NCBI GenBank assembly: GCA_002367275.1
Contig: DFBE01000039.1
Location: 25,390 to 85,995, forward strand
From: Dehalococcoidia bacterium UBA3088
GTDB taxonomy: Bacteria; Chloroflexota; Dehalococcoidia; UBA2247; UBA3088
Length of the DNA: 60,606 nucleotides
Direction: 5' to 3'
The notes under the pieces were generated by a model that was not told the DNA's origin, did no database searches, and saw only the letters and a list, made by a program, of their open reading frames with translations. Both the position numbers and the translations under genes were made by a program. Of this stretch, positions 1 to 60,606 are shown piece after piece (the first letter of the stretch is position 1; the number at the start of each line of letters is the position of its first letter).

Positions 1-42
1 GGTTTAGGAAACCGCTGCTCTATCCACCTGAGCTACAGGGGC
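1..42 (-). tRNA. tRNA-Arg(CCU), 5' portion only (cut by window edge)
   Basis: Reverse complement reads GCCCCTG-TA-GCTC-AGGTGGATA-GAGC-A-GCGGT-TTCCTAA-ACC. It has U8/A9, a D-arm, and an anticodon loop with CCT at positions 34-36. Confidence 0.7.
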
Positions 43-43
43 C

Positions 44-115
44 TGGAGATAGGGGGACTTGAACCCCCGACCTCTTGCATGCGAGGCAAGCGCTCTCCCG
101 CTGAGCTATATCCCC
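44..115 (-). tRNA. tRNA-Ala(CGC)
   Basis: Reverse complement folds as a 72-nt cloverleaf. The acceptor is GGGGATA/TATCTCC with the G3:U70 Ala identity pair, the anticodon loop is CTCGCAT, and the T-arm is GGGGG-TTCAAGT-CCCCC. No CCA is encoded. Confidence 0.85.
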
Positions 116-120
116 TTTCA

Positions 121-1377
121 CTATGACATAAGGCCGATATCCTGGCGATAGCGGCATCCCTCAAACTGAAGGCGGTTAACATTGGAGTACACCCGTTCTC
201 TGGCTTCGGCCACATCTTTTCCCCTCCCTACCACCGTAAGCACCCTCCCCCCATTGGTTAACAGCCTCCCTTCCCTCTCCACTGTCCCCCCCTGGAACAC
301 CATAATATCTTCATCCAATCTATTCAGCCCGGTTATGGGAAGTCCAGGGGTGTAGCTTTGAGGATAACCCCCTGAAGCCATTACCACTCCCACACAGGCA
401 TCGCTATCCCACTCCGGGGTAACATTATCCAGCCTTCCTTGAACTGTAGCCAGCATAATATCTATCAGATCGTTTTTAAGGCGAGGGAGGATGACCTGGG
501 TCTCGGGATCGCCAAAGCGAGCATTGAACTCCAGCACTTTTGGCCCGTCGGAAGTCACCATCAGCCCGGCATATAGGACTCCCCTGAATTCTCTTCCTTC
601 CCTATTCATGGCCCTGACTACTGGTCTGAGTATATCCTCAGTTGCTCTATGAGCCTCAGCATCATCGAAAAAGCGGGGCGGGCTGTAGCTTCCCATACCC
701 CCGGTGTTGGGGCCCTGATCCTGGTTATAGGCCCTTTTGTAATCACAGGCAGGCACCATGGGGAGAATATCATGGCCGTCGCTGAACGCCAGAAGGCTCA
801 CCTCTCTGCCCTCAAGACACTCCTCAATTATCACTTTTTTGCCTGCGTCGCCCAGCTTTCCTTCCTGCATAAGGCCTGAAACATAAATCAGGGCTTCATC
901 CGAAGATGAAGCTATCATCACTCCTTTGCCCCCCGCTAGCCCATCAGCCTTGATTACCAGAGGTGGCTTTGTTTCCTGGATAAACCTCGCTGCATCAGTA
1001 AAATCGGTAAAGATAGTCCCCCTGGCTTGAGGGATAGCATATTTACTTAGCAGCATCTTACAGAAGGCCTTACTGGATTCAATGAGTGTCCCTTCCCTTG
1101 TGGGTCCAAATATAGACCGCCCCTTTTCCCGGAACGCATTCACCATCCCCAACACCAGTGGCCCTTCAGGGCCCACTACCGTGAGGTCAACTTTGTACTC
1201 TTGTGCTGCGGTCAGAAGAGAGCTGATATCGTGGGCAGAGATGGGAAGATTGTGAGCGACGGCTTTGGTTCCCCCATTTCCGGGAGCCGCGTACACTTCC
1301 TCCACTCTGGGGCTTTCACGAATTTTCCACGCCAGGGCATGTTCCCTTCCCCCGCTCCCCACGACCATCACTCTCAT
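121..1377 (-). CDS. purD: phosphoribosylamine--glycine ligase
   Basis: 418-aa ORF. N-terminus is MRVMVVGSGGREHALAWK, and the ATP-grasp core contains FNARFGDPETQ, which is typical of PurD. Confidence 0.95.
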   Translation of the reverse strand: MRVMVVGSGGREHALAWKIRESPRVEEVYAAPGNGGTKAVAHNLPISAHDISSLLTAAQEYKVDLTVVGPEGPLVLGMVNAFREKGRSIFGPTREGTLIESSKAFCKMLLSKYAIPQARGTIFTDFTDAARFIQETKPPLVIKADGLAGGKGVMIASSSDEALIYVSGLMQEGKLGDAGKKVIIEECLEGREVSLLAFSDGHDILPMVPACDYKRAYNQDQGPNTGGMGSYSPPRFFDDAEAHRATEDILRPVVRAMNREGREFRGVLYAGLMVTSDGPKVLEFNARFGDPETQVILPRLKNDLIDIMLATVQGRLDNVTPEWDSDACVGVVMASGGYPQSYTPGLPITGLNRLDEDIMVFQGGTVEREGRLLTNGGRVLTVVGRGKDVAEARERVYSNVNRLQFEGCRYRQDIGLMS

Positions 1378-1450
1378 CTCTTTTTCTTCTTATGTTTTCG
1401 ATTACTCTTGACCCCCTTAAGCTTTGGTCGGTGTGACATCGTTTTACCTC

Positions 1451-1636
1451 CTAAAGGCCGGGCTCGATACGCTCGATAGCTTGAAACAGCTCCACGACCT
1501 GTCTTTTCTTCTGATTATAGATACTCCTTAAACATTCCTTGGCCTCCTTCCCTTCCACAGAGTCAATGTATTCCTCATACTGGTTTAAGGCCATAAGTTC
1601 ATCTATCAATGCCTCCCGAAGTGTGGTCACATCCAT
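1451..1636 (-). CDS. small helical hypothetical protein (possibly half-ferritin-like)
   Basis: 61-aa ORF between guaA and purD on the same strand. The ALIDELMALNQYEEY stretch resembles ferritin-like helix motifs. No firm family assignment. Confidence 0.45.
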   Translation of the reverse strand: MDVTTLREALIDELMALNQYEEYIDSVEGKEAKECLRSIYNQKKRQVVELFQAIERIEPGL

Positions 1637-1652
1637 TTAGCTACCTCCTTTC

Positions 1653-3224
1653 TTATTCCCACTCTATGGTGGCGGGTGGTTTGGGGGAAATGTCATAAAC
1701 TACCCGACTTACCCCCGGAACTTCATTCACAATGCGGGCGGAAATGCGGGAGAGGAGGTCATAGGGGAGTCTGACCCAGTCAGCAGTCATAGCATCCTTA
1801 CTCTCCACTGCCCGGAGGGCTACCAGATAACCATAGGTTCGGGCATCCCCCACCACCCCTACGCTCCTTACATCAGTGAGCACAGCAAAACACTGCCATA
1901 TTTCGTGGTATAGCTTAGCTTTCTTGATCTCATTCATCACCACCCAATCTGCCATTCTCAAGATCTCCAGCTTTTCTGGGGTCACCTCCCCGATGATACG
2001 TATGGCTAAACCTGGGCCGGGGAAGGGTTGGCGCCACACCGCTTCAGGAGGTAGTCCCAAGGCCAGGCCTATCTCCCTCACCTCATCCTTAAACAGGAAG
2101 CGGAGAGGTTCGATGAGCTTAAGCCCCATCTTCTCCGGCAACCCTCCCACATTGTGATGGCTTTTTATCCGTTGAGCCGACCCTACTGCACTTTCGATAA
2201 CATCAGGGTATAGCGTTCCCTGGGCCAGAAAATCAACCCGGCCAATTTCTGTGGCCTCCTCCTCAAAGACACGAATGAACTCCTCCCCGATGACCTTACG
2301 CTTGAGCTCAGGGTCGGTAACCCCTTTAAGTCGATTAAGAAATCTCTGCGTAGCATCAGCATAGGTTACATCTATCCCGATCTTTTTAAATGCCGCCAGT
2401 TCCCTCTCTGATTCCTCACGGCGGAGTAGCCCATTGTTGACGAATATACACTTGAGCTGCTCTCCCACTGCCTTATGCACCAAAGTGGCGGTCACTGTGG
2501 AGTCAACTCCCCCCGAAGTGGCACAGATAACATTCCCCTCCCCTACTTTTTGCTTTATCTCACGCATGCTCTGGGAAATGATGCTACTTACTGTCCAGTT
2601 TCCCTCACATCCGCAAATGCGATACAGGAAGTTTTGCAATATCTCCTTCCCCCGGGGAGTATGGCTCACCTCAGGATGGAATTGTATTCCGAATATTCTC
2701 CTGTCCTCCCCTATGGCAGCCATAGGGCAATTTTCCGTAGACCCCAAAATCTCAAATCCGGGGGGTAGGTCTACCACCTGATCACCATGGCTCATCCATA
2801 CTTCAAATGAAGGTGGAAGGTTCCAGAATAGAGGAGATTTCGACCTCTGATGCAGAATGGAGGGACCATATTCCTGCCTTTCGGTTTGCCTTACCTTTCC
2901 CCCCTGCTGATAAACGATGGCCTGCATCCCATAGCATATCCCCAGTATGGGTAAGTTTTTATCATATATAGAAGAAGAAGGCATGATCGCCCCCGCGTCA
3001 TAAACATTTCCCGGACCCCCGGAGAATATTAATCCTCGGGGGCTGAGCTCAGCTACTTGCTCCCAGGGAACATCCGGGGAAAAGACCTCACAATACACCT
3101 TAAGCTCTCTCACTCTTCGAGCAATGAGGAGGCTGTATTGACTGCCAAAGTCGATAACTGCTACTGCATCAACCCTGGCTATTTCTGCTTCCTTTGGTTC
3201 AGTCAGGGGTAAATGGGACTCCAT
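1653..3224 (-). CDS. guaA: GMP synthase (glutamine-hydrolysing)
   Basis: 523 aa. Contains an N-terminal class-I amidotransferase (GICYGMQ, HPEV), an ATP-PPase P-loop (SGGVDS), and the C-terminal PPATIEWE. Confidence 0.95.
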
Positions 3225-3336
3225 CGTTTTGCCTTTAGAATAATTATAACCTTCTCCCTACTCCTTGAAAACATGGTTTGGATGCTACCCTTACCAATCT
3301 CTTGCCAAGCAGGCAGTGGCTATGTGATACTTTGGA

Positions 3337-5331
3337 TTGCATCCTCAGAGTCGAATGAAGTCGCCTCTCAGGTTGTGGAAAATGACGGATAAGGAATTTG
3401 TACCCTACGTGCCGGCGGAGAAAACTTTGCCCGAATTTACATTGAAGGCGATTCTCATAGGGGCGATGCTAACCATAATCTTTGGAGCTGCCAACTGCTA
3501 TCTTGGACTATATGCAGGAATGACTGTTTGTGCGAGCATTCCTGCTGCGGTCATATCTATGGGGATACTCAAAGGAGTTCTAAAAAAAGGAACAATATTA
3601 GAAAACAACATGGCTCAGACCATTGGATCTGCCGGAGAATCCCTGGCCGCGGGCATAATATTCACCATCCCGGCTTTAGTTATCGTAGGCGCCTGGGAAG
3701 AATTTCCTTATTGGCCGATTTTCTTCGTCACTCTACTGGGTGGCTTACTGGGTGTGTCGTTTATGATACCGCTCAGGCAAGCTTTTATTGTTGAGGAAGA
3801 GGAGCTGGTATATCCCGAAGGTCTTGCTTGCGATAAAGTCCTGGAAGTTGGGGATAAGGGAGGGGTTGGGGTAATATACGTTTTTTTAGCTTTAGCCGTA
3901 GGTGCTCTATTTAAGTTCTTCACCACTGGGGCTCGATTGGTTAAGCAGACTGTAGAGGGATCAGTTGTGGCCGGAAAAAGCACCCTTTACTTTGGCGGTG
4001 ATATGTCAGTTGCCCTCCTGGGGGTTGGTTATATAGTTGGTTTTAACATTGGGTCATTGATTTTTATAGGGGGTGTGATCGCCTGGCTGGTTGCCATACC
4101 CATTTATTCCGGTTTACACGTGACTTCGCTTACGGGTATGGCACCTTTAGATATAGCCTGGCACTTATGGGAATCTCAAATAAGATATATGGGTGTAGGA
4201 GCTATGCTGGTAGGAGGCATCTGGTCTATAATAAGTGCCCGTCATGGGATACTCTCTGGATTCAATAAGGCGGTGGCCGGGTTTAAGCGTGCCCAAGCAA
4301 CGGTCAGCATAAAAAGGACGGAGATGGATCTACCCATGAACAAGGTGTTGCTCGCAGTTATTCCAGTTGCTATGGCTATTTTCGGACTATACTACTTCGT
4401 AATTGGCTCATTAGCTATAAGTTTTGTGGCCACCATCGCCATGATTATAGCCGGATTCTTTTTCGTGGCTGTATCCAGTTACATAGTTGGCCTGGTAGGG
4501 AGTTCAAACAACCCGGTATCTGGAATGACCATTTGTACTGTGCTTTTTGCTTCGGGATTGCTTTTAGCTTGTGGCATGACGGGTTTACCTGGGCTTGTGG
4601 CAGCTATGATGGTCGCAGCAGTGGTGTGCATAGCATCTTGTTCAGCCGGGGATATGTCTCAAGACCTGAAGACTGGATACCTGGTGGGAGCTACGCCCAG
4701 AAAACAGCAGTTGGGACAGGTGATGGGAGTTCTGTTTCCTTGTTTTATTATGGCTCCCATACTCACTTTACTTCTTAAAGGCTATGGATTTATGGGTGCT
4801 CAAGGTGAGATAGTGGGAGGTCCGGCGGGCCAAACTGTGGGTGAGGCATTGAAAGCACCTCAGGCGAGTTTATTCGCCGCTCTTACGGACATGATGTTTA
4901 CCGGCCAGAGGCTACCCTGGGATATGTTTTTAACCGGCGCTATCATTGCTAGCTTGATAATAGTGGCCGACCAGGTGTTAAAGAATAAGAAATCCTCGTT
5001 CAGGATGCATGTTATGCCTGTGGCAGTTGGTATCTACCTTCCTCTATCGTTAGCCGTGCCAATTTTTGCCGGAGGTATACTCAACTCCGTTGTAAGAAGA
5101 ATTACCCGAAGGAGAGCTGTCGAGGACGAAGAAGAGGCAAATCACCGGGGAATATTGGTAAGCTCCGGTTTAATAGCCGGAGAAGCTATGATGGGCATCT
5201 TGCTGGCTGGCGTCATAGTGGCAGGTGTTTCTCTGCCCACCATTATTGACAGTAACATCGTTTCCCTTCTCATATTTGTCTTAATGATAGCTTTCCTAAT
5301 CCACATAGCTTTAAGAGGGAAGAAAGCCTGA
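3337..5331 (+). CDS. OPT-superfamily oligopeptide transporter
   Basis: 664-aa polytopic membrane ORF with an OPT-like N-terminal block (FTLKAILIGAMLTIIFGAANCYLGLYAGMT). The true start may be an internal ATG at 3355 or 3382. Confidence 0.8.
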   Translation: MHPQSRMKSPLRLWKMTDKEFVPYVPAEKTLPEFTLKAILIGAMLTIIFGAANCYLGLYAGMTVCASIPAAVISMGILKGVLKKGTILENNMAQTIGSAGESLAAGIIFTIPALVIVGAWEEFPYWPIFFVTLLGGLLGVSFMIPLRQAFIVEEEELVYPEGLACDKVLEVGDKGGVGVIYVFLALAVGALFKFFTTGARLVKQTVEGSVVAGKSTLYFGGDMSVALLGVGYIVGFNIGSLIFIGGVIAWLVAIPIYSGLHVTSLTGMAPLDIAWHLWESQIRYMGVGAMLVGGIWSIISARHGILSGFNKAVAGFKRAQATVSIKRTEMDLPMNKVLLAVIPVAMAIFGLYYFVIGSLAISFVATIAMIIAGFFFVAVSSYIVGLVGSSNNPVSGMTICTVLFASGLLLACGMTGLPGLVAAMMVAAVVCIASCSAGDMSQDLKTGYLVGATPRKQQLGQVMGVLFPCFIMAPILTLLLKGYGFMGAQGEIVGGPAGQTVGEALKAPQASLFAALTDMMFTGQRLPWDMFLTGAIIASLIIVADQVLKNKKSSFRMHVMPVAVGIYLPLSLAVPIFAGGILNSVVRRITRRRAVEDEEEANHRGILVSSGLIAGEAMMGILLAGVIVAGVSLPTIIDSNIVSLLIFVLMIAFLIHIALRGKKA

Positions 5332-5347
5332 ACATCGCCTTTGAAAA

Positions 5348-5680
5348 ATGAACAGGAACTTACTGGAGATGATACCAAAAAGAGGGGAATACAAGTGGGA
5401 GCTAGAAAGTAATAACATACTTATAGCCATGCCCAGGTTAAGAAGCTCAATTGGTAAAAAGTTCATTAAATTAGCTGGCAAGAGTCCTACCTATAAGCTA
5501 AAGCTAGACCAATTTTGCTCCTTCTTCTGGCTGGAGTGTGATGGCATGAAAACTGTAAACGAGATAGGAAAAGCACTAAGAAATCAATTCGGTGAGGAGG
5601 CGGAGCCGCTCTATCAGCGCCTTCCACAGCTTTTGAAAGTAATGGAGAGGAATAAACTGATAAGGTTTGAATCTGACTAA
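5348..5680 (+). CDS. PqqD-family (RRE-like) small protein
   Basis: 110 aa. The C-terminal 60 residues (FFWLECDGMKTVNEIGKALRNQFGEEAEPLYQRLPQLLKVMERNKLIRF) fit the PqqD winged-helix pattern. The gene starts 17 nt after the OPT stop. Confidence 0.65.
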   Translation: MNRNLLEMIPKRGEYKWELESNNILIAMPRLRSSIGKKFIKLAGKSPTYKLKLDQFCSFFWLECDGMKTVNEIGKALRNQFGEEAEPLYQRLPQLLKVMERNKLIRFESD

Positions 5681-7143
5681 GGGTGATGATGTGATTTGAG
5701 CTTGCTTACGGCGATGGCAGCAACCAGTACCAGTAAGGCCATACCCCAACCCCCCAGAAGCAAGAACTTCAGAGGATAATCTCCATAGGCCACCTCAACC
5801 TCATCTATGAAGTACCTTATGAGGGAGTAACCCAATACTACCGGGGTAACAAACTTGATCATGACATCCCACCATAGACCTGTCTTGATGTCCGATATGG
5901 GATTTATAAACTTCTTGAAGCGTTTGGTGCCGAAGAACCAACCAATCAGGAGGACTTCCACCAGGCCGGCGGCGGCCAGCCCGAAGTTGTTTATGAAGTG
6001 GTCGACAATATCTAACCAGTATATCCCACCGTTGGTGGAGTATAAAAGCCCCATGGCGAGAGCGATAATGCTTACCATCCCGGTTGCTCTCCTTCGGGTG
6101 AGTCCCCACTTATCCATGAAGGCAGCGGTGTTTACCTCTATCAAGGAAAAGGCAGAGTCAATGGCTAAGGTGAGGAGAGCAAGAAAGAAAACCACTCCAA
6201 ATAGCGTGGAGAGAGTAGGGAGAAGTTCAATGGCGGTGGGGATGGTGATGAAGGCCAATCCGATACCTGAACTGACCACATCTGGTACGGCCGCCCCGGT
6301 GGTATGCGCCATGTAGCCCAGGATGCTGAATATGGTAAGTCCACACAAAAAACTGATGCCACAATCAGCCAGGCTGACAATGAAGGCATTACCCGTGACG
6401 TCAGAGTTTCGGGGTTTATGACTGGCATAGACTATCATTACCCCCATGGCTAGAGATAAGCTGAAGAATACCTGAGAGTAGGCCTGCACCCAAACTTGAG
6501 AGCGGGTCAGGGCACTGAAATCGGGGGTAAGGTAAAACTCCAGGCCATCCATGGCCCCTGGCAAGGTAAGCCCCCTCACCATCAATATGGTTATGAGGAT
6601 GATAGGAAGGGGAACAGTCCACAACACTACCTTGCTTATACGCTCAGGACCGCGATAAATTATTAAGCCCATGATGATGCAGGAGAGGATGAGCCCAGCT
6701 AGGAGGGGCCATACCAGGCCACCCACATCTCCCGGACCCTCGCTCACCCTGAGTACATCATGGTAGAAGAATCCTTGAGCATCCTTCCCCCAGCCTAAGC
6801 TAAATGAGTGGTAAAGATAGTTCCAGCACCAGGCCATGATTACGGTGTAATAGCCCACAATGATGAGGGCTATCCAGGTTGGCCACCACCCTACCCATTC
6901 CCACCTTTTGCCTACACCACGCCAGGAAAATGGAGCTGAACTTTGCATCATCTGTCCCAGGCCGATCTCCAGCATCATAAGGGGAATGCCGCAGGTGAGT
7001 AGAGCCACAAAGTAGGGAATGAGAAAGGCACCTCCGCCATTGGAGTAACATACATAGGGGAAGCGCCATAGATTTCCCAGGCCCACTGCTGACCCGACGG
7101 CGGCAAACACAAAGGCAGGGCGATTAAGCCATCTCTCTCTCAC
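5677..7143 (-). CDS. sodium-dependent transporter, neurotransmitter:sodium symporter (SNF/NSS) family
   Basis: 488 aa, multi-TM, with the N-terminal NSS signature AVGSAVGLGNLWRFPY. Confidence 0.9.
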   Translation of the reverse strand: MRERWLNRPAFVFAAVGSAVGLGNLWRFPYVCYSNGGGAFLIPYFVALLTCGIPLMMLEIGLGQMMQSSAPFSWRGVGKRWEWVGWWPTWIALIIVGYYTVIMAWCWNYLYHSFSLGWGKDAQGFFYHDVLRVSEGPGDVGGLVWPLLAGLILSCIIMGLIIYRGPERISKVVLWTVPLPIILITILMVRGLTLPGAMDGLEFYLTPDFSALTRSQVWVQAYSQVFFSLSLAMGVMIVYASHKPRNSDVTGNAFIVSLADCGISFLCGLTIFSILGYMAHTTGAAVPDVVSSGIGLAFITIPTAIELLPTLSTLFGVVFFLALLTLAIDSAFSLIEVNTAAFMDKWGLTRRRATGMVSIIALAMGLLYSTNGGIYWLDIVDHFINNFGLAAAGLVEVLLIGWFFGTKRFKKFINPISDIKTGLWWDVMIKFVTPVVLGYSLIRYFIDEVEVAYGDYPLKFLLLGGWGMALLVLVAAIAVSKLKSHHHP

Positions 7144-7145
7144 CG

Positions 7146-7766
7146 CTAAGCTTTAAGATGGCAAGTATCGTTTATGAGCATTACCCTCAATCTTTCCCCC
7201 CTTACCTCCACGAGGTTTACAGCACAGGTGTACTGCTCTATCTGCCAGAAATGGGAGTTATCTATGCCCAAGATACCCAGGATGAGGACCTTGCACACCA
7301 TTTTGTGGGAGACAAGAACGATCGTTTCCTCTTCGTGCTGGAAAAGAAGGCCTCTCAGCGCCTCCATGACCCTTTCTCTTACCTTGTCCAGACTTTCCCC
7401 CTGGGGGAAGGTAACCTCATGGGGGTTTTGAAACCACCTTTGGTAAAGCTCAGGGTAAAGGCTAACTGCCTCCTCATGGGAAAGCCCCTGCCATTGGCCG
7501 AAGTCAAGGTCAATAAGACCTTCCAGGGGCTTGACCTTGAGCTTAAATGGAGAGGTCAGAATCTCTGCCGTCCTTAAGGCTCGCTTTAAGGGGCTGGAAT
7601 AGATTGCCTTTACCGGCCAGGAAGCTACCCTTTTTGCCGTAAGCTCAGCCTGCCTTATCCCCACATCATCCAGGTCGATATCTGCCCGACCCCGGAACTT
7701 TTCCCCTGCTTGCTCATTCCACCGGGTTTGCCCATGCCTTATCAGTAAGATCACTTTCTTGCTCAA
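7146..7766 (-). CDS. histidine phosphatase family protein (phosphoglycerate mutase / CobC-like)
   Basis: 206 aa with the catalytic LIRHGQTRWN (RHG) motif and a downstream SH..V block. It lies 2 nt from the NSS gene. Confidence 0.85.
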   Translation of the reverse strand: MSKKVILLIRHGQTRWNEQAGEKFRGRADIDLDDVGIRQAELTAKRVASWPVKAIYSSPLKRALRTAEILTSPFKLKVKPLEGLIDLDFGQWQGLSHEEAVSLYPELYQRWFQNPHEVTFPQGESLDKVRERVMEALRGLLFQHEEETIVLVSHKMVCKVLILGILGIDNSHFWQIEQYTCAVNLVEVRGERLRVMLINDTCHLKA

Positions 7767-8222
7767 TTATCCGTCTTTGAGAGACAAAGTATCAAGTAAG
7801 CTCGACCCTTATATTCTGCCCTGCCCCTTCATTCGGTTTGGGAAAGGGCTCCAGCATCTTGGGGTGTGTACTTGGTTGGTATCCACAGGCCGATTTGTCC
7901 TGGACATTGATAACGATCAAGACGGTACTCTCTAAGCATAGAGTATGATTACCCACTCCTCTCTATTTTACTTCAACCAAAATATTTTAAACGAAGTCTT
8001 CTATCTGGCCCTTCTGTCTGTGGTATACTTGTCCATATTGGGTAGCCTCTTCTGCTTAGAATTTAGGAGTTATCTCTCTTTCCTATTCTGCAAGAGTTGT
8101 CGCTCATCGGGGTCTATAGAAACTTCACCCACTTCCTCATTCTATCTCCACTATGGACTGTGTATCATGACATCGCTACTGTACAAGTACACTGGCATTG
8201 ACACTGTAAAAAGAGCTGGAGG

Positions 8223-9317
8223 ATGGTTGTTGTTATTGGGGGTGCTAACGGCGAGCACCTGTTGCGGGTGAATCCGGGTCACTTCCACCTGGGGGGTAAA
8301 TATATGGCGACCCCTCTGCCCATGATGGTGGGGGGGAGTGGGGTTAACTATGCCTGTCGTCTCTTAGCCATGGGTATTCCAGTGTTTCCCATTCTGCCAT
8401 TGGCCAATGATGATGTAGGGCAAATGGTAACCATCATGCTGGGAGCTGCGGCGAATGTGGGTAGCAGCGTTCTTGGCCTTGAGGATCTGTATATGAGGGG
8501 CAATAATTTAACTACCCCGTTTACCACTATCTTGGTCGTGGGTTCAGAGCGCACCATAATTAATGAATTTTCGACGAGCATCATTCAAGCCTTCTCTGAG
8601 CATTGGGAAAGGTGTCTTCATCATTTCCAGCGTACCAAGATGGCAGATGTGGTCATTATTGGCCACCTCCATGCCGATCGGTGCGACCCTCCTGGGCAGA
8701 GTGGGGGCATTTCAGAGAATATTATTTGCAGATTCCGTGCTCAGGGAGACAGCATATTCGTGAATTTCGGTGTCTCCCAGTACCGACTGGGGACCAACCG
8801 TTGGAGACATCTTTTGGACAAGGTAGAGTATTTTCAGCTTAACATCGATGAGATGAGGGAATTTGTAAGTGATGCCGGACTGGAAAGCATGGAGGACATA
8901 CTGGCTTGGTTCAGGGATAAGTGCACTGTAGCCATCACCATGGAGAGGATGGGTGCTGTTGCCCGCCTAAAAGGCTCAGATTCAGTGATACTGCTCTGGC
9001 CCTACGACCTGGGATTCGATGATATCCGAGACACAACCGGAGTAGGAGATGCATTCATGGCCGGTGTGGTGGCTCAAGCTCGGGAAACTCCCCTGGATAA
9101 CGATGACGCCCTGTGCCGGGTTCTGGAGAATGGAAGGCTCTGGGGAGCGTATGCCTGCACCACCCTGGGGGGAGCCAATGAATGCCCTACCCCCCCAGAA
9201 TTGGATGATTTCAGAAGTAGACATCGTCTACTTCTGGAGACTGAGTGTCGATCCCTGGATGAGGCTAAGCCTATGCTTCGGATCTTGGACCGCATCTTTC
9301 CCCAAACGGGAGCCTGA
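8223..9317 (+). CDS. PfkB-family carbohydrate/small-molecule kinase
   Basis: 364 aa. N-terminus is MVVVIGGAN, the C-terminus carries the PfkB signature TTGVGDAFMAG, and GGAGGA lies just upstream of the ATG. Confidence 0.8.
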   Translation: MVVVIGGANGEHLLRVNPGHFHLGGKYMATPLPMMVGGSGVNYACRLLAMGIPVFPILPLANDDVGQMVTIMLGAAANVGSSVLGLEDLYMRGNNLTTPFTTILVVGSERTIINEFSTSIIQAFSEHWERCLHHFQRTKMADVVIIGHLHADRCDPPGQSGGISENIICRFRAQGDSIFVNFGVSQYRLGTNRWRHLLDKVEYFQLNIDEMREFVSDAGLESMEDILAWFRDKCTVAITMERMGAVARLKGSDSVILLWPYDLGFDDIRDTTGVGDAFMAGVVAQARETPLDNDDALCRVLENGRLWGAYACTTLGGANECPTPPELDDFRSRHRLLLETECRSLDEAKPMLRILDRIFPQTGA

Positions 9318-9378
9318 TACAATCCTATGACAAAATCGCCTGGCCTTGTTAACACTCTGTTAACATTACTATGATATA

Positions 9379-10146
9379 ATGATTTACAGTAAAGTGAGGT
9401 TTGATCTTCATGTACATGCCAAGCTATCGAAACCCATCCCTTTCAGCATAGGCGATCTCGATCTCATGCTGGACCAGGCCCGAAGGAGAGGACTGGATGG
9501 CCTGGCCCTTACTGAGCATATCCACGCCCCTGAGTACTGGGAGATATATCAATCGCTCAGGAAGCGCTTTCCCTACCGAAAAGGGGTTTTCTACTTAAAC
9601 CCCCGCCTCTATCTTTTGAATGGGGCGGAAATTACTCTAAAGGATGGAGGCGACATCATCGCCCTGGGAGAGATGGAGGTACTAAGCTTCCTGGATAGAA
9701 CGTTAGGCCTAAGCCAGGGCTATCACCCCTCACTTCGTGAACTTTTGGATAAAAGCCCCCAGGATCTTTTGCTCACTGGAGCCCATCCCTTCCGGCCCAA
9801 CGGTGGGTTGATGAAGTATGCCCCCCGGGAACTCAAGCGTCTTTGTGCCCTGGAAATCAACGGCAGAGATTTTGGGCTGGAGGATCAAGTACGAAGAGCA
9901 GCCGGTGAGTTGGGGCTGCCCCTGGTGGGGGGAAGCGATGCTCATTTCTGGCCCCAGTTGGGAATCAGATCTACCCTTTTACCTCTCAGTAAGGTGGCTC
10001 TATCCGAGATCAAACATCTACTTCAGGAGGGAAAGGTGGAAGTAGAGTCCAGTGATGATGGTCCCCTGATGGTGGAGATATGCGCCCGGTATAAGCAAAA
10101 AGTGAAGGAAGCCCATGGGTTGACAAGGGCACCTGTAAGTCCGTAA
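9379..10146 (+). CDS. PHP-domain metal-dependent phosphoesterase
   Basis: 255 aa with the PHP His motifs DLHVHAKLS, LTEHIH and GGSDAHF. Confidence 0.8.
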   Translation: MIYSKVRFDLHVHAKLSKPIPFSIGDLDLMLDQARRRGLDGLALTEHIHAPEYWEIYQSLRKRFPYRKGVFYLNPRLYLLNGAEITLKDGGDIIALGEMEVLSFLDRTLGLSQGYHPSLRELLDKSPQDLLLTGAHPFRPNGGLMKYAPRELKRLCALEINGRDFGLEDQVRRAAGELGLPLVGGSDAHFWPQLGIRSTLLPLSKVALSEIKHLLQEGKVEVESSDDGPLMVEICARYKQKVKEAHGLTRAPVSP

Positions 10147-10174
10147 GATTGCTATAAAAGAAAGGAGGTATCTT

Positions 10175-10465
10175 ATGTCTGACAAAGAGGAGTTTGAGTA
10201 TTCGGAGAAGACGAGTTCAGAGGAGGCCGGTGATTACCTGATGGAGTTGGGTAGGGGGATTCGCGACCACTCTCTGAAGCTTCAGGGCAAGGGGAAAGCC
10301 ATAACCCTTTTACCCGAAGATGTGGTTAAGTTAGAGGTCAAAGCAGAGCGCAGGGAAGGCAAAGGGGAGTTGGAGATAGAAATATCCTGGAAAGAAAAGT
10401 ATGTTATCTCTGCCGAGAAGCTAAAGGTCAGTTCAGCAGAAGCAGAAGAATCCAGCTCTCCATAG
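10175..10465 (+). CDS. amphi-Trp domain protein
   Basis: 96 aa with a strong RBS (AAGGAGG). An amphipathic N-terminal region is followed by a Glu/Lys-rich core ending in GELEIEISWKE with the single Trp. This matches my recollection of TIGR04354. Confidence 0.65.
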   Translation: MSDKEEFEYSEKTSSEEAGDYLMELGRGIRDHSLKLQGKGKAITLLPEDVVKLEVKAERREGKGELEIEISWKEKYVISAEKLKVSSAEAEESSSP

Positions 10466-10471
10466 TAATGT

Positions 10472-12019
10472 GTGGTTGAAGAAGGCTTACAGAACATTCG
10501 TCGTGACCTCATAAGGATGGGCCGCCTGGGGTCCAGGCAATTGCGGGGTGCTTTGCGCGCTTTTGAAAAGCTGGATCTGATAGAGAGCGAGAAGATCATT
10601 GAGGGTGATGATGTGTTTGATGCTCTCAATCTTTCCATAGAAGAGAAGTCTTATGGGCTTGCCGGTAGAGAGTTTGAGGAAGAGGAGAAAAGGTTTCTCC
10701 GCTCTGCTGTCAAGGTAAGCTCAAACCTGGAGCGTGTCGGTGATGCGGCTTGTCATATTGCCCGCCGGGTAAGTATAGCTTACTGGGAAAAGGCAGAGTT
10801 TATCCCTTTTAACCTAGGAGAGATGGAATCCATCGCCCTGGCGGCCATAAAGGAATCTCTGGATGCTTACCTGCAAAAGGACCTCCAGCTTACCGAGAGG
10901 GCCTGCCTGCGTGAGCCACAGTTAGATGCCATCTACCAGGAGAAGCTCACCGGGCTTCGTCAGAAGATGAAAGAAGACCCTCAACACATCACTTGCCTTT
11001 TGTACTGGTATACGGTGATGAAGTATCTGGAGAAGATATGCGACCACACCCTTAACATTGGGGAGCAGGCTATATTCCTCATAACCGGAAGGAGGCTGAA
11101 ATTCTCTCAGTATCAGCAACTGGATCGTCTGGTATCTCCGGAGACTTCCCTTAAGTATAGCTTCTATCCCTACTACGACGGCATAAGTGGGGCGGTGGTA
11201 GCCCGAATGGACGATGGCCAGGGAATGGTATTGTACAAGGAGGGGAATAAGAAAAAGATTGCTGCTGAGGCAGATAAGCTTTTGGAGTGGCAAAAGGTAT
11301 CCCCTTCTCTTACCCCCAGGGTGATCACCACTACCATTCAGGGGGATAGGGAGACTCTGCTGCGAGAGTTTGTGGCGGGGGATCTCCTCTCTGATCTTTA
11401 CTTATCGGATGGGAATATCCAGGAAAAAGAGGAAGCCACCCGGATCCTCTTCACGGTAGTGGTCGAACTCTGGGGATTGACCCTGAAAGAGGAAAAGCCG
11501 GTCATAGATTACGTCGATCAGATTCGCTCCCGACTGGGAGAGGTGTATGCCATGCACCCTTACTTAGAATACTTAGCTGGTGAAGAAGGCCTGGACATTC
11601 TCCTTGATGCTGCTAAGGAGCGTGAGACTTCTCTTTCCCCCTCATTTTCAGTGTGGCTCCATGGTGATTTCAACATTAACAATGTTGTGTGCCATAAAGG
11701 GCAGGTGAGGTTTATCGATGTCCATCGCTCTCATTATGGTGACTATCTCACCGATGCAGGGGTGTTTATGGTGTCCACCGTTCGCCAGCCTCATCTGAGA
11801 GATAAGGTGTGTCAGGATATGGAGAGGGTGAGGAGCATGGTGATGGATGCCATAGGGAGCTTTGCTCGAGCCAGAAAAGATGAAAATTTCTCCTCGCGGC
11901 TCAACTTGAGTCTGGCTCGTTCTTACATCACCTCCTCTCGAGTGGTGGTAGATGAACCTCACGCCCGATGGCTATTTGAACAGGGTGTAAATCTACTTAA
12001 ATGGGGGGTAAGCTCATGA
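10472..12019 (+). CDS. PhoU-domain / aminoglycoside-phosphotransferase-fold kinase fusion protein
   Basis: 515 aa. There are two PhoU repeats (LERVGDAACHIARR, LEKICDHTLNIGEQ). The C-terminal kinase motifs are LHGDFNINNVV and FIDVHRSHYGDYLTD (APH/choline-kinase type). Confidence 0.75.
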   Translation: MVEEGLQNIRRDLIRMGRLGSRQLRGALRAFEKLDLIESEKIIEGDDVFDALNLSIEEKSYGLAGREFEEEEKRFLRSAVKVSSNLERVGDAACHIARRVSIAYWEKAEFIPFNLGEMESIALAAIKESLDAYLQKDLQLTERACLREPQLDAIYQEKLTGLRQKMKEDPQHITCLLYWYTVMKYLEKICDHTLNIGEQAIFLITGRRLKFSQYQQLDRLVSPETSLKYSFYPYYDGISGAVVARMDDGQGMVLYKEGNKKKIAAEADKLLEWQKVSPSLTPRVITTTIQGDRETLLREFVAGDLLSDLYLSDGNIQEKEEATRILFTVVVELWGLTLKEEKPVIDYVDQIRSRLGEVYAMHPYLEYLAGEEGLDILLDAAKERETSLSPSFSVWLHGDFNINNVVCHKGQVRFIDVHRSHYGDYLTDAGVFMVSTVRQPHLRDKVCQDMERVRSMVMDAIGSFARARKDENFSSRLNLSLARSYITSSRVVVDEPHARWLFEQGVNLLKWGVSS

Positions 12020-12912
12020 AGATATGGGTAGCCGGAATGCCTGGCGGCTGGTCCAGTAAGAGAATGACCTCTACTTTGAGTAAACTGAAGATAGAAAGCT
12101 TTCTTTTTCCTCTCTCTGAATGTACTCTCAACCTCAAAACTGGCATTGTCTCCTGGGAAGGGGAAGACTTATCCGGGCTTGATGGTATAGTGGTGCGAAA
12201 ACTGGGGGATTCTGTAGATCTCCTCACCCCTTTTCGAGTGAACCTGCTCCATCAGCTATCCTCCCGGGGAGTGAGAGTGTTTAGCTCTCCCCAGGCCATC
12301 GAGGAGGCCAACGACCGCTACCGCATGAGCCTTAAGCTGTCCCAGGCGGGAGTCCCCATCCCTGAGACAGTGGTCACAGAATCAGTAGATGAGGCTGCCC
12401 GTGTGGTAGAGCGGTGGGAAAAAGCAGTGCTCAAGCCCTTATTTACCTCCAAGGGAAGAGGTATGCTCCTGCTGGACAGCGAAGAAGCCTATAGGTTGAC
12501 CCTTAAACATTGGCAAGATGAACAAAAGTTTCCCTTCTACCTACAAAGGTATATTCCCGCCCGATATGATATCGGGGTAGCTTTGCTGGGAAAGCAGATA
12601 CTGGGGGCTTACCAGAGGGTAGCTCCCGACCATGATGCCTGGCAGACCACCATAAGGTCGGGGGGACACTATGAACCCTTCTCACCCAACTCAGAGGTGG
12701 CCGAGCTTGCCCGCAGGGCGGCTGATCCGTTCGGGCTGGACTTTACCGTGGTAGACATAGTTCCCTGTGGTGAAGAATACCTGGTATACGAAGTCAGCGC
12801 CTTTGGAGGATTCTCCGGGCTGTGGGCTTGCGGGATAGATGCTGCCTCCATTTATGCCAACTACATCCTGGTCCACCTTTCCATCCCTAGGGAAAGCCTT
12901 GCTCGAGCTTGA
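12016..12912 (+). CDS. ATP-grasp ligase, RimK/MptN-like
   Basis: The ATG at 12016 overlaps the upstream TGA (ATGA). Starts MKIWVAGMPGG, with ATP-grasp blocks KAVLKPLFTSKGRGMLLL and YLVYEVSAFGGFSGL. Confidence 0.8.
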   Translation: MKIWVAGMPGGWSSKRMTSTLSKLKIESFLFPLSECTLNLKTGIVSWEGEDLSGLDGIVVRKLGDSVDLLTPFRVNLLHQLSSRGVRVFSSPQAIEEANDRYRMSLKLSQAGVPIPETVVTESVDEAARVVERWEKAVLKPLFTSKGRGMLLLDSEEAYRLTLKHWQDEQKFPFYLQRYIPARYDIGVALLGKQILGAYQRVAPDHDAWQTTIRSGGHYEPFSPNSEVAELARRAADPFGLDFTVVDIVPCGEEYLVYEVSAFGGFSGLWACGIDAASIYANYILVHLSIPRESLARA

Positions 12913-13945
12913 AGAAATCCTGGACCGGTACCATCCTCAGGCTGAAATGCATGTTCAGCTTTTGGACATAGCCTTCACCATCCAGACCAATAGTAGAGAA
13001 CTAATCCTGAGGCTTAAGGATTACTTTTCCCTATGGGTGAGGGAGGGTGGGGAAGACAAAGGACACATCATTCATGCCTTCGAAGGTCAGGGTGTGATTG
13101 ATCAGGGAAGGCTTATTGATCTTCCTCGCTCGAGAGGAAGGTCGGTGAAGGAGGCCTACTACGATACTCCTGATGGGAGGGTGGCCCTGAAGAAAAGAAC
13201 CGGATTGGTTATCTATGTTAAGGGGAGGGAGCGTTATGTGGTGGGAGAGCTCATAAAAAACCTGAACCAGGTGATAAATCTGGTGAATGAGGTGTATATG
13301 GAGGATTTCATGAACCGGGGTTATATCCTCCTTCATGCCTCGGGGGTGGTGGGGAGCGATGGAGGGGGAGTGATTATTTCCTCTCCATCAGGAGTAGGGA
13401 AAAGCACGATGGCTCTGGCTCTACTGGAGAGAGGATTCAGGTTCTTAAGTAACGATAGAGTGCTGATTGATGCGAAGGGAGATAGTGTGGATATGGTGGG
13501 GGTTCCCAAAAAACCCCGGGTCAACCCGGGGACCATACTGGCCCTTTCCAGCCTACATTACCTGCTATCCCCCCAAGAACTCAAGTTCTACTCTTCCCTG
13601 GATGAGGAGGAATTGTGGTATCTGGAGCATAAGTTCGATGTGGATGTAGATGGTATCTACGGCCCAGGTACCTTCGTGCTGCGAGGAAGGCTAGAGGCAC
13701 TCTATCTACTGAATTGGAGCCGGTGGGAAGAAAAAGTAAGGGTAGAGCCTCTCGTGCCTTCAGAAGGTCTATCTCTCCTTCGGCCCCAAGTTTTAAGCTC
13801 TAACCTGTACCGAAGGGAGATCAAGAGCCCCCAGGAAGTAGAATCGGAGCTTAGTCGGTTATGTGAGCGGGTGAGAATGTATCGTGTCGAAGGTGGAGTG
13901 GATGCAGAAGAGCTTTCCCAGGTTATAGCCCAAAGGCGGGGGTAG
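12839..13945 (+). CDS. HprK-related P-loop kinase (HprK-related kinase B type)
   Basis: LLHASGVVGSDGGGVIISSPSGVGKSTMALALLERGFRFLSNDRVLI aligns with the HprK/P catalytic core. The start is uncertain: ATG 12839, ATG 12854 or TTG 12899. All three overlap the ATP-grasp gene. Confidence 0.75.
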   Translation: MLPPFMPTTSWSTFPSLGKALLELEEILDRYHPQAEMHVQLLDIAFTIQTNSRELILRLKDYFSLWVREGGEDKGHIIHAFEGQGVIDQGRLIDLPRSRGRSVKEAYYDTPDGRVALKKRTGLVIYVKGRERYVVGELIKNLNQVINLVNEVYMEDFMNRGYILLHASGVVGSDGGGVIISSPSGVGKSTMALALLERGFRFLSNDRVLIDAKGDSVDMVGVPKKPRVNPGTILALSSLHYLLSPQELKFYSSLDEEELWYLEHKFDVDVDGIYGPGTFVLRGRLEALYLLNWSRWEEKVRVEPLVPSEGLSLLRPQVLSSNLYRREIKSPQEVESELSRLCERVRMYRVEGGVDAEELSQVIAQRRG

Positions 13946-13972
13946 CCGAAAGCAAAATGTAAGCCCGCTGTC

Positions 13973-14575
13973 TTAGGTGAGGAGGTCGAGGAGCCCTGTC
14001 CCCAGATAGACTTCCAGGAAGCTACGGGGCAACCTTCCGGCAAAGGTCAAAAGCAAGAACTTAACTACTGAGAAGCGGGTACTTCCGAAGGCGATGGCCA
14101 TGAAGTCGAACACACCCAGGGGGAAAAAGGCTAGTGCTGGTATGGTGAGCAGTCCATAGCGTTTGATCCAATCTTCAACCTGCCTGAGGATGGGGGAGTC
14201 ATCCCTCGCGCCCATTATCCTTCGACCCCCGTATCCGGCAGCGTAGCCCGTAATCTCCCCCAGTGACCCACCAATGCTGGCGGCTATAGGAACCAGCCAT
14301 TTAAGGTCAGCAGTCTGGGCAATGCTTAGGGTTATGGCCAGCCCAACCGGACCGGAGAAGGGGATCACTATGACCGTGGAACTACACAGAAGGCATACCA
14401 GGAAGGCTCCCTGGTAACCATACTTGGTGAGTTCATCGGGCAGGGTGGAGGAAAGTAAATAGGCCATCCCCCCCGATATGGCCAACACCACAACGACTAA
14501 TATCACGAACTCACGCCTTCTCTCCTTTATGAGCCGGGTGAACTCTTGCCAGAGCTGGGCGATAAAATTCTGCAT
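13973..14575 (-). CDS. YqaA/DedA-like (VTT-domain) membrane protein
   Basis: 200-aa ORF with 4-5 hydrophobic segments and general resemblance to small DedA/YqaA proteins. Confidence 0.55.
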   Translation of the reverse strand: MQNFIAQLWQEFTRLIKERRREFVILVVVVLAISGGMAYLLSSTLPDELTKYGYQGAFLVCLLCSSTVIVIPFSGPVGLAITLSIAQTADLKWLVPIAASIGGSLGEITGYAAGYGGRRIMGARDDSPILRQVEDWIKRYGLLTIPALAFFPLGVFDFMAIAFGSTRFSVVKFLLLTFAGRLPRSFLEVYLGTGLLDLLT

Positions 14576-14580
14576 CCCGT

Positions 14581-15420
14581 TTATAGTGCCGAAGCTAGAT
14601 ATGCTTTAAGTCCCATGTCTTGAGCCTTACGAAAGGCCAGGTTGGCCGCACGCTCATCTCTGAATATGGCAAAGAGGGCGGGGCCACTTCCACAGGGATA
14701 GACGGGAGGAAACCCTAAGTCCCCAAGCTTCCCTACGTACTCCTCTATCCCTGGGTAGAGGGTGGGCAAAAGATGGTGGAACACATTATAGGGAGTTACA
14801 TCCTGTCCTCGGAAAATCTTAGCCACCTCTCTTTGGACAATGTTCCCTCCCGTAAAGTCTGAATCCTTAAGAGCGGCGTATGCCCTCTGGGTCTTCCCCT
14901 CCTCCGCCATCTTCGGAGGGAGGAATATCACCGTCCAAAGGCTCTGAGCTTTGGGCAGGGGGATAACTTTCTCTCCCCGGCCTTCAACTCGGGCCAGCCC
15001 ACCGTAGATAAAAAAGGGAGCATCGGAGGAGACGGTAGAGGCAACTCCGGCCAGGTCGGAAAGGCTTAAACCTAAGTGGAAGCCTTCATTCAGTAGGTGC
15101 AGTAGGGCAGCCACGTCTGATGAACCACCCCCCAGCCCTGAGCTCAGGGGGATGTTCTTCTGGAGCCTCACGGAAACTGGCTCAAGGGCTTTCCCGAGCT
15201 TTCGCTCAAGGGCTTCCCTGGCCTTCAACATCGAATTCCCCGGTGATAGAAGTTCAGGGATATTGGAGGTCGAGTTTATTCTCTCTCCCACTTTGATCCT
15301 GATCACATCGTAAAGGTCGATGGTCTGGTTGATGGCTGATATCTGGTGATACCCCTGACCATATTCTCCCAGTACTTCGAGTACCAGGTTGATTTTAGCG
15401 TAGGCCTTTGCCATCAGCAT
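14581..15420 (-). CDS. ispE: 4-diphosphocytidyl-2-C-methyl-D-erythritol kinase
   Basis: 279 aa. N-terminus is AYAKINLVLEVLG, with the GHMP kinase motif PLSSGLGGGSSDVAA. Confidence 0.9.
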   Translation of the reverse strand: MLMAKAYAKINLVLEVLGEYGQGYHQISAINQTIDLYDVIRIKVGERINSTSNIPELLSPGNSMLKAREALERKLGKALEPVSVRLQKNIPLSSGLGGGSSDVAALLHLLNEGFHLGLSLSDLAGVASTVSSDAPFFIYGGLARVEGRGEKVIPLPKAQSLWTVIFLPPKMAEEGKTQRAYAALKDSDFTGGNIVQREVAKIFRGQDVTPYNVFHHLLPTLYPGIEEYVGKLGDLGFPPVYPCGSGPALFAIFRDERAANLAFRKAQDMGLKAYLASAL

Positions 15421-16225
15421 ACTTAAGAGTGTAGTACAATCTCAGCCAATCTTCGAGCGCAAGCTCTGAGGGCCGAAGATGAGGGGATATGTTGGCTCGA
15501 TGAAGAATCTCCTGTGCTTCTTTCGCTGATAGGCCGAGCCCGTAGCTCAGGGAATTCTTAATCTGCTTACGGGGGGCAAAAAATGATGCCCTTACCTTAG
15601 CCAGGAAGTCCTCCCTCTCCAGGAGTGGAACCTTGGGTGAAGCCAAAAGGTCTAGCCGCAGTATGGCCGATTCTACCTTGGGTGGAGGGAGAAAGTCTTT
15701 TCTGCCTACATAGCCCACGATGCATGCTTTAGCATAAAGCTCTATCTCTAAAGAAAGAGGGGTTCTTCTCTCTACAATGGCGTTGGCCACTTCCTTTTGC
15801 ACCATGACCACCATCATCTGAGGTGGTCTTTCGGACTTAAGAAAAAGGCGCAATATGGGTGAGGCTATGTAGTAGGGAAGATTTCCCACCACTTTGTATT
15901 CTCCATCCCCCAGGAGGCGGGTAAGGTCGACGGTTAAAATATCCGCTGCCACCACCTCTACCTGAGGGTAGGAAGACATGTTACGGGATAGAATGCGACA
16001 GAGCTTTTTATCCTGTTCTATAGCCAATACTCTCCCTGCAGTTTGGGCTAAGCTTTCTGTCAGTGTGCCCGTCCCCGCTCCTACCTCTACTACTACATCC
16101 TGGGATGAAAGTTCTGCTGCGGCAATTATCTTTTCTCTGACCACGCGGTCAACCAGAAAGTACTGTCCTCTTCTCTTTCTGGCCAGAAGGTGATGTGAGG
16201 AGAGAGCCTTCTCTGTCTCCTCCAA
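15395..16225 (-). CDS. rsmA: 16S rRNA (adenine1518/1519-N6)-dimethyltransferase
   Basis: Contains RRGQYFLVD and the VVEVGAGTGTLT SAM motif. The ORF-track start (16327) runs through the SRP RNA. I place the start at TTG 16225, preceded by AAGGAG (16230-16235). Confidence 0.8.
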   Translation of the reverse strand: MEETEKALSSHHLLARKRRGQYFLVDRVVREKIIAAAELSSQDVVVEVGAGTGTLTESLAQTAGRVLAIEQDKKLCRILSRNMSSYPQVEVVAADILTVDLTRLLGDGEYKVVGNLPYYIASPILRLFLKSERPPQMMVVMVQKEVANAIVERRTPLSLEIELYAKACIVGYVGRKDFLPPPKVESAILRLDLLASPKVPLLEREDFLAKVRASFFAPRKQIKNSLSYGLGLSAKEAQEILHRANISPHLRPSELALEDWLRLYYTLKYADGKGLR

Positions 16226-16236
16226 AACTCTCCTTA

Positions 16237-16507
16237 GGGCCGTGCACCCATTATCGACCCTCACCCTCAGGTTCTGTTCCTTTCCTCGACTCCAGCCAGG
16301 AAAGCCTGTATCACCCGGGGTCACCATTTACCGCTGCTCCCTTCCGGACCTGACGGAGTTCATAGCCTCCCGCCGCACAGGGCCCAACTATCAACATCGA
16401 GGTTTAAGGAAAAGCTACCCGGGGCAAAAAGCCTCAATAAGGAATTCCGCCCCGCTATAGCGGATTTCGGGTTCAGGGTACCGCTAGCTCCCCGCCTAGC
16501 ACGACCC
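16237..16507 (-). ncRNA. ffs: signal recognition particle RNA, long (Bacillus-type, Alu-domain-containing)
   Basis: The minus strand reads GGGUCGUGCUAGGCGGGGAGCUAGCGGUACCCUGAACCCGAAAUCCGCUAUAGCGGGGCGGAAUUCC, then GUCAGGUCCGGAAGGGAGCAGC, then GGGUGCACGGCCC. It has an Alu-domain 5' motif and the conserved S-domain motif. A 9-bp closing helix pairs the 5' GGGUCGUGC with the 3' GCACGGCCC. Confidence 0.85.
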
Positions 16508-16514
16508 ACGTAAA

Positions 16515-17348
16515 TTATACCAGACATCTTATCCTCTCTACCACCTCGTCTACTACCTCGGAAGGGGTGGAAGTGCCGGAGGCTACACCCACCCGAAAGT
16601 TCGAGGAAGGGCCAAGTTTCGAAACTCCGGGTGCGTTCTCTATGAACTGAAATGCTTTTCCCGCATCCAAACATATCCGGGCCAGATTTTGGGTGTTGGC
16701 AGAATTCCTTCCTCCCACGATAACCATCAGCTCCACTTTCAGGATAAGATGAGCTACCTCTTCTTGACGTCTTATTACCTCCGGGCAGATGGTGTTTACC
16801 GCTTGCAATTCTTTTAAGGAAGGAGCTAAGGGAAGGCTTAAGACAAAGCTCCAAAACGTGTTTGGCCGCTGTGTTGTCTGGGAAAGGCAAGCGATATGGC
16901 TTGTGTGGGATAAGAAGTCCTTAGCCTCCGAAGCGCAGGATGTGGCAATACCGTGATCTCCGGCATTCCCTAAAATCCCCTGAACCTCAGCATGCTTTTT
17001 ATCGCCAAAGATAATAACCCCGAAGTTTTGGTTGGCAAATTCGTGGGCAAGCTTCTGGGCTCTCCCTACGATGGGGCAGGTGGTATCCACTATCCGGAGG
17101 TTCCTCTTCTCTATTTGTTTATAGACCTCGGGAGGTTCACCGTGGGCCCGAATGGCTACTGCCTTCCCCTGAACCTCAGATAAATTATCCTGCTTTACTA
17201 TCCCCTTACCTTTTAGCCTCTTGGCTACTTCCGGGTTATGCACTGCGTCATGCAAGGTCTCAATGGGGGCCTCTTTCTCCAGTATACGAAGTGCCCTGGC
17301 TACACCGGTACAAAATCCGTAGGTCTTTACCCTCTCGACTTCTTTCAC
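16515..17348 (-). CDS. ispH: 4-hydroxy-3-methylbut-2-enyl diphosphate reductase
   Basis: 277 aa. N-terminus is YGFCTGVARAL, with conserved Cys and HNP motifs of the LytB family. Confidence 0.9.
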   Translation of the reverse strand: MKEVERVKTYGFCTGVARALRILEKEAPIETLHDAVHNPEVAKRLKGKGIVKQDNLSEVQGKAVAIRAHGEPPEVYKQIEKRNLRIVDTTCPIVGRAQKLAHEFANQNFGVIIFGDKKHAEVQGILGNAGDHGIATSCASEAKDFLSHTSHIACLSQTTQRPNTFWSFVLSLPLAPSLKELQAVNTICPEVIRRQEEVAHLILKVELMVIVGGRNSANTQNLARICLDAGKAFQFIENAPGVSKLGPSSNFRVGVASGTSTPSEVVDEVVERIRCLV

Positions 17349-17515
17349 TTATCTAAAAGTTCGACAATTTTGGCCTTCAATTCCTCATTTAGACAGGGAG
17401 AGAATACCCCTAGAGCCCAGCCTGAGTGGAGCATTTGGGAAGCCACCTTCAAAGCATTTCTATCAATTCTGGAGCGGGATAGTTCCACATTTCATAGACA
17501 AACATTATATGGGGT

Positions 17516-18589
17516 TTACACTGAACGGAGACTATAAACTCCCGCCAACCCTAGAAGTTTTAGGTTTATTGCACCAACATGGTCAGCTCCATCTTCGTAT
17601 CCGCACTTGATGCAATGAAATCTATCACCTCTACGGTTTCGTCTGTCCCAGTTGCCACAAAGGGGGCATCGCTGAGAGGTCTTCCAGGGGGATTTCCTTT
17701 GGAGCTGAACCCCGGACTCCCCACAATGTTGCTCCAACCATTTTGTGACCCTGGCATAAAGCCAATGAGACATCCGCCTATTATGCTCACGAGAGAACAT
17801 CCCCCGTGTTCGAGACTTCACATTCTTCAAGTTCTCAATAGTAAGAGTCCTAATATTACTTAAATCAAGCTCTTTTAGTTCATGAAAAGCTCTTTGCTCA
17901 ATTTGTTTGTGGGTGTGCTTCTCCCGTTTACTAAAGCTCTTGACATAGCTACTTATTCCTTCACCAACTACTTGCTCATTAGAGCAGACAGCCAGATTAA
18001 CATAACCTAAATCTAGTCCTTCCACTTCACCTTCGATTTTTAGTTTTGGAGCCTCCTTCTCAAAGAAGAACTCTATGAATAGCTTACCCTTTTTAATGAA
18101 CAATCATAAGCGACTTAGAAAGAGCAAAACCTTTATCAGTCCACTTGTTGCTAACCTTTGTTTTCTTAAACGGAAGATAGAAGGTGAAACCCAGAGGGGA
18201 GGTTGCCTTGCGCAGCAACAGGGCGATTGTAGTTTTAACCATTCAAATGAATTTTGCTCGCCAGCTATCCTCCAGAACCTGCTATCCAGGGTAGCGTTAA
18301 GTTCCTTGAAGTGAGGCATTGTTCTCTGCCTTTCAGACTTCTTTCTTTGGCTTTTAACTATCTCAAAGGCTTGTTTCGCAGCACATTGGATAAGTTAAGC
18401 AGTTAGGTTGAACCTTTGTTTAGCATCCTCAATGTATTCTCTCTCGAGATATTTGCCGTCAAACTTTTGCTCTGACCAAAGTCTAGCTATAAAATAGTTA
18501 ACACAGTTCTGGTAGACCTCCAGAAAATGATGTACTTGCTCCAGTTTTCCTTTGTTCAAGGGGCTGACCATCCTAACCGACCTAATCAC
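17516..18589 (-). pseudogene. tnpB: TnpB (IS605 OrfB-type RNA-guided nuclease), single frame interrupted by two in-frame stops
   Basis: One continuous 358-codon frame has TAA at 18395-18397 (codon 65) and TGA at 18104-18106 (codon 162). TnpB-like blocks lie on both sides: QCAAKQAFEIVKSQRK, the RuvC GLDLGYVN, and the zinc ribbon CPLCGN...CIKCG. Confidence 0.8.
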
Positions 18590-19142
18590 GTTTCAGCTCC
18601 TCTATAATCTTTTCAGTTTTTCTCTTACTTCTCCTAAGCCCATAGATTTGGGTACAGAATGATGTGATAATAGAGACAAAGTCTTGCATTAAATCCTGTT
18701 TACCATTTTCAGCTTCATTCACCACTTCTATATTCCTACCCGTCTTTTGAAGTAAAATCTTAATATAGTTAAAGCCAAAGCGAGTTAATCTATCTTTATG
18801 CTCAACAATTATGAGAGCATAATTCTCATCGTTAAGAAGGGCGTTGAGCTTTTTCCTGTTATCATTAACACCGCTTCCAACTTCTTTTATGACCTTCTTA
18901 ATTCTATAACCTTTGGCTATGCAGTATTCCTTTAGCCTTTCTGCCTGGCTATCAAGGTTGTCTCTGTTCTCAGCACTGGAGACCCGGGCATATATACAAA
19001 CCCCTTGCTCTCTGCCCGGGTTTTCGTTAACTATTATTGTCCCTGTAGGAAGCTGATAAGCGTCTAATCTTCCATCTTTCCAATAACGCCAAGCAGTACG
19101 ATAACTTACTCCCAGTTTGCGGGCATAATCTGACAGTTTCAC
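18582..19142 (-). CDS. tnpA: IS607-family serine recombinase transposase
   Basis: 186 aa with a GTG start. It has a MerR-like HTH N-terminus (YARKLGVSYRTAWRYWKDG) and a resolvase catalytic block (IYARVSSAENRDNLDSQ). Confidence 0.9.
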   Translation of the reverse strand: MKLSDYARKLGVSYRTAWRYWKDGRLDAYQLPTGTIIVNENPGREQGVCIYARVSSAENRDNLDSQAERLKEYCIAKGYRIKKVIKEVGSGVNDNRKKLNALLNDENYALIIVEHKDRLTRFGFNYIKILLQKTGRNIEVVNEAENGKQDLMQDFVSIITSFCTQIYGLRRSKRKTEKIIEELKRD

Positions 19143-19148
19143 AAGCCA

Positions 19149-19154
19149 ATTATA
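19149..19154 (-). promoter_or_regulatory. candidate -10 box (TATAAT) 6 nt upstream of the tnpA GTG; possible leaderless transcript
   Basis: The minus strand reads TATAAT-TGGCTT-GTG with no Shine-Dalgarno. Confidence 0.35.
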
Positions 19155-19244
19155 TCATAAACTTCACCATCTGTCTATAAAAACAGCGAAGTTTTATGGT
19201 ACGGAGGTCACATAAAATCCAGAATATAGCCTTGACTATGGGGC

Positions 19245-19886
19245 CTAAGGAACGGTAAAACCACATTTATCTCCCGCCAGCTTCAGGATTCGGCATACTA
19301 CTTCAGAGGGGGTTATCCCTTCTGTATCGATGACATGAGCATCAGAGGCAGGACGAAGGGGGGAAACAGAGCGAGTTTTATCCATATTGTCGCGAGCCCT
19401 GATTGCTGCCAACGCTGTGGCCGGCTTTTCCCCCTTTTGAAGGAAGCGACGCCGTGCTCGCTCCTCGAGGCACGCCTCAAGGTATATCTTAAGCTCGGCC
19501 TGAGGAAAGACCACTGTCCCTATATCTCTCCCCACTACCACGGCGTTTTTCTCCACCAGCCTTCGTTGTTGAGGAAGAATGGCCTCCCGGAGCCTGCCCA
19601 GCTTTGAAATGTGAGGAACCAGCCTTTCCACCTCCGAAGTGAAAAGATCTGGGGAGTAAAACCTTTGGTTGTCCACGGAGATGCCGTCAGGAGATAGGAA
19701 TTTAAACTGGGAGCTTTTGGCTAAAGAAGTAAGGGACTCCTCATCCTTTCCCTGGTGCAGAGAGATGTAGGCTAAGGTTCGGTAGATAATGCCTGTATCG
19801 ATAAGTAAATAGTCCAACTTTTGGGCCAGTAGCTTACCCACGGTGGTCTTTCCTGAAGCTGAGGGGCCATCGATGGCGATGACCAT
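19245..19886 (-). CDS. cmk: cytidylate kinase
   Basis: 213 aa. The N-terminal P-loop is IAIDGPSASGKTTV. Confidence 0.9.
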   Translation of the reverse strand: MVIAIDGPSASGKTTVGKLLAQKLDYLLIDTGIIYRTLAYISLHQGKDEESLTSLAKSSQFKFLSPDGISVDNQRFYSPDLFTSEVERLVPHISKLGRLREAILPQQRRLVEKNAVVVGRDIGTVVFPQAELKIYLEACLEERARRRFLQKGEKPATALAAIRARDNMDKTRSVSPLRPASDAHVIDTEGITPSEVVCRILKLAGDKCGFTVP

Positions 19887-19930
19887 TTAGACTATTATAG
19901 GTTTTCTTTTCTTCTCTGTCTAATCTGGCG

Positions 19931-19936
19931 TATAAT
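19931..19936 (+). promoter_or_regulatory. candidate -10 box (TATAAT) 6 nt upstream of the ArsA-like ATG; possible leaderless transcript
   Basis: Reads GCGTATAATTGTAGCATG with no Shine-Dalgarno between the box and the ATG at 19943. Confidence 0.35.
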
Positions 19937-19942
19937 TGTAGC

Positions 19943-21178
19943 ATGAGAGTTGTCCTGTATACCGGTAAGGGGGGGGTGGGGAAGACCAGCATTGCCGCCA
20001 GTCATGCCCTTCGCTCAGCAGGTCAAGGGCTCAGGACGGTGATTCTATCCACTGACTCAGCGCACAGCCTCTCTGATTGTTTTGACCTTGGTTTAGGAAA
20101 TGAACCTCGACTTATCGCCCCTAACTTATGGGGGCAAGAGCTAAACATATATCAAGAGATAGATAAGAGGTTCTACCAGGAGCGAAGATGGGGAGAGGCA
20201 GCGGACTATCTCCGTGAGCTTGCCCGGTGGTTGGGGATGGAGGAAGTCGTGGCCGAGGAGGTGATGGTTTTGCCCGGAGTGGAGGAAGTATCAAATTTAC
20301 TCTACATTCGAAACTATACCGAGGGAGTGTATAAAGGAAACTATGATGTCATCGTTGTAGACTGTGCCCCTACCGGGGAAACGCTGAGGCTTCTTAGCCT
20401 TCCTGAAACCTTCCGCTGGTGGATGGAAAAGGTATACCCCTTCTTTAAGCGAGCAACCCTGTGGTCTAGACCTGTTCTCAAAAGCACATCTCATCTTCCT
20501 CTGCCCGGGGAGGCAAAAAGGTTTACGAAACTTCCCCTTCCTTCAGATGAAGTATTCCGGGTAGGAGAGGAGATATTCGAGGAGTTCAGGAGAGTAGCTA
20601 GCCTGCTTACCGACCCTCGGCTAACCTCGGTGAGGTTGGTTTTAACTCCGGAGAAGATGGTGATCGATGAATCACGAAGAACCTTCACTTACCTAAACCT
20701 GTATGGCTATCTGGTGGATGCCATTATCTTAAATCGTCTTATACCCCAGGAAGGGAGTGGTGAGTATTTCCGAAGGTGGAGGGAAAATCAGGAGGTTAAT
20801 GTACAAAAAATAGGAGAATATTTCTCCCCTCTCCCTATCTTGAGTTCCCACCTGCTGCCTTGTGAAGTGGTGGGGAAGGAGATGATCGAGATGCTGGGAA
20901 GGGAAGTCTTTAGCGAGCTTGACCCTGACCAGTTCTTCTTTCAGCGGAAGACGCAAGAAATTTATAAGCTTGATGGTTATTACACCTTGAGCTTAACTCT
21001 TCCCCTGGTGGATAGAGGAAATCTCAGCCTGAAGCGAGATGGTGAGGAAATCATTGCCCAGGTGGGATGCATTCGGAGGAATATCCTTCTTCCGGCGTTC
21101 CTTTCTTCCCTGGAGATAGAGAATGCCCGACTTGATGGCGATAGGCTGGATATAAAATTTAAACGGAGGCAAAAATAA
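19943..21178 (+). CDS. ArsA/GET3(TRC40)-family ATPase with C-terminal HSP20-like domain
   Basis: 411 aa. It has a deviant Walker A (GKGGVGKTS), an A-loop/switch (DSAHSL, VVDCAPTGETLRLL), and a C-terminal beta-rich ~90 aa resembling the ArsA_HSP20 domain. Confidence 0.85.
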   Translation: MRVVLYTGKGGVGKTSIAASHALRSAGQGLRTVILSTDSAHSLSDCFDLGLGNEPRLIAPNLWGQELNIYQEIDKRFYQERRWGEAADYLRELARWLGMEEVVAEEVMVLPGVEEVSNLLYIRNYTEGVYKGNYDVIVVDCAPTGETLRLLSLPETFRWWMEKVYPFFKRATLWSRPVLKSTSHLPLPGEAKRFTKLPLPSDEVFRVGEEIFEEFRRVASLLTDPRLTSVRLVLTPEKMVIDESRRTFTYLNLYGYLVDAIILNRLIPQEGSGEYFRRWRENQEVNVQKIGEYFSPLPILSSHLLPCEVVGKEMIEMLGREVFSELDPDQFFFQRKTQEIYKLDGYYTLSLTLPLVDRGNLSLKRDGEEIIAQVGCIRRNILLPAFLSSLEIENARLDGDRLDIKFKRRQK

Positions 21179-21198
21179 AATTTAGAAGGAGGTGATAA

Positions 21199-21423
21199 AT
21201 GGGAGAGAAAGGCCGTGGTCAGAAGCCGCGCAAAGGTTTTTTGGGACATATGAGGGCGGCAAGAAAAGAGGTTGTGTCTGGTGTAAAGGAGGTTGTTACT
21301 GGTGGTGAGACGGAAGAAATAGTTTGCCATGGTTGTGAGGGGAAGGGTTGGATAGAAACCAAGGATGGTCAGGTTAAGACCTGTCCGGTATGTGGGGGCA
21401 GTGGAACGATAATAAAAGAATAA
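21199..21423 (+). CDS. small protein with DnaJ-type CxxCxGxG zinc finger
   Basis: 74 aa with an RBS (GGAGGTG). A basic N-terminus is followed by CHGCEGKG...CPVCGGSG. Confidence 0.55.
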   Translation: MGEKGRGQKPRKGFLGHMRAARKEVVSGVKEVVTGGETEEIVCHGCEGKGWIETKDGQVKTCPVCGGSGTIIKE

Positions 21424-21432
21424 AGGGGGGAG

Positions 21433-21666
21433 ATGGCAGAGGAAGAAAGGCCCTGGTTCAAGTTTGAGCGCCGTGAGGATGGAGGGTGGACTTTAGAACA
21501 CAGGACACCAAAGTCGCTTTCTAGGTTTGAGGTCCATCTTCGAAGTTCAGGGAAGGAGTTTTTGCTGGCCTGGCGAGATCTTATTGACCACTGGGTTGAA
21601 TCCTTAGAGGAAAAAGAGGAACAAGGGGAAAAAGAAATAACCGATATAGATATTGAAGGTGAGTAA
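21433..21666 (+). CDS. hypothetical acidic protein
   Basis: 77-aa ORF 9 nt after the previous stop, with GGGGGAG upstream and a highly acidic C-terminus. No recognisable family. Confidence 0.4.
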   Translation: MAEEERPWFKFERREDGGWTLEHRTPKSLSRFEVHLRSSGKEFLLAWRDLIDHWVESLEEKEEQGEKEITDIDIEGE

Positions 21667-22039
21667 ATACAAGGAATTCTTATGCCCCAGGTGCAGGAAT
21701 TATCCTCTTATATCCGTCCATGAATCGGAAGGTTTCTGCCCTTACTGTGGCAGAGCATTGGTGGAGGTAAAGCCGTATAGATGTTCTAAGGGCCATGTTA
21801 TTTCTCGAAAAGAGCTTCTATCGGGGATTCAACCCTGGAAGGAATTGGTGCAAAGATACTCCTCAAAGTATACTGACCTATCTATGACTCCCGGGGAAAT
21901 AAAATATTGCCATGAGTGCGGAGAGAATATCGGGAACTTGGTGGCCGAAATAAGAAAAGAATTTAACATACCGGCCAGAATAGAGATAAAACCTGGTGGA
22001 TTACCCGGGGTTTTGACCAAACTTTTGAAAATAGAATGA
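21653..22039 (+). CDS. zinc-ribbon protein (two CxxC pairs plus extra Cys/His)
   Basis: 128 aa with CPRCRN...CPYCG and CHECG motifs. It overlaps both neighbours, with an ATGA overlap onto cobQ. The start codon is uncertain (TTG or GTG). Confidence 0.5.
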   Translation: MKVSKYKEFLCPRCRNYPLISVHESEGFCPYCGRALVEVKPYRCSKGHVISRKELLSGIQPWKELVQRYSSKYTDLSMTPGEIKYCHECGENIGNLVAEIRKEFNIPARIEIKPGGLPGVLTKLLKIE

Positions 22040-23532
22040 AGGCCCGGACGCTCATGGTTCAGGGGACGGGGTCTTCAGTGGGCAAGAGCGCTATAGCCTG
22101 TGCCCTGTGTCGCATATTAACTCAGGATGGGTTTTACGTAGCTCCATTTAAATCCCAGAATATGGCGTTGAACTCCGGTGTGACCGCGGATGGGGGGGAG
22201 ATGGGGAGGGCTCAGGTGGTCCAGGCCGAGGCAGCTTGCGTTGAGCCCGACGTTCGCATGAACCCCATACTTCTAAAGCCGGAGGCAGATGCCCAAAGCC
22301 AGGTAATAGTTCTGGGAAGGCCCTGGCGCGTGGTCAAGGCTAGAGAATATTACCTCTATACGGAGGAGCTATTGAAGGTAGTGAGAGAAGCGCTTAACTA
22401 CCTTCTTTCCTCCTATGAAGTGGTAATCATAGAAGGGGCGGGAAGCCCGGCGGAGGTAAACCTGAGGTCTCACGAAATCGTCAATATGAGAATAGCCAGA
22501 ATAGCCAACTCTCCTGTCATCTTGGTGGGGGACATCGATAAAGGAGGAGTATTTGCTCAGCTGGTGGGAACGCTTTCCCTCTTATCCAGGGAGGAGAGGA
22601 GGTATGTAAAGGGACTCCTCATCAATAAGTTCAGAGGGGATATCTCCCTGCTTACCCCGGGGATATCTATCCTGGAGGAGAGAACGAGGAAAAAAGTGCT
22701 GGGGGTTGTGCCTTATTTCCATAATATCCTCATTCCGGATGAAGATTCCATACGCTTGGGAGAGAGAAATGGCGGCGCTCTGGATATTGCTGTCATTCGC
22801 TTTCCCCACATATCTAACTCTACTGACTTCGACCCTCTTCTGAAAGAGAGGGGAGTAAGATTGAGGTATGTAAGTTTTCCTCAAGAATTTTTGTCTCCTG
22901 ACCTTATCATTCTTCCCGGGAGTAAGAGCGTAGCCTTTGATCTGAAGTGGCTTTGGAAGGTGGGGCTGACTTCGCAGATAGTTCAAAGAGCCAATGCGGG
23001 TACCCCGGTGATAGGGATGTGTGGAGGATTTCAAATGCTGGGAAGAAGGATAAAGGACCCCCACGGTGTAGAATCCTCCGAGGAAGATATGCCGGGGTTA
23101 GGGCTTCTGGATACGATAAGCATATTTGAGCCTCAAAAGCTCACTTGCCAGGTAAGAGGTAGGGTATTTACCTCCCGGGGCCTGCTTTCCGGGATGGAGG
23201 ATGTGGAGGTGGAAGGATATGAGATCCATATGGGAAGGACAGAGGGAGCTCTTCCTGCATTCAGAGTAGACAGAAAAGGGAATGGCGCTTCCCTGGATGG
23301 CGCGCTGAGTGAAGACGGATACATTTTGGGCACCTACATTCATGGCCTCTGGGATAGCCCTGACTTTCGCTTCCTTCTTCTACAAAACCTGGCCCGGAGA
23401 AAGGATTTACCTCCTCTAGTCCCAAGCCCGTCCTTCAACAAAGAAGAAGAATTTGATAAACTGGCTGACCTGGTGCGTCAAAGCATTGACCTTGAGACGC
23501 TGTATGATATATGCCATCTCAAAAGGAAATAG
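22036..23532 (+). CDS. cobQ: cobyric acid synthase
   Basis: 498 aa. The N-terminal CobQ/MinD-like domain carries GTGSSVGKS, and the C-terminal GATase-3 domain carries GMCGGFQMLG and the YIHGL block. Confidence 0.9.
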   Translation: MKARTLMVQGTGSSVGKSAIACALCRILTQDGFYVAPFKSQNMALNSGVTADGGEMGRAQVVQAEAACVEPDVRMNPILLKPEADAQSQVIVLGRPWRVVKAREYYLYTEELLKVVREALNYLLSSYEVVIIEGAGSPAEVNLRSHEIVNMRIARIANSPVILVGDIDKGGVFAQLVGTLSLLSREERRYVKGLLINKFRGDISLLTPGISILEERTRKKVLGVVPYFHNILIPDEDSIRLGERNGGALDIAVIRFPHISNSTDFDPLLKERGVRLRYVSFPQEFLSPDLIILPGSKSVAFDLKWLWKVGLTSQIVQRANAGTPVIGMCGGFQMLGRRIKDPHGVESSEEDMPGLGLLDTISIFEPQKLTCQVRGRVFTSRGLLSGMEDVEVEGYEIHMGRTEGALPAFRVDRKGNGASLDGALSEDGYILGTYIHGLWDSPDFRFLLLQNLARRKDLPPLVPSPSFNKEEEFDKLADLVRQSIDLETLYDICHLKRK

Positions 23533-24044
23533 AAGGATATAAATTAGAGCTTCTGTATTCCAAAGAGAAGATCGAGGAAGCTGTCCAAAAAGTAGCCCAA
23601 AGGATATCTCACGACTATCAGGGAAAGCACCCCCTTTTTCTGGGCGTCCTCAGGGGGTGTTTTATATTTCTCTCCGATCTGGTGCGCTCTATAAAAGATG
23701 TGCCCCTGGAAGTGGATTTTGTCCAGGTTTCCCGGTATGTGGAAACTACCGGGGGCGATGTACAATGGGTGAAGACACCTCCTCCTTGCTCAGGCAAGGA
23801 TGTGGTGGTGGTAGAGGACATTGTGGATGAAGGGCCTACCTTAAGCTTTGTTCTTCGCGACCTTCACTCCCAGCTTCCTGCCTCCCTCAAAGTTTGCACT
23901 CTACTTAATAAGCCCTCCCGGAGGAAGATTCCTATTTTCATAGATTACGGTGTGTTTGACATCCCCGACCTCTTCGTTGTAGGATATGGTCTCGATATTG
24001 AGGGTAGGTTTCGTGAGCTTCCGGAGATTTACTTTTTAAAGTGA
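23511..24044 (+). CDS. hpt: hypoxanthine phosphoribosyltransferase
   Basis: 177 aa with the PRPP-binding motif VVVVEDIVDEGPTL. Confidence 0.9.
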   Translation: MPSQKEIEGYKLELLYSKEKIEEAVQKVAQRISHDYQGKHPLFLGVLRGCFIFLSDLVRSIKDVPLEVDFVQVSRYVETTGGDVQWVKTPPPCSGKDVVVVEDIVDEGPTLSFVLRDLHSQLPASLKVCTLLNKPSRRKIPIFIDYGVFDIPDLFVVGYGLDIEGRFRELPEIYFLK

Positions 24045-25729
24045 CAGACCACCGAGCGCTCGCCCGCTTAATAAAGGTGGCCAGAGGTGAGGAAGCAGAC
24101 CTTTTGCTTCTGAATGCGCGGGTAATAAATGTCTTCACCTCCGAGGTTGAGGAAGGCAATGTAGCCATTTCAGAGGGGAGAGTGGCGGGGGTGGGGGATT
24201 ACCATAGAGGAAAGGAGGTCATCGACCTTCAGGGGAGGTACCTTTCCCCTGGCTTTATCAACGGTCATGTTCACATAGAAAGCTCCCTGGTCTCCCTTAC
24301 CGAGTATGCAAGAGCAGTAGTCCCCCATGGAACCTCGGCTGTGGTCTCCGACCTCCATGAGATAGCCAATGTATGCGGGATGAAGGGTATAAAGAGCATC
24401 CTTCGTGAAGCCTCCTCCCTTCCTTTAAGGCTTTACGTTATGCTCCCATCCTGCGTTCCATCTACGGATAGGGAAACCTCAGGATCTGAAGTCTCCCTGG
24501 ATGATATTCGGCTCGCCCTGAAGTGGAAGGGGGTGAGGGGCTTGGGGGAAGTGATGAGCATCCCCCAGGTACTAAGTGGAGATGAGAAGACTTTACTTAA
24601 GATCTCGTCTTGCTCACAAATGATAGTCGATGGCCATGCCCCGCGCCTTTCCGGTAAGAAGCTTAATGCCTATATATCAGCCGGCATATCCTCCGACCAT
24701 GAATCAGTGACCTTAGAAGAGGCTCAAGAGAAGCTTGGGAAAGGTATGCGGGTAATGATACGGGAGGGATCAGCCGCCCAAAACCTTTCTTCTCTTCTCC
24801 CCCTGGTGGAGGATGACAATTACCATCGCTTCCTTCTGGTAACTGACGACGTGAGCCCTTCCGACCTTATGAAAGGAGAGATGGACAATGTGGTGAGGAA
24901 GGCAGTGGAGCGGGGATTAAATCCCCTCCGGGCTATTCAGCTTTCGACCATCAACCCTGCTTCCTATTTTGGACTTCGCACGTCGGGAGCTATAGCCCCT
25001 GGATACCGAGCTGACCTGGTGGCTTTCTTCGACCTTACCCATATAAAGCCGGATATGGTGTTTTTTGAGGGTAAGCTTACGGCAAAGGATGGAATGCCTC
25101 TTTTTTCTCCCCTGCCCCCTGAACATGAAGAACTTCAAAGTACGGTGAACATCAAGCCCTTTACCCTGGATGATCTTAAGATGCCCGAGGAAGGCAAATA
25201 TTTGCCCATAATTAAGGTTTTTCCCCGTGAGATCCTGACCCAGAAATGTTATGAAGAGCTTAAGGTTTCACAAGGGTGTATCGTCCCTGATGTGGAGAGA
25301 GACATTCTTAAGGCAGTGGTGGTAGAAAGGCATAAAGGAAGTGGAAACATGGGTAAGGGCATGGTGAAGGGATTTGGGCTTAGAAAAGGGGCTATGGCCT
25401 CCTCTTTTTCTCATGATGCCCACAACGTGGTGGCGGTAGGCACAAACGACCATGATGTTAACCAAGCCATACTGGAGATAGAGAAAAATCAGGGGGGGAT
25501 GATTTTATGCTCAGACGGCCGGATATTAAGCTTTCTCCCTCTTCCCCTGGCCGGGCTTCTTTCAGATCAGAAGGTAGGGGAGGTGGCAAAATGCATGTCC
25601 CATTTGGAGGAGATGGCTCATGATTTAGGGTGTCGCCTTCCCTCCCCCTTTGCCACCCTCTCCTTTCTGGCCCTTCCCGTTGTTCCTGAGGTCAGGTTGA
25701 CCGACCGGGGGATTGTGGAAGTAGACTGA
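24041..25729 (+). CDS. ade: adenine deaminase
   Basis: 562 aa of the amidohydrolase fold, with the GFINGHVHIESS metal motif and length typical of Ade. Confidence 0.85.
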   Translation: MTDHRALARLIKVARGEEADLLLLNARVINVFTSEVEEGNVAISEGRVAGVGDYHRGKEVIDLQGRYLSPGFINGHVHIESSLVSLTEYARAVVPHGTSAVVSDLHEIANVCGMKGIKSILREASSLPLRLYVMLPSCVPSTDRETSGSEVSLDDIRLALKWKGVRGLGEVMSIPQVLSGDEKTLLKISSCSQMIVDGHAPRLSGKKLNAYISAGISSDHESVTLEEAQEKLGKGMRVMIREGSAAQNLSSLLPLVEDDNYHRFLLVTDDVSPSDLMKGEMDNVVRKAVERGLNPLRAIQLSTINPASYFGLRTSGAIAPGYRADLVAFFDLTHIKPDMVFFEGKLTAKDGMPLFSPLPPEHEELQSTVNIKPFTLDDLKMPEEGKYLPIIKVFPREILTQKCYEELKVSQGCIVPDVERDILKAVVVERHKGSGNMGKGMVKGFGLRKGAMASSFSHDAHNVVAVGTNDHDVNQAILEIEKNQGGMILCSDGRILSFLPLPLAGLLSDQKVGEVAKCMSHLEEMAHDLGCRLPSPFATLSFLALPVVPEVRLTDRGIVEVD

Positions 25730-26979
25730 TGAAAGGTAAAAAAAGAGTAGTGGTCACCGGAATGGGGGCAGTGAGCCCCCTGGGGTTAGATGTCTCCACC
25801 ACCTGGAAAGAGCTGATAAAAGGGGGGTCGGGGGCGGACTATATTACCCTTTTTGACCCCCGGGAGCTCCCTACCCGGTTTGCCGCCGAAGTGAAGGGCT
25901 TTGACCCCATTCAATACTTTGGACGAAAGAAAGCCCGCCAGGTGGACCGATTTGCCCAGTTAGCTTTGGTTTCTGCTCAGGAGGCGGTGAAAAGCTCTCA
26001 TCTTACGATAGACAATACCAACCGGGATGACATAGGGGTGGTAGTAGGCAGCGGAATGGGAGGTCTCTCCACTCTTTGTGAACAGCATACTGTCCTCACG
26101 CAAAAGGGAGCGGGAAGGGTAAGCCCCTTCCTTATTCCCATGTCCATAGTGGACATGGCTTCAGGGGAGATAGCTATCCGTTTTGGGATAGGAGGGACTA
26201 ACTTCGGGACGGTCTCGGCCTGCGCCAGTGGGGCCCATGCCATCGGCACTGCCGTGAGGGAAATTGAGAAGGGGAAGGTTAAAGCGATGATAGCCGGCGG
26301 GAGTGAGGCAGTCATTACCCCTCTGGCTATGGCGGGGTTCTGCGCCATGAGGGCTCTTTCCACCCGAAACGACAACCCCAAAAGGGCATCCCGACCCTTC
26401 GATCTGGAGAGAGATGGGTTTGTGATGGGAGAGGGGGCTGCCTGCCTTGTCCTGGAGAGCTTAGATTTTGCCTTAGGAAGGGGAGCCCCCATACTGGGTG
26501 AAGTTATAGGTTATGGGGCTACTGCCGATGCCCATCATATTGTGGAGATTGAGGAGAGCGGAGAGAGCATAGCCCGCGCAATGCGGCTGGCAGCAGAGGA
26601 AGCAGATATAAAGCCGGGGGATATAGACTACATCAACGCTCATGGTACAGGGACCAGGCTGAATGATGCTGCCGAGACCAGGGCTATCAAATCCTTCTTG
26701 GGCGATGACACTGCCAGGAAGGTTGGCATAAGCTCCACCAAGTCCATGCTAGGTCATCTGATAGGGGCGACGGGAGCCATAGAAGCCATAATATGCCTGC
26801 TCACCATAAGAGAGGGCATAATTCCCCCCACCATAAACTATGAGCATCCCGACCCTGAATGTGATTTGGACTATACTCCCAACGTGGCCCGAAGTAGGAA
26901 AGTTAAGATTGCTCTATCCAACTCGGCAGGCTTTGGGGGACATAATGCGGTGCTCATCTTCGCCCCCTATGAAGGATAG
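25729..26979 (+). CDS. fabF: 3-oxoacyl-[ACP] synthase II
   Basis: 416 aa. It has the active-site SACASG, the HGTGT and GHLIGATG motifs, and the C-terminal NSAGFGGHNA. Confidence 0.95.
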   Translation: MKGKKRVVVTGMGAVSPLGLDVSTTWKELIKGGSGADYITLFDPRELPTRFAAEVKGFDPIQYFGRKKARQVDRFAQLALVSAQEAVKSSHLTIDNTNRDDIGVVVGSGMGGLSTLCEQHTVLTQKGAGRVSPFLIPMSIVDMASGEIAIRFGIGGTNFGTVSACASGAHAIGTAVREIEKGKVKAMIAGGSEAVITPLAMAGFCAMRALSTRNDNPKRASRPFDLERDGFVMGEGAACLVLESLDFALGRGAPILGEVIGYGATADAHHIVEIEESGESIARAMRLAAEEADIKPGDIDYINAHGTGTRLNDAAETRAIKSFLGDDTARKVGISSTKSMLGHLIGATGAIEAIICLLTIREGIIPPTINYEHPDPECDLDYTPNVARSRKVKIALSNSAGFGGHNAVLIFAPYEG

Positions 26980-26980
26980 G

Positions 26981-27838
26981 TCATACGGAGTGAGGGTGAG
27001 TTCTATCATACACTTCCTTTATACGCTCCCGGGTGAGGTGGGTGTATACCTGGGTGGTGGAGATATTGGAATGCCCTAAAAGCTCCTGTACTGAACGGAG
27101 GTCAGCCCCCCCGCTTAACATGTGGGTGGCGAAGCTATGGCGGAAGGTATGGGGTGTGACCTCCAGCTCTACTTTATGGGCATACTCCTTTATGATCTGC
27201 CACAATCCCTGTCGGGTAAGTCTCTCGCCGCGGCGGTTCAGGAATAGAGGACTTTCTCGATCCAGGATATGAGGGTGGGATTCCTTAATATACGTCCTCA
27301 GAGTGTCGATGGCTCTCTGATGGATGGGGATAATTCTTTCCTTTTTACCCTTGCCCTGACAGCGTGCATAGCCTTCTTCAAGCTCTACATCTCCCAGGTT
27401 CAGTGAAATAAGCTCACTGGCCCTCATTCCAGTGGCATACAGAAGCTCCAATATGGCCTCATCCCGAAGATTTCCCGAATGATTTGCTTCCTCGATCATC
27501 TGAGCTATCTTCTCCGGAGGTATCACCTTGGGAAGGGTCTTCCCCAGCCTGGGGGAGCCAATGCCCGCCAGGGGGTTTTCCTTTATTTTTCCTTCTGAGC
27601 AAAGAAAGGTATAGAAGGATCGGAGGGCAGCCAGTTTTCTGGCCATCGTACTGGGAGTGTACCCCCTTCCCTTGAGCCTGTGAATATAGTCCAGAATTTC
27701 CTGCCTTCCCACCCTCCCGGGGTGGGAAAAATGCTCCGCAAACTGATACAGGTCATTCTGGTAGGCCTGGATGGTATTTTGGGAAAGCCCTCGCTCAACA
27801 TCCAGATAGTTCAGGAAAAGATCAATCTCTTGCTTCAT
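26981..27838 (-). CDS. tyrosine recombinase, XerC/XerD type
   Basis: 285 aa. It has an N-terminal SAM-like domain and C-terminal catalytic residues (ATGMRASE, HTFRHSFATHML, LLGHSNISTTQVYTH). Confidence 0.9.
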   Translation of the reverse strand: MKQEIDLFLNYLDVERGLSQNTIQAYQNDLYQFAEHFSHPGRVGRQEILDYIHRLKGRGYTPSTMARKLAALRSFYTFLCSEGKIKENPLAGIGSPRLGKTLPKVIPPEKIAQMIEEANHSGNLRDEAILELLYATGMRASELISLNLGDVELEEGYARCQGKGKKERIIPIHQRAIDTLRTYIKESHPHILDRESPLFLNRRGERLTRQGLWQIIKEYAHKVELEVTPHTFRHSFATHMLSGGADLRSVQELLGHSNISTTQVYTHLTRERIKEVYDRTHPHSV

Positions 27839-27870
27839 GTTGGAGACCTATTTAACATAAGATTATAACC

Positions 27871-29601
27871 TTGATGGAGAAAAAGGCAAGACAAAAGTTA
27901 TCTGGCCTTCCCCCAGGTCCAGGGGTGTACCTTATGAAGGATGATGAGGGGAACATTCTGTATGTGGGAAAGGCGGCCAACATTAAGGAGAGAGTAAAGT
28001 CCTACTTTTCTTCAACCTTATCCCCCAAGACCCATGGCCTCATGATGAAAATGGAGGATGTAGATTTCATCCTGACCGATACTGAACAGGAGGCTTTCCT
28101 TCTGGAGTATAGCCTGATTAAAAAGCATCGGCCAAAATACAACATACGCCTTAAGGATGATAAAAGCTATCCTTACCTCAGGATAAGCCTCAGGGAGGAT
28201 TTTCCGGGTATATTCATCACCCGGAAAAAGCTGGATGATGGGTCCTATTACCTGGGCCCTTTCCCCAGCACCGGCTCAGTGCGTAAAGCACTGAATTTTT
28301 TACGGAAAATATTTCCTTTAAGGACCTGCCGAAAGTTTAAGCCCGAACCCTGCCTCGACTTCCACCTCGGACTTTGCCCCGGGCCCTGCGGGGGATTGAT
28401 CTCCCGGAGAGAATACCGGAGGACTGTAGAGGAGGCCATCCTTTTTCTGGAAGGAAAGCATGAGGAGGTAGTGGAAGGGTTGAGAAAGAGAATGGAAGAG
28501 GCAAGCTCAAGATTGGAGTTTGAAACTGCTTCCTCAATCAGAGACAAAATAAGAGCTTTGGAGAGGGTGATGTCGAAACAAAAGGTGTTTCTACCCGTTT
28601 TGGAGGAGGATGTGGTCGCCTTCTCCGCTCAGGGAGACAGAGCTCAGGTGGAGGTATTTCAAATTCGGGGAGGAAGGATGGTGGGAAGGGAAAGGCTTAC
28701 CCTGGAGGGGGTGGCTCACGAGGATGATGTAACGGTTATGGAGAGCCTCTTAAAGCAGTTCTATGCCTTTTCCTACCTGCCTCAGGTGTTGCTTATTCAA
28801 CACCCCATAGGTGGTGAAGTCTTCTCCTGGCTTAAAAATAGAAGGGAAGACATCGTAATCAAGACCGCAGCTAGCGATATGGAGGAAGGACTGGTGGAGA
28901 TGACGGCTAGAAATGCCTTACGGGCACTGATGGAGGGGGAAGAAGAATTTATGGAGGAGCTAGGAAGGGAACTTCTCCTTCCGCGCGCTCCTTATCGCAT
29001 AGAGGGCTATGATATATCAGATATAGGAGGAAAGTTTGCTGTGGGAGGAATGGTGGTGTTTGAGAAAGGGAGGCCACAGAAGAAGGAATACCGCAGATTT
29101 AAGATCAAGACGGTACAGGGAGCAGATGACTGCCGCATGATATATGAGGTACTCAGGCGACGCTTTCAAAGGAAAGAGTGGAAGCTCCCCGAGCTTATAC
29201 TCATTGATGGAGGAAAAGGACAGCTCTCCTCGGCCATCAGGGCAGTCGGCGATGCCGGGGTAGACGTTCCTATGGCCTCCATAGCCAAAAGGGAAGAGGA
29301 GGTGTTCACCCCTCAAAGGTCAGAGCCGATTTTTCCTTCTCCAAATTCCCTGAACCTGATTAAAAGAGTCAGAGACGAAGCTCATAGATTTGCCCATAGC
29401 TTTCACTGCGAACTTCGAAATGAAGATTTGCTCTCTTCTCCCTTAGACTTTGTCCCCGGAGTCGGACCCAGGAGGAAAACATCTCTCCTCCAGAGGTTTG
29501 GCTCACTCAGGGAAATGAGGATGGCGGATATAGATGAGCTCATGGAAGTAAAAGGGATAACTCGTTCTATGGCTGAAGAAATTAAGGACATATTATACTA
29601 A
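27871..29601 (+). CDS. uvrC: excinuclease ABC subunit C
   Basis: 576 aa. It has a GIY-YIG N-terminus (GVYLMKDDEGNILYVGKA), a UVR domain, and a C-terminal HhH. The start is TTG 27871 or ATG 27874. Confidence 0.95.
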   Translation: MMEKKARQKLSGLPPGPGVYLMKDDEGNILYVGKAANIKERVKSYFSSTLSPKTHGLMMKMEDVDFILTDTEQEAFLLEYSLIKKHRPKYNIRLKDDKSYPYLRISLREDFPGIFITRKKLDDGSYYLGPFPSTGSVRKALNFLRKIFPLRTCRKFKPEPCLDFHLGLCPGPCGGLISRREYRRTVEEAILFLEGKHEEVVEGLRKRMEEASSRLEFETASSIRDKIRALERVMSKQKVFLPVLEEDVVAFSAQGDRAQVEVFQIRGGRMVGRERLTLEGVAHEDDVTVMESLLKQFYAFSYLPQVLLIQHPIGGEVFSWLKNRREDIVIKTAASDMEEGLVEMTARNALRALMEGEEEFMEELGRELLLPRAPYRIEGYDISDIGGKFAVGGMVVFEKGRPQKKEYRRFKIKTVQGADDCRMIYEVLRRRFQRKEWKLPELILIDGGKGQLSSAIRAVGDAGVDVPMASIAKREEEVFTPQRSEPIFPSPNSLNLIKRVRDEAHRFAHSFHCELRNEDLLSSPLDFVPGVGPRRKTSLLQRFGSLREMRMADIDELMEVKGITRSMAEEIKDILY

Positions 29602-29631
29602 GCGTATTCCAAATTTGTGAGTTCAAAGAAA

Positions 29632-29659
29632 TTCTAAATCCTAATCTCTAATCCCTAAA
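29632..29659 (+). repeat. four tandem heptamers TTCTAAA-TCCTAAT-CTCTAAT-CCCTAAA
   Basis: Read directly from the sequence. The copies are exactly contiguous with 7-nt periodicity. Confidence 0.7.
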
Positions 29660-29744
29660 CAATTTCAAATGACCGAAATCAAAAACCCAAAACAAGAAGA
29701 GGGAGGAGGGGAAGTTATAAAAAACTCAGCGGCTATAAGGCCTT

Positions 29745-29787
29745 GGTCATTTGGGTTTAGATATTGTTTCGAATTTAGGGTTTATGC
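29745..29787 (+). repeat. inverted partner arm with heptamers ATTTGGG-TTTAGAT ... TTTAGGG-TTTATGC
   Basis: GGTCATTT (29745-52) is complementary to AAATGACC (29667-74). TTTGGGTTT (29750-58) is complementary to AAACCCAAA (29683-91). TTTAGGG (29774-80) is complementary to CCCTAAA (29653-59). Confidence 0.6.
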
Positions 29788-29988
29788 ATCTCGCATCGAA
29801 GATCGTAAAATTCACAATTCTCGAGTGCGTCTAGTATAACCTAACTTGTAGGAGGGGGTGAAAGGCTGGAAGGTAGGATAGAGCTGCTGTAATGTATAAG
29901 CAACTGCTGTCAAGCTATAGGTATTGGCAAAGGTACTCAATTGGCGGACTATACTGGGTGAACGGTTACAATGATTTAATACGCGATG

Positions 29989-30016
29989 TTGCCTTGATCC
30001 TGGGGAGTTATAAAAT
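29989..30016 (+). promoter_or_regulatory. candidate sigma70-type promoter for the proVWX operon (TTGCCT-N16-TAAAAT)
   Basis: Hexamers read from the sequence about 45 nt upstream of the proV ATG. Confidence 0.3.
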
Positions 30017-30059
30017 CTAAGTGAGCAGGGATGGCTTAAGAGCAGGTAGATTGACAAAG

Positions 30060-31247
30060 ATGGCCAAGATTGTGGTGCAAAACTTAACCAAGATCTATGG
30101 GGATGAACCCCGGAAGGCGCTGGAGCTGCTAAGGGATGGCTATTCGAAGGAAGAAATCTTGACCAGGACAGGTCAAACGGTGGCTGTGGGTGGGATCAGC
30201 TTTGAGGTGAAGGAAGGCGAAACATTCATCCTCATGGGGCTTTCCGGAAGCGGGAAGTCAACCGTGATCCGCTGCATAAACAGATTGCTTGAGCCAACCA
30301 CTGGCTCAATCTGTGTTGATGGAAAGAGGGTGGAAGAGATGGACAAGAGGGAGCTGAGAGCATTCAGGGGCCAAAAGATAGGGATGGTCTTTCAGCAATT
30401 TGCCCTTTTCCCCCATAGAACAGTTCTGGATAACGTCGCCTTCGGATTGGAAACTAAGGGAGTCCCCAAGGGAGAAAGATATGAGAGGTCTGAAGAAATA
30501 TTGGTCAGAGTGGGCTTAGCTGGGTGGAAGGCTAAACGGCCGGATGAGCTCAGCGGGGGGATGAAGCAAAGGGTTGGCCTGGCCAGAGCGCTGGCGGTCG
30601 ACCCAGATATACTGCTGATGGATGAACCATTCAGCGCTTTAGACCCCCTGATAAGAAATGAGATGCAAGAGGAGCTCCTGAGCCTGCAACAGAGGATAAA
30701 GAAGACCATCATCTTTGTCACGCATGACCTGGGTGAAGGATTAAAGCTCGGGGATAGGATGGCCATCATGCGGGATGGAAGGATTGACCAGACAGGAACA
30801 GGTAAGGAGATTTTCTCCCATCCCGCAAATGACTACGTGGCGAAATTTGTGCAGAAGGTGGATGTGACCAGAATGCTCACAGCAGAGGAGATCATGATCC
30901 AGCCGGGTGAAATCTTAAACTTACTGGAAGGTCCACAGTTGGCGATAAGAAAGATGGAATTATGCGATACTGACTACATCTTCGTAATAGGGAGGGATAG
31001 GAAGCTAAAGGGGATTGTCTGGGTGAAAGACGCGCTAAAACTAGCGGAGAAGGGGGAAAAAGGAATTCAAGGGATCTTAAAGCAAGCGGATACAGTTCAT
31101 CCCACAACCTCTATTGAGGATATCTACCTCAGAATGGGAAGAACGGGGAGAAGTTTGGCTGTGGTGGATGGTGGTGGAAATTTTATGGGCGCAGTCACGG
31201 CCAGGAGCATCCTGTCGCTTTTAGCTGAGGGAAGGAAGGGCCCTTGA
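30060..31247 (+). CDS. proV: glycine betaine/proline-type ABC transporter ATP-binding protein with tandem CBS domains
   Basis: Contains Walker A (GLSGSGKST), the signature LSGGMKQRVGLARAL, and Walker B (LLMDEPFSALD), plus a C-terminal ~120-aa CBS pair. The start is taken at MAKIVVQNL. Confidence 0.9.
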   Translation: MAKIVVQNLTKIYGDEPRKALELLRDGYSKEEILTRTGQTVAVGGISFEVKEGETFILMGLSGSGKSTVIRCINRLLEPTTGSICVDGKRVEEMDKRELRAFRGQKIGMVFQQFALFPHRTVLDNVAFGLETKGVPKGERYERSEEILVRVGLAGWKAKRPDELSGGMKQRVGLARALAVDPDILLMDEPFSALDPLIRNEMQEELLSLQQRIKKTIIFVTHDLGEGLKLGDRMAIMRDGRIDQTGTGKEIFSHPANDYVAKFVQKVDVTRMLTAEEIMIQPGEILNLLEGPQLAIRKMELCDTDYIFVIGRDRKLKGIVWVKDALKLAEKGEKGIQGILKQADTVHPTTSIEDIYLRMGRTGRSLAVVDGGGNFMGAVTARSILSLLAEGRKGP

Positions 31248-31256
31248 TCCTTAGAC

Positions 31257-32132
31257 ATGCCAAAGATTCCGATTGGTGATGCCGTCAATTCCTTCATAAA
31301 CTTCCTGAAAGAAGACCTCTCATGGGTATTCGATGGCATTTCAGGGGTGCTTGACAATGCCATTTCTGCTTTAGAAAGCTTCCTGGATTTTATTCCTCCC
31401 ATCGCTCTCATCTTCCTGCTATGTTTTATAATCTTACTGGTAACCACCAAGGGGATAACTATATGGAGTTTTGTAGGCCTCCTTTTGATCTATGACCTGG
31501 AATTATGGTCGGAGTTGATAAGGATTTTGGTACTGGTCCTGGTGGCAGTAATTCTGGCGTTGATAATCAGCATTCCGGTGGGGATCTGGATGACGCGCAG
31601 CAAGACAGTAGAAAGAATTACATTTCCCATCCTGGATTTCATGCAGACAATGCCCTCCTTTGTTTATCTGGTTCCAGCAGCCATGCTGTTTGGAATCGGA
31701 CCAGTTCCTGGATTGCTGGCCACGCTGGTATTTGCCATCCCCCCTCCAGTCAGGTTGACCTACCTGGGTATAACCCAGGTTCCAGGGGACTTAAAGGAGG
31801 CAGCCAGAGCATTCGGGGCAAGTGATAGGCAGGTTTTAACCAAGGTTGAGCTTCCCCTTTCGCTCCCCAGCATAATGGCAGGCGTAAACCAATGTATCAT
31901 GCTGGGCATCTCCATGGTGGTTATTGCCTCGATGATCGGAGCACCTGGTTTAGGGCGGGTCGTTCTGACAGCAGTAAATAGGCTTGATATGGCCATGGGA
32001 TTTGAAGGAGGGCTGGCCATAGTGATACTGGCCATGATCCTCGACCGTTTCAGCCGAAAGATGGGTGAGTATGAGAAGATATTTGAGAGATTTGGTAAAA
32101 TAAAGCAAAAGTTGAAAGGAGTGGTACACTGA
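31257..32132 (+). CDS. proW: glycine betaine/proline-type ABC transporter permease
   Basis: 291-aa membrane protein with a BPD-type EAA-like loop (AARAFGASDRQVLTKVELPL). Confidence 0.9.
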   Translation: MPKIPIGDAVNSFINFLKEDLSWVFDGISGVLDNAISALESFLDFIPPIALIFLLCFIILLVTTKGITIWSFVGLLLIYDLELWSELIRILVLVLVAVILALIISIPVGIWMTRSKTVERITFPILDFMQTMPSFVYLVPAAMLFGIGPVPGLLATLVFAIPPPVRLTYLGITQVPGDLKEAARAFGASDRQVLTKVELPLSLPSIMAGVNQCIMLGISMVVIASMIGAPGLGRVVLTAVNRLDMAMGFEGGLAIVILAMILDRFSRKMGEYEKIFERFGKIKQKLKGVVH

Positions 32133-32998
32133 AGAAAATATTTGCCATCCTGATAAGTATCTTATTGCTTCCTGCTATCCTGGGCATATATGAGGAAGGG
32201 AAGGGGAAAAGGCCAACTGTAGAGCTGGTCTATGTGCAATGGGCCTGTGCTGAATCCCAAACACATGTTATGGAAGTGGTGCTTGAGGATATGGGATACG
32301 ATGTGGAGAAGGCTGTTGTGGCGGCAGCGGTTATGTGGACTGCCGTGGCTGAGGGAGATGCAGATGCCTTTGTATGTGGATGGCTCCCATATACGCATGA
32401 GGCCTATTGGGAAAAATATAAGGATGATGTGGTCAATTTAGGGCCATGCTATGAAGGGGCCAGGATTGGCCTGGTCATCCCCAGCTATGTGCCCATAGAC
32501 TCGATACAGGAGCTAAAGGATCATAAGAAAGAATTCGATGGCAGGATGATTGGCATAGAGCCGGGGGCGGGAATAATGAGGCATACAAAGGATGATGCCA
32601 TGCCCTTATATGGCCTTGAACATTGGGAGCTTGTGTCATCCAGCGGCCCTGCTATGGTGGCTCAGTTAGATAGATCGATAAGCAAAAATGAATGGGTTGT
32701 GGTCACCGGTTGGACCCCCCACTGGAAGTTCTTCAAATATGATCTGAAGTTTCTGGATGATCCTCAAGGGGCATATGGGGAAAGTGAACATATAGATGTG
32801 ATAGTTAGAAAAGGGTTCAGTAAAGACATGCCGGAGGTGGTGAATGTCCTGGAGAATTTTTACCTGACTGAAAGTCAGTTGGAAGAGGTGATGTACATGG
32901 TCAACGTAGAGGGAATGAAACCAGAGGAAGCCGCCAGAAAATGGGTGGATGAAAATCAAGATGTGGTGGATGGGTGGATGCAAAACGCCCATAGTTGA
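32129..32998 (+). CDS. proX: glycine betaine-type ABC transporter substrate-binding protein
   Basis: OpuAC-like mature domain (VQWACAESQTHVM..., GIEPGAGIM). The hydrophobic signal segment KKIFAILISILLLPAIL is encoded only if translation starts at CTG 32129 (AAAGGAG is 7 nt upstream). The ORF-track start is TTG 32165. Confidence 0.75.
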   Translation: MKKIFAILISILLLPAILGIYEEGKGKRPTVELVYVQWACAESQTHVMEVVLEDMGYDVEKAVVAAAVMWTAVAEGDADAFVCGWLPYTHEAYWEKYKDDVVNLGPCYEGARIGLVIPSYVPIDSIQELKDHKKEFDGRMIGIEPGAGIMRHTKDDAMPLYGLEHWELVSSSGPAMVAQLDRSISKNEWVVVTGWTPHWKFFKYDLKFLDDPQGAYGESEHIDVIVRKGFSKDMPEVVNVLENFYLTESQLEEVMYMVNVEGMKPEEAARKWVDENQDVVDGWMQNAHS

Positions 32999-33304
32999 CT
33001 TAATGCAGATAATCTTGTAATAAGATAAGGGGGGGTTTTACAGAAAATGAAAGGAGGCGCAAGCTTCAGGAAGGGTGGTCAGCTTGGCCTGCGAGGTGGC
33101 GAGATTGAAGCTGTCCTCTATGGGGATAGAGAGCAATCGCCTAACCCCAAAGATACCTTCAAATCTGGAAAGGAGGAACCTGATAGCTAGATTTTCTAAG
33201 GCTCAGGAGAGAATCCTGAGAGCAAAGTTGAGGCTAACCGCCAGGCTCCAGAGTTATCTTATTTTTTGGTTACCTTCTCACATTCGCTGGGAGACAATAC
33301 CTCC

Positions 33305-33333
33305 TTGACGTGAGTAAGTGTTTATAGTATCTT
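33305..33333 (+). promoter_or_regulatory. candidate sigma70-type promoter TTGACG-N17-TATCTT
   Basis: Read from the sequence. It would give a ~135-nt 5' UTR before the methyltransferase ATG at 33474. Confidence 0.35.
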
Positions 33334-33473
33334 CTCACAACAAAGCCCCATATTAGGGGAAAACTCCTGAGAACACCCGCTAATTGCCCTTCTTGGATCG
33401 GTCAGATCACCCCGTAAGAAATATTGTAGAGATGTTGTTTGCGGCTTTTGCCGTTTAACATGGGGAGGTTCAA

Positions 33474-34304
33474 ATGAAAGACAAAGTCCAGATAACTAAA
33501 GAGTACTATGATGGTATTGCCCATAGGATATACAGAGCAACCTGGGATAAAGATAACCATCATCTGGGCATATTCGATGGAGATACAAGTTTTTCACAGG
33601 CTTCGAACAAAGCAAACGAAAATCTCCTAGCCAGATTGGACATAAAAGGGAGTGCCAGGATATTGGATATAGGGAGCGGATTTGGAGGCTTACCGCGTTT
33701 CATAGCCAGAGCAAGCGGCACTCGGTGCCATATTGTGGGACTGAACCTCTCAGAGAGAGAAAATGAATATGCTAGGCATGAAAACAAACAGGCAGGGTTA
33801 GATGGTCTGATAGACATCACCTGTGGCGACTTCAACCGGCTGCCGTTCCAGAATGAATCTTTCAATACGATCGTAAGCCAGGATTCCATGCTTCACAGTT
33901 CGGATAAACAGGGACTTATCGGGGAATGCTCCAGAGTGCTGAAGAAGGAAGGCAAACTTGTATTCTCGGATATATTGAATACTGGATTGAATGGGGAAGA
34001 AGAAAAAATCGCCAACCACAGGGTAAATGCTCCCTATCTTGGTACATTTGAATTTTACAGGGATTATCTTATCCGAAGTCAACTGGAGGTCGAAGAAATT
34101 AGCGATTTAGGATGTTCAAACGTGGCGAGAACGTATGAAGCAGTCTGTAATAATCTGACGGAAAAGCGAGATCCTCTACAGTGTGAAGAGGGCATCCCGC
34201 CTGAAATAATAGACAAAACCTTAGAAGCATTGAAGTTTTGGGTACATAAAGCCCGGGAGGGGAAGATCGGCTGGGGGCTTTTCATGGCCAAGAAGAATGT
34301 ATAG
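33474..34304 (+). CDS. class I SAM-dependent methyltransferase, sarcosine/dimethylglycine N-methyltransferase-like
   Basis: 276 aa with an RBS (GGGGAGG). The N-terminal YYDGIAHRIYRATWDKDNHHLGIF resembles the YYDS..AD.FY..VWGGEDIHVGLY block of betaine-synthesis methyltransferases. Motif I is ILDIGSGFGG. Confidence 0.7.
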   Translation: MKDKVQITKEYYDGIAHRIYRATWDKDNHHLGIFDGDTSFSQASNKANENLLARLDIKGSARILDIGSGFGGLPRFIARASGTRCHIVGLNLSERENEYARHENKQAGLDGLIDITCGDFNRLPFQNESFNTIVSQDSMLHSSDKQGLIGECSRVLKKEGKLVFSDILNTGLNGEEEKIANHRVNAPYLGTFEFYRDYLIRSQLEVEEISDLGCSNVARTYEAVCNNLTEKRDPLQCEEGIPPEIIDKTLEALKFWVHKAREGKIGWGLFMAKKNV

Positions 34305-34312
34305 GAGGTGAT

Positions 34313-34993
34313 ATGAAAGATACAGAAACCAGGTGCAGAGACGAACAGGAAATTCTGGAGGGGCTCAAGCAGGCGGTTTTGAACTTTGAACCCGATGAAG
34401 CTGTAGAAATGGCCAAAAAAGCCATAGATGATGGAATAGACCCCAGCGAAGCTATAGAGAAGGGTGTAGGAAGGGCTTTGAGCATAGTGGGAAAGAAGTA
34501 TGAGGAGGGTGAGCTGTTTATAATCCATCTGGCAGCGGCTGGAGAAGCTGGTAGCAGGGCAATAAATGAAGTTCTTAAGCCTGAAATAGAAAAGAGGGGA
34601 GATAAAGCTCCTTCGAGGGGGAAGATTGTAATCGGCACTGTTTCGGGGGACATTCATGAAATAGGAAAGACTATTGTTAGTGCGATGTTGCTGGCTAACG
34701 GTTTTGAAGTCATCGACCTGGGTAAGGATGTTCCAGTTGATACATTCGTAGACAAAGTTAGACATGAGAGCCCCCATATACTTGGCTTATCTGCTTTGCT
34801 CAGTACCACTATTCCTATCCAAAGAGATGTTATTGAAGCTCTTAAAAAGGAAGGACTCAGAGATAAAGTGAAGGTAATGGTAGGAGGTGCTCCAGTTACT
34901 GACGAGTGGGCTAAAGAAATCGGAGCAGATGCATATGGTACAGATGCTATTGATGCCGTAAACAAGGCCAAAAGTTTGGTAGAAGCGAGTTAA
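34313..34993 (+). CDS. corrinoid (cobalamin-binding) methyl-carrier protein, MtgC/MttC-like
   Basis: 226 aa. A B12-binding-2 cap helix domain is followed by GTVSGDIHEIGK (DxHxxG), with SAL and GG motifs of the Rossmann B12 domain. Confidence 0.9.
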   Translation: MKDTETRCRDEQEILEGLKQAVLNFEPDEAVEMAKKAIDDGIDPSEAIEKGVGRALSIVGKKYEEGELFIIHLAAAGEAGSRAINEVLKPEIEKRGDKAPSRGKIVIGTVSGDIHEIGKTIVSAMLLANGFEVIDLGKDVPVDTFVDKVRHESPHILGLSALLSTTIPIQRDVIEALKKEGLRDKVKVMVGGAPVTDEWAKEIGADAYGTDAIDAVNKAKSLVEAS

Positions 34994-34995
34994 AA

Positions 34996-36477
34996 ATGTC
35001 GAATGTGGTAAACAGGGGTCCAAAGGGAAATCAGCTTCGATTACTTTCCAGGGAAGAGGTAGAAGCTGTCCATAATGCTGCTCTTGATGTTTTGAAAGAC
35101 ACGGGAATCGATTGTTACTCAGATAAAATTCTGGGAATATTTGAGGAGGCCGGTGCTGATGTCGATCGGGAAAAAAGAAGGGTAAGAATTCCCGAGCATT
35201 TGATCGATGAAGCTATAAACAAGGCTCCATCAAAAATACTATTCTGTGGCCGAGATTCCAAGAATGATATCTTGCTTGAGGGAAGCAGGGTATATTATGG
35301 ATTTGGCGGCACTCCTACACCTTTGATCCTGGATCATAGGACTGATGAGTTCAGGAGACCAGGCAAAAAAGATATGATTGAGACGACTTTGGTGGGGGAT
35401 GCACTGTCCAACATGGACTTCATGATGACAAATGCAGGGGTTTTTGATGTCCCTTATGAAGCTGAATACCTTCATGAATTTGAAATTTTGCTGAACTATA
35501 CCCAAAAACCAATTTTATATTCAGCTCCAAGTGCTTACCTGGCTGAAAAGTATCTTGAAATGGGAGCGATAGTGGCCGGGAGTTTAAAGGAACTGCAGAG
35601 AAGGCCCTTTATAGCCCTTTACACTGAACCTGCTTCCCCTTTAATGCTGACCAAATCTCAAGAAAATCTTATTGGATTTGCGAAGGCGAACATACCCATA
35701 GCTATTGCTCCCATGCCCCTTTCGGGGGGGACTGCACCAGGAACAGTTATGGGTAGCTGTGTTGTAGGGACCTCTGAGACCTTAGCTGCGATTACGCTCA
35801 TTCAACTGGTGAACCCCCATGCTCCGGTCATATATGGAGGGTGGGGGCTAACCATGGATCCCAGGAGTGGGATGTGTGCCTATGGCTCTCCAGAGTTCGC
35901 CATGGGAGCAAATGCCATAATGGCCCAGATGGCCAGGTTCTACAATTTGCCTTCGTATGGATTTGGGGGATGTGCAGACGGAAAGCTTCCTGGTCCGCAA
36001 TCTGGAGCAGAGGTAATGATGAATGCTCTGGTAGCTGGTCAATCAGGAGTAAATTTGATCCATGATTGTGGCTACCTGGCAGGAGGTATGGTTGGGTCAA
36101 TCGAACAGGCAGTAATAGCCAATGAGATTGTGGGAATGGCCAAGAGGATAATACAGGGAGTAAGGGTTGATGATGATCATCTGGCGGTAGATGTTATAAG
36201 AGAGGTTGGACCGGGAGGAAATTTTGTGACTCAGAAGCATACCAGAGAGCATGTAGGTGAATTTCTACTGTCAGAATTATTCGACAGGAATTCTTTTGGG
36301 ACGTGGCAAAGTGGAGGGGCAAAGGATACCAGAACCGTAGCCAAGGAGAGGATTGAAAAAATACTTAAACAACATAAGCCTGAGCCTCTAGGGCAAGAAA
36401 TTAGGGAGAGGCTCTCCGAAGTGGTAAAGGAAGGGGAAAGGGAGCTCACCACGAAGCAAAGGAAGGCGGAAGGATGA
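34996..36477 (+). CDS. MttB-superfamily methyltransferase, non-pyrrolysine (quaternary amine:corrinoid methyltransferase, MtgB-like), paralog 1
   Basis: 493 aa. The frame is uninterrupted with no in-frame TAG. The TIM-barrel MttB-like blocks are shared with the next gene. Confidence 0.85.
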   Translation: MSNVVNRGPKGNQLRLLSREEVEAVHNAALDVLKDTGIDCYSDKILGIFEEAGADVDREKRRVRIPEHLIDEAINKAPSKILFCGRDSKNDILLEGSRVYYGFGGTPTPLILDHRTDEFRRPGKKDMIETTLVGDALSNMDFMMTNAGVFDVPYEAEYLHEFEILLNYTQKPILYSAPSAYLAEKYLEMGAIVAGSLKELQRRPFIALYTEPASPLMLTKSQENLIGFAKANIPIAIAPMPLSGGTAPGTVMGSCVVGTSETLAAITLIQLVNPHAPVIYGGWGLTMDPRSGMCAYGSPEFAMGANAIMAQMARFYNLPSYGFGGCADGKLPGPQSGAEVMMNALVAGQSGVNLIHDCGYLAGGMVGSIEQAVIANEIVGMAKRIIQGVRVDDDHLAVDVIREVGPGGNFVTQKHTREHVGEFLLSELFDRNSFGTWQSGGAKDTRTVAKERIEKILKQHKPEPLGQEIRERLSEVVKEGERELTTKQRKAEG

Positions 36478-37916
36478 GGCCCATGATAGATGGCGGAAAG
36501 CTTAAGCTTTTACCCCCAGATCAGCTTGAAAGATTACATCTTGGTGTTCTGGAAGTTCTAAGAGAAGTCGGAGTAAAGGTTGAGGATAGAGAGGCTTTGG
36601 AAATCCTGAATAAAGCGGGAGCAGATGTAGATTTCCAGGGGATGGTGGTAAAGATACCAGAGTATCTGGTTATGGACAGCATTCAAAAAGCTCCCAAGGA
36701 TGTCACATTTTATGGAAGGGATCCCAATGAAAGCTTCTCAGTTAAGCATGGAAAGGGAGTTTACTTTGGTCCATGTGCTGGCCCTCCCTACTTTATTGAT
36801 GAAAATGGAAATAGAAGAAAGGGAAAGCTTGCCGATATGGAAAAATCGGCTAGAGTAGCCGACGCCCTGCCCAATATCGATTTTGTAACCGGGCTAACCA
36901 CTGCCTCAGACGTCCCCCCCAGCGCCATAGACCTATATGAGCAGTTTGCGGTGATGTCCAATACAAAAAAGCATGTTCATGTGTTTGTTTATGAAGGTGG
37001 AAAGGAGATGACAAAGGCCCAGATAGAGCTGGCCAGTTTGTTTGCGGGTAGCCAGGAGGAGCTTAAGAAAAGACCGATTTTTAGCTTCTATATAGAGCCA
37101 GCTTCTCCCCTGTATGTCGGGAGAGGTCTGGGTGAAGCGGTGATAGAGGCTGCCAAGCTAAACATTCCCGTAATCTATACCCCCATTCCCTTAGCCGGGG
37201 CAACAAATCCTGCCACTATAGCGGGAACAGTTGTAGAAAGCGTGGCTGAATGTTTAGTGGGAAACGTAATAGCCCAACTTGTAAATCCAGGCACTCCGGT
37301 TGTCCTGGGGCCTGTTTCACTAACTATGGAAATGAGAAGGGGAACGGCAAGTTATACCAATATAGAAAGCGTTATGATGAGAGGAGCAATGGCCCAACTC
37401 TTCCGCTATTATGAGTTGCCTTCCTGGGGAACTGCAGGTTGCACTGATTCAAAGCTCTTAGACGAGCAAGCAACCGCCGAGGCAATACTTACCCTTATAA
37501 TCTCAGCTCTTACTGGAAATAATCTCAATCATGATGCTGGATATGCTGAATCCGGAAAGAGTGGAAGCATCGCTTTGCTCACTATAGCTGATGAGATGAT
37601 AGGAATGGTGAAAAGGCTGATGAGGGGAATAAGGGTTGATGAGGAAACTATGGCTCTGGATGCAGTTAAGAGCGCAGGAGTAGGAGGGTCATTTTTGACT
37701 CTAAAGCACACTTTGAATACCTACTCAAAGGAGCATATCCCATCTGAGCTCTTTGATAGGCTTCCCTGGGATGCATGGGTCAAAGAAGGAGGAAAGACTC
37801 TTGTTCAGAGGGCTTATGAAAAGGTAGGGAGAATACTTCGGGAACATGATGTTGAGCCTGTTCCAGCGGATGTAAGGGCAAAGGCCAGGGAAATAATAAA
37901 AAGATTTGAAAAATGA
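36474..37916 (+). CDS. MttB-superfamily methyltransferase, non-pyrrolysine, paralog 2
   Basis: 480 aa, colinear with paralog 1 (for example EPASPL, NLNHDAGY vs NLIHDCGY, GPGGNF vs GVGGSF). Its start overlaps the upstream stop. Confidence 0.85.
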   Translation: MRPMIDGGKLKLLPPDQLERLHLGVLEVLREVGVKVEDREALEILNKAGADVDFQGMVVKIPEYLVMDSIQKAPKDVTFYGRDPNESFSVKHGKGVYFGPCAGPPYFIDENGNRRKGKLADMEKSARVADALPNIDFVTGLTTASDVPPSAIDLYEQFAVMSNTKKHVHVFVYEGGKEMTKAQIELASLFAGSQEELKKRPIFSFYIEPASPLYVGRGLGEAVIEAAKLNIPVIYTPIPLAGATNPATIAGTVVESVAECLVGNVIAQLVNPGTPVVLGPVSLTMEMRRGTASYTNIESVMMRGAMAQLFRYYELPSWGTAGCTDSKLLDEQATAEAILTLIISALTGNNLNHDAGYAESGKSGSIALLTIADEMIGMVKRLMRGIRVDEETMALDAVKSAGVGGSFLTLKHTLNTYSKEHIPSELFDRLPWDAWVKEGGKTLVQRAYEKVGRILREHDVEPVPADVRAKAREIIKRFEK

Positions 37917-37945
37917 TGGCTCCCTAAGTAGAAAGAGGAGAGGAA

Positions 37946-38653
37946 ATGCCTGTTTTACGTAACTTAAATTTGCAGTTGGGGGTGGACCAAATATTGCGGC
38001 GTCAGGGGATGGGAGGTCAGGTTAAAAGTTTGGCCAAATCCAAAATTCCTTTAAGCATCTGGAAACTTATAGAAAGTCTTACTGGGAATCTCAATAGCCT
38101 TCTAGCTCCGGCTATTTCCTATGACTTTTATTCCATTGCGAAAATAGAGCCATTTCAATTATTTCTGGAAGATGAGACAATACTCAAAGGCTCTTTACTT
38201 CCTGAGCTTTTTAAGGAGGGAACAGAGCTTATGGTTTCTGCATGCACAATAGGTCCTGAGCTAGAAGAAAGGGTTGAGGAGCATTTAAAAAGCAAAGATA
38301 TCCTTACTGCTACTTTACTGGATGGAATGGGAAGTGCAGCCGTTGATGAGCTGGTAGAGCAAACTCCCGGAATTGCTAAAAAAAGGGCCGAACAGAAGGG
38401 ATTTAAAACCACCGGTTGTATAAGCCCTGGAAAAAGGGAGTTTACCCTTGAGGAGCAGCCCAGGATTTTAAGACTTGCCCATGCCGGGGAGATAGGAGTC
38501 AGCTTAACATCTCAGAATATGATGCTTCCCAGGCAATCAACTTCTATAGTGATAGGCATTGGACCAAAGATGCCTTTCTGGGATCAAAAGGAAGCATGTG
38601 GATACTGTGATTTAAAGGATAGATGCGAGTATAAAGTTATGGTGGAAGTTTAG
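37946..38653 (+). CDS. methionine-synthase activation-domain-like protein
   Basis: 235 aa with general resemblance to the MetH C-terminal (SAM-binding reactivation) domain. The C-terminus carries a CGYCDLKDRC cysteine cluster. The family call is made from memory and needs an HMM check. Confidence 0.5.
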   Translation: MPVLRNLNLQLGVDQILRRQGMGGQVKSLAKSKIPLSIWKLIESLTGNLNSLLAPAISYDFYSIAKIEPFQLFLEDETILKGSLLPELFKEGTELMVSACTIGPELEERVEEHLKSKDILTATLLDGMGSAAVDELVEQTPGIAKKRAEQKGFKTTGCISPGKREFTLEEQPRILRLAHAGEIGVSLTSQNMMLPRQSTSIVIGIGPKMPFWDQKEACGYCDLKDRCEYKVMVEV

Positions 38654-38655
38654 AT

Positions 38656-40461
38656 ATGGCATCCTATACGGTATATTTCGAGCCTCTGGGGCGGAGGGAA
38701 AAAGTCGATAGTGACCAATCTCTTCTTGAGATAGCCAGGAAGCTAGGAATAAACATCATAAGCATGTGTGATGGTAGGGGCTTATGTGGAGGATGTAAAG
38801 TTCAGGTTGTGGAAGGGAAAACCTCCCCTCTTACTTCAAAAGAGCTTGATAACCTGACTCAGAAGGAAATTTGCCAGAACTATCGCCTGGCGTGCCAGGT
38901 TCGTCCGTTAAGCAATCTGAAAATCCGCATTCCTCAAGAGTCTTTGAGCACTCCTCAAAGAACCCAGGTTGAAGGGCTAGAAATCCCTGTAACCCCGGAG
39001 CCTGTGGTTAGCTCATATGAACTAAAGCTTGACCCCCCTTCCCTCTCTGAGCCTGAAGGATATGCAGAAGTCATTCTGAAAGCGTTGAAAAATTGCCAAA
39101 GAGTCGGTATAGAGGTTTCAAGACAGCAATTACCCAGACTGAAATCATTGAACTGGAACATTGATGCCATAGTTCGAAATGGAGAATTGATCTCCATAAA
39201 TCCGCCTTCCACAAGGAAACTGGGGTTGGCTGTGGATCTGGGAACAACCAAAATTGCGGGTTATATCGTGGATTTGGAAAAAGGGGAGACTCTCATCTGT
39301 AAGGGTATGATGAACCCTCAAATACCATATGGGGAGGACGTCATTACCAGGATATCCAGGGCCGGTGAGAATAAAAAGGAAGCCAAAAAGTTACAGGCTT
39401 TGGTAGTGAAGGCCCTGAATCAGTTGACAAAAGAGATGTGTGCTGAGATCAGGGCGAATCGGGAACAGATTCTGGATGCAGTGGTGGTTGGCAATACCGC
39501 CATGCATCACCTTTTCCTGGGCTTACCCGTAAAGCAGCTTGGCCTTTCTCCCTACGCTCCGGCCCTGGAAAGCTCCATAGATGTCAAAGCAAGAGAGGTT
39601 GGATTAAAAATTGCCCCTGGAGCCTATGTTTATTTCTTGCCTAATATTGATGGATTTGTGGGAAGTGACCATGTAGCGATGCTTTTAACCACCGATTTAG
39701 CTAAATTTGCCGGAATAGCTCTGGCGCTCGACATAGGGACGAATACGGAGATCTGTCTGGCCGACCATGGGAAGTTAACCAGTGTTTCATGTGCATCCGG
39801 GCCCGCATTCGAAGGGGGACATATAAAATGTGGAATGCGCGCTTGCGAAGGTGCGATTGAGAAGGTCAGAATTTTTAATGGTGATGTGGACTATCATACC
39901 ATAGGAAATGGAAAGCCGGTGGGAATATGTGGCTCAGGGATTGTGGATGCGGTTGCCCAGCTCTATCTCAATGGGATCATAGAAGGAAATGGAAGGGAAA
40001 GGGATCATGAAAGGGTAAGAGAAACTGAAAATGGGAAAGAGTTCGTGATTGCTGGCGAGGAAGCTGGTTGCGATCAACCGGTGACAATTACTCAGAGAGA
40101 TGTGCATGAAGTGCAACTGGCAAAGGGAGCAATTTCGGCGGGGATCCAGGTGCTTTTGGAACAGAACGGGCTATCGGTAAGTGATCTGGAAAAGATAATA
40201 ATCGCCGGAGCTTTTGGAAGTTACATGGATGTCCGAAGCGCTATACCTATAGGGATGCTCCCTCCTTTGCCTCTGGAGCATTTTGAGCAGATTGGAAATG
40301 CGGCAGGGATGGGGGCAAAACTGGCTTTAATATCCAAAACAAAAAGAAAGGAAGCGGAGGAAGTAGCTAAGAAGACAAGTTACCTGGAGCTCGCGGCAGT
40401 TCCCAGCTTCATGAGAATATTTGCTCATGCTACCTGTTTTACCTCTGAATGGAAATTCTAG
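38656..40461 (+). CDS. corrinoid reductive activase (RACo/RamA-like; [2Fe-2S] ferredoxin + ASKHA ATPase)
   Basis: 601 aa. It has an N-terminal plant-type ferredoxin Cys pattern (CDGRGLCGGCKV...C), then ASKHA blocks (AVDLGTTKIAGY, ALDIGTNTE, GSGIVDA). Confidence 0.85.
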   Translation: MASYTVYFEPLGRREKVDSDQSLLEIARKLGINIISMCDGRGLCGGCKVQVVEGKTSPLTSKELDNLTQKEICQNYRLACQVRPLSNLKIRIPQESLSTPQRTQVEGLEIPVTPEPVVSSYELKLDPPSLSEPEGYAEVILKALKNCQRVGIEVSRQQLPRLKSLNWNIDAIVRNGELISINPPSTRKLGLAVDLGTTKIAGYIVDLEKGETLICKGMMNPQIPYGEDVITRISRAGENKKEAKKLQALVVKALNQLTKEMCAEIRANREQILDAVVVGNTAMHHLFLGLPVKQLGLSPYAPALESSIDVKAREVGLKIAPGAYVYFLPNIDGFVGSDHVAMLLTTDLAKFAGIALALDIGTNTEICLADHGKLTSVSCASGPAFEGGHIKCGMRACEGAIEKVRIFNGDVDYHTIGNGKPVGICGSGIVDAVAQLYLNGIIEGNGRERDHERVRETENGKEFVIAGEEAGCDQPVTITQRDVHEVQLAKGAISAGIQVLLEQNGLSVSDLEKIIIAGAFGSYMDVRSAIPIGMLPPLPLEHFEQIGNAAGMGAKLALISKTKRKEAEEVAKKTSYLELAAVPSFMRIFAHATCFTSEWKF

Positions 40462-41348
40462 ACAAAGTGGAAACAAAAGTCAACCGTCGTAGGGGAAAGG
40501 AAGTCATAATCGGCCCAGAGAGGCCAACTGTACTTATTGGAGAGAGAATAAATCCAACCGGAAGAAAAGATCTTGCCACAGCCCTCCAGAATGGTGATAT
40601 GGGATTCGTCAAAAAAGAAGCCATTGATCAAGTGGAGGCAGGAGCAGATATGTTAGATGTTAATGTTAGCATGACAAATGTCGATGAACTAAGCTTACTT
40701 CCTGAGGTTATTCAGGTTGTTATGGGTGCTGTTGATGTGCCTCTATGCATAGATAGCAGCAACCCTGAAGCATTGAAGGCAGCGCTAGAAGTCTATGATG
40801 GAAAACCTCTTATAAGCTCCGTTACGGGTGAGGAGAAATCTCTGAACAGTATTCTCCCCCCGGTTAAAGAGCATGGAGCAGCCGTAATTGGTTTGACCAT
40901 GGATGAAGGAGCCATTCCAAACGACCCAGACAAAAGAGCTTCCATAGCCAAAAAGATAGTGGAAAGGGCAGCGTCCCTGGGTATTCCCAAGGAAGATGTC
41001 GTTATCGATTGTTTAACCCTGGCCGTGGGAACGGATATTAGAAGCGGTTTGATAACTATTGAAGCGATTCAAAAGGTGAAAGAGGAGCTTGGCGTAAATC
41101 TTACACTTGGAGTTAGCAATATATCTTTCGGTATGCCGGATAGAAATCTGATAAATGGTGTTTTTTTAGCCATGGCTATATTTTCTGGTGTGGCATGCCC
41201 CATTGTAAATGTGGCTAAAGCTAGATCCATTGTTCTGGCCGCCGATTTGCTCATGGGTAGAGATAGATTGGCCATGCGTTATATAGAAGATTACAGAAAA
41301 TCCCGGGCGCACCAGAACAAAGAATATGGCAGTATAGGTCCAGCTTAG
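40449..41348 (+). CDS. methylcorrinoid:tetrahydrofolate methyltransferase (pterin-binding, MtgA/MeTr-like)
   Basis: 299 aa with pterin-binding barrel blocks (IGERINPTGRK, GADMLDVNV, LCIDSS, GVSNISFG). Confidence 0.85.
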   Translation: MEILDKVETKVNRRRGKEVIIGPERPTVLIGERINPTGRKDLATALQNGDMGFVKKEAIDQVEAGADMLDVNVSMTNVDELSLLPEVIQVVMGAVDVPLCIDSSNPEALKAALEVYDGKPLISSVTGEEKSLNSILPPVKEHGAAVIGLTMDEGAIPNDPDKRASIAKKIVERAASLGIPKEDVVIDCLTLAVGTDIRSGLITIEAIQKVKEELGVNLTLGVSNISFGMPDRNLINGVFLAMAIFSGVACPIVNVAKARSIVLAADLLMGRDRLAMRYIEDYRKSRAHQNKEYGSIGPA

Positions 41349-41628
41349 CCCATCTTTACCAAATTCCTCATCAAGGAAGGCAAAGATAGGGGGTTATCAG
41401 CTTTGGCATGGGGTGATTATAAGGGTAACCCGGAGGCGTTACTAACTGAGCGAAGGAGAAAACTAAAGGAAGCAGCTGCCAGCCGAAGGGAAATAAACAA
41501 GCTTGTTGATCCAGCAGAAACTAAAGTTGGGGGTGTATAGTGTTACCATCTCCTTCATGAGTGACATTTTCGCTTAACAGTTAGATGGTGACAAAATCGT
41601 ATAACATCGACACTTTCAATTCGCGACA

Positions 41629-41657
41629 TTGACAAGCAGGTTTTTCTGCTTTAGACT
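41629..41657 (+). promoter_or_regulatory. candidate str-operon promoter TTGACA-N17-TAGACT
   Basis: Read from the sequence, ~90 nt upstream of the rpsL ATG. Confidence 0.45.
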
Positions 41658-41743
41658 AAGTTTGGTACTTGGTGGGTTAGAGGGAGAGGGCTGAAGGACC
41701 ACCAAATTACCTTGGGTCTTTCAGCTTAATTTTTGGAAATAAA

Positions 41744-42154
41744 ATGACTACAGTAAGCCAGCTAGTGCGGAAGGGAAGGGAAAGAGAAAAGAGGAAGAAC
41801 AAAGCGATAGCCTTTTCTTATTCTTACAATTCTCTGAAGGAAAGGTTAAAGCAGGGTGCGAATTCTCCTCAGAAGAGGGGTGTTTGCGTTCAGGTTAAAA
41901 CAACTACTCCTAAAAAGCCAAACTCTGCCCTGCGTAAGGTAGCTAAGGTAAGGTTAACCAATGGAATGGAGGTGACCAGTTATATACCAGGCGAAGGGCA
42001 CAACCTCCAGGAGCACTCCATGGTTTTAATTCGGGGGGGGAGGGTGAAGGATCTTCCCGGGGTTCGCTACCACATTATTCGTGGTGTCCTGGATACTACT
42101 GGAGTAGATAATCGTAAGCGAGGACGCAGTAAATATGGAGCAAAAAAGGAGTAA
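41744..42154 (+). CDS. rpsL: 30S ribosomal protein S12 (long, Bacillus-type)
   Basis: 136 aa with the SPQKRGVC...[20 protein letters not shown] signature. Confidence 0.97.
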
Positions 42155-42159
42155 ACATA

Positions 42160-42630
42160 ATGCCTCGTCGTGGTGAGGTCAAAAAACGGTCGGTTCCCCC
42201 TGACCTGAAATATGGGAGTGAACTGGTGTCTAAGTTCACTAACCGGGTGATGGAGAACGGTAAGAAGAGCGTAGCCCAGAAGATAGTGTATCAAGCTTTG
42301 GATATGGTTCAGGAGAAAAGGGAGGGCGATCCATTAGAAGTATTTCAAAGGGCGGTGAAAAATGCTACCCCCCTTATTCGAGTCAAAGCAAGAAGGGTTG
42401 GCGGTGCCACCTATCAAATTCCCACCGAGGTGAGGGCTAACCAGGGCCTTTCCTTAGCTATGAAGTGGCTTATAACCTTCGCTCGAGCGCGCAAAGGAAG
42501 GTCGATGGCTGAAAAATTAGCCTCAGAGATTCTGGATGCCTCCGATGGCCAGGGAGCTAGCACAAAGAGGAAGGATGACCTGCACCGGATGGCAGAAGCT
42601 AATAGGGCATTCGCCCACTACCGATGGTGA
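42160..42630 (+). CDS. rpsG: 30S ribosomal protein S7
   Basis: 156 aa. Starts MPRRGEV and ends AFAHYRW. Confidence 0.97.
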   Translation: MPRRGEVKKRSVPPDLKYGSELVSKFTNRVMENGKKSVAQKIVYQALDMVQEKREGDPLEVFQRAVKNATPLIRVKARRVGGATYQIPTEVRANQGLSLAMKWLITFARARKGRSMAEKLASEILDASDGQGASTKRKDDLHRMAEANRAFAHYRW

Positions 42631-42632
42631 CT

Positions 42633-44726
42633 ATGTTAGATAAGAAACAAAATACCCCCCTGGGTACACCTATACCTCTGCACAGGATCAGAAACATAGG
42701 AATTATTGCTCACATAGATGCAGGTAAAACCACACTTACGGAACGGATTCTTTACTTCACCGGCCATAGTTACAAGATGGGAGAGGTTGATGAGGGAACA
42801 ACGGTGATGGACTTTATGGATCAGGAAAGGGAGAGAGGAATAACCATAAACTCTGCTGCTACCACCTGTTACTGGAAAGAAGCTTGCATCAACATTATTG
42901 ATACCCCCGGGCATGTGGATTTCACTGCTGAGGTGGAAAGGTCGCTTCGAGTTCTGGATGGGGGAATGGTAATCTTAGACGCTACCTCCGGAGTAGAACC
43001 CCAATCAGAAATGGTATGGCATCAGGCAGATAAATACCATGTGCCTCGGATATGTTTTGTGAACAAGATGGACCGCGTGGGTGCTTCCCTGGATAATACC
43101 CTGACATCCATCAAAGAACGCCTCAAAGCGCGAGCGGTATCTCTTCAGATTCCCCTGGGGGTGGAGAAGGACTTTTGGGGGGTGATTGATCTTATAGAAC
43201 TAAGAGCTTGGCGATTTGACAAAGACTTAGAGATTCCCCCCCGGGAGCTTTCCATTCCCCCTGAATGGGCTGAGGAGGCAAGCCGGAGACGAAAGGAGCT
43301 AATAGAGGCCATATGTGAGGAGGATGAGAAGCTCCTTACATGTTATCTGGAGAGGGAGATCGAAGTTGAGGAGATAAAGGCTGCCTTAAGGAGGGTGGTC
43401 ATCCGCGGCAGGATAGTACCTGTTCTGTGCGGAAGTGCACTTAAGAACAAGGGAATACACCCTCTTCTGGATTCTATCGTAGACTTCCTCCCCGCGCCTT
43501 CAGACATCCCACCAATGCAAGGATACCTTCCTTCATCTGATAGGGAAGTAAAGCGTAGCCCTAGATACGATGAACCATTCTGTGCTCTGGTGTTCAAGGT
43601 GGTTACTGATGCCTTTGTGGGGAGATTGATGTACTTGAGGGTTTACTCGGGGAAGGTTGGGGTGGGCGAAACAGTACTGAACTCTACCCGAGGTAAAAGG
43701 GAGAGAATAGGAAGGTTAATGAGGATGCATGCTAACCGCCGGGAGGAGGTGGAGGAGGCTCCTTGTGGTGATATCGTGGCTGTGCTGGGGCTCAGGAATA
43801 CTTTTACTGGAGATACTTTATGTGATCCCCATTCCCCTCTCGTCCTGGAGAACATTTCTTTTCCTTCGCCTCTGGTTTCCCTATCCATTGAGCCCAAGGC
43901 TAAGTCGGATGGAGCCAGTCTAGATGAAGCTCTAGCCAAGTTAGCTCAGGAAGATCCCACTTTCAAGGTACACTATGACGAGGAAACGGGTCAGAGCATC
44001 ATCCAGGGAATGGGAGAGTTACACCTGGAAGTTCTGATAGAGAGGATATCCCGGGAGTTTGGGGTAACAGCCAGGGTGGGTAAGCCTCGGGTATTCTACC
44101 ACGAAACTGTCGCCGGTAAGGCTGACGCCGAAGGAAGATTCATTAAACAGAGTGGCGGCAGAGGACAGTATGGTGTGGTTAACCTTACGGTGGAGTCGCA
44201 GAATTTAGATTCAGGGGTGATGTTTGAAAATCATATCAAAGGAGGAGCCATACCCCTAAAATTTATTCCTGCTATTAAGGAAGGAGTGAAGGAGGCAGCA
44301 GATACTGGCCTTCATGGCTATCCTCTAATTGGAGTTAAGGTTGCTCTTCGTGACGGTAGCTTCCATGAGGTTGATTCCTCTGAGATAGCATTTAAAATGG
44401 CCGGATCCATTGCCTTTAGGGAGGCAGTGAAGAAGGCAGGGGTGAAGCTTCTGGAGCCGGTGATGAAAATGGTATTGACTACCCCCGAGGAATATTTAGG
44501 AAATATCATCTCTGATCTTCAATCGAGAAGAGCAGATATTCAAAGCATTGAACAAAGCCATGATCTAAGGATACTGCGCTCCCTCATTCCTTTAGGGGAG
44601 ACCTTTGGTTATATCAATGTTCTGCGCTCCTTGAGCTCAGGTCGGGCAACCTGCTTCCTGGAATTCCATCGCTACTGTGAGGTCCCCTCCTTCTTAACCC
44701 AGGAGATTATTTCTAAGAGAAGGTAA
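42633..44726 (+). CDS. fusA: elongation factor G
   Basis: Has the G1 motif [17 protein letters not shown] and NKMD. An alternative start at ATG 42624 would overlap rpsG. Confidence 0.95.
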
Positions 44727-45034
44727 TGCCCGAGAAAAAGATCAGAATTAAATTGAAATCCTTTGACCATAAGGTCCTGGATGATTCGTTGGCCCAAATT
44801 GTGGGAGTAGTGGAGGGGACAGGGGCAGGGGTAGTGGGGCCTATTCCTTTGCCTACTAAACTGGAGAAGTTCTGTGTTATTCGTTCTCCATTTATCGATA
44901 AGGATTCCCGGGAACAATTCGAGATCAGGACTCATAAAAGAATTCTGGATATCGTAAACCCCTCCTCAAGGACAGTAGATGCCCTGACCAGATTGGAACT
45001 ACCCGCAGGGGTGGACATTGAGGTAAAGCTATGA
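44726..45034 (+). CDS. rpsJ: 30S ribosomal protein S10
   Basis: 102 aa ([15 protein letters not shown]). The ATG overlaps the fusA TAA by 1 nt. Confidence 0.97.
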
Positions 45035-45648
45035 TACGAGGAGTGATGGGCAGAAAGCTGGGCATGGGTACATTTTTCGCACCTTCGGGCCGGTGCTTTG
45101 GAGTAACCCAGGTTAGGGTCGGGCCCTGCTACGTGACTCAGATAAAGACCAAACATAGAGATGGCTATAATGCGCTGCAGATCGGATTTGAGGAAGGTAA
45201 GAAATTGAGTCAGCCGGAGATGGGCCACTTAAAGCACGTGGGGAAGAGGCTTAAGGTGCTTTGTGAGTTCAGGTGTGATGACCCAGAGGAAGCCGAGCTG
45301 GGCCAGGAAATTCTGGTGGATATGTTTAAACCTGGGGATAAGATATCTGTGAAGGGAGTATCTAAGGGAAAAGGATTTGCCGGGGGAGTGAAAAGGTATC
45401 ACTTTAGGGGAGGCCCTAAAACTCATGGCCAGTCCGATCGCCAGCGCGCCCCGGGATCAATAGGAGGTACCACCTACCCGGGAAAGGTATTCAAGGGAAA
45501 GAAAATGGCCGGACATATGGGTTCGCGTGAGGTAACTATTGGGGGAACGGAAGTGGTCGGCGTTGACCCGGAGAAAAACCTTCTTCTCCTGAAGGGAGGA
45601 GTTCCTGGAGCGCCCGGGAGCATGGTAATTTTGAGGAAAGAGAAATGA
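45031..45648 (+). CDS. rplC: 50S ribosomal protein L3
   Basis: 205 aa ([21 protein letters not shown]); S10-operon order. Confidence 0.95.
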
Positions 45649-46271
45649 TGGTTCCGCTATTAACTCAAGATGGGGAGAAGATAGATGAAATTGAGGTGAG
45701 CCCTTCCGTTTTTGGGGTTCCCTTTAATGAGGTGATAGTGCACCAGGCAATGGTGGCTGCTCTTTCCGGAAAGCGCCTGGGCACAGCAAGCACCAAGACG
45801 CGGGGGGAGGTGAGAGGAAGCACCCGAAAGCTCTACCGCCAGAAGCATACCGGAAGGGCCAGGAGGGGAAGCCTTAGATCTCCTCTTCTTCGGGGGGGAG
45901 GAGTAGCGTTTGGCCCTCATCCCAGAAGCTATAGGAAGCAGATTCCCCGCAAGGCTAGAAGATTGGCCTTATGCTGCCTGCTCTCAGCCAAGTTTACGGA
46001 GGAAAAACTTCTGGTGGTGAACAAATTTGAGCTCCCGCCCAAAACAAAGGAAGCCATCTCCTGCCTTAAACTTTTAGGAGTGGATGAGGGAAGAGCCTTA
46101 GTGGTCACCTCTCAAGTGAACCAAAACCTGATCCTGGCTATGAGGAACCTTCCTTACGTGAAGACGCTCCCTGCCCACACCCTGAACCTAGTTGATCTTT
46201 TGGCTTATCCCTTCCTGATCCTTGACTATGATGCGTTGATGAAGGTAGAGGAGATATGGGGAGATGGATAA
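45645..46271 (+). CDS. rplD: 50S ribosomal protein L4
   Basis: 208 aa (QKHTGRARRGSLRSPLLRGGGVAFGP). Confidence 0.95.
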   Translation: MMVPLLTQDGEKIDEIEVSPSVFGVPFNEVIVHQAMVAALSGKRLGTASTKTRGEVRGSTRKLYRQKHTGRARRGSLRSPLLRGGGVAFGPHPRSYRKQIPRKARRLALCCLLSAKFTEEKLLVVNKFELPPKTKEAISCLKLLGVDEGRALVVTSQVNQNLILAMRNLPYVKTLPAHTLNLVDLLAYPFLILDYDALMKVEEIWGDG

Positions 46272-46551
46272 TCTTTATCGGGTACTACTTCGGCCGGTGA
46301 TTACAGAGAAGGCAACCCTGCTTAAAGAGGAAGGCAAGTACGTGTTTGAGGTGTCCCGAGGAAGCCGAAAGAGAGAAATAGGGAAGGCAGTGGAAAAGGC
46401 CTTCCGTGTCAAAGTAAAGTCGGTCAATATAGTGAACCTGCATGGAGAAATGATAAGAAGAGGGAGAGTGAAGGTAAAGACGTCTCCTCGGAAGAAGGCT
46501 ATTGTGACCCTTATGCCGGGAGAGAAAGTTGAGTTCTTCGAAGGGATATGA
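46264..46551 (+). CDS. rplW: 50S ribosomal protein L23
   Basis: 95 aa ([11 protein letters not shown]); operon position. Confidence 0.95.
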
Positions 46552-47366
46552 AAAAGTATAAGCCGACCTCACCGGGTAGGAGGTGGATGGTAAGCGCGGA
46601 TTTTTCTGAGCTTACTAAAAAGGATCCGCAAAAGTCGCTTCTTTCCCCCCTCAAAAAGAAGGGGGGTCGTAATAATCAAGGGAAGATTACGGTTAGGCAC
46701 CGTGGGGGGGGAGCAAAGCGAATGTGGAGGAGGATAGACTTCAAGAGGGATAAGTTTGATGTGGTAGGGCAAGTGGCCTCAATTGAATATGACCCCAACC
46801 GCTCCGCTCGTATTGCCCTCATTAAGTACCCGGACGATGATAAACGCTACATTCTGGCCCCCCTGGGGCTTTCGGTAGGGGATAGTGTGGTCTCATCTAC
46901 CGATGCGAGTCTTCGACCAGGAAATGCTCTTCCTTTGGGGAAGATACCGCTGGGAACAGCAGTACATAATCTGGAACTCAATCCAGGAAAGGGTGGACAG
47001 GTGGTAAGATCGGCAGGAAACTATGCTCGGGTTATAGGAAGTGAAGATCGTTATGTTCTGGTGGAGTTCCCTTCTGGAGAGGTGAGGAGGGTCTTGAGCT
47101 CCTGCCGGGCGACTATAGGCCAGATAGGGAATGTAGAACATGAGGGTGAAGTCTTAGGGAAGGCGGGCCGGAAAAGATGGATGGGGTTTCGCCCTCATGT
47201 CCGGGGTTCAGCCATGAGCCCCCGTGATCATCCCCATGGGGGAGGAGAGGGAAAGTCTCCCCGGGGTATGGCGCCTAAGACTCCCTGGGGTAAACCTGCT
47301 CTGGGCCCCAAGACCAGAGGTAGTAAGCTTTCGGATAAATTTATTGTCAGAAGAGGAAAGAAGTAG
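46548..47366 (+). CDS. rplB: 50S ribosomal protein L2
   Basis: 272 aa ([29 protein letters not shown]). Confidence 0.97.
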
Positions 47367-47627
47367 ATGGGAAGGTCAGTAAAGAAGGGACCATTTGTGG
47401 ATAAAAAGTTACTTCTGAGGATAGAGGAACAACGTCGCTCAGGAAAGAAAGAGGTGATAAGGACGTGGTCTCGTGCTTCGATGGTCGTTCCTCAGATGAT
47501 CGGATGTACCATCGGGGTGCATGATGGAAGGAGGCATGTTCCGGTATTTATCACTGAAGATATGGTAGGGCACAGATTGGGCGAGTTTTCCCCTACCCGG
47601 ACTTTCCGGGGTCACGTGAGGAAATGA
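47367..47627 (+). CDS. rpsS: 30S ribosomal protein S19
   Basis: 86 aa ([12 protein letters not shown]). Confidence 0.97.
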
Positions 47628-47965
47628 GGGTAAAAGCGTGTGCTTACGATGTAGGCATGTCTCCTCTTAAGCTCCGGAGGGTGGCAGATAGGATACGCGG
47701 AAAAAGGACAGAAGAGGCGCTTTCTATCCTGGAGTTTATTCCCTCACCAGCTGCCCGGGCTCTATACAAGGTAATACGGTCAGCATGTGCCAATGCTGAG
47801 AACAACTTCCAGATGGCTTCCCAGCTTCGAGTTTGTGAAATCTTCGTGGATAAAGGACATACCCTGAAAAGGGGAAGGGCTGGCTCTCGAGGGTACTTTT
47901 ATCCTATACTTAGAAGATCTTCTCATATCACCGTGGTGGTGGAAGGAGAGATAATTGGGGCATAA
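47624..47965 (+). CDS. rplV: 50S ribosomal protein L22
   Basis: 113 aa ([15 protein letters not shown]); operon position. Confidence 0.95.
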
Positions 47966-48656
47966 AGTTCATCCCATAGGCTTCAGACTAGGGCAGACCA
48001 AAACTTGGGCTTCCCGTTGGTATGCTGAGGATGGGTTTAAGGATCTACTGCTCGAGGATATAAGCTTAAGGAATAGAATCTTTTCCTTCTATCCCGGGGG
48101 TAGGATATCTCGAGTAGAGATTGAGCGAGGAAATGAAGTAGCCGTAACTATCTATACTGCCCGGCCAGGAATAGTCATCGGTAAGGCAGGACAAAGGGTA
48201 GATGAACTCCGGGCTCTCCTGGAGAAAGAGGTAGATAAGAGGATAAGGCTTAACATCAAGGAGATAAACCTGCCGGAGATAGATGCTCACCTGGTGGCGG
48301 AGGATGTTGCTCTGCAGCTTGAGCGCCGTATTTCTCCCCGCCGAGCCATAAGACAGGCCATATTCCGGGCTATGGAGGCGGGGGCCAGGGGAATAAAAGT
48401 GCAGTGTTCAGGGAGGTTGGGAGGACAAGAGATTGCCCGAAGAATAACTATACATGAAGGGGGAGTCCCCTTGCATACCATAAGGGCGGACATTGACTAT
48501 GGGTTTGTTGAAGCGAATACCGCCATGGGCAAAATAGGGGTAAAAGTGTGGATCTACCACGGAGATATTCTTCCCCCCGCTCACGAGGAAGAGATACACG
48601 AAGAAGAGGTAGAGGATGTTACAGCCAAAGCGGACGAAATACCGGAAGCAACATAG
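47955..48656 (+). CDS. rpsC: 30S ribosomal protein S3
   Basis: 233 aa ([13 protein letters not shown]) with a KH domain. Confidence 0.97.
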
Positions 48657-49023
48657 AGGAAGAAGAAAAGGGGTTTCGAAAGATTCCCTTTCCTTCGGTG
48701 AGTTTGGTTTGGTGAGCTCAGAAGGAGTCTGGATTACTGATCGTCAGATTGAGGCCGCCAGAAGAGTAATTGTCCGCTATCTGAGAAAGGGAGGGAATTT
48801 GTGGATTCGCATCTTCCCCGATAAGCCAGTGACCAAAAAACCTGCCGAGACCAGGATGGGTAGTGGGAAGGGAAATATTGACCATTGGGTAGCTCCGGTA
48901 AAGAGGGGAAGGGTGCTATTTGAAATAAGCGGAATAGAAAGAAGGACAGCCGAGGAGGCCTTCCATCTTGCTTCCTATAAGCTTCCCTGTGCTACCCGAT
49001 TAGTATACCGAGATGAAGGCTAA
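48616..49023 (+). CDS. rplP: 50S ribosomal protein L16
   Basis: 135 aa ([16 protein letters not shown]). It overlaps the rpsC end by 41 nt. Confidence 0.95.
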
Positions 49024-49216
49024 GGAATTAAGGTCTCTCCCTTCTCCGGAGCTCAAAAGGAGGCTTGCTGAGGCTTATGATGCGGAATTTAACCTGCGCT
49101 TCCGACTGGCCACTAAGCAACTCCAAAACTTCCAAGAGCTCAAGAAGGTGAGGAAAGATATTGCCCGTATAAAGACGATAATCCGGGAGGGGGAGATCTA
49201 TGGTCAGGAAGGTTAG
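49013..49216 (+). CDS. rpmC: 50S ribosomal protein L29
   Basis: 67 aa (MKAKELRSL...ELKRRL). Confidence 0.93.
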
Positions 49217-49460
49217 GCAGGGTAAGGTGGTAAGCGATAAAATGGATAAGACGGTGGTGGTGGAAGTGGAAACATTGCGGCGTCATCCGCGATATAAGAA
49301 GGTGGTGAGATATAGGAAGAGGTTTAAAGCCCATGACGGGGAGAATGCGGCTAAAGAAGGGGATAAAGTGAAGATAATGGAAACTCGCCCTTTATCTCGA
49401 GAAAAGAGATGGAAGGTGGTTGAGGTTATAGGAGATGATTCAGACTTACACCAACCTTAA
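49200..49460 (+). CDS. rpsQ: 30S ribosomal protein S17
   Basis: 86 aa ([14 protein letters not shown]). Confidence 0.95.
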
Positions 49461-49803
49461 GGTAGTGGATAATACCGGGGCCAAGATTATCCGCTGCATT
49501 AACATCCCGGGAGGGACCAGAAGAAGATATGGTCGGGTGGGAGATGTGATCGTGGCTTCGGTGAGAGAAGCTGTTCCCCGGGGTCAGGTGAAGAAAGGAG
49601 ATATAGTACGAGCGGTGGTAGTAAGAGTGGCTCAAAATTATCGCCGTCTTGATGGTTCCTACATTAAATTTGATGATAACGCTGCCGTCATCATCGGGGA
49701 TAAGGGCAGCCCCACCGGGACCAGGGTATTCGGCCCGGTGGCCCGAGAACTCAGAGAGAAGAACTTCACCAAAATAATCTCCTTAGCTCCAGAGGTGGTA
49801 TGA
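49435..49803 (+). CDS. rplN: 50S ribosomal protein L14
   Basis: 122 aa ([17 protein letters not shown]). Confidence 0.97.
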
Positions 49804-50108
49804 GAATAAGGAAGGGTGATACCGTGTTGGTCATTTCAGGAAGGGATAGGGGCAGGAAGGGAAAGGTTCGCTTGTCCTTCCCCCGAAAGGAGGAAGTGGT
49901 GGTAGAGGGAATCAATGTTGTGAAGCGGCATGCTAGGCCCATACAGGGGGCCAGGCAGGCAGGAATAATACAGACGGAGGCTCCTATATACGTTTCTAAG
50001 CTGATGCTCATCTGCCCCCGGTGCGGCAAGCCCACCAGAGTGGGGTTCAAGACCTTACCCGATAAAAAAGTAAGATTATGCCGGAAGTGTGGAGAGGTGA
50101 TCGACTGA
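49800..50108 (+). CDS. rplX: 50S ribosomal protein L24
   Basis: 102 aa with a KOW motif ([17 protein letters not shown]). Confidence 0.95.
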
Positions 50109-50656
50109 TGGAACCCCGGCTTAAACAGAAGTACAAATCAGAAGTGGTACCTAAGCTTCTGGAAGAGCTTGGCTATCGTACTTCCATGCAGGTTCCCAAG
50201 ATTGAGAAGGTGGTACTCCACATTGGTTTGGGGGAGGCTATAAGCAATCCCAAGGCCCTGGAGGAAGCAGAAAGGGACTTAACGATTATCTCGGGACAGA
50301 AACCGGTGCTGAGAAGGGCTAAAAAGTCCATCTCTCAATTTAAGCTAAGAGAAGGGATGTCTATTGGGATGATGGTGACGCTTAGAGGAAAGCGAATGTA
50401 TTATTTTCTGGATAGATTATTCAATGCCGTTCTTCCCCGCATCAGGGATTTTAGAGGTGTGCCTCCAGACTCTTTTGATGGCCGAGGAAACTACAGCTTA
50501 GGACTTAAGGAGCAAACCATTTTCTCCGAGATAGATTATGAAAAGGTGGGAAAATTGAGGGGTCTTCAGATTACCATAGTGAGCAATGCTAGAAGTGATG
50601 AGAAAGGAAGAAGGCTACTTTCCCTCCTGGGAATGCCCTTTTCTGGCTATGGCTAA
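50108..50656 (+). CDS. rplE: 50S ribosomal protein L5
   Basis: The start is taken at [10 protein letters not shown] (the ATG overlaps the rplX TGA by 1 nt). The ORF-track start at 50078 is an upstream extension. Confidence 0.93.
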
Positions 50657-50834
50657 AGTTAGCGATATAGTTAAATCTAAGAGGCCACCGAAGTATAAGA
50701 CCAGGCAAAGGAACCGCTGCGCCCTATGTGGTAGACCACGGGCTTACATGCGTAAGTTCGGACTTTGCCGTATCTGTTTTCGAGAATATGCCTTAAAGGG
50801 AGAGATACCCGGAGTAACGAAATCGAGCTGGTGA
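50649..50834 (+). CDS. rpsZ: 30S ribosomal protein S14 type Z (zinc-binding)
   Basis: 61 aa ([12 protein letters not shown]...[10 protein letters not shown]...CRICFRE). Confidence 0.93.
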
Positions 50835-51229
50835 TGACAGATCCCATAGCAGATATGCTGACCCGAATAAGAAATGCTCAAGCTGCAGGTCATGATTTTA
50901 CCCTACTCCCTTTATCCAATATAAAACTTTCCATCGCCCGTATTATGAAGGAAGAGGGATTCATCGAAGGCTTTGAGATAGTAAGGGGAAGGGTGGGACA
51001 AATGATAAAGGTATGGCTCCGGTATACGCCGGATAGAAAGCCCCTCATTTTAGGTCTTAAGCGGGTAAGCCGGCCTGGGCTTCGGATATACGCCAAGAGA
51101 GGGGAGATACCCCGGGTCTACTATGGAGGATTAGGCATTACCATTCTCTCCACTTCCCAGGGCCTGATGACGGGTAAGGAAGCATGGAGAAAAAATTTGG
51201 GTGGAGAGTTACTCTGCTATGTATGGTAG
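50834..51229 (+). CDS. rpsH: 30S ribosomal protein S8
   Basis: Starts [15 protein letters not shown]. The ATG overlaps the rpsZ TGA by 1 nt. Confidence 0.95.
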
Positions 51230-51232
51230 GAT

Positions 51233-51784
51233 ATGTCGCGTGTAGGAAGAAACCCTATCCCTATTCCTCCTGAGGTTAAACTCAAGATAGAGGGGAATAA
51301 AGTTGAGGTAGAGGGACCCAAAGGGAAGTTATCTCGCATCTTTCATCCTGATATGGAGATCTCTGAGGTTTCAGAGAAAGCTTACGTCCTCCGCCCCAGT
51401 GATAAATGGATACACCGCTCCCTGCATGGTCTTACCCGCACCCTTCTGGCCAACATGATAAATGGGGTGAGCAAAGGGTTTGAGAAGGATCTGGAGCTTC
51501 AGGGTATGGGTTATCGAGTGCAAAGGCAAGGGGAAAAGCTCATCCTCCAGGTGGGATACAGTCACCCTGTGGAAGTCTCTCCTCCTCCGGGTATATCCTT
51601 TGAGGTTTCGGGTAACCGGATCAGGGTTTCAGGCCTGGACAAGGAGACGGTGGGTGAGGTAGCCGCTCAAGTAAGAAGGGTACATCCTCCAGATCACTAT
51701 AAAGGTAAGGGAATAAGGTATGTGGGGGAGAGGATAAGGCTTAAGCCGGGCAAAGCGGGTAAGGCAGTGGGGAAGAAAGGATGA
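51233..51784 (+). CDS. rplF: 50S ribosomal protein L6
   Basis: 183 aa ([12 protein letters not shown]). Confidence 0.95.
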
Positions 51785-52128
51785 AGCTAAGGCAGAAAAG
51801 GCACTTAAGGATAAGGAAGCTACTGAGAGGAAGTAAGGAGCGCCCTCGCCTTTGTGTCTACCGAAGTTTGAATCATATCTATGCCCAGATCATTGACGAT
51901 GAAAACGGATATACTCTTACCCATGCCTCAACCTTGAGCCCGGAACTCCGGGAGGAGCTCCGGGGGGAGACCAAGGCAGAGAGAGCATCTCTAGTGGGGG
52001 CATTGATTGCTCGCAAGGCGGGGGCACGCGGAATATCGACGGTAGTATTTGACCGGGGGGGCTACCGGTATCATGGTCGAGTTAAGGCATTGGCCGAGGC
52101 AGCAAGGAAGGAGGGGTTAAGGTTTTAG
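51781..52128 (+). CDS. rplR: 50S ribosomal protein L18
   Basis: 115 aa ([43 protein letters not shown]-like). Confidence 0.95.
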
Positions 52129-52607
52129 TGGATGATGAACTAGAGGAGAAGGTAATCCAGGTGAACCGGGTGACCAAGGTCGTAAAGGGAGGAAAAAGGC
52201 TCCGGTTCAATGCTTTGGTGGTGGTGGGGGATAAAAAGGGTCAGGTAGGGTGCGGCATGGGAAAGGCGAGCGAGGTTTCCGGGGCAGTAAGAAAGGCCGG
52301 TGCCGCTGCCAGGAAGAACCTCATCCAGGTTCCTCTGAAGGACAATACCATTCCCTGCCAAATGACAGCTAAATTCGGGGCAGCCAGGGTGTTGCTTAAG
52401 CCGGCTTCTCCCGGAACAGGGTTGGTGACGGGAGGGGGAGTACGAGCGGTGATGGAGCTTTCAGGGGTGGAGGATGTATTATCCAAGCAACTAGGAAGTA
52501 GAAACCCTATAAATGTAGTACAAGCCACCATCGAAGCTCTAAAAAAGATTGAGGAGCTTAAGATGATCAGCAATATGAGAAGAGAGGGAAAAAGTGCCCA
52601 AGCTTAG
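52128..52607 (+). CDS. rpsE: 30S ribosomal protein S5
   Basis: 159 aa with a GTG start (VNRVTKVVKGGKRLRFNALVVVGD). Confidence 0.95.
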   Translation: MDDELEEKVIQVNRVTKVVKGGKRLRFNALVVVGDKKGQVGCGMGKASEVSGAVRKAGAAARKNLIQVPLKDNTIPCQMTAKFGAARVLLKPASPGTGLVTGGGVRAVMELSGVEDVLSKQLGSRNPINVVQATIEALKKIEELKMISNMRREGKSAQA

Positions 52608-52788
52608 CATCACGTGGGTCAAAAGTAGCATTGGCTACTCCCAAGGTCAAAAGCAAACCATAAGGGCGTTGGGGTTTCGCCGCCTTAATCAAAGGGTGGA
52701 AAAGGAAAGGTCTCCGGAAATATTGGGCATGGTAGCCAAAGTGCGGCATCTGGTCGACGTCGAGGAGCTAGATGATAGCTCAGAATGA
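52594..52788 (+). CDS. rpmD: 50S ribosomal protein L30
   Basis: 64 aa with a GTG start ([25 protein letters not shown]). Confidence 0.9.
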
Positions 52789-53236
52789 ACTTAAACCCCC
52801 TTTACCCCGACGTAAGAGAAAGCGGATAGGAAGGGGACTGGGAAGCGGACACGGTAGGTACTCAGGGAGGGGGATGAAGGGTCAGAAGGCGAGGTCGGGA
52901 GGGGGTGTGGCCCCCTATTTTGAGGGAGGGCAAACTCCTTTAACCAAAAGGCTGCCTCAAAAGAGGGGGTTTAAGAATATGTTCAGGGAAGTCTACCAGG
53001 TGGTAAATGTGGGGAGCCTCAACCGCTTTGAAGGGGAGGTGAATCCTCAACTTTTATTCACCGCGGGGTTAATCTCCGACCTTAAGAAAAAAGTTAAAAT
53101 CTTGGGAGAAGGTGAGCTTGAGAAAAAGCTCACCGTAAAAGTACATGAGTTCTCGGCTAAAGCTTGCGCCAAGATTGAATCACCGGGGGGTGAGGTTATA
53201 AGGTTAGATGCAAAAAAGACAGACCGCACTACCTAG
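52772..53236 (+). CDS. rplO: 50S ribosomal protein L15
   Basis: 154 aa ([28 protein letters not shown]). Confidence 0.95.
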
Positions 53237-54500
53237 ACCTGTAAAGGCGGTAGTGGATTCGCTGCGCATTCCCGACCTCAGGAATAAAATACTGTTTACC
53301 TTCGGGATAATCGTTATCTTCCGTTTTCTGGCCCATATTCCCATACCTGAGGCTGACCCTGATAGCTTAGCCAGGCTTTTTGAGAGAAATGAGATGCTGG
53401 GGATGCTCGACATGTTCAGCGGGGGCATGCTGCGTGACTTCAGCATTGCTGCCTTAGGGATATATCCCTACATCACTGCCTCCATCGTAATGACACTTTT
53501 GGTCCCGGTTATCCCCGCCCTTCAAGCTCTTTCGGCTGAGGGAGAGGCAGGGAGAAGGAAAATAAACCGCTATACCCACTTTTTGACTGTTCCTATGGCT
53601 GTTCTGGCTGCTTGGGGACAGATGGCTATAATGCAGAACTCTGACCCCCCGGTTCTGTGGGGCCTGGATACTCTATCTAAAGTTACCATCATCGCCACCC
53701 TTACGACAGGGACGATGCTCTTGGTGTGGCTGGGGGAACGGATTACAGAAAGGGGGATCGGGAATGGCATCTCCATCCTCATATTTAGTGGTATAGTGGC
53801 GGGATACCCGGAGATAATAGGTCGAAGTAAACTTCTCTCTGAGGCCAACTTCGGTGGAGTGACAGGTTTCTTCTTGATTACCCTTATCACCATATTGGGC
53901 ATTGTTTTACTCACTGAGGCTACCCGGCGTATACCCGTGCAGTACTCCCGAAGTATGATCCGGGGGGGGAGAGTATATCGCCAGGGGGGGTCAACCTCCA
54001 TTCCTCTACGCCTTAACAGCGCAGGAATGATTCCTCTCATCTTCGCCATGTCGGTCATTCTCCTTCCCGTGACCGTAGCTAACTTTATCGGGGGGGGTTT
54101 TTCGGAGACGGTGCAAAATTGGCTGGGGATAACTACCTGGCTATACTGGATCTTGTTTTTCCTGCTGGTGGTGGCCTTCACCTTTTTTTATACTGCCATA
54201 ACTTTTGAACAGATGAACCTTCCGGAGACTCTACAAAAGCAGGGGGGCTTCATACCCGGAATCCGCCCTGGTAAGGGTACCTCTGAGTACCTGAACCGAA
54301 CCATAAACCGCATCACCTGGGGGGGTGCTCTGTTCTTAGCTGTGATAGCCATTATGCCCTTCATCGGGTACAAGATCACCAGCGTGATGATCTTGACTTC
54401 TGCCGCAGGCCTGCTCATCGTGGTGGGAGTGGCCCTGGATACCATGAAGCAGCTGGAGGCACAACTGGCTATGCATCGTTATGAAGGGTTCATAAAATAG
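53208..54500 (+). CDS. secY: preprotein translocase subunit SecY
   Basis: 430 aa with 10 TM segments, and it sits in the conserved spc-operon position. Confidence 0.95.
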
Positions 54501-54507
54501 GAAAAAA

Positions 54508-55155
54508 ATGGCCTTACGCAGAATTATAATGTTGGGCGCACCAGGCTCGGGTAAGGGCACACAGGCAAAGTTTTTGGGGGATAAATTGGACCTGGTTCAC
54601 ATCTCATCGGGTGACCTCTTTCGAGAGGCGCAGAAAAATGGTACCGAGCTGGGAAAGTTGGCTAAATCATATATGGAAAAGGGGGAGCTTGTTCCCGATA
54701 ATGTTACCGTGAGGATGGTGGTAGATCATATCTTACCCCTTAAGGATGAGGGCTTCATACTGGATGGATTTCCTCGTAACCTGAGCCAGGCCCGGGCGCT
54801 GGATAGGGCCTTAGAAGAGGAGAAGATACCCATTGAGCTGGTCGTTAACCTCAAGGTACCTCAGGATATTCTTCTCCGCCGTCTAAGCGGAAGGAGAATG
54901 TGTCGGAACTGTGGGGAGATATATAATGTCTACACTCTTCCCCCTCAAGTGGAGGATAGATGTGATAAGTGCAGTGGTGAACTCTATCAGCGTGCAGATG
55001 ACACTGAGGAGGTAGTTCGGCACCGCATAGAAGTGTATACCAAGGAGACGCAGCCCTTGGTTGGGTACTATCAGCACCGGGGAAAGCTATCCGAGATAGA
55101 AAATGAGAACGACATAAATGTGGTGAGAGAGAACCTTATGAGGCTACTTGAATGA
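54508..55155 (+). CDS. adk: adenylate kinase (zinc-lid type)
   Basis: 215 aa. The P-loop is GAPGSGKGTQ, and the lid carries CRNCG...CDKCSG. Confidence 0.95.
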   Translation: MALRRIIMLGAPGSGKGTQAKFLGDKLDLVHISSGDLFREAQKNGTELGKLAKSYMEKGELVPDNVTVRMVVDHILPLKDEGFILDGFPRNLSQARALDRALEEEKIPIELVVNLKVPQDILLRRLSGRRMCRNCGEIYNVYTLPPQVEDRCDKCSGELYQRADDTEEVVRHRIEVYTKETQPLVGYYQHRGKLSEIENENDINVVRENLMRLLE

Positions 55156-55897
55156 TAATCATTAAGAACGATAAGCAAATACTTCTGATGAGGAGAGCGG
55201 GCAAGATTACAGCAGAGATACTTGAGACACTAGCCGAAAATATAAAGGCAGGAATGAAGACCAAGGAGCTAGATACCATTGCTGAGACAGAGCTTGCCAA
55301 AAGGGAAGCTAAGTCATCCTTTAAGGGCTACCACGGATTCCCCGGGAACCTGTGTGTGTCTATAAACGATGAGATAGTGCATGGCATTCCCGGTGAGCAC
55401 ATTATTCAGGAAGGAGATATAGTATCTTTGGATTTCGGTGCGGTGTATAATGGATGGCAGGGGGATTCTGCTCTGACCTTGGGAGTAGGGAGGATAGACC
55501 CGGAGGCAAGTCGCCTGATAGAAGTAACCCGAGAGGCTTTGGTGGCGGGGATTGGTAAAGCCAGAAGGAAGGCTCACTTGGGAGATATTTCGGCGGCTAT
55601 TCAATCTTATGTGGAAGACAGAGGTTTTTTGTGGTGAGGGAATACACCGGGCATGGTATAGGAAGAGAGATGCATGAGGATCCCAGCATCCCCAATTTTG
55701 GAGTCCCGGGCACAGGCCCCAGGCTAGAGAAGGGAATGACGTTAGCTATAGAGCCGATGGTGAATGCTGGGGGGTGGAGAACAAAGCTCGCTTCCAACGG
55801 CTGGACAGTGCTTACCCGGGATGGGAGTCTTTCTGCCCATTTTGAGCATACCATTCTCATAACTGAAGGAGAGGCAGAGATACTCACTGTAGCTTAA
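55152..55897 (+). CDS. map: type I methionine aminopeptidase, reading frame broken at 55625-55631 (needs a -1 shift or one extra T)
   Basis: The N-terminal 161 aa (frame 0) stop at TGA 55635-55637. The C-terminal 88 aa ([18 protein letters not shown]...) continue in the -1 frame. Joining the two gives ...[16 protein letters not shown], a canonical MetAP core. Confidence 0.85.
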
Positions 55898-55903
55898 GCT
55901 TAG

Positions 55904-56122
55904 ATGGCGCAGAGAGAGAGAATAGAGGTTGAGGGAAAGGTGATCAAGTGTCTCCCCAATACCATGTTCGAAGTAGAGTTGCCTAATGGTCATAAGGTGT
56001 TGGCTCACACATCAGGGAAGATGAGACGGCATTTTATCAAGATGCTCCCCGGGGATAGAGTGTTGGTGGAACTTTCACCCTATGACTTAAGCCGGGGTCG
56101 CGTTACCTATAGGTTGAAATAA
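55904..56122 (+). CDS. infA: translation initiation factor IF-1
   Basis: 72 aa with an S1-like fold ([29 protein letters not shown]). Confidence 0.97.
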
Positions 56123-56235
56123 TGAAGGTTTCATCTTCGGTTAAGCGCAGGTGTAATAAGTGCAAGGTCATACGACGTAAAGGCGTGGTGAGGGTGATAT
56201 GTGAGAACCCGCGCCATAAGCAAAGGCAGGGTTAG
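56122..56235 (+). CDS. rpmJ: 50S ribosomal protein L36
   Basis: 37-aa ORF below the ORF-track cutoff: [37 protein letters not shown]. The ATG overlaps the infA TAA by 1 nt. Confidence 0.9.
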
Positions 56236-56236
56236 G

Positions 56237-56623
56237 ATGGTTCGTATCGTAGGAGTTGACCTGCCCAAGGGAAAACAGATAGGGATAGCCCTGCGGTATA
56301 TCTATGGGATAGGCCCTACCTTGTCTTTGAAAATCCTTTCTTCGGTAGGTGTAGACGCAGCAAAGCCTACCCATAAACTCAGTGAAGAGGAAATAGAGCG
56401 TATCCGCGACAGTCTGCGGAGCCATAAGGTTGAGGGTGAGCTCAGAAGGGAAGTTGACCTAAATATAAAACGTCTCCGGGAGATTGGCTGCTATCGGGGC
56501 TTAAGGCATCGCGGGCGCCTTCCGGTCAGAGGCCAGAGGACCAGAACTAATGCCCGTACTAAGCGGGGGCCGCGCCAGACGGTGGCCGGAAGAGGAAGAA
56601 GGAGGGGGGTAGCTAAGAAGTAA
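56237..56623 (+). CDS. rpsM: 30S ribosomal protein S13
   Basis: The start is taken at [10 protein letters not shown]. The ORF-track start at 56201 overlaps rpmJ. Confidence 0.95.
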
Positions 56624-56997
56624 TGCCCAAGAAGAGAAAAGAGCGAAGGACAGTACCTTACGGGAGGGTGTATATTCAGTCTACATTCAACAATACCATT
56701 ATCACCGTGACTGACCTTCAAGGAAAGGTAGTCACGTGGGGGAGTAGCGGTAGTGCAGGATTTAAAGGGTCACGCAAGGGAACTCCCTATGCTGCTCAGC
56801 TAGCGGCCCAAGGTGCAGTCAAGAAGGCCAAGGATTGTGGTATGCACCAGGTGGAGGTATATGTCAAGGGGCCGGGGAGTGGTCGAGAAGCAGCTATTCG
56901 CACCCTTCAAGCCTCAGGGCTCCAGGTAGTAAGCATCCGAGATGTAACTCCCATACCTCACAATGGCTGCCGTCCCCCCAAGAGGAGAAGGGTATAA
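56623..56997 (+). CDS. rpsK: 30S ribosomal protein S11
   Basis: 124 aa ([31 protein letters not shown]). Confidence 0.97.
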
Positions 56998-56998
56998 C

Positions 56999-57610
56999 AT
57001 GGCTAGGTATACTGGTCCCGCGTGCAAGTTGTGCCGGGGGCTAGGGCAGAAGCTTATGCTCAAAGGAGAAAGGTGTGCTGGCCCTAAATGTCCTCTAGAG
57101 AAGAGACATTCTCCACTGAGGAGGCAAAGCCATGGCCGACGACGGCGTATCTCAGAGAGAGGGTGGGAGCTCAAGGAGAAGCAGAAGGCAAGAATAAGTT
57201 ATGGACTCATGGAGCGCCAGTTTAAGAATCTTTTCGTTCGGGCAAAAGAAATGCCCGGAATAACCGGAGACAACCTCCTTATTCTTCTGGAGAGGCGACT
57301 GGACAATGTTGCCTACAGATTGGGTTTTGCCGCCTCCCGTCGTGAGGCACGTCAAATAGTAAGCCACGGACATATCGCCGTCAACGGCAGAAAGCTCCCG
57401 TTTCCTTCCTATATGGTGAATGAGGGAGATACTATCTCCTTCCAGGGAGACAAGGAACTTAAGGCGAAGGAAGTTGAGGATAGATTTATTCCCCCCTGGC
57501 TTAGTCTGGATAGGGAGAACCTGGTGGGAGGAATGGTACGGTACCCCGAAGTAAATGAGGTGGGGGCTACTTTTGATACCCGGTTGATTGTGGAGTACTA
57601 CTCGAAATGA
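56999..57610 (+). CDS. rpsD: 30S ribosomal protein S4
   Basis: The start is taken at MARYTGPACKLCRG. An S4 RNA-binding domain lies at the C-terminus. Confidence 0.95.
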   Translation: MARYTGPACKLCRGLGQKLMLKGERCAGPKCPLEKRHSPLRRQSHGRRRRISERGWELKEKQKARISYGLMERQFKNLFVRAKEMPGITGDNLLILLERRLDNVAYRLGFAASRREARQIVSHGHIAVNGRKLPFPSYMVNEGDTISFQGDKELKAKEVEDRFIPPWLSLDRENLVGGMVRYPEVNEVGATFDTRLIVEYYSK

Positions 57611-58488
57611 CTGGAGTTGAATGTCAGGAGGGCGTAAATTATGCCCGGTTTTCTATCTACCCTTTAGATAGGGGCTGGGGGATAACCCTGGGTAATTCTC
57701 TACGTCGAGTGCTATTAAGCTCCTTACCCGGGACAGCGGTTACCTGGGTAAGGGTAGAGGGGATAGAGCATGAATTCTCGCCTCTGCCCCATGTGGTAGA
57801 GGATGTAGTCGATTTTTTGTTGAATGTAAAGGCGGTGAGGATTCGCCCCTTAGTAGCATCCCCCGAGGGTAAGCTTGTTTTGGAAGCGGAGGGAGAAGGT
57901 GAGGTTTTGGCAGGAGCCATCAATTGTCCAGCGGAGTTTGAGATAGCTAACCCTGAGTTTCACCTGGCTACCCTGGATGACCCTGAGGCAAGGCTCTATG
58001 TGGAGTTGAATGTGGAGAGTGGAGTAGGGTTCAAGGAAGCCGGCGACAAAGATGGGCTACCTCTGGGAGCGATACCGATAGATGCTGTCTTAACCCCCGT
58101 AAGGAAGATAAGCTATGATACTGAGGAGCTTCCCAGCGGAGAGGAGAAGCTCATTTTAGAAGTATGGACTGATGGGACGATTTCGGGAAGAGAAGCAGTT
58201 AGAAGGGCAGCCCTCATCATCCAAAATAAGCTCTCCCTATTTTCAGAAAAAGGTACCCCTGCTGCCTCGACCACTGATAGTTCACTTGCGGAGCTGGGGC
58301 TTTCTTCACATACCTTGAATGTCTTAAGGAGGGGCAGGATAAGTACGTTGGGAGATCTTGTATCCCACAGCAAAAAGGAGCTTATGTTACTTAGAAGTTT
58401 TGGTCCCAAAAGTCTAGAAGAGGTAGAAGAAAAGTTGAGGGAGAGAGGATTGTCTTTTTCTGAAGATGAGACACCAGAAGAAGAATAA
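57607..58488 (+). CDS. rpoA: DNA-directed RNA polymerase subunit alpha
   Basis: 293 aa. The N-terminal domain carries LGNSLRRVLLSSLPG, and the C-terminal domain carries LSSHTLNVLRRGRISTLGDL. Confidence 0.95.
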   Translation: MTGVECQEGVNYARFSIYPLDRGWGITLGNSLRRVLLSSLPGTAVTWVRVEGIEHEFSPLPHVVEDVVDFLLNVKAVRIRPLVASPEGKLVLEAEGEGEVLAGAINCPAEFEIANPEFHLATLDDPEARLYVELNVESGVGFKEAGDKDGLPLGAIPIDAVLTPVRKISYDTEELPSGEEKLILEVWTDGTISGREAVRRAALIIQNKLSLFSEKGTPAASTTDSSLAELGLSSHTLNVLRRGRISTLGDLVSHSKKELMLLRSFGPKSLEEVEEKLRERGLSFSEDETPEEE

Positions 58489-58807
58489 AGCTTCGCATCG
58501 AGAGGTAACCATGTACCGAGGGCTGGTTAGCAGTCTTCTTACTCAGGAGAGGATCATTACCACTGAGGCGAGGGCCAGGGGCATTCGCCCTCAAGCAGAG
58601 AAGCTAATCACCCTGGGAAAGAGGGAAAACCTTCAGGCGAGAAGATTGGCTGTGCAAAGAATAGGTCATAAGAAGGCGGTAAGGAAATTATGGGATGAGA
58701 TATCACCTCGCTATGCCCAGAGGAAGGGAGGCTATACTCGCATAGTCAAGCTAGGGAATCGCCATGGGGATGGAGCGCCTATGGCCATCATCGAACTTGT
58801 GAAGTAA
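58466..58807 (+). CDS. rplQ: 50S ribosomal protein L17
   Basis: 113 aa (MRHQKK...SHREVTMYRGLVSSLLTQERIITT). Confidence 0.95.
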   Translation: MRHQKKNKASHREVTMYRGLVSSLLTQERIITTEARARGIRPQAEKLITLGKRENLQARRLAVQRIGHKKAVRKLWDEISPRYAQRKGGYTRIVKLGNRHGDGAPMAIIELVK

Positions 58808-58809
58808 AG

Positions 58810-59544
58810 GTGGTAGTGCTGGTGGTAGAATATGAGGGTACCGCTTACTATGGGTTCCAGCGTCAGAAAGGTTTACCCACCATCCAGGCCGAACTGGAGG
58901 AGGCTCTGTACCGGCTGTGTGGCGAGAGACCTCGTCTGCTCTATGCCAGCCGCACTGATCGGGGAGTTCATGCTATGCGTCAAATGGTAGGTTTCGACAC
59001 TAAGACAAACTTTTCCCCATCTACCTGGATTAAGGGGTTGAATTTCTATCTCCCACAAGACATCGGTGTGAGGAACTGTTTTGGGGTAGACGATGGTTTT
59101 GATGTCCGGAAGGCCAAGTCCAGAGAATATGGATATGTCATACTGAATTGCCCCACCCTTTCCCCACTCCTGAGGAGGTTTTCCTACTTCATTCCTCATC
59201 CCTTAGATGTGGAGGAAATGGAGGAAGCAGCCAAGTTCCTCCGGGGAGAGCATGACTTTGTCTCCTTCTCCCCGGTTAAGGAAAGAACGGTACGCCATAT
59301 CTACAATGCGGGCTTTGAGAGGAGAGAAGATCATAGGCTATTGTTTAAGGTAGTGGCAAATTCCTTCCTTTCTCACCAAGTGAGAAGTATGGTGGGTGGG
59401 CTTATACGGGTGGGGCTGAAAAGGAAAAAAGCAGAGGAATTTAGACAGGAGATGGAGCTCGGAAAGCCTATTGGTCCGGTGGCTCCTCCTCATGGTCTAT
59501 TCTTAGTGAGGGTTAATTATGAAAATGAAAACTTACACTCCTAA
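58810..59544 (+). CDS. truA: tRNA pseudouridine(38-40) synthase
   Basis: 244 aa with a GTG start (YEGTAYYGFQRQ, the catalytic RTDRGVHA). Confidence 0.9.
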   Translation: MVVLVVEYEGTAYYGFQRQKGLPTIQAELEEALYRLCGERPRLLYASRTDRGVHAMRQMVGFDTKTNFSPSTWIKGLNFYLPQDIGVRNCFGVDDGFDVRKAKSREYGYVILNCPTLSPLLRRFSYFIPHPLDVEEMEEAAKFLRGEHDFVSFSPVKERTVRHIYNAGFERREDHRLLFKVVANSFLSHQVRSMVGGLIRVGLKRKKAEEFRQEMELGKPIGPVAPPHGLFLVRVNYENENLHS

Positions 59545-59938
59545 GGTAGGGGATATCCAAAGGAAGTGGCATCTGATAGATGCTGAGGGCAGGGTATTGG
59601 GGAGACTGGCCAGTGAGGTGGCTTTCCTTCTTCAGGGAAAATTAAAAACTTACTATTCCCCGAACGTAGACGTGGGAGACTTCGTAGTGGTAGTGAATGC
59701 ATCCGGAATAAGGGTGACCGGAGATAAGCTCAAGAAAAAGGTTTATTTCCGACATTCAGGGTATCCCGGGGGTATAAAGAGGGCAACGCTGGAGGAGATG
59801 AACCGTAAAAAGCCTGCCTGGGTGGTAGAGCATGCGGTAGGAGGAATGCTCCCCAAGAATAAGTTAGGGCAGAGGATGGTGAGAAGATTGCATGTCTACC
59901 CTGGATCCTGGCACCCCCATAAGGCACAAGTTAAATGA
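59519..59938 (+). CDS. rplM: 50S ribosomal protein L13
   Basis: 139 aa (RKWHLIDAEGRVLGRLAS). The start may be the second ATG at 59525. Confidence 0.95.
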   Translation: MKMKTYTPKVGDIQRKWHLIDAEGRVLGRLASEVAFLLQGKLKTYYSPNVDVGDFVVVVNASGIRVTGDKLKKKVYFRHSGYPGGIKRATLEEMNRKKPAWVVEHAVGGMLPKNKLGQRMVRRLHVYPGSWHPHKAQVK

Positions 59939-60327
59939 GCGAAGATTATTATTACGGGACAGGTAGAAGGAAGGAAGCAGTAGCCCGAGTAAGGCTCTAC
60001 TCTGGGGGAAAGGGTATGGTCATTAATGATAAATCCCTGGAAGAAGCTTTCCCTCTGTTTACCCACCGTTTGTGGATCACAAAGCCGCTTCGGGTAACCC
60101 AAACTGAGGATAGGTTTGAAGTGAGGACCAAGGTAGAGGGCGGAGGAATATCGGGACAGGCAGAGTCCATAAGACACGGCATTTCCCGGGCGTTGGTAGT
60201 CGCCGACCCCAGCCTTAAACCGCTGCTTCGCTCACACGGACTTCTCACCCGGGATGCCAGAGTGAAGGAGAGAAAAAAGTACGGGCTGAAACGGGCCCGA
60301 AAGGCAAAGCAGTACCGAAAGAGGTAA
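59935..60327 (+). CDS. rpsI: 30S ribosomal protein S9
   Basis: 130 aa (YYGTGRRKEAVARVRL, with C-terminal KQYRKR). Confidence 0.97.
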   Translation: MSEDYYYGTGRRKEAVARVRLYSGGKGMVINDKSLEEAFPLFTHRLWITKPLRVTQTEDRFEVRTKVEGGGISGQAESIRHGISRALVVADPSLKPLLRSHGLLTRDARVKERKKYGLKRARKAKQYRKR

Positions 60328-60356
60328 TTGACATCTTCGATGCGGGAAATTATCTT
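60328..60356 (+). promoter_or_regulatory. candidate promoter TTGACA-N17-TATCTT upstream of the tRNA cluster
   Basis: Read from the sequence immediately after the rpsI stop. Confidence 0.35.
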
Positions 60357-60500
60357 TTAAATGAATGATGAAGCCTTACAGATTAGGCTACTTGGGGCTT
60401 TTAGGTTTTTAGAAGGAGAGCTTAAGTATACTTGGCCTGTTTGCTTTTTTTGCACTGTTCGGCTTACTTAAACCCAAAGAGCAAGCGTAAAATCAGATGT

Positions 60501-60572
60501 GCGGGAGTGGCTCAGCGGTAGAGCGTCTCCTTGCCAAGGAGAAGGTCACGAGTTCAAATCTCGTCTCCCGCT
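60501..60572 (+). tRNA. tRNA-Gly(GCC)
   Basis: GCGGGAG-TG-GCTC-AGCGGTA-GAGC-G-TCTCC-TTGCCAA-GGAGA-AGGTC-ACGAG-TTCAAAT-CTCGT-CTCCCGC-T. No CCA is encoded. Confidence 0.9.
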
Positions 60573-60582
60573 CTCGTTTCTC

Positions 60583-60606
60583 GGCGACGTAGCCAAGTGG
60601 TTAAGG
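60583..60606 (+). tRNA. partial tRNA (5' acceptor + D-arm only; isotype undeterminable, Cys-like D-arm)
   Basis: GGCGACG-TA-GCCAAGTGGTTAAGG... is cut by the window edge before the anticodon. Confidence 0.6.

Follow-up and report, generated by a model that had tools for sequence, protein, structure and literature searches.

A six-gene operon of a Dehalococcoidia bacterium as a probable divergent 'type II' form of the GAK system, with a tentative phosphate-gated role

The window, the whole 60,606-nucleotide stretch of DNA analysed from Dehalococcoidia bacterium UBA3088 (contig DFBE01000039.1), carries an operon at positions 8223–13945 that raises two questions. First, to which system does this set of kinases, phosphoesterase and ligase belong? 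And on what might its enzymes act? A preliminary description had read the operon as a GAK-type cassette, and the NCBIfam names for TIGR04354–04358 match those it gave. ORF inspection places all six plus-strand ORFs at the coordinates originally given. The operon and its upstream neighbourhood comprise the following features:

7146–7766, − strand: His_Phos_1 (PspA/CobC-like histidine phosphatase), divergent neighbour of the operon
7767–8222, + strand: divergent intergenic region, 456 nt, with candidate promoter, leader blocks and Shine-Dalgarno
8223–9317, + strand: PfkB-family kinase (PF00294)
9379–10146, + strand: PHP phosphoesterase (PHP_C, PF13263)
10175–10465, + strand: amphi-Trp protein, 96 aa (TIGR04354)
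10472–12019, + strand: PhoU::APH-fold kinase (PF01895, PF01636)
12016–12912 (ORF alternatively from 12001), + strand: RimK/MptN-type ATP-grasp ligase (TIGR04356)
12839–13945 (longest form), + strand: HprK-related kinase B, HprK-B (TIGR04355)

The intergenic gaps of 61, 28 and 6 nt claimed earlier hold on checking the coordinates, and the ATGA overlap between the PhoU-kinase and ATP-grasp genes at 12016–12019 is seen in the sequence. The start at 12016 is favoured for the ATP-grasp gene, since the TIGR04356 alignment begins at residue 2 of that protein. The overlap between the ATP-grasp and HprK-B genes depends on the start chosen for the latter, being 74 nt from ATG 12839, 59 nt from ATG 12854 and 14 nt from the in-frame TTG 12899, which is preceded by AGGGAA and gives a product of 348 aa, similar to its relatives. 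In the AF2 model of the long form, residues 1–18 are disordered; the gene probably begins at 12854 or 12899 instead. Because a minus-strand gene lies at each flank (7146–7766 and 13973–14575), the operon forms a discrete unit.

Alignment of the divergent intergenic region with that of locus L081 reveals a candidate extended −10 element, TGGTATACT, at 8021–8029 and leader blocks at about 8152–8203 that are conserved between the two, and a GGAGG Shine-Dalgarno sequence lies 3 nt upstream of the PfkB ATG at 8223. An Rfam search of 7767–8222 gave no match, and a consensus promoter scan of the region did no better than on shuffled sequence. The protein of the divergent histidine phosphatase gene scores 154.6 bits against NCBIfam PspA and 139.3 bits against CobC, both below cutoff. 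A divergent His_Phos_1 neighbour also occurs in L081; the His_Phos_1 genes of type III loci are co-directional, and their products share only about 25% identity with the window protein. The divergent gene is a weak candidate for an accessory gene of the operon.

The amphi-Trp and HprK-B proteins pass their NCBIfam cutoffs (65.2 bits against 31, and 252 bits against 200, respectively), and the ATP-grasp ligase matches grasp_GAK TIGR04356 over its full length, with 270.1 bits against a cutoff of 300. The reading as a GAK-type cassette is upheld, with the cutoffs of two of the three family models exceeded and the third missed. TIGR04356 leads the next family, MptN (165 bits), by about 105 bits, and rimK_fam reaches 120 bits. 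All six type II homologues scored likewise fall below the cutoff (239–289 bits), and the four type I/III homologues scored reach 405–447 bits; the low score of the window ligase reflects a divergent sub-branch rather than a false assignment. Its ligase catalytic motifs are intact.

The survey of gene neighbourhoods took in 80 loci of species-level genomes, spread over many phyla. The homologues are syntenic: amphi-Trp is present in 73/80 loci, PhoU-APH in 72/80 and ATP-grasp in 79/80, with order and strand unchanged. The core conserved across phyla is amphi-Trp, PhoU-kinase, ATP-grasp and HprK-B. These four genes keep order and strand in 72–79 of the 80 loci, far more than chance would give. 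The idea that the window had recruited its PhoU-kinase and PHP genes locally is not supported, as the PhoU-kinase fusion is a core gene at the equivalent position in 72/80 loci and PHP belongs to three families that can each fill one conserved slot. The reported lack of CofD-like and XXXCH partners is borne out, none being found when profiles from other loci were run against every ORF of the window. Their absence, together with an ATP-grasp ligase below the curated cutoff, marks the type II branch, whose members are Chloroflexota, Rokubacteria and one Bacillota MAG; a CofD-like gene occurs in 38/50 type I loci and in 0 type II loci. We are nearly certain that the locus is one operon and that it encodes GAK in a divergent, type II form. 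GAK is a widespread system already catalogued by TIGRFAMs/NCBIfam, and our literature search, in line with the preliminary description, retrieved no experimental role for it.

The slot upstream of amphi-Trp holds an unannotated 388-aa family, presumably a hydrolase, in 50 loci, PHP in 10 loci, in L081–L084 and in the window, and a calcineurin-like metallophosphoesterase (Metallophos) in 4 loci. Among the 80 loci the three are mutually exclusive. The slot always holds a phosphoesterase, the fold being interchangeable between families, and this indicates that phosphate is both added and removed. The window PHP protein exceeds the cutoff of PHP_C (25.0 bits against 21.3) and falls under that of PHP PF02811 (21.2 against 26.4); its HVH and GGSDAH motifs are both there, and the catalytic motifs are intact. 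The nearest solved chain is 7rty 'PsfC' (E = 5.5e-8), with weak matches to HisJ-type small-molecule phosphatases.

The first gene is of a different standing. Its product matches PF00294 with 35.9 bits (cutoff 25.8) and carries GG and DTTGVGDAF motifs; it is a divergent PfkB-family sugar or nucleoside kinase and a lineage-specific accessory. PfkB as a cassette member is common only to the window and L081, a relative with 77% identity; one further PfkB relative turned up, in L086, where the gene is not followed by PHP. The gene is present and its product is over cutoff, but its place in the cassette is weakly supported. Sister lineages have PGM/PMM in its place. The cassette is therefore more aptly seen as a core of five genes, to which a variable sugar-phosphate enzyme is added.

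The PhoU-kinase has two PhoU repeats (PF01895, 88.5 bits, cutoff 23.5; structural match 1t72, E = 4e-21) and an APH domain (PF01636, 29.6 bits, cutoff 23.2). Residues at least 90% conserved in 71 homologues are kept here, namely the PhoU acidic motifs and, in the kinase, K256, E266, H397-G-D399, N404 and D416. In several phyla true pstSCAB-phoU operons, mostly co-directional, adjoin GAK; they do so in at least 12/80 loci, and also in L084. Many bacteria thus have a GAK system linked to phosphate sensing. No pst operon was found near the window's cassette; the ABC transporter at 30–33 kb is a choline or betaine one.

The HprK-B motifs quoted earlier, SPSGVGKST and NDRVLI, were both found, and the invariant residues include G185, G187, K188, S189, N205, D206 and R207. 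The AF2 model (pLDDT 90.4) is a two-domain P-loop kinase. Foldseek with the full length ranks PEP carboxykinase 1j3b first (E = 5e-8, TMq 0.45–0.48); HprK/P aligns with the C-terminal domain only. HprK homologues (poly)phosphorylate a Ser in small peptides, after which the phosphate is glycosylated by partner enzymes (PMC8498205, PMC13381572).

The acidic amphi-Trp protein, preceded by a strong AGGAGG Shine-Dalgarno sequence, is modelled as one helix packed against a four-stranded beta-meander, with a disordered tail after it (AF2 pLDDT 84), and the model matched no PDB fold. W72 is invariant in 67/67 copies. In copies encoded beside the kinase, an unstructured N-terminal segment carries the conserved motif F-x-[YFH]-[ED]-S-[LVIM]-Q-D; the Ser of this motif is absent from Rokubacteria type II copies (FEFARIAS), and in the window the motif has a different register. 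No universally conserved acceptor residue was found in the copies compared. In type I/III copies a C-terminal Ser occurs in 19/54 versus 8% background. The C-terminal tails are hypervariable, and a locus may hold several tandem paralogues, from one to four genes. Domain fusions link enzymes physically to amphi-Trp: a Metallophos::amphi-Trp fusion is kept between L056 and P0271 (44% identity), L077 has an HprK-B::amphi-Trp fusion, and XXXCH proteins have an amphi-Trp-like N-terminus. Such fusions suit amphi-Trp as a scaffold or regulatory subunit no less than as a substrate. In Dissulfuribacter, one amphi-Trp protein ranks among the most abundant cell proteins (PMC13490349).

What, then, might the enzymes act on? 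The two options raised earlier, a circuit on amphi-Trp and a small-molecule tail, both keep support, neither being singled out. We tentatively propose, with somewhat less than even confidence, a phosphate-status-gated cycle of phosphorylation, dephosphorylation and glutamylation on or with amphi-Trp, for which we infer all substrates and the direction of control. The PhoU domain would sense phosphate status and govern its own fused kinase; the PhoU-kinase and/or HprK-B would phosphorylate a Ser of amphi-Trp (the candidates are S10 of the N-terminal FEYSEK and, alternatively, S86/S87 with the Ser-rich tail) or a group attached to it; the ATP-grasp ligase would extend a carboxylate by an alpha-linked amino acid, L-Glu being the likeliest; and the PHP enzyme would strip phosphate and so reset the cycle. 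PfkB here, and PGM/PMM or CofD-like elsewhere, may supply or sense a hexose-phosphate-type ligand. Core synteny, the interchangeable phosphoesterase slot, amphi-Trp fusions, the N-terminal motif, the C-terminal Ser of type I/III copies, the peptide-Ser precedent of HprK, the PhoU acidic motifs, pst linkage and intact catalytic motifs all speak for this cycle, as does the fact that LysX, RimK and ArgX, the nearest solved relatives of the ligase, each have a small acidic protein as acceptor. Against it stand the hypervariable tails, given the fixed C-termini required by RimK and LysX, the non-universal acceptor and the window's want of a nearby pst operon. PEP carboxykinase, moreover, is a small-molecule kinase, MptN is likewise a small-molecule ligase, and metabolite-sized substrates are also the rule for APH-fold kinases, PfkB, PGM/PMM and CofD-like proteins.

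These last points lead to a serious rival, which we hold to be somewhat less likely: the enzymes would make or recycle a metabolite or cofactor tail that is both phosphorylated and glutamylated. Such a product might resemble the phospho-hydroxyacid-Glu tails known from F420 and methanopterin, or else a sugar-phosphate derivative, and amphi-Trp would be no more than a regulatory, scaffold or carrier subunit. The HprK-B fold, a weak FomB match, the ligase's MptN and CofF matches, the CofD-like gene of type I loci, PfkB or PGM/PMM with type II and His_Phos_1 with type III, the HisJ-type matches of PHP and the missing universal acceptor would all fit. This pathway leaves unexplained why one to four amphi-Trp genes always lie inside the operon, as well as the N-terminal motif and the enzyme fusions; and since the accessory sugar-phosphate enzymes differ between architectures and CofD-like is missing from type II, no single small-molecule route is conserved. 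Could amphi-Trp instead be a RiPP-like precursor, a leader-like domain with a hypervariable core tail tailored by ATP-grasp and HprK-like kinase? Tandem paralogues of this build, the use of HprK-like kinases as RiPP tailoring enzymes (PMC8498205, PMC13381572) and weak ligase matches to ATP-grasp RiPP maturases (TIGR04187 43 bits, MvdC 29.6 bits) agree with it. It is nevertheless improbable, as the 80 loci hold no recurrent protease, RRE or exporter, the 'leader' folds stably as a domain of 70 residues, the ligase sits in the RimK/MptN clade and not the graspetide clade, and the abundance seen in Dissulfuribacter is atypical of precursors (PMC13490349). Least probable is anti-phage defence or another conflict system based on NTP-dependent enzymes, to which the patchy, multi-enzyme cassette and a weak PhoU-kinase match to TCAD9 (ternary-complex-associated kinase-like domain; 19.6 bits, cutoff 40) might point: PADLOC matches 0/6 operon proteins, the surrounding genes are housekeeping ones (ispE, rsmA, ispH, SRP RNA), no mobile-element signature was seen beside the operon, and it is pst operons and sugar enzymes, rather than defence islands, that recur beside the system.

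Compared with RimK–S6 and LysX/ArgX–LysW, whose ligases are the nearest solved structures to the window ligase, the operon likewise places a small acidic protein gene beside the ligase gene. The LysW pathways include a kinase step too. Unlike them, the window ligase scores far under those families' cutoffs, amphi-Trp is without the conserved C-terminal Glu that RimK, LysX and ArgX require, and the cassette has no reductase or aminotransferase partners. As for MptN/CofF/CofD, MptN is the family that the ligase matches best outside GAK, and type I loci carry a CofD-like transferase; however, the ligase stays below the cutoffs of MptN (350) and CofF (59.6 bits, cutoff 300), the window has no CofD-like gene and no Fo or pterin biosynthesis context, and GAK host lineages are not methanogens.

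The N-terminal 210 residues of the PhoU-kinase form a full two-repeat PhoU as in PhoU/PstSCAB (TIGR02135, 121.5 bits, just under the equivalog cutoff of 130.25), here fused to a kinase and, unlike in the pst-linked GAK loci, with no adjoining pst operon. With HprK/P–HPr and the lasso/LPP RiPP kinases, whose added phosphate can be extended or glycosylated, HprK-B shares the P-loop and the N/D-D-R motif, and the small adjacent protein is a plausible Ser acceptor. In contrast, HprK-B scores only 33.5 bits against TIGR00679 (cutoff 240), its N-terminal domain and overall architecture are nearer PEP carboxykinase, and amphi-Trp is not HPr-like. Relative to the GAK reference, the window lacks CofD-like and XXXCH, has a sub-cutoff ATP-grasp ligase, adds PfkB and carries PHP where the reference has the 388-aa family; it shares with GAK the amphi-Trp/ATP-grasp/HprK-B triad in canonical order, together with the PhoU-kinase.

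The cassette is securely identified as a GAK system of type II, one of three gene architectures found among the surveyed loci. Its six co-directional ORFs lie exactly where the preliminary description placed them, with the spacing given there (gaps of 61, 28 and 6 nt, and an ATGA start/stop overlap at 12016-12019), and the operon is bracketed by minus-strand genes at both ends.

Genes of the operon and its flanks, with scores of the products against curated families (cutoffs in brackets).
7146-7766, minus strand, His_Phos_1 gene, flank of the operon
8223-9317, plus strand, PfkB gene; PF00294, 35.9 bits (25.8)
9379-10146, plus strand, PHP gene; PHP_C PF13263, 25.0 bits (21.3)
10175-10465, plus strand, amphi-Trp gene; TIGR04354, 65.2 bits (31), and Pfam PF20068, 42.5 bits (27)
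10472-12019, plus strand, PhoU::APH kinase gene, 515-aa product; PhoU domain PF01895, 88.5 bits (23.5), and APH domain PF01636, 29.6 bits (23.2)
12016-12912, plus strand, ATP-grasp gene; TIGR04356, 270.1 bits (300)
12839-13945, plus strand, gene for HprK-related kinase B (HprK-B); TIGR04355, 252 bits (200), model positions 7-344 of 351 aligned
13973-14575, minus strand, DedA/UptA-like gene, flank of the operon

The overlap between the ATP-grasp and HprK-B genes varies with the HprK-B start. It amounts to 74 nt with the ATG at 12839 and to 14 nt with a TTG at 12899 in the same frame, upstream of which stands AGGGAA. The TTG start yields 348 aa, in agreement with the relatives, and the predicted model of the longer protein shows residues 1-18 as disordered. 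Shine-Dalgarno sequences precede PfkB (GGAGG) and amphi-Trp (AGGAGG). An extended -10-like element, TGGTATACT, is located at 8021-8029 on the plus strand, some 195 nt before PfkB begins, and is followed by leader blocks at 8152-8203 on the same strand. Both are conserved in the intergenic region (TGATATACT) of a 77%-identical relative, L081, and could be the operon promoter together with a structured or regulated leader. The leader region had no match in Rfam, and scans with promoter and terminator consensus sequences gave the same counts as in shuffled sequence.

Curated models back all six family assignments of the preliminary description. Of the GAK triad proposed there, amphi-Trp and HprK-B exceed the cutoffs of their models, whereas the ATP-grasp protein stays below that of TIGR04356; yet it aligns with this model over its full length, and the model is its top match by about 105 bits (next MptN, 165). 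The catalytic motifs are intact throughout, namely GG and DTTGVGDAF in PfkB, HVH and GGSDAH in PHP, the PhoU acidic motifs and the kinase residues K256, E266, HGD399, N404 and D416 in the PhoU-kinase, the lysine and Mg ligands in ATP-grasp, and the P-loop with N205-D206-R207 in HprK-B. Profile searches of all window ORFs agree with the description that the CofD-like and XXXCH partners are missing from the locus. A CofD-like (TIGR04357) profile from 49 loci gave zero matches, and no XXXCH protein (TIGR04358) was found, the sole match, at 14.6 bits, being the amphi-Trp protein itself against the amphi-Trp-like N-terminus of XXXCH proteins.

There are many HprK-B homologues, and the sources agree on their name. 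A pattern scan with one genome per species returned more than 598 genomes with an HprK-B relative, and the ORFs of the best 80 of these loci were searched with the window proteins. HprK-B was present in 80/80 of them, ATP-grasp in 79, amphi-Trp (after a profile search) in 73 and the PhoU::APH kinase in 72. These four core genes keep their order and strand across Chloroflexota, Rokubacteria/Methylomirabilota, Bacillota MAGs, Actinomycetota MAGs, Desulfobacterota, Nitrospinota, Nitrospirae, Spirochaetia, Ignavibacteria, Zixibacteria, Planctomycetota and Proteobacteria. The order in the window is that of 72-79 of the best 80 loci, and synteny of the homologues in other genomes is thereby established. 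In the window, the ATP-grasp gene directly precedes HprK-B on its strand and has amphi-Trp close by, and the PhoU::APH kinase gene, whose product scores 514 bits on a profile built from the loci, sits between amphi-Trp and ATP-grasp. Given its presence in 72/80 loci, the PhoU-kinase is a core gene and was not recruited by this locus, as had been supposed. The preliminary description is confirmed in its observation, and its interpretation holds in part.

Clustering of all neighbouring ORFs at the best 80 loci, with annotation of the recurrent clusters, resolved the three architectures.

Gene architectures of the surveyed loci.
Type I, 50 loci: [XXXCH] - 388-aa unannotated family - core - CofD-like - extra amphi-Trp paralogue
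Type II, 10 loci, the window and metagenome loci L081-L084: PHP - one to three amphi-Trp genes - core
Type III, 4 loci: His_Phos_1 - calcineurin-like metallophosphoesterase - core, with CofD-like in 3

XXXCH occurs in 27 and CofD-like in 38 of the 50 type I loci. Type II loci carry no CofD-like, XXXCH or 388-aa gene, CofD-like being absent from 10/10. On TIGR04356, each of the six type II ATP-grasp proteins tested reaches 239-289 bits, whereas those of types I and III reach 405-447; the low scores place the window in a distinct, divergent sub-branch missed by the curated model, and annotation of type II in the genomes of Chloroflexota and Rokubacteria is therefore likely incomplete. The flanking His_Phos_1 gene at 7146-7766 was considered as a seventh component. 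Against its type III counterparts it shows about 25% identity or cannot be aligned, it resembles the generic PspA/CobC type, and it is retained only as a weak candidate.

The slot directly upstream of amphi-Trp is filled by PHP, a metallophosphoesterase or the 388-aa family, never by two of them together; in the window the occupant is the PHP at 9379-10146. The 388-aa family is found in 50 of the best 80 loci, among L013-L079 (e.g. L053:5859-7025), and has no sequence match in Pfam, NCBIfam or PDB; its profile likewise found nothing in PDB. Its invariant pattern, HxH…H…E…H…H…DDxH (invariant residues H65, H67, E69, H97, E110, D112, H127, H275, E277, D288, D290, D330, D331 and H333), is a suggestive hint of PHP kinship. 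A comparison by hhalign gave E = 0.11 over 32 columns, which does not establish homology with PHP. Since this homology could not be shown, we infer the hydrolase role: the family looks like an undescribed metal-dependent hydrolase in the place of PHP. Another recurrent gene, found in 14 of the best 80 loci at a distance of 6-8 kb upstream of HprK-B, codes for about 800 aa and joins an N-terminal PHP domain to a GT4 glycosyltransferase. This PHP::GT4 gene lies upstream of the cassette in L001, L011, L019, L022-L024, L027, L030, L033, L063, L069 and L083, some such loci also having UDP-glucose dehydrogenase and more GT4 genes.

Gene fusion and gene neighbourhood both point to a link with phosphate. 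The fused PhoU domain is a full two-repeat PhoU (PDB 1t72, E = 4e-21), scoring 121.5 bits on TIGR02135, below the cutoff of 130.25. Complete pst-phoU operons directly border the cassette at no fewer than 12 of the best 80 loci, co-directionally in 11, the hosts being a Bacillota MAG, Rokubacteria, Dehalococcoidales, Spirochaetia, FCPU426 and Desulfobacterales. Only complete operon runs entered this count, as a first ABC-permease ('PstCA') profile had proved unspecific. A sample of the operons passes the curated NCBIfam cutoffs for PstS, PstC, PstA and PhoU, and a pst-phoU operon likewise adjoins the cassette in two further relatives, L084 and L085. The window has no pst operon near the cassette; its ABC transporter matched the PstCA profile but is of the choline/betaine type.

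PfkB was rejected as a conserved member, being absent from all of the best 80 of more than 598 loci and recurring in one other relative, from a metagenome, without PHP downstream. Together with the same divergent His_Phos_1 neighbour it is found only in L081, and in sister Chloroflexota lineages a PGM/PMM gene overlapping the HprK-B 3′ end stands in its stead. The sixth gene is thus a variable sugar-phosphate accessory. CofD-like/YvcK-type proteins, PGM/PMM and PfkB seem to alternate across the architectures.

Several features elsewhere in the window were also recorded. A bacterial large SRP RNA (RF01854, 155.7 bits, gathering score 60) lies at 16240-16504 on the minus strand, flanked by rsmA-like and ispH-like genes, and overlaps an 'ORF' at 16360-16890 that is probably spurious. 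The segment 30021-37916 on the plus strand looks like a quaternary-amine uptake and demethylation cluster.

Further features of the window.
44-115, minus strand, tRNA-Ala(CGC), at the window end
30021-32998, plus strand, ProV/W/X-like choline/betaine ABC transporter
33474-34304, plus strand, SAM methyltransferase
34313-34993, plus strand, corrinoid protein; TIGR02370, 224 bits (cutoff 215)
34996-36477 and 36474-37916, plus strand, two MttB-family ORFs; TIGR02369, 434 bits, below the cutoff of 525
60501-60573, plus strand, tRNA-Gly(GCC), at the window end

An Rfam PYLIS_3 match at 37440-37539 (40.6 bits against 38) falls within an uninterrupted ORF, which therefore probably encodes an MttB homologue of the non-pyrrolysine kind. 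Beyond about 19.9 kb and up to the window end (20000-60606), nearly all long ORFs are on the plus strand and the GC skew stays between +0.09 and +0.26, consistent with one replichore with a strong gene-strand bias.

The amphi-Trp protein is predicted by AF2 (28 sequences, pLDDT 84) to fold as a helix (residues 15-30) on a four-stranded β-meander, followed by a disordered tail. Foldseek found no similar solved structure in PDB (best E = 1.8). Over 67 kinase-adjacent copies W72 is invariant, and F7, L22, G28, P47 and K60 are about 90% conserved. An N-terminal motif ahead of the helix, F-x-[YFH]-[ED]-S-[LVIM]-Q-D, is strongly conserved in types I and III, and the window protein has FEYSEK in its place. 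The C-terminal tails are hypervariable, and a RimK/LysX-style extension of a fixed acidic C-terminus was discarded because they are not conserved. Serine is the last residue in 19/54 type I/III proteins against a background of 8%, and in 1/12 of type II; an excess of Glu/Asp C-termini (31% against 8%) is confined to the extra paralogues and does not extend to the window. In Desulfovibrionales-type loci, extra paralogues bear long Lys/Ala/Pro-rich, histone-H1-like tails, others have strongly acidic tails, and downstream paralogues with such tails occur in L031, L040, L044, L046, L057, L061, L063, L065 and L074. At 50% identity the family falls into 2,112 clusters, nearly all of small single-domain proteins. 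Among the exceptions, a calcineurin-like metallophosphoesterase is fused to amphi-Trp in L056:5158-7077 and in P0271 (44% identity), with both domains above Pfam gathering scores, and HprK-B is fused to it in L077:1013-2446, where Amphi-Trp is above its gathering score and Hpr_kinase_C, at 30.2 bits, is below 33.3. Such enzyme::amphi-Trp fusions would speak for a physical partnership, which is one of the testable predictions of the analysis. In Dissulfuribacter thermophilus, an amphi-Trp protein ranks among the top 20 of all proteins by abundance (PMC13490349).

The conserved logic comprises a pair of kinases, a single ligase, an obligatory phosphoesterase of exchangeable type, and a small protein that is always there and is sometimes fused to enzymes; the whole set has a PhoU domain and often stands beside pst genes. 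We infer every substrate of the cassette enzymes, and a search of the literature on amphi-Trp and the GAK system found no function. The best-supported reading, for which HprK-like peptide kinases are a direct precedent, is a phosphate-gated cycle of phosphorylation, dephosphorylation and ligation that would run on or with amphi-Trp. The main rival is a small-molecule pathway in which amphi-Trp would be a scaffold or regulator, and it draws on the enzyme relationships and on the sugar-phosphate accessory genes. The HprK-B model (pLDDT 90.4) matches ATP-dependent PEP carboxykinase 1j3b over its full length (E = 5e-8, TMq 0.45-0.48), and the best non-GAK family for ATP-grasp is the small-molecule ligase MptN (165 bits, cutoff 350), ahead of rimK_fam at 120 (143), LysX at 87 (276), CofF at 60 (300) and RimK PRK10446 at 46 (331), all below cutoff. 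The nearest solved structures to ATP-grasp are LysX, RimK and ArgX, three ligases whose targets are small acidic proteins. A RiPP-like maturation by the cassette is unlikely, and so is anti-phage defence, against which stands the finding that none of the six proteins matches PADLOC-DB at E <= 0.01.

A bolder reading, which we consider rather doubtful, is that amphi-Trp proteins may be an unrecognised class of small acceptor/carrier proteins, on which the two unrelated kinases and ATP-grasp would build a phosphate adduct that interchangeable phosphoesterases strip under PhoU control. The adduct would be a phospho-, polyphospho- or phosphoglycosyl-serine, possibly glutamate-capped. If so, hundreds of bacterial species would have a novel system of post-translational signalling or phosphate buffering that is coupled to phosphate uptake by Pst. 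Candidate acceptor serines on amphi-Trp and dependence on phosphate status are further testable predictions of the analysis. More generally, protein modification would give bacterial signalling a new, phosphate-responsive way of modifying a protein of novel fold, and a metabolite pathway would point to a phosphorylated, glutamylated compound not yet known. The cassette is present in at least 598 species-level genomes of many phyla, with a small-protein family of about 2,100 clusters at 50% identity.

Compared with known systems, HprK-B aligns with HprK/P structures only through the C-terminal P-loop domain and scores 33.5 bits on the HPr kinase/phosphorylase model TIGR00679, far from its cutoff of 240. 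HprK-like kinases (poly)phosphorylate a serine in small peptides, and partner enzymes then glycosylate the phosphate (PMC8498205, PMC13381572). The nearest structure to the window PHP is 7rty, 'PsfC' (E = 5.5e-8), on whose function a literature search under either name found nothing relevant. A stand-alone PhoU would have about 210-240 aa, whereas the window domain takes up the first 40% of the 515-aa fusion with the kinase. The cassette as a whole is a variant of the catalogued GAK system, and what is new here is the core redefined by the addition of the PhoU::kinase and the phosphoesterase slot, the three architectures, and the tie to the pst operons of phosphate uptake.
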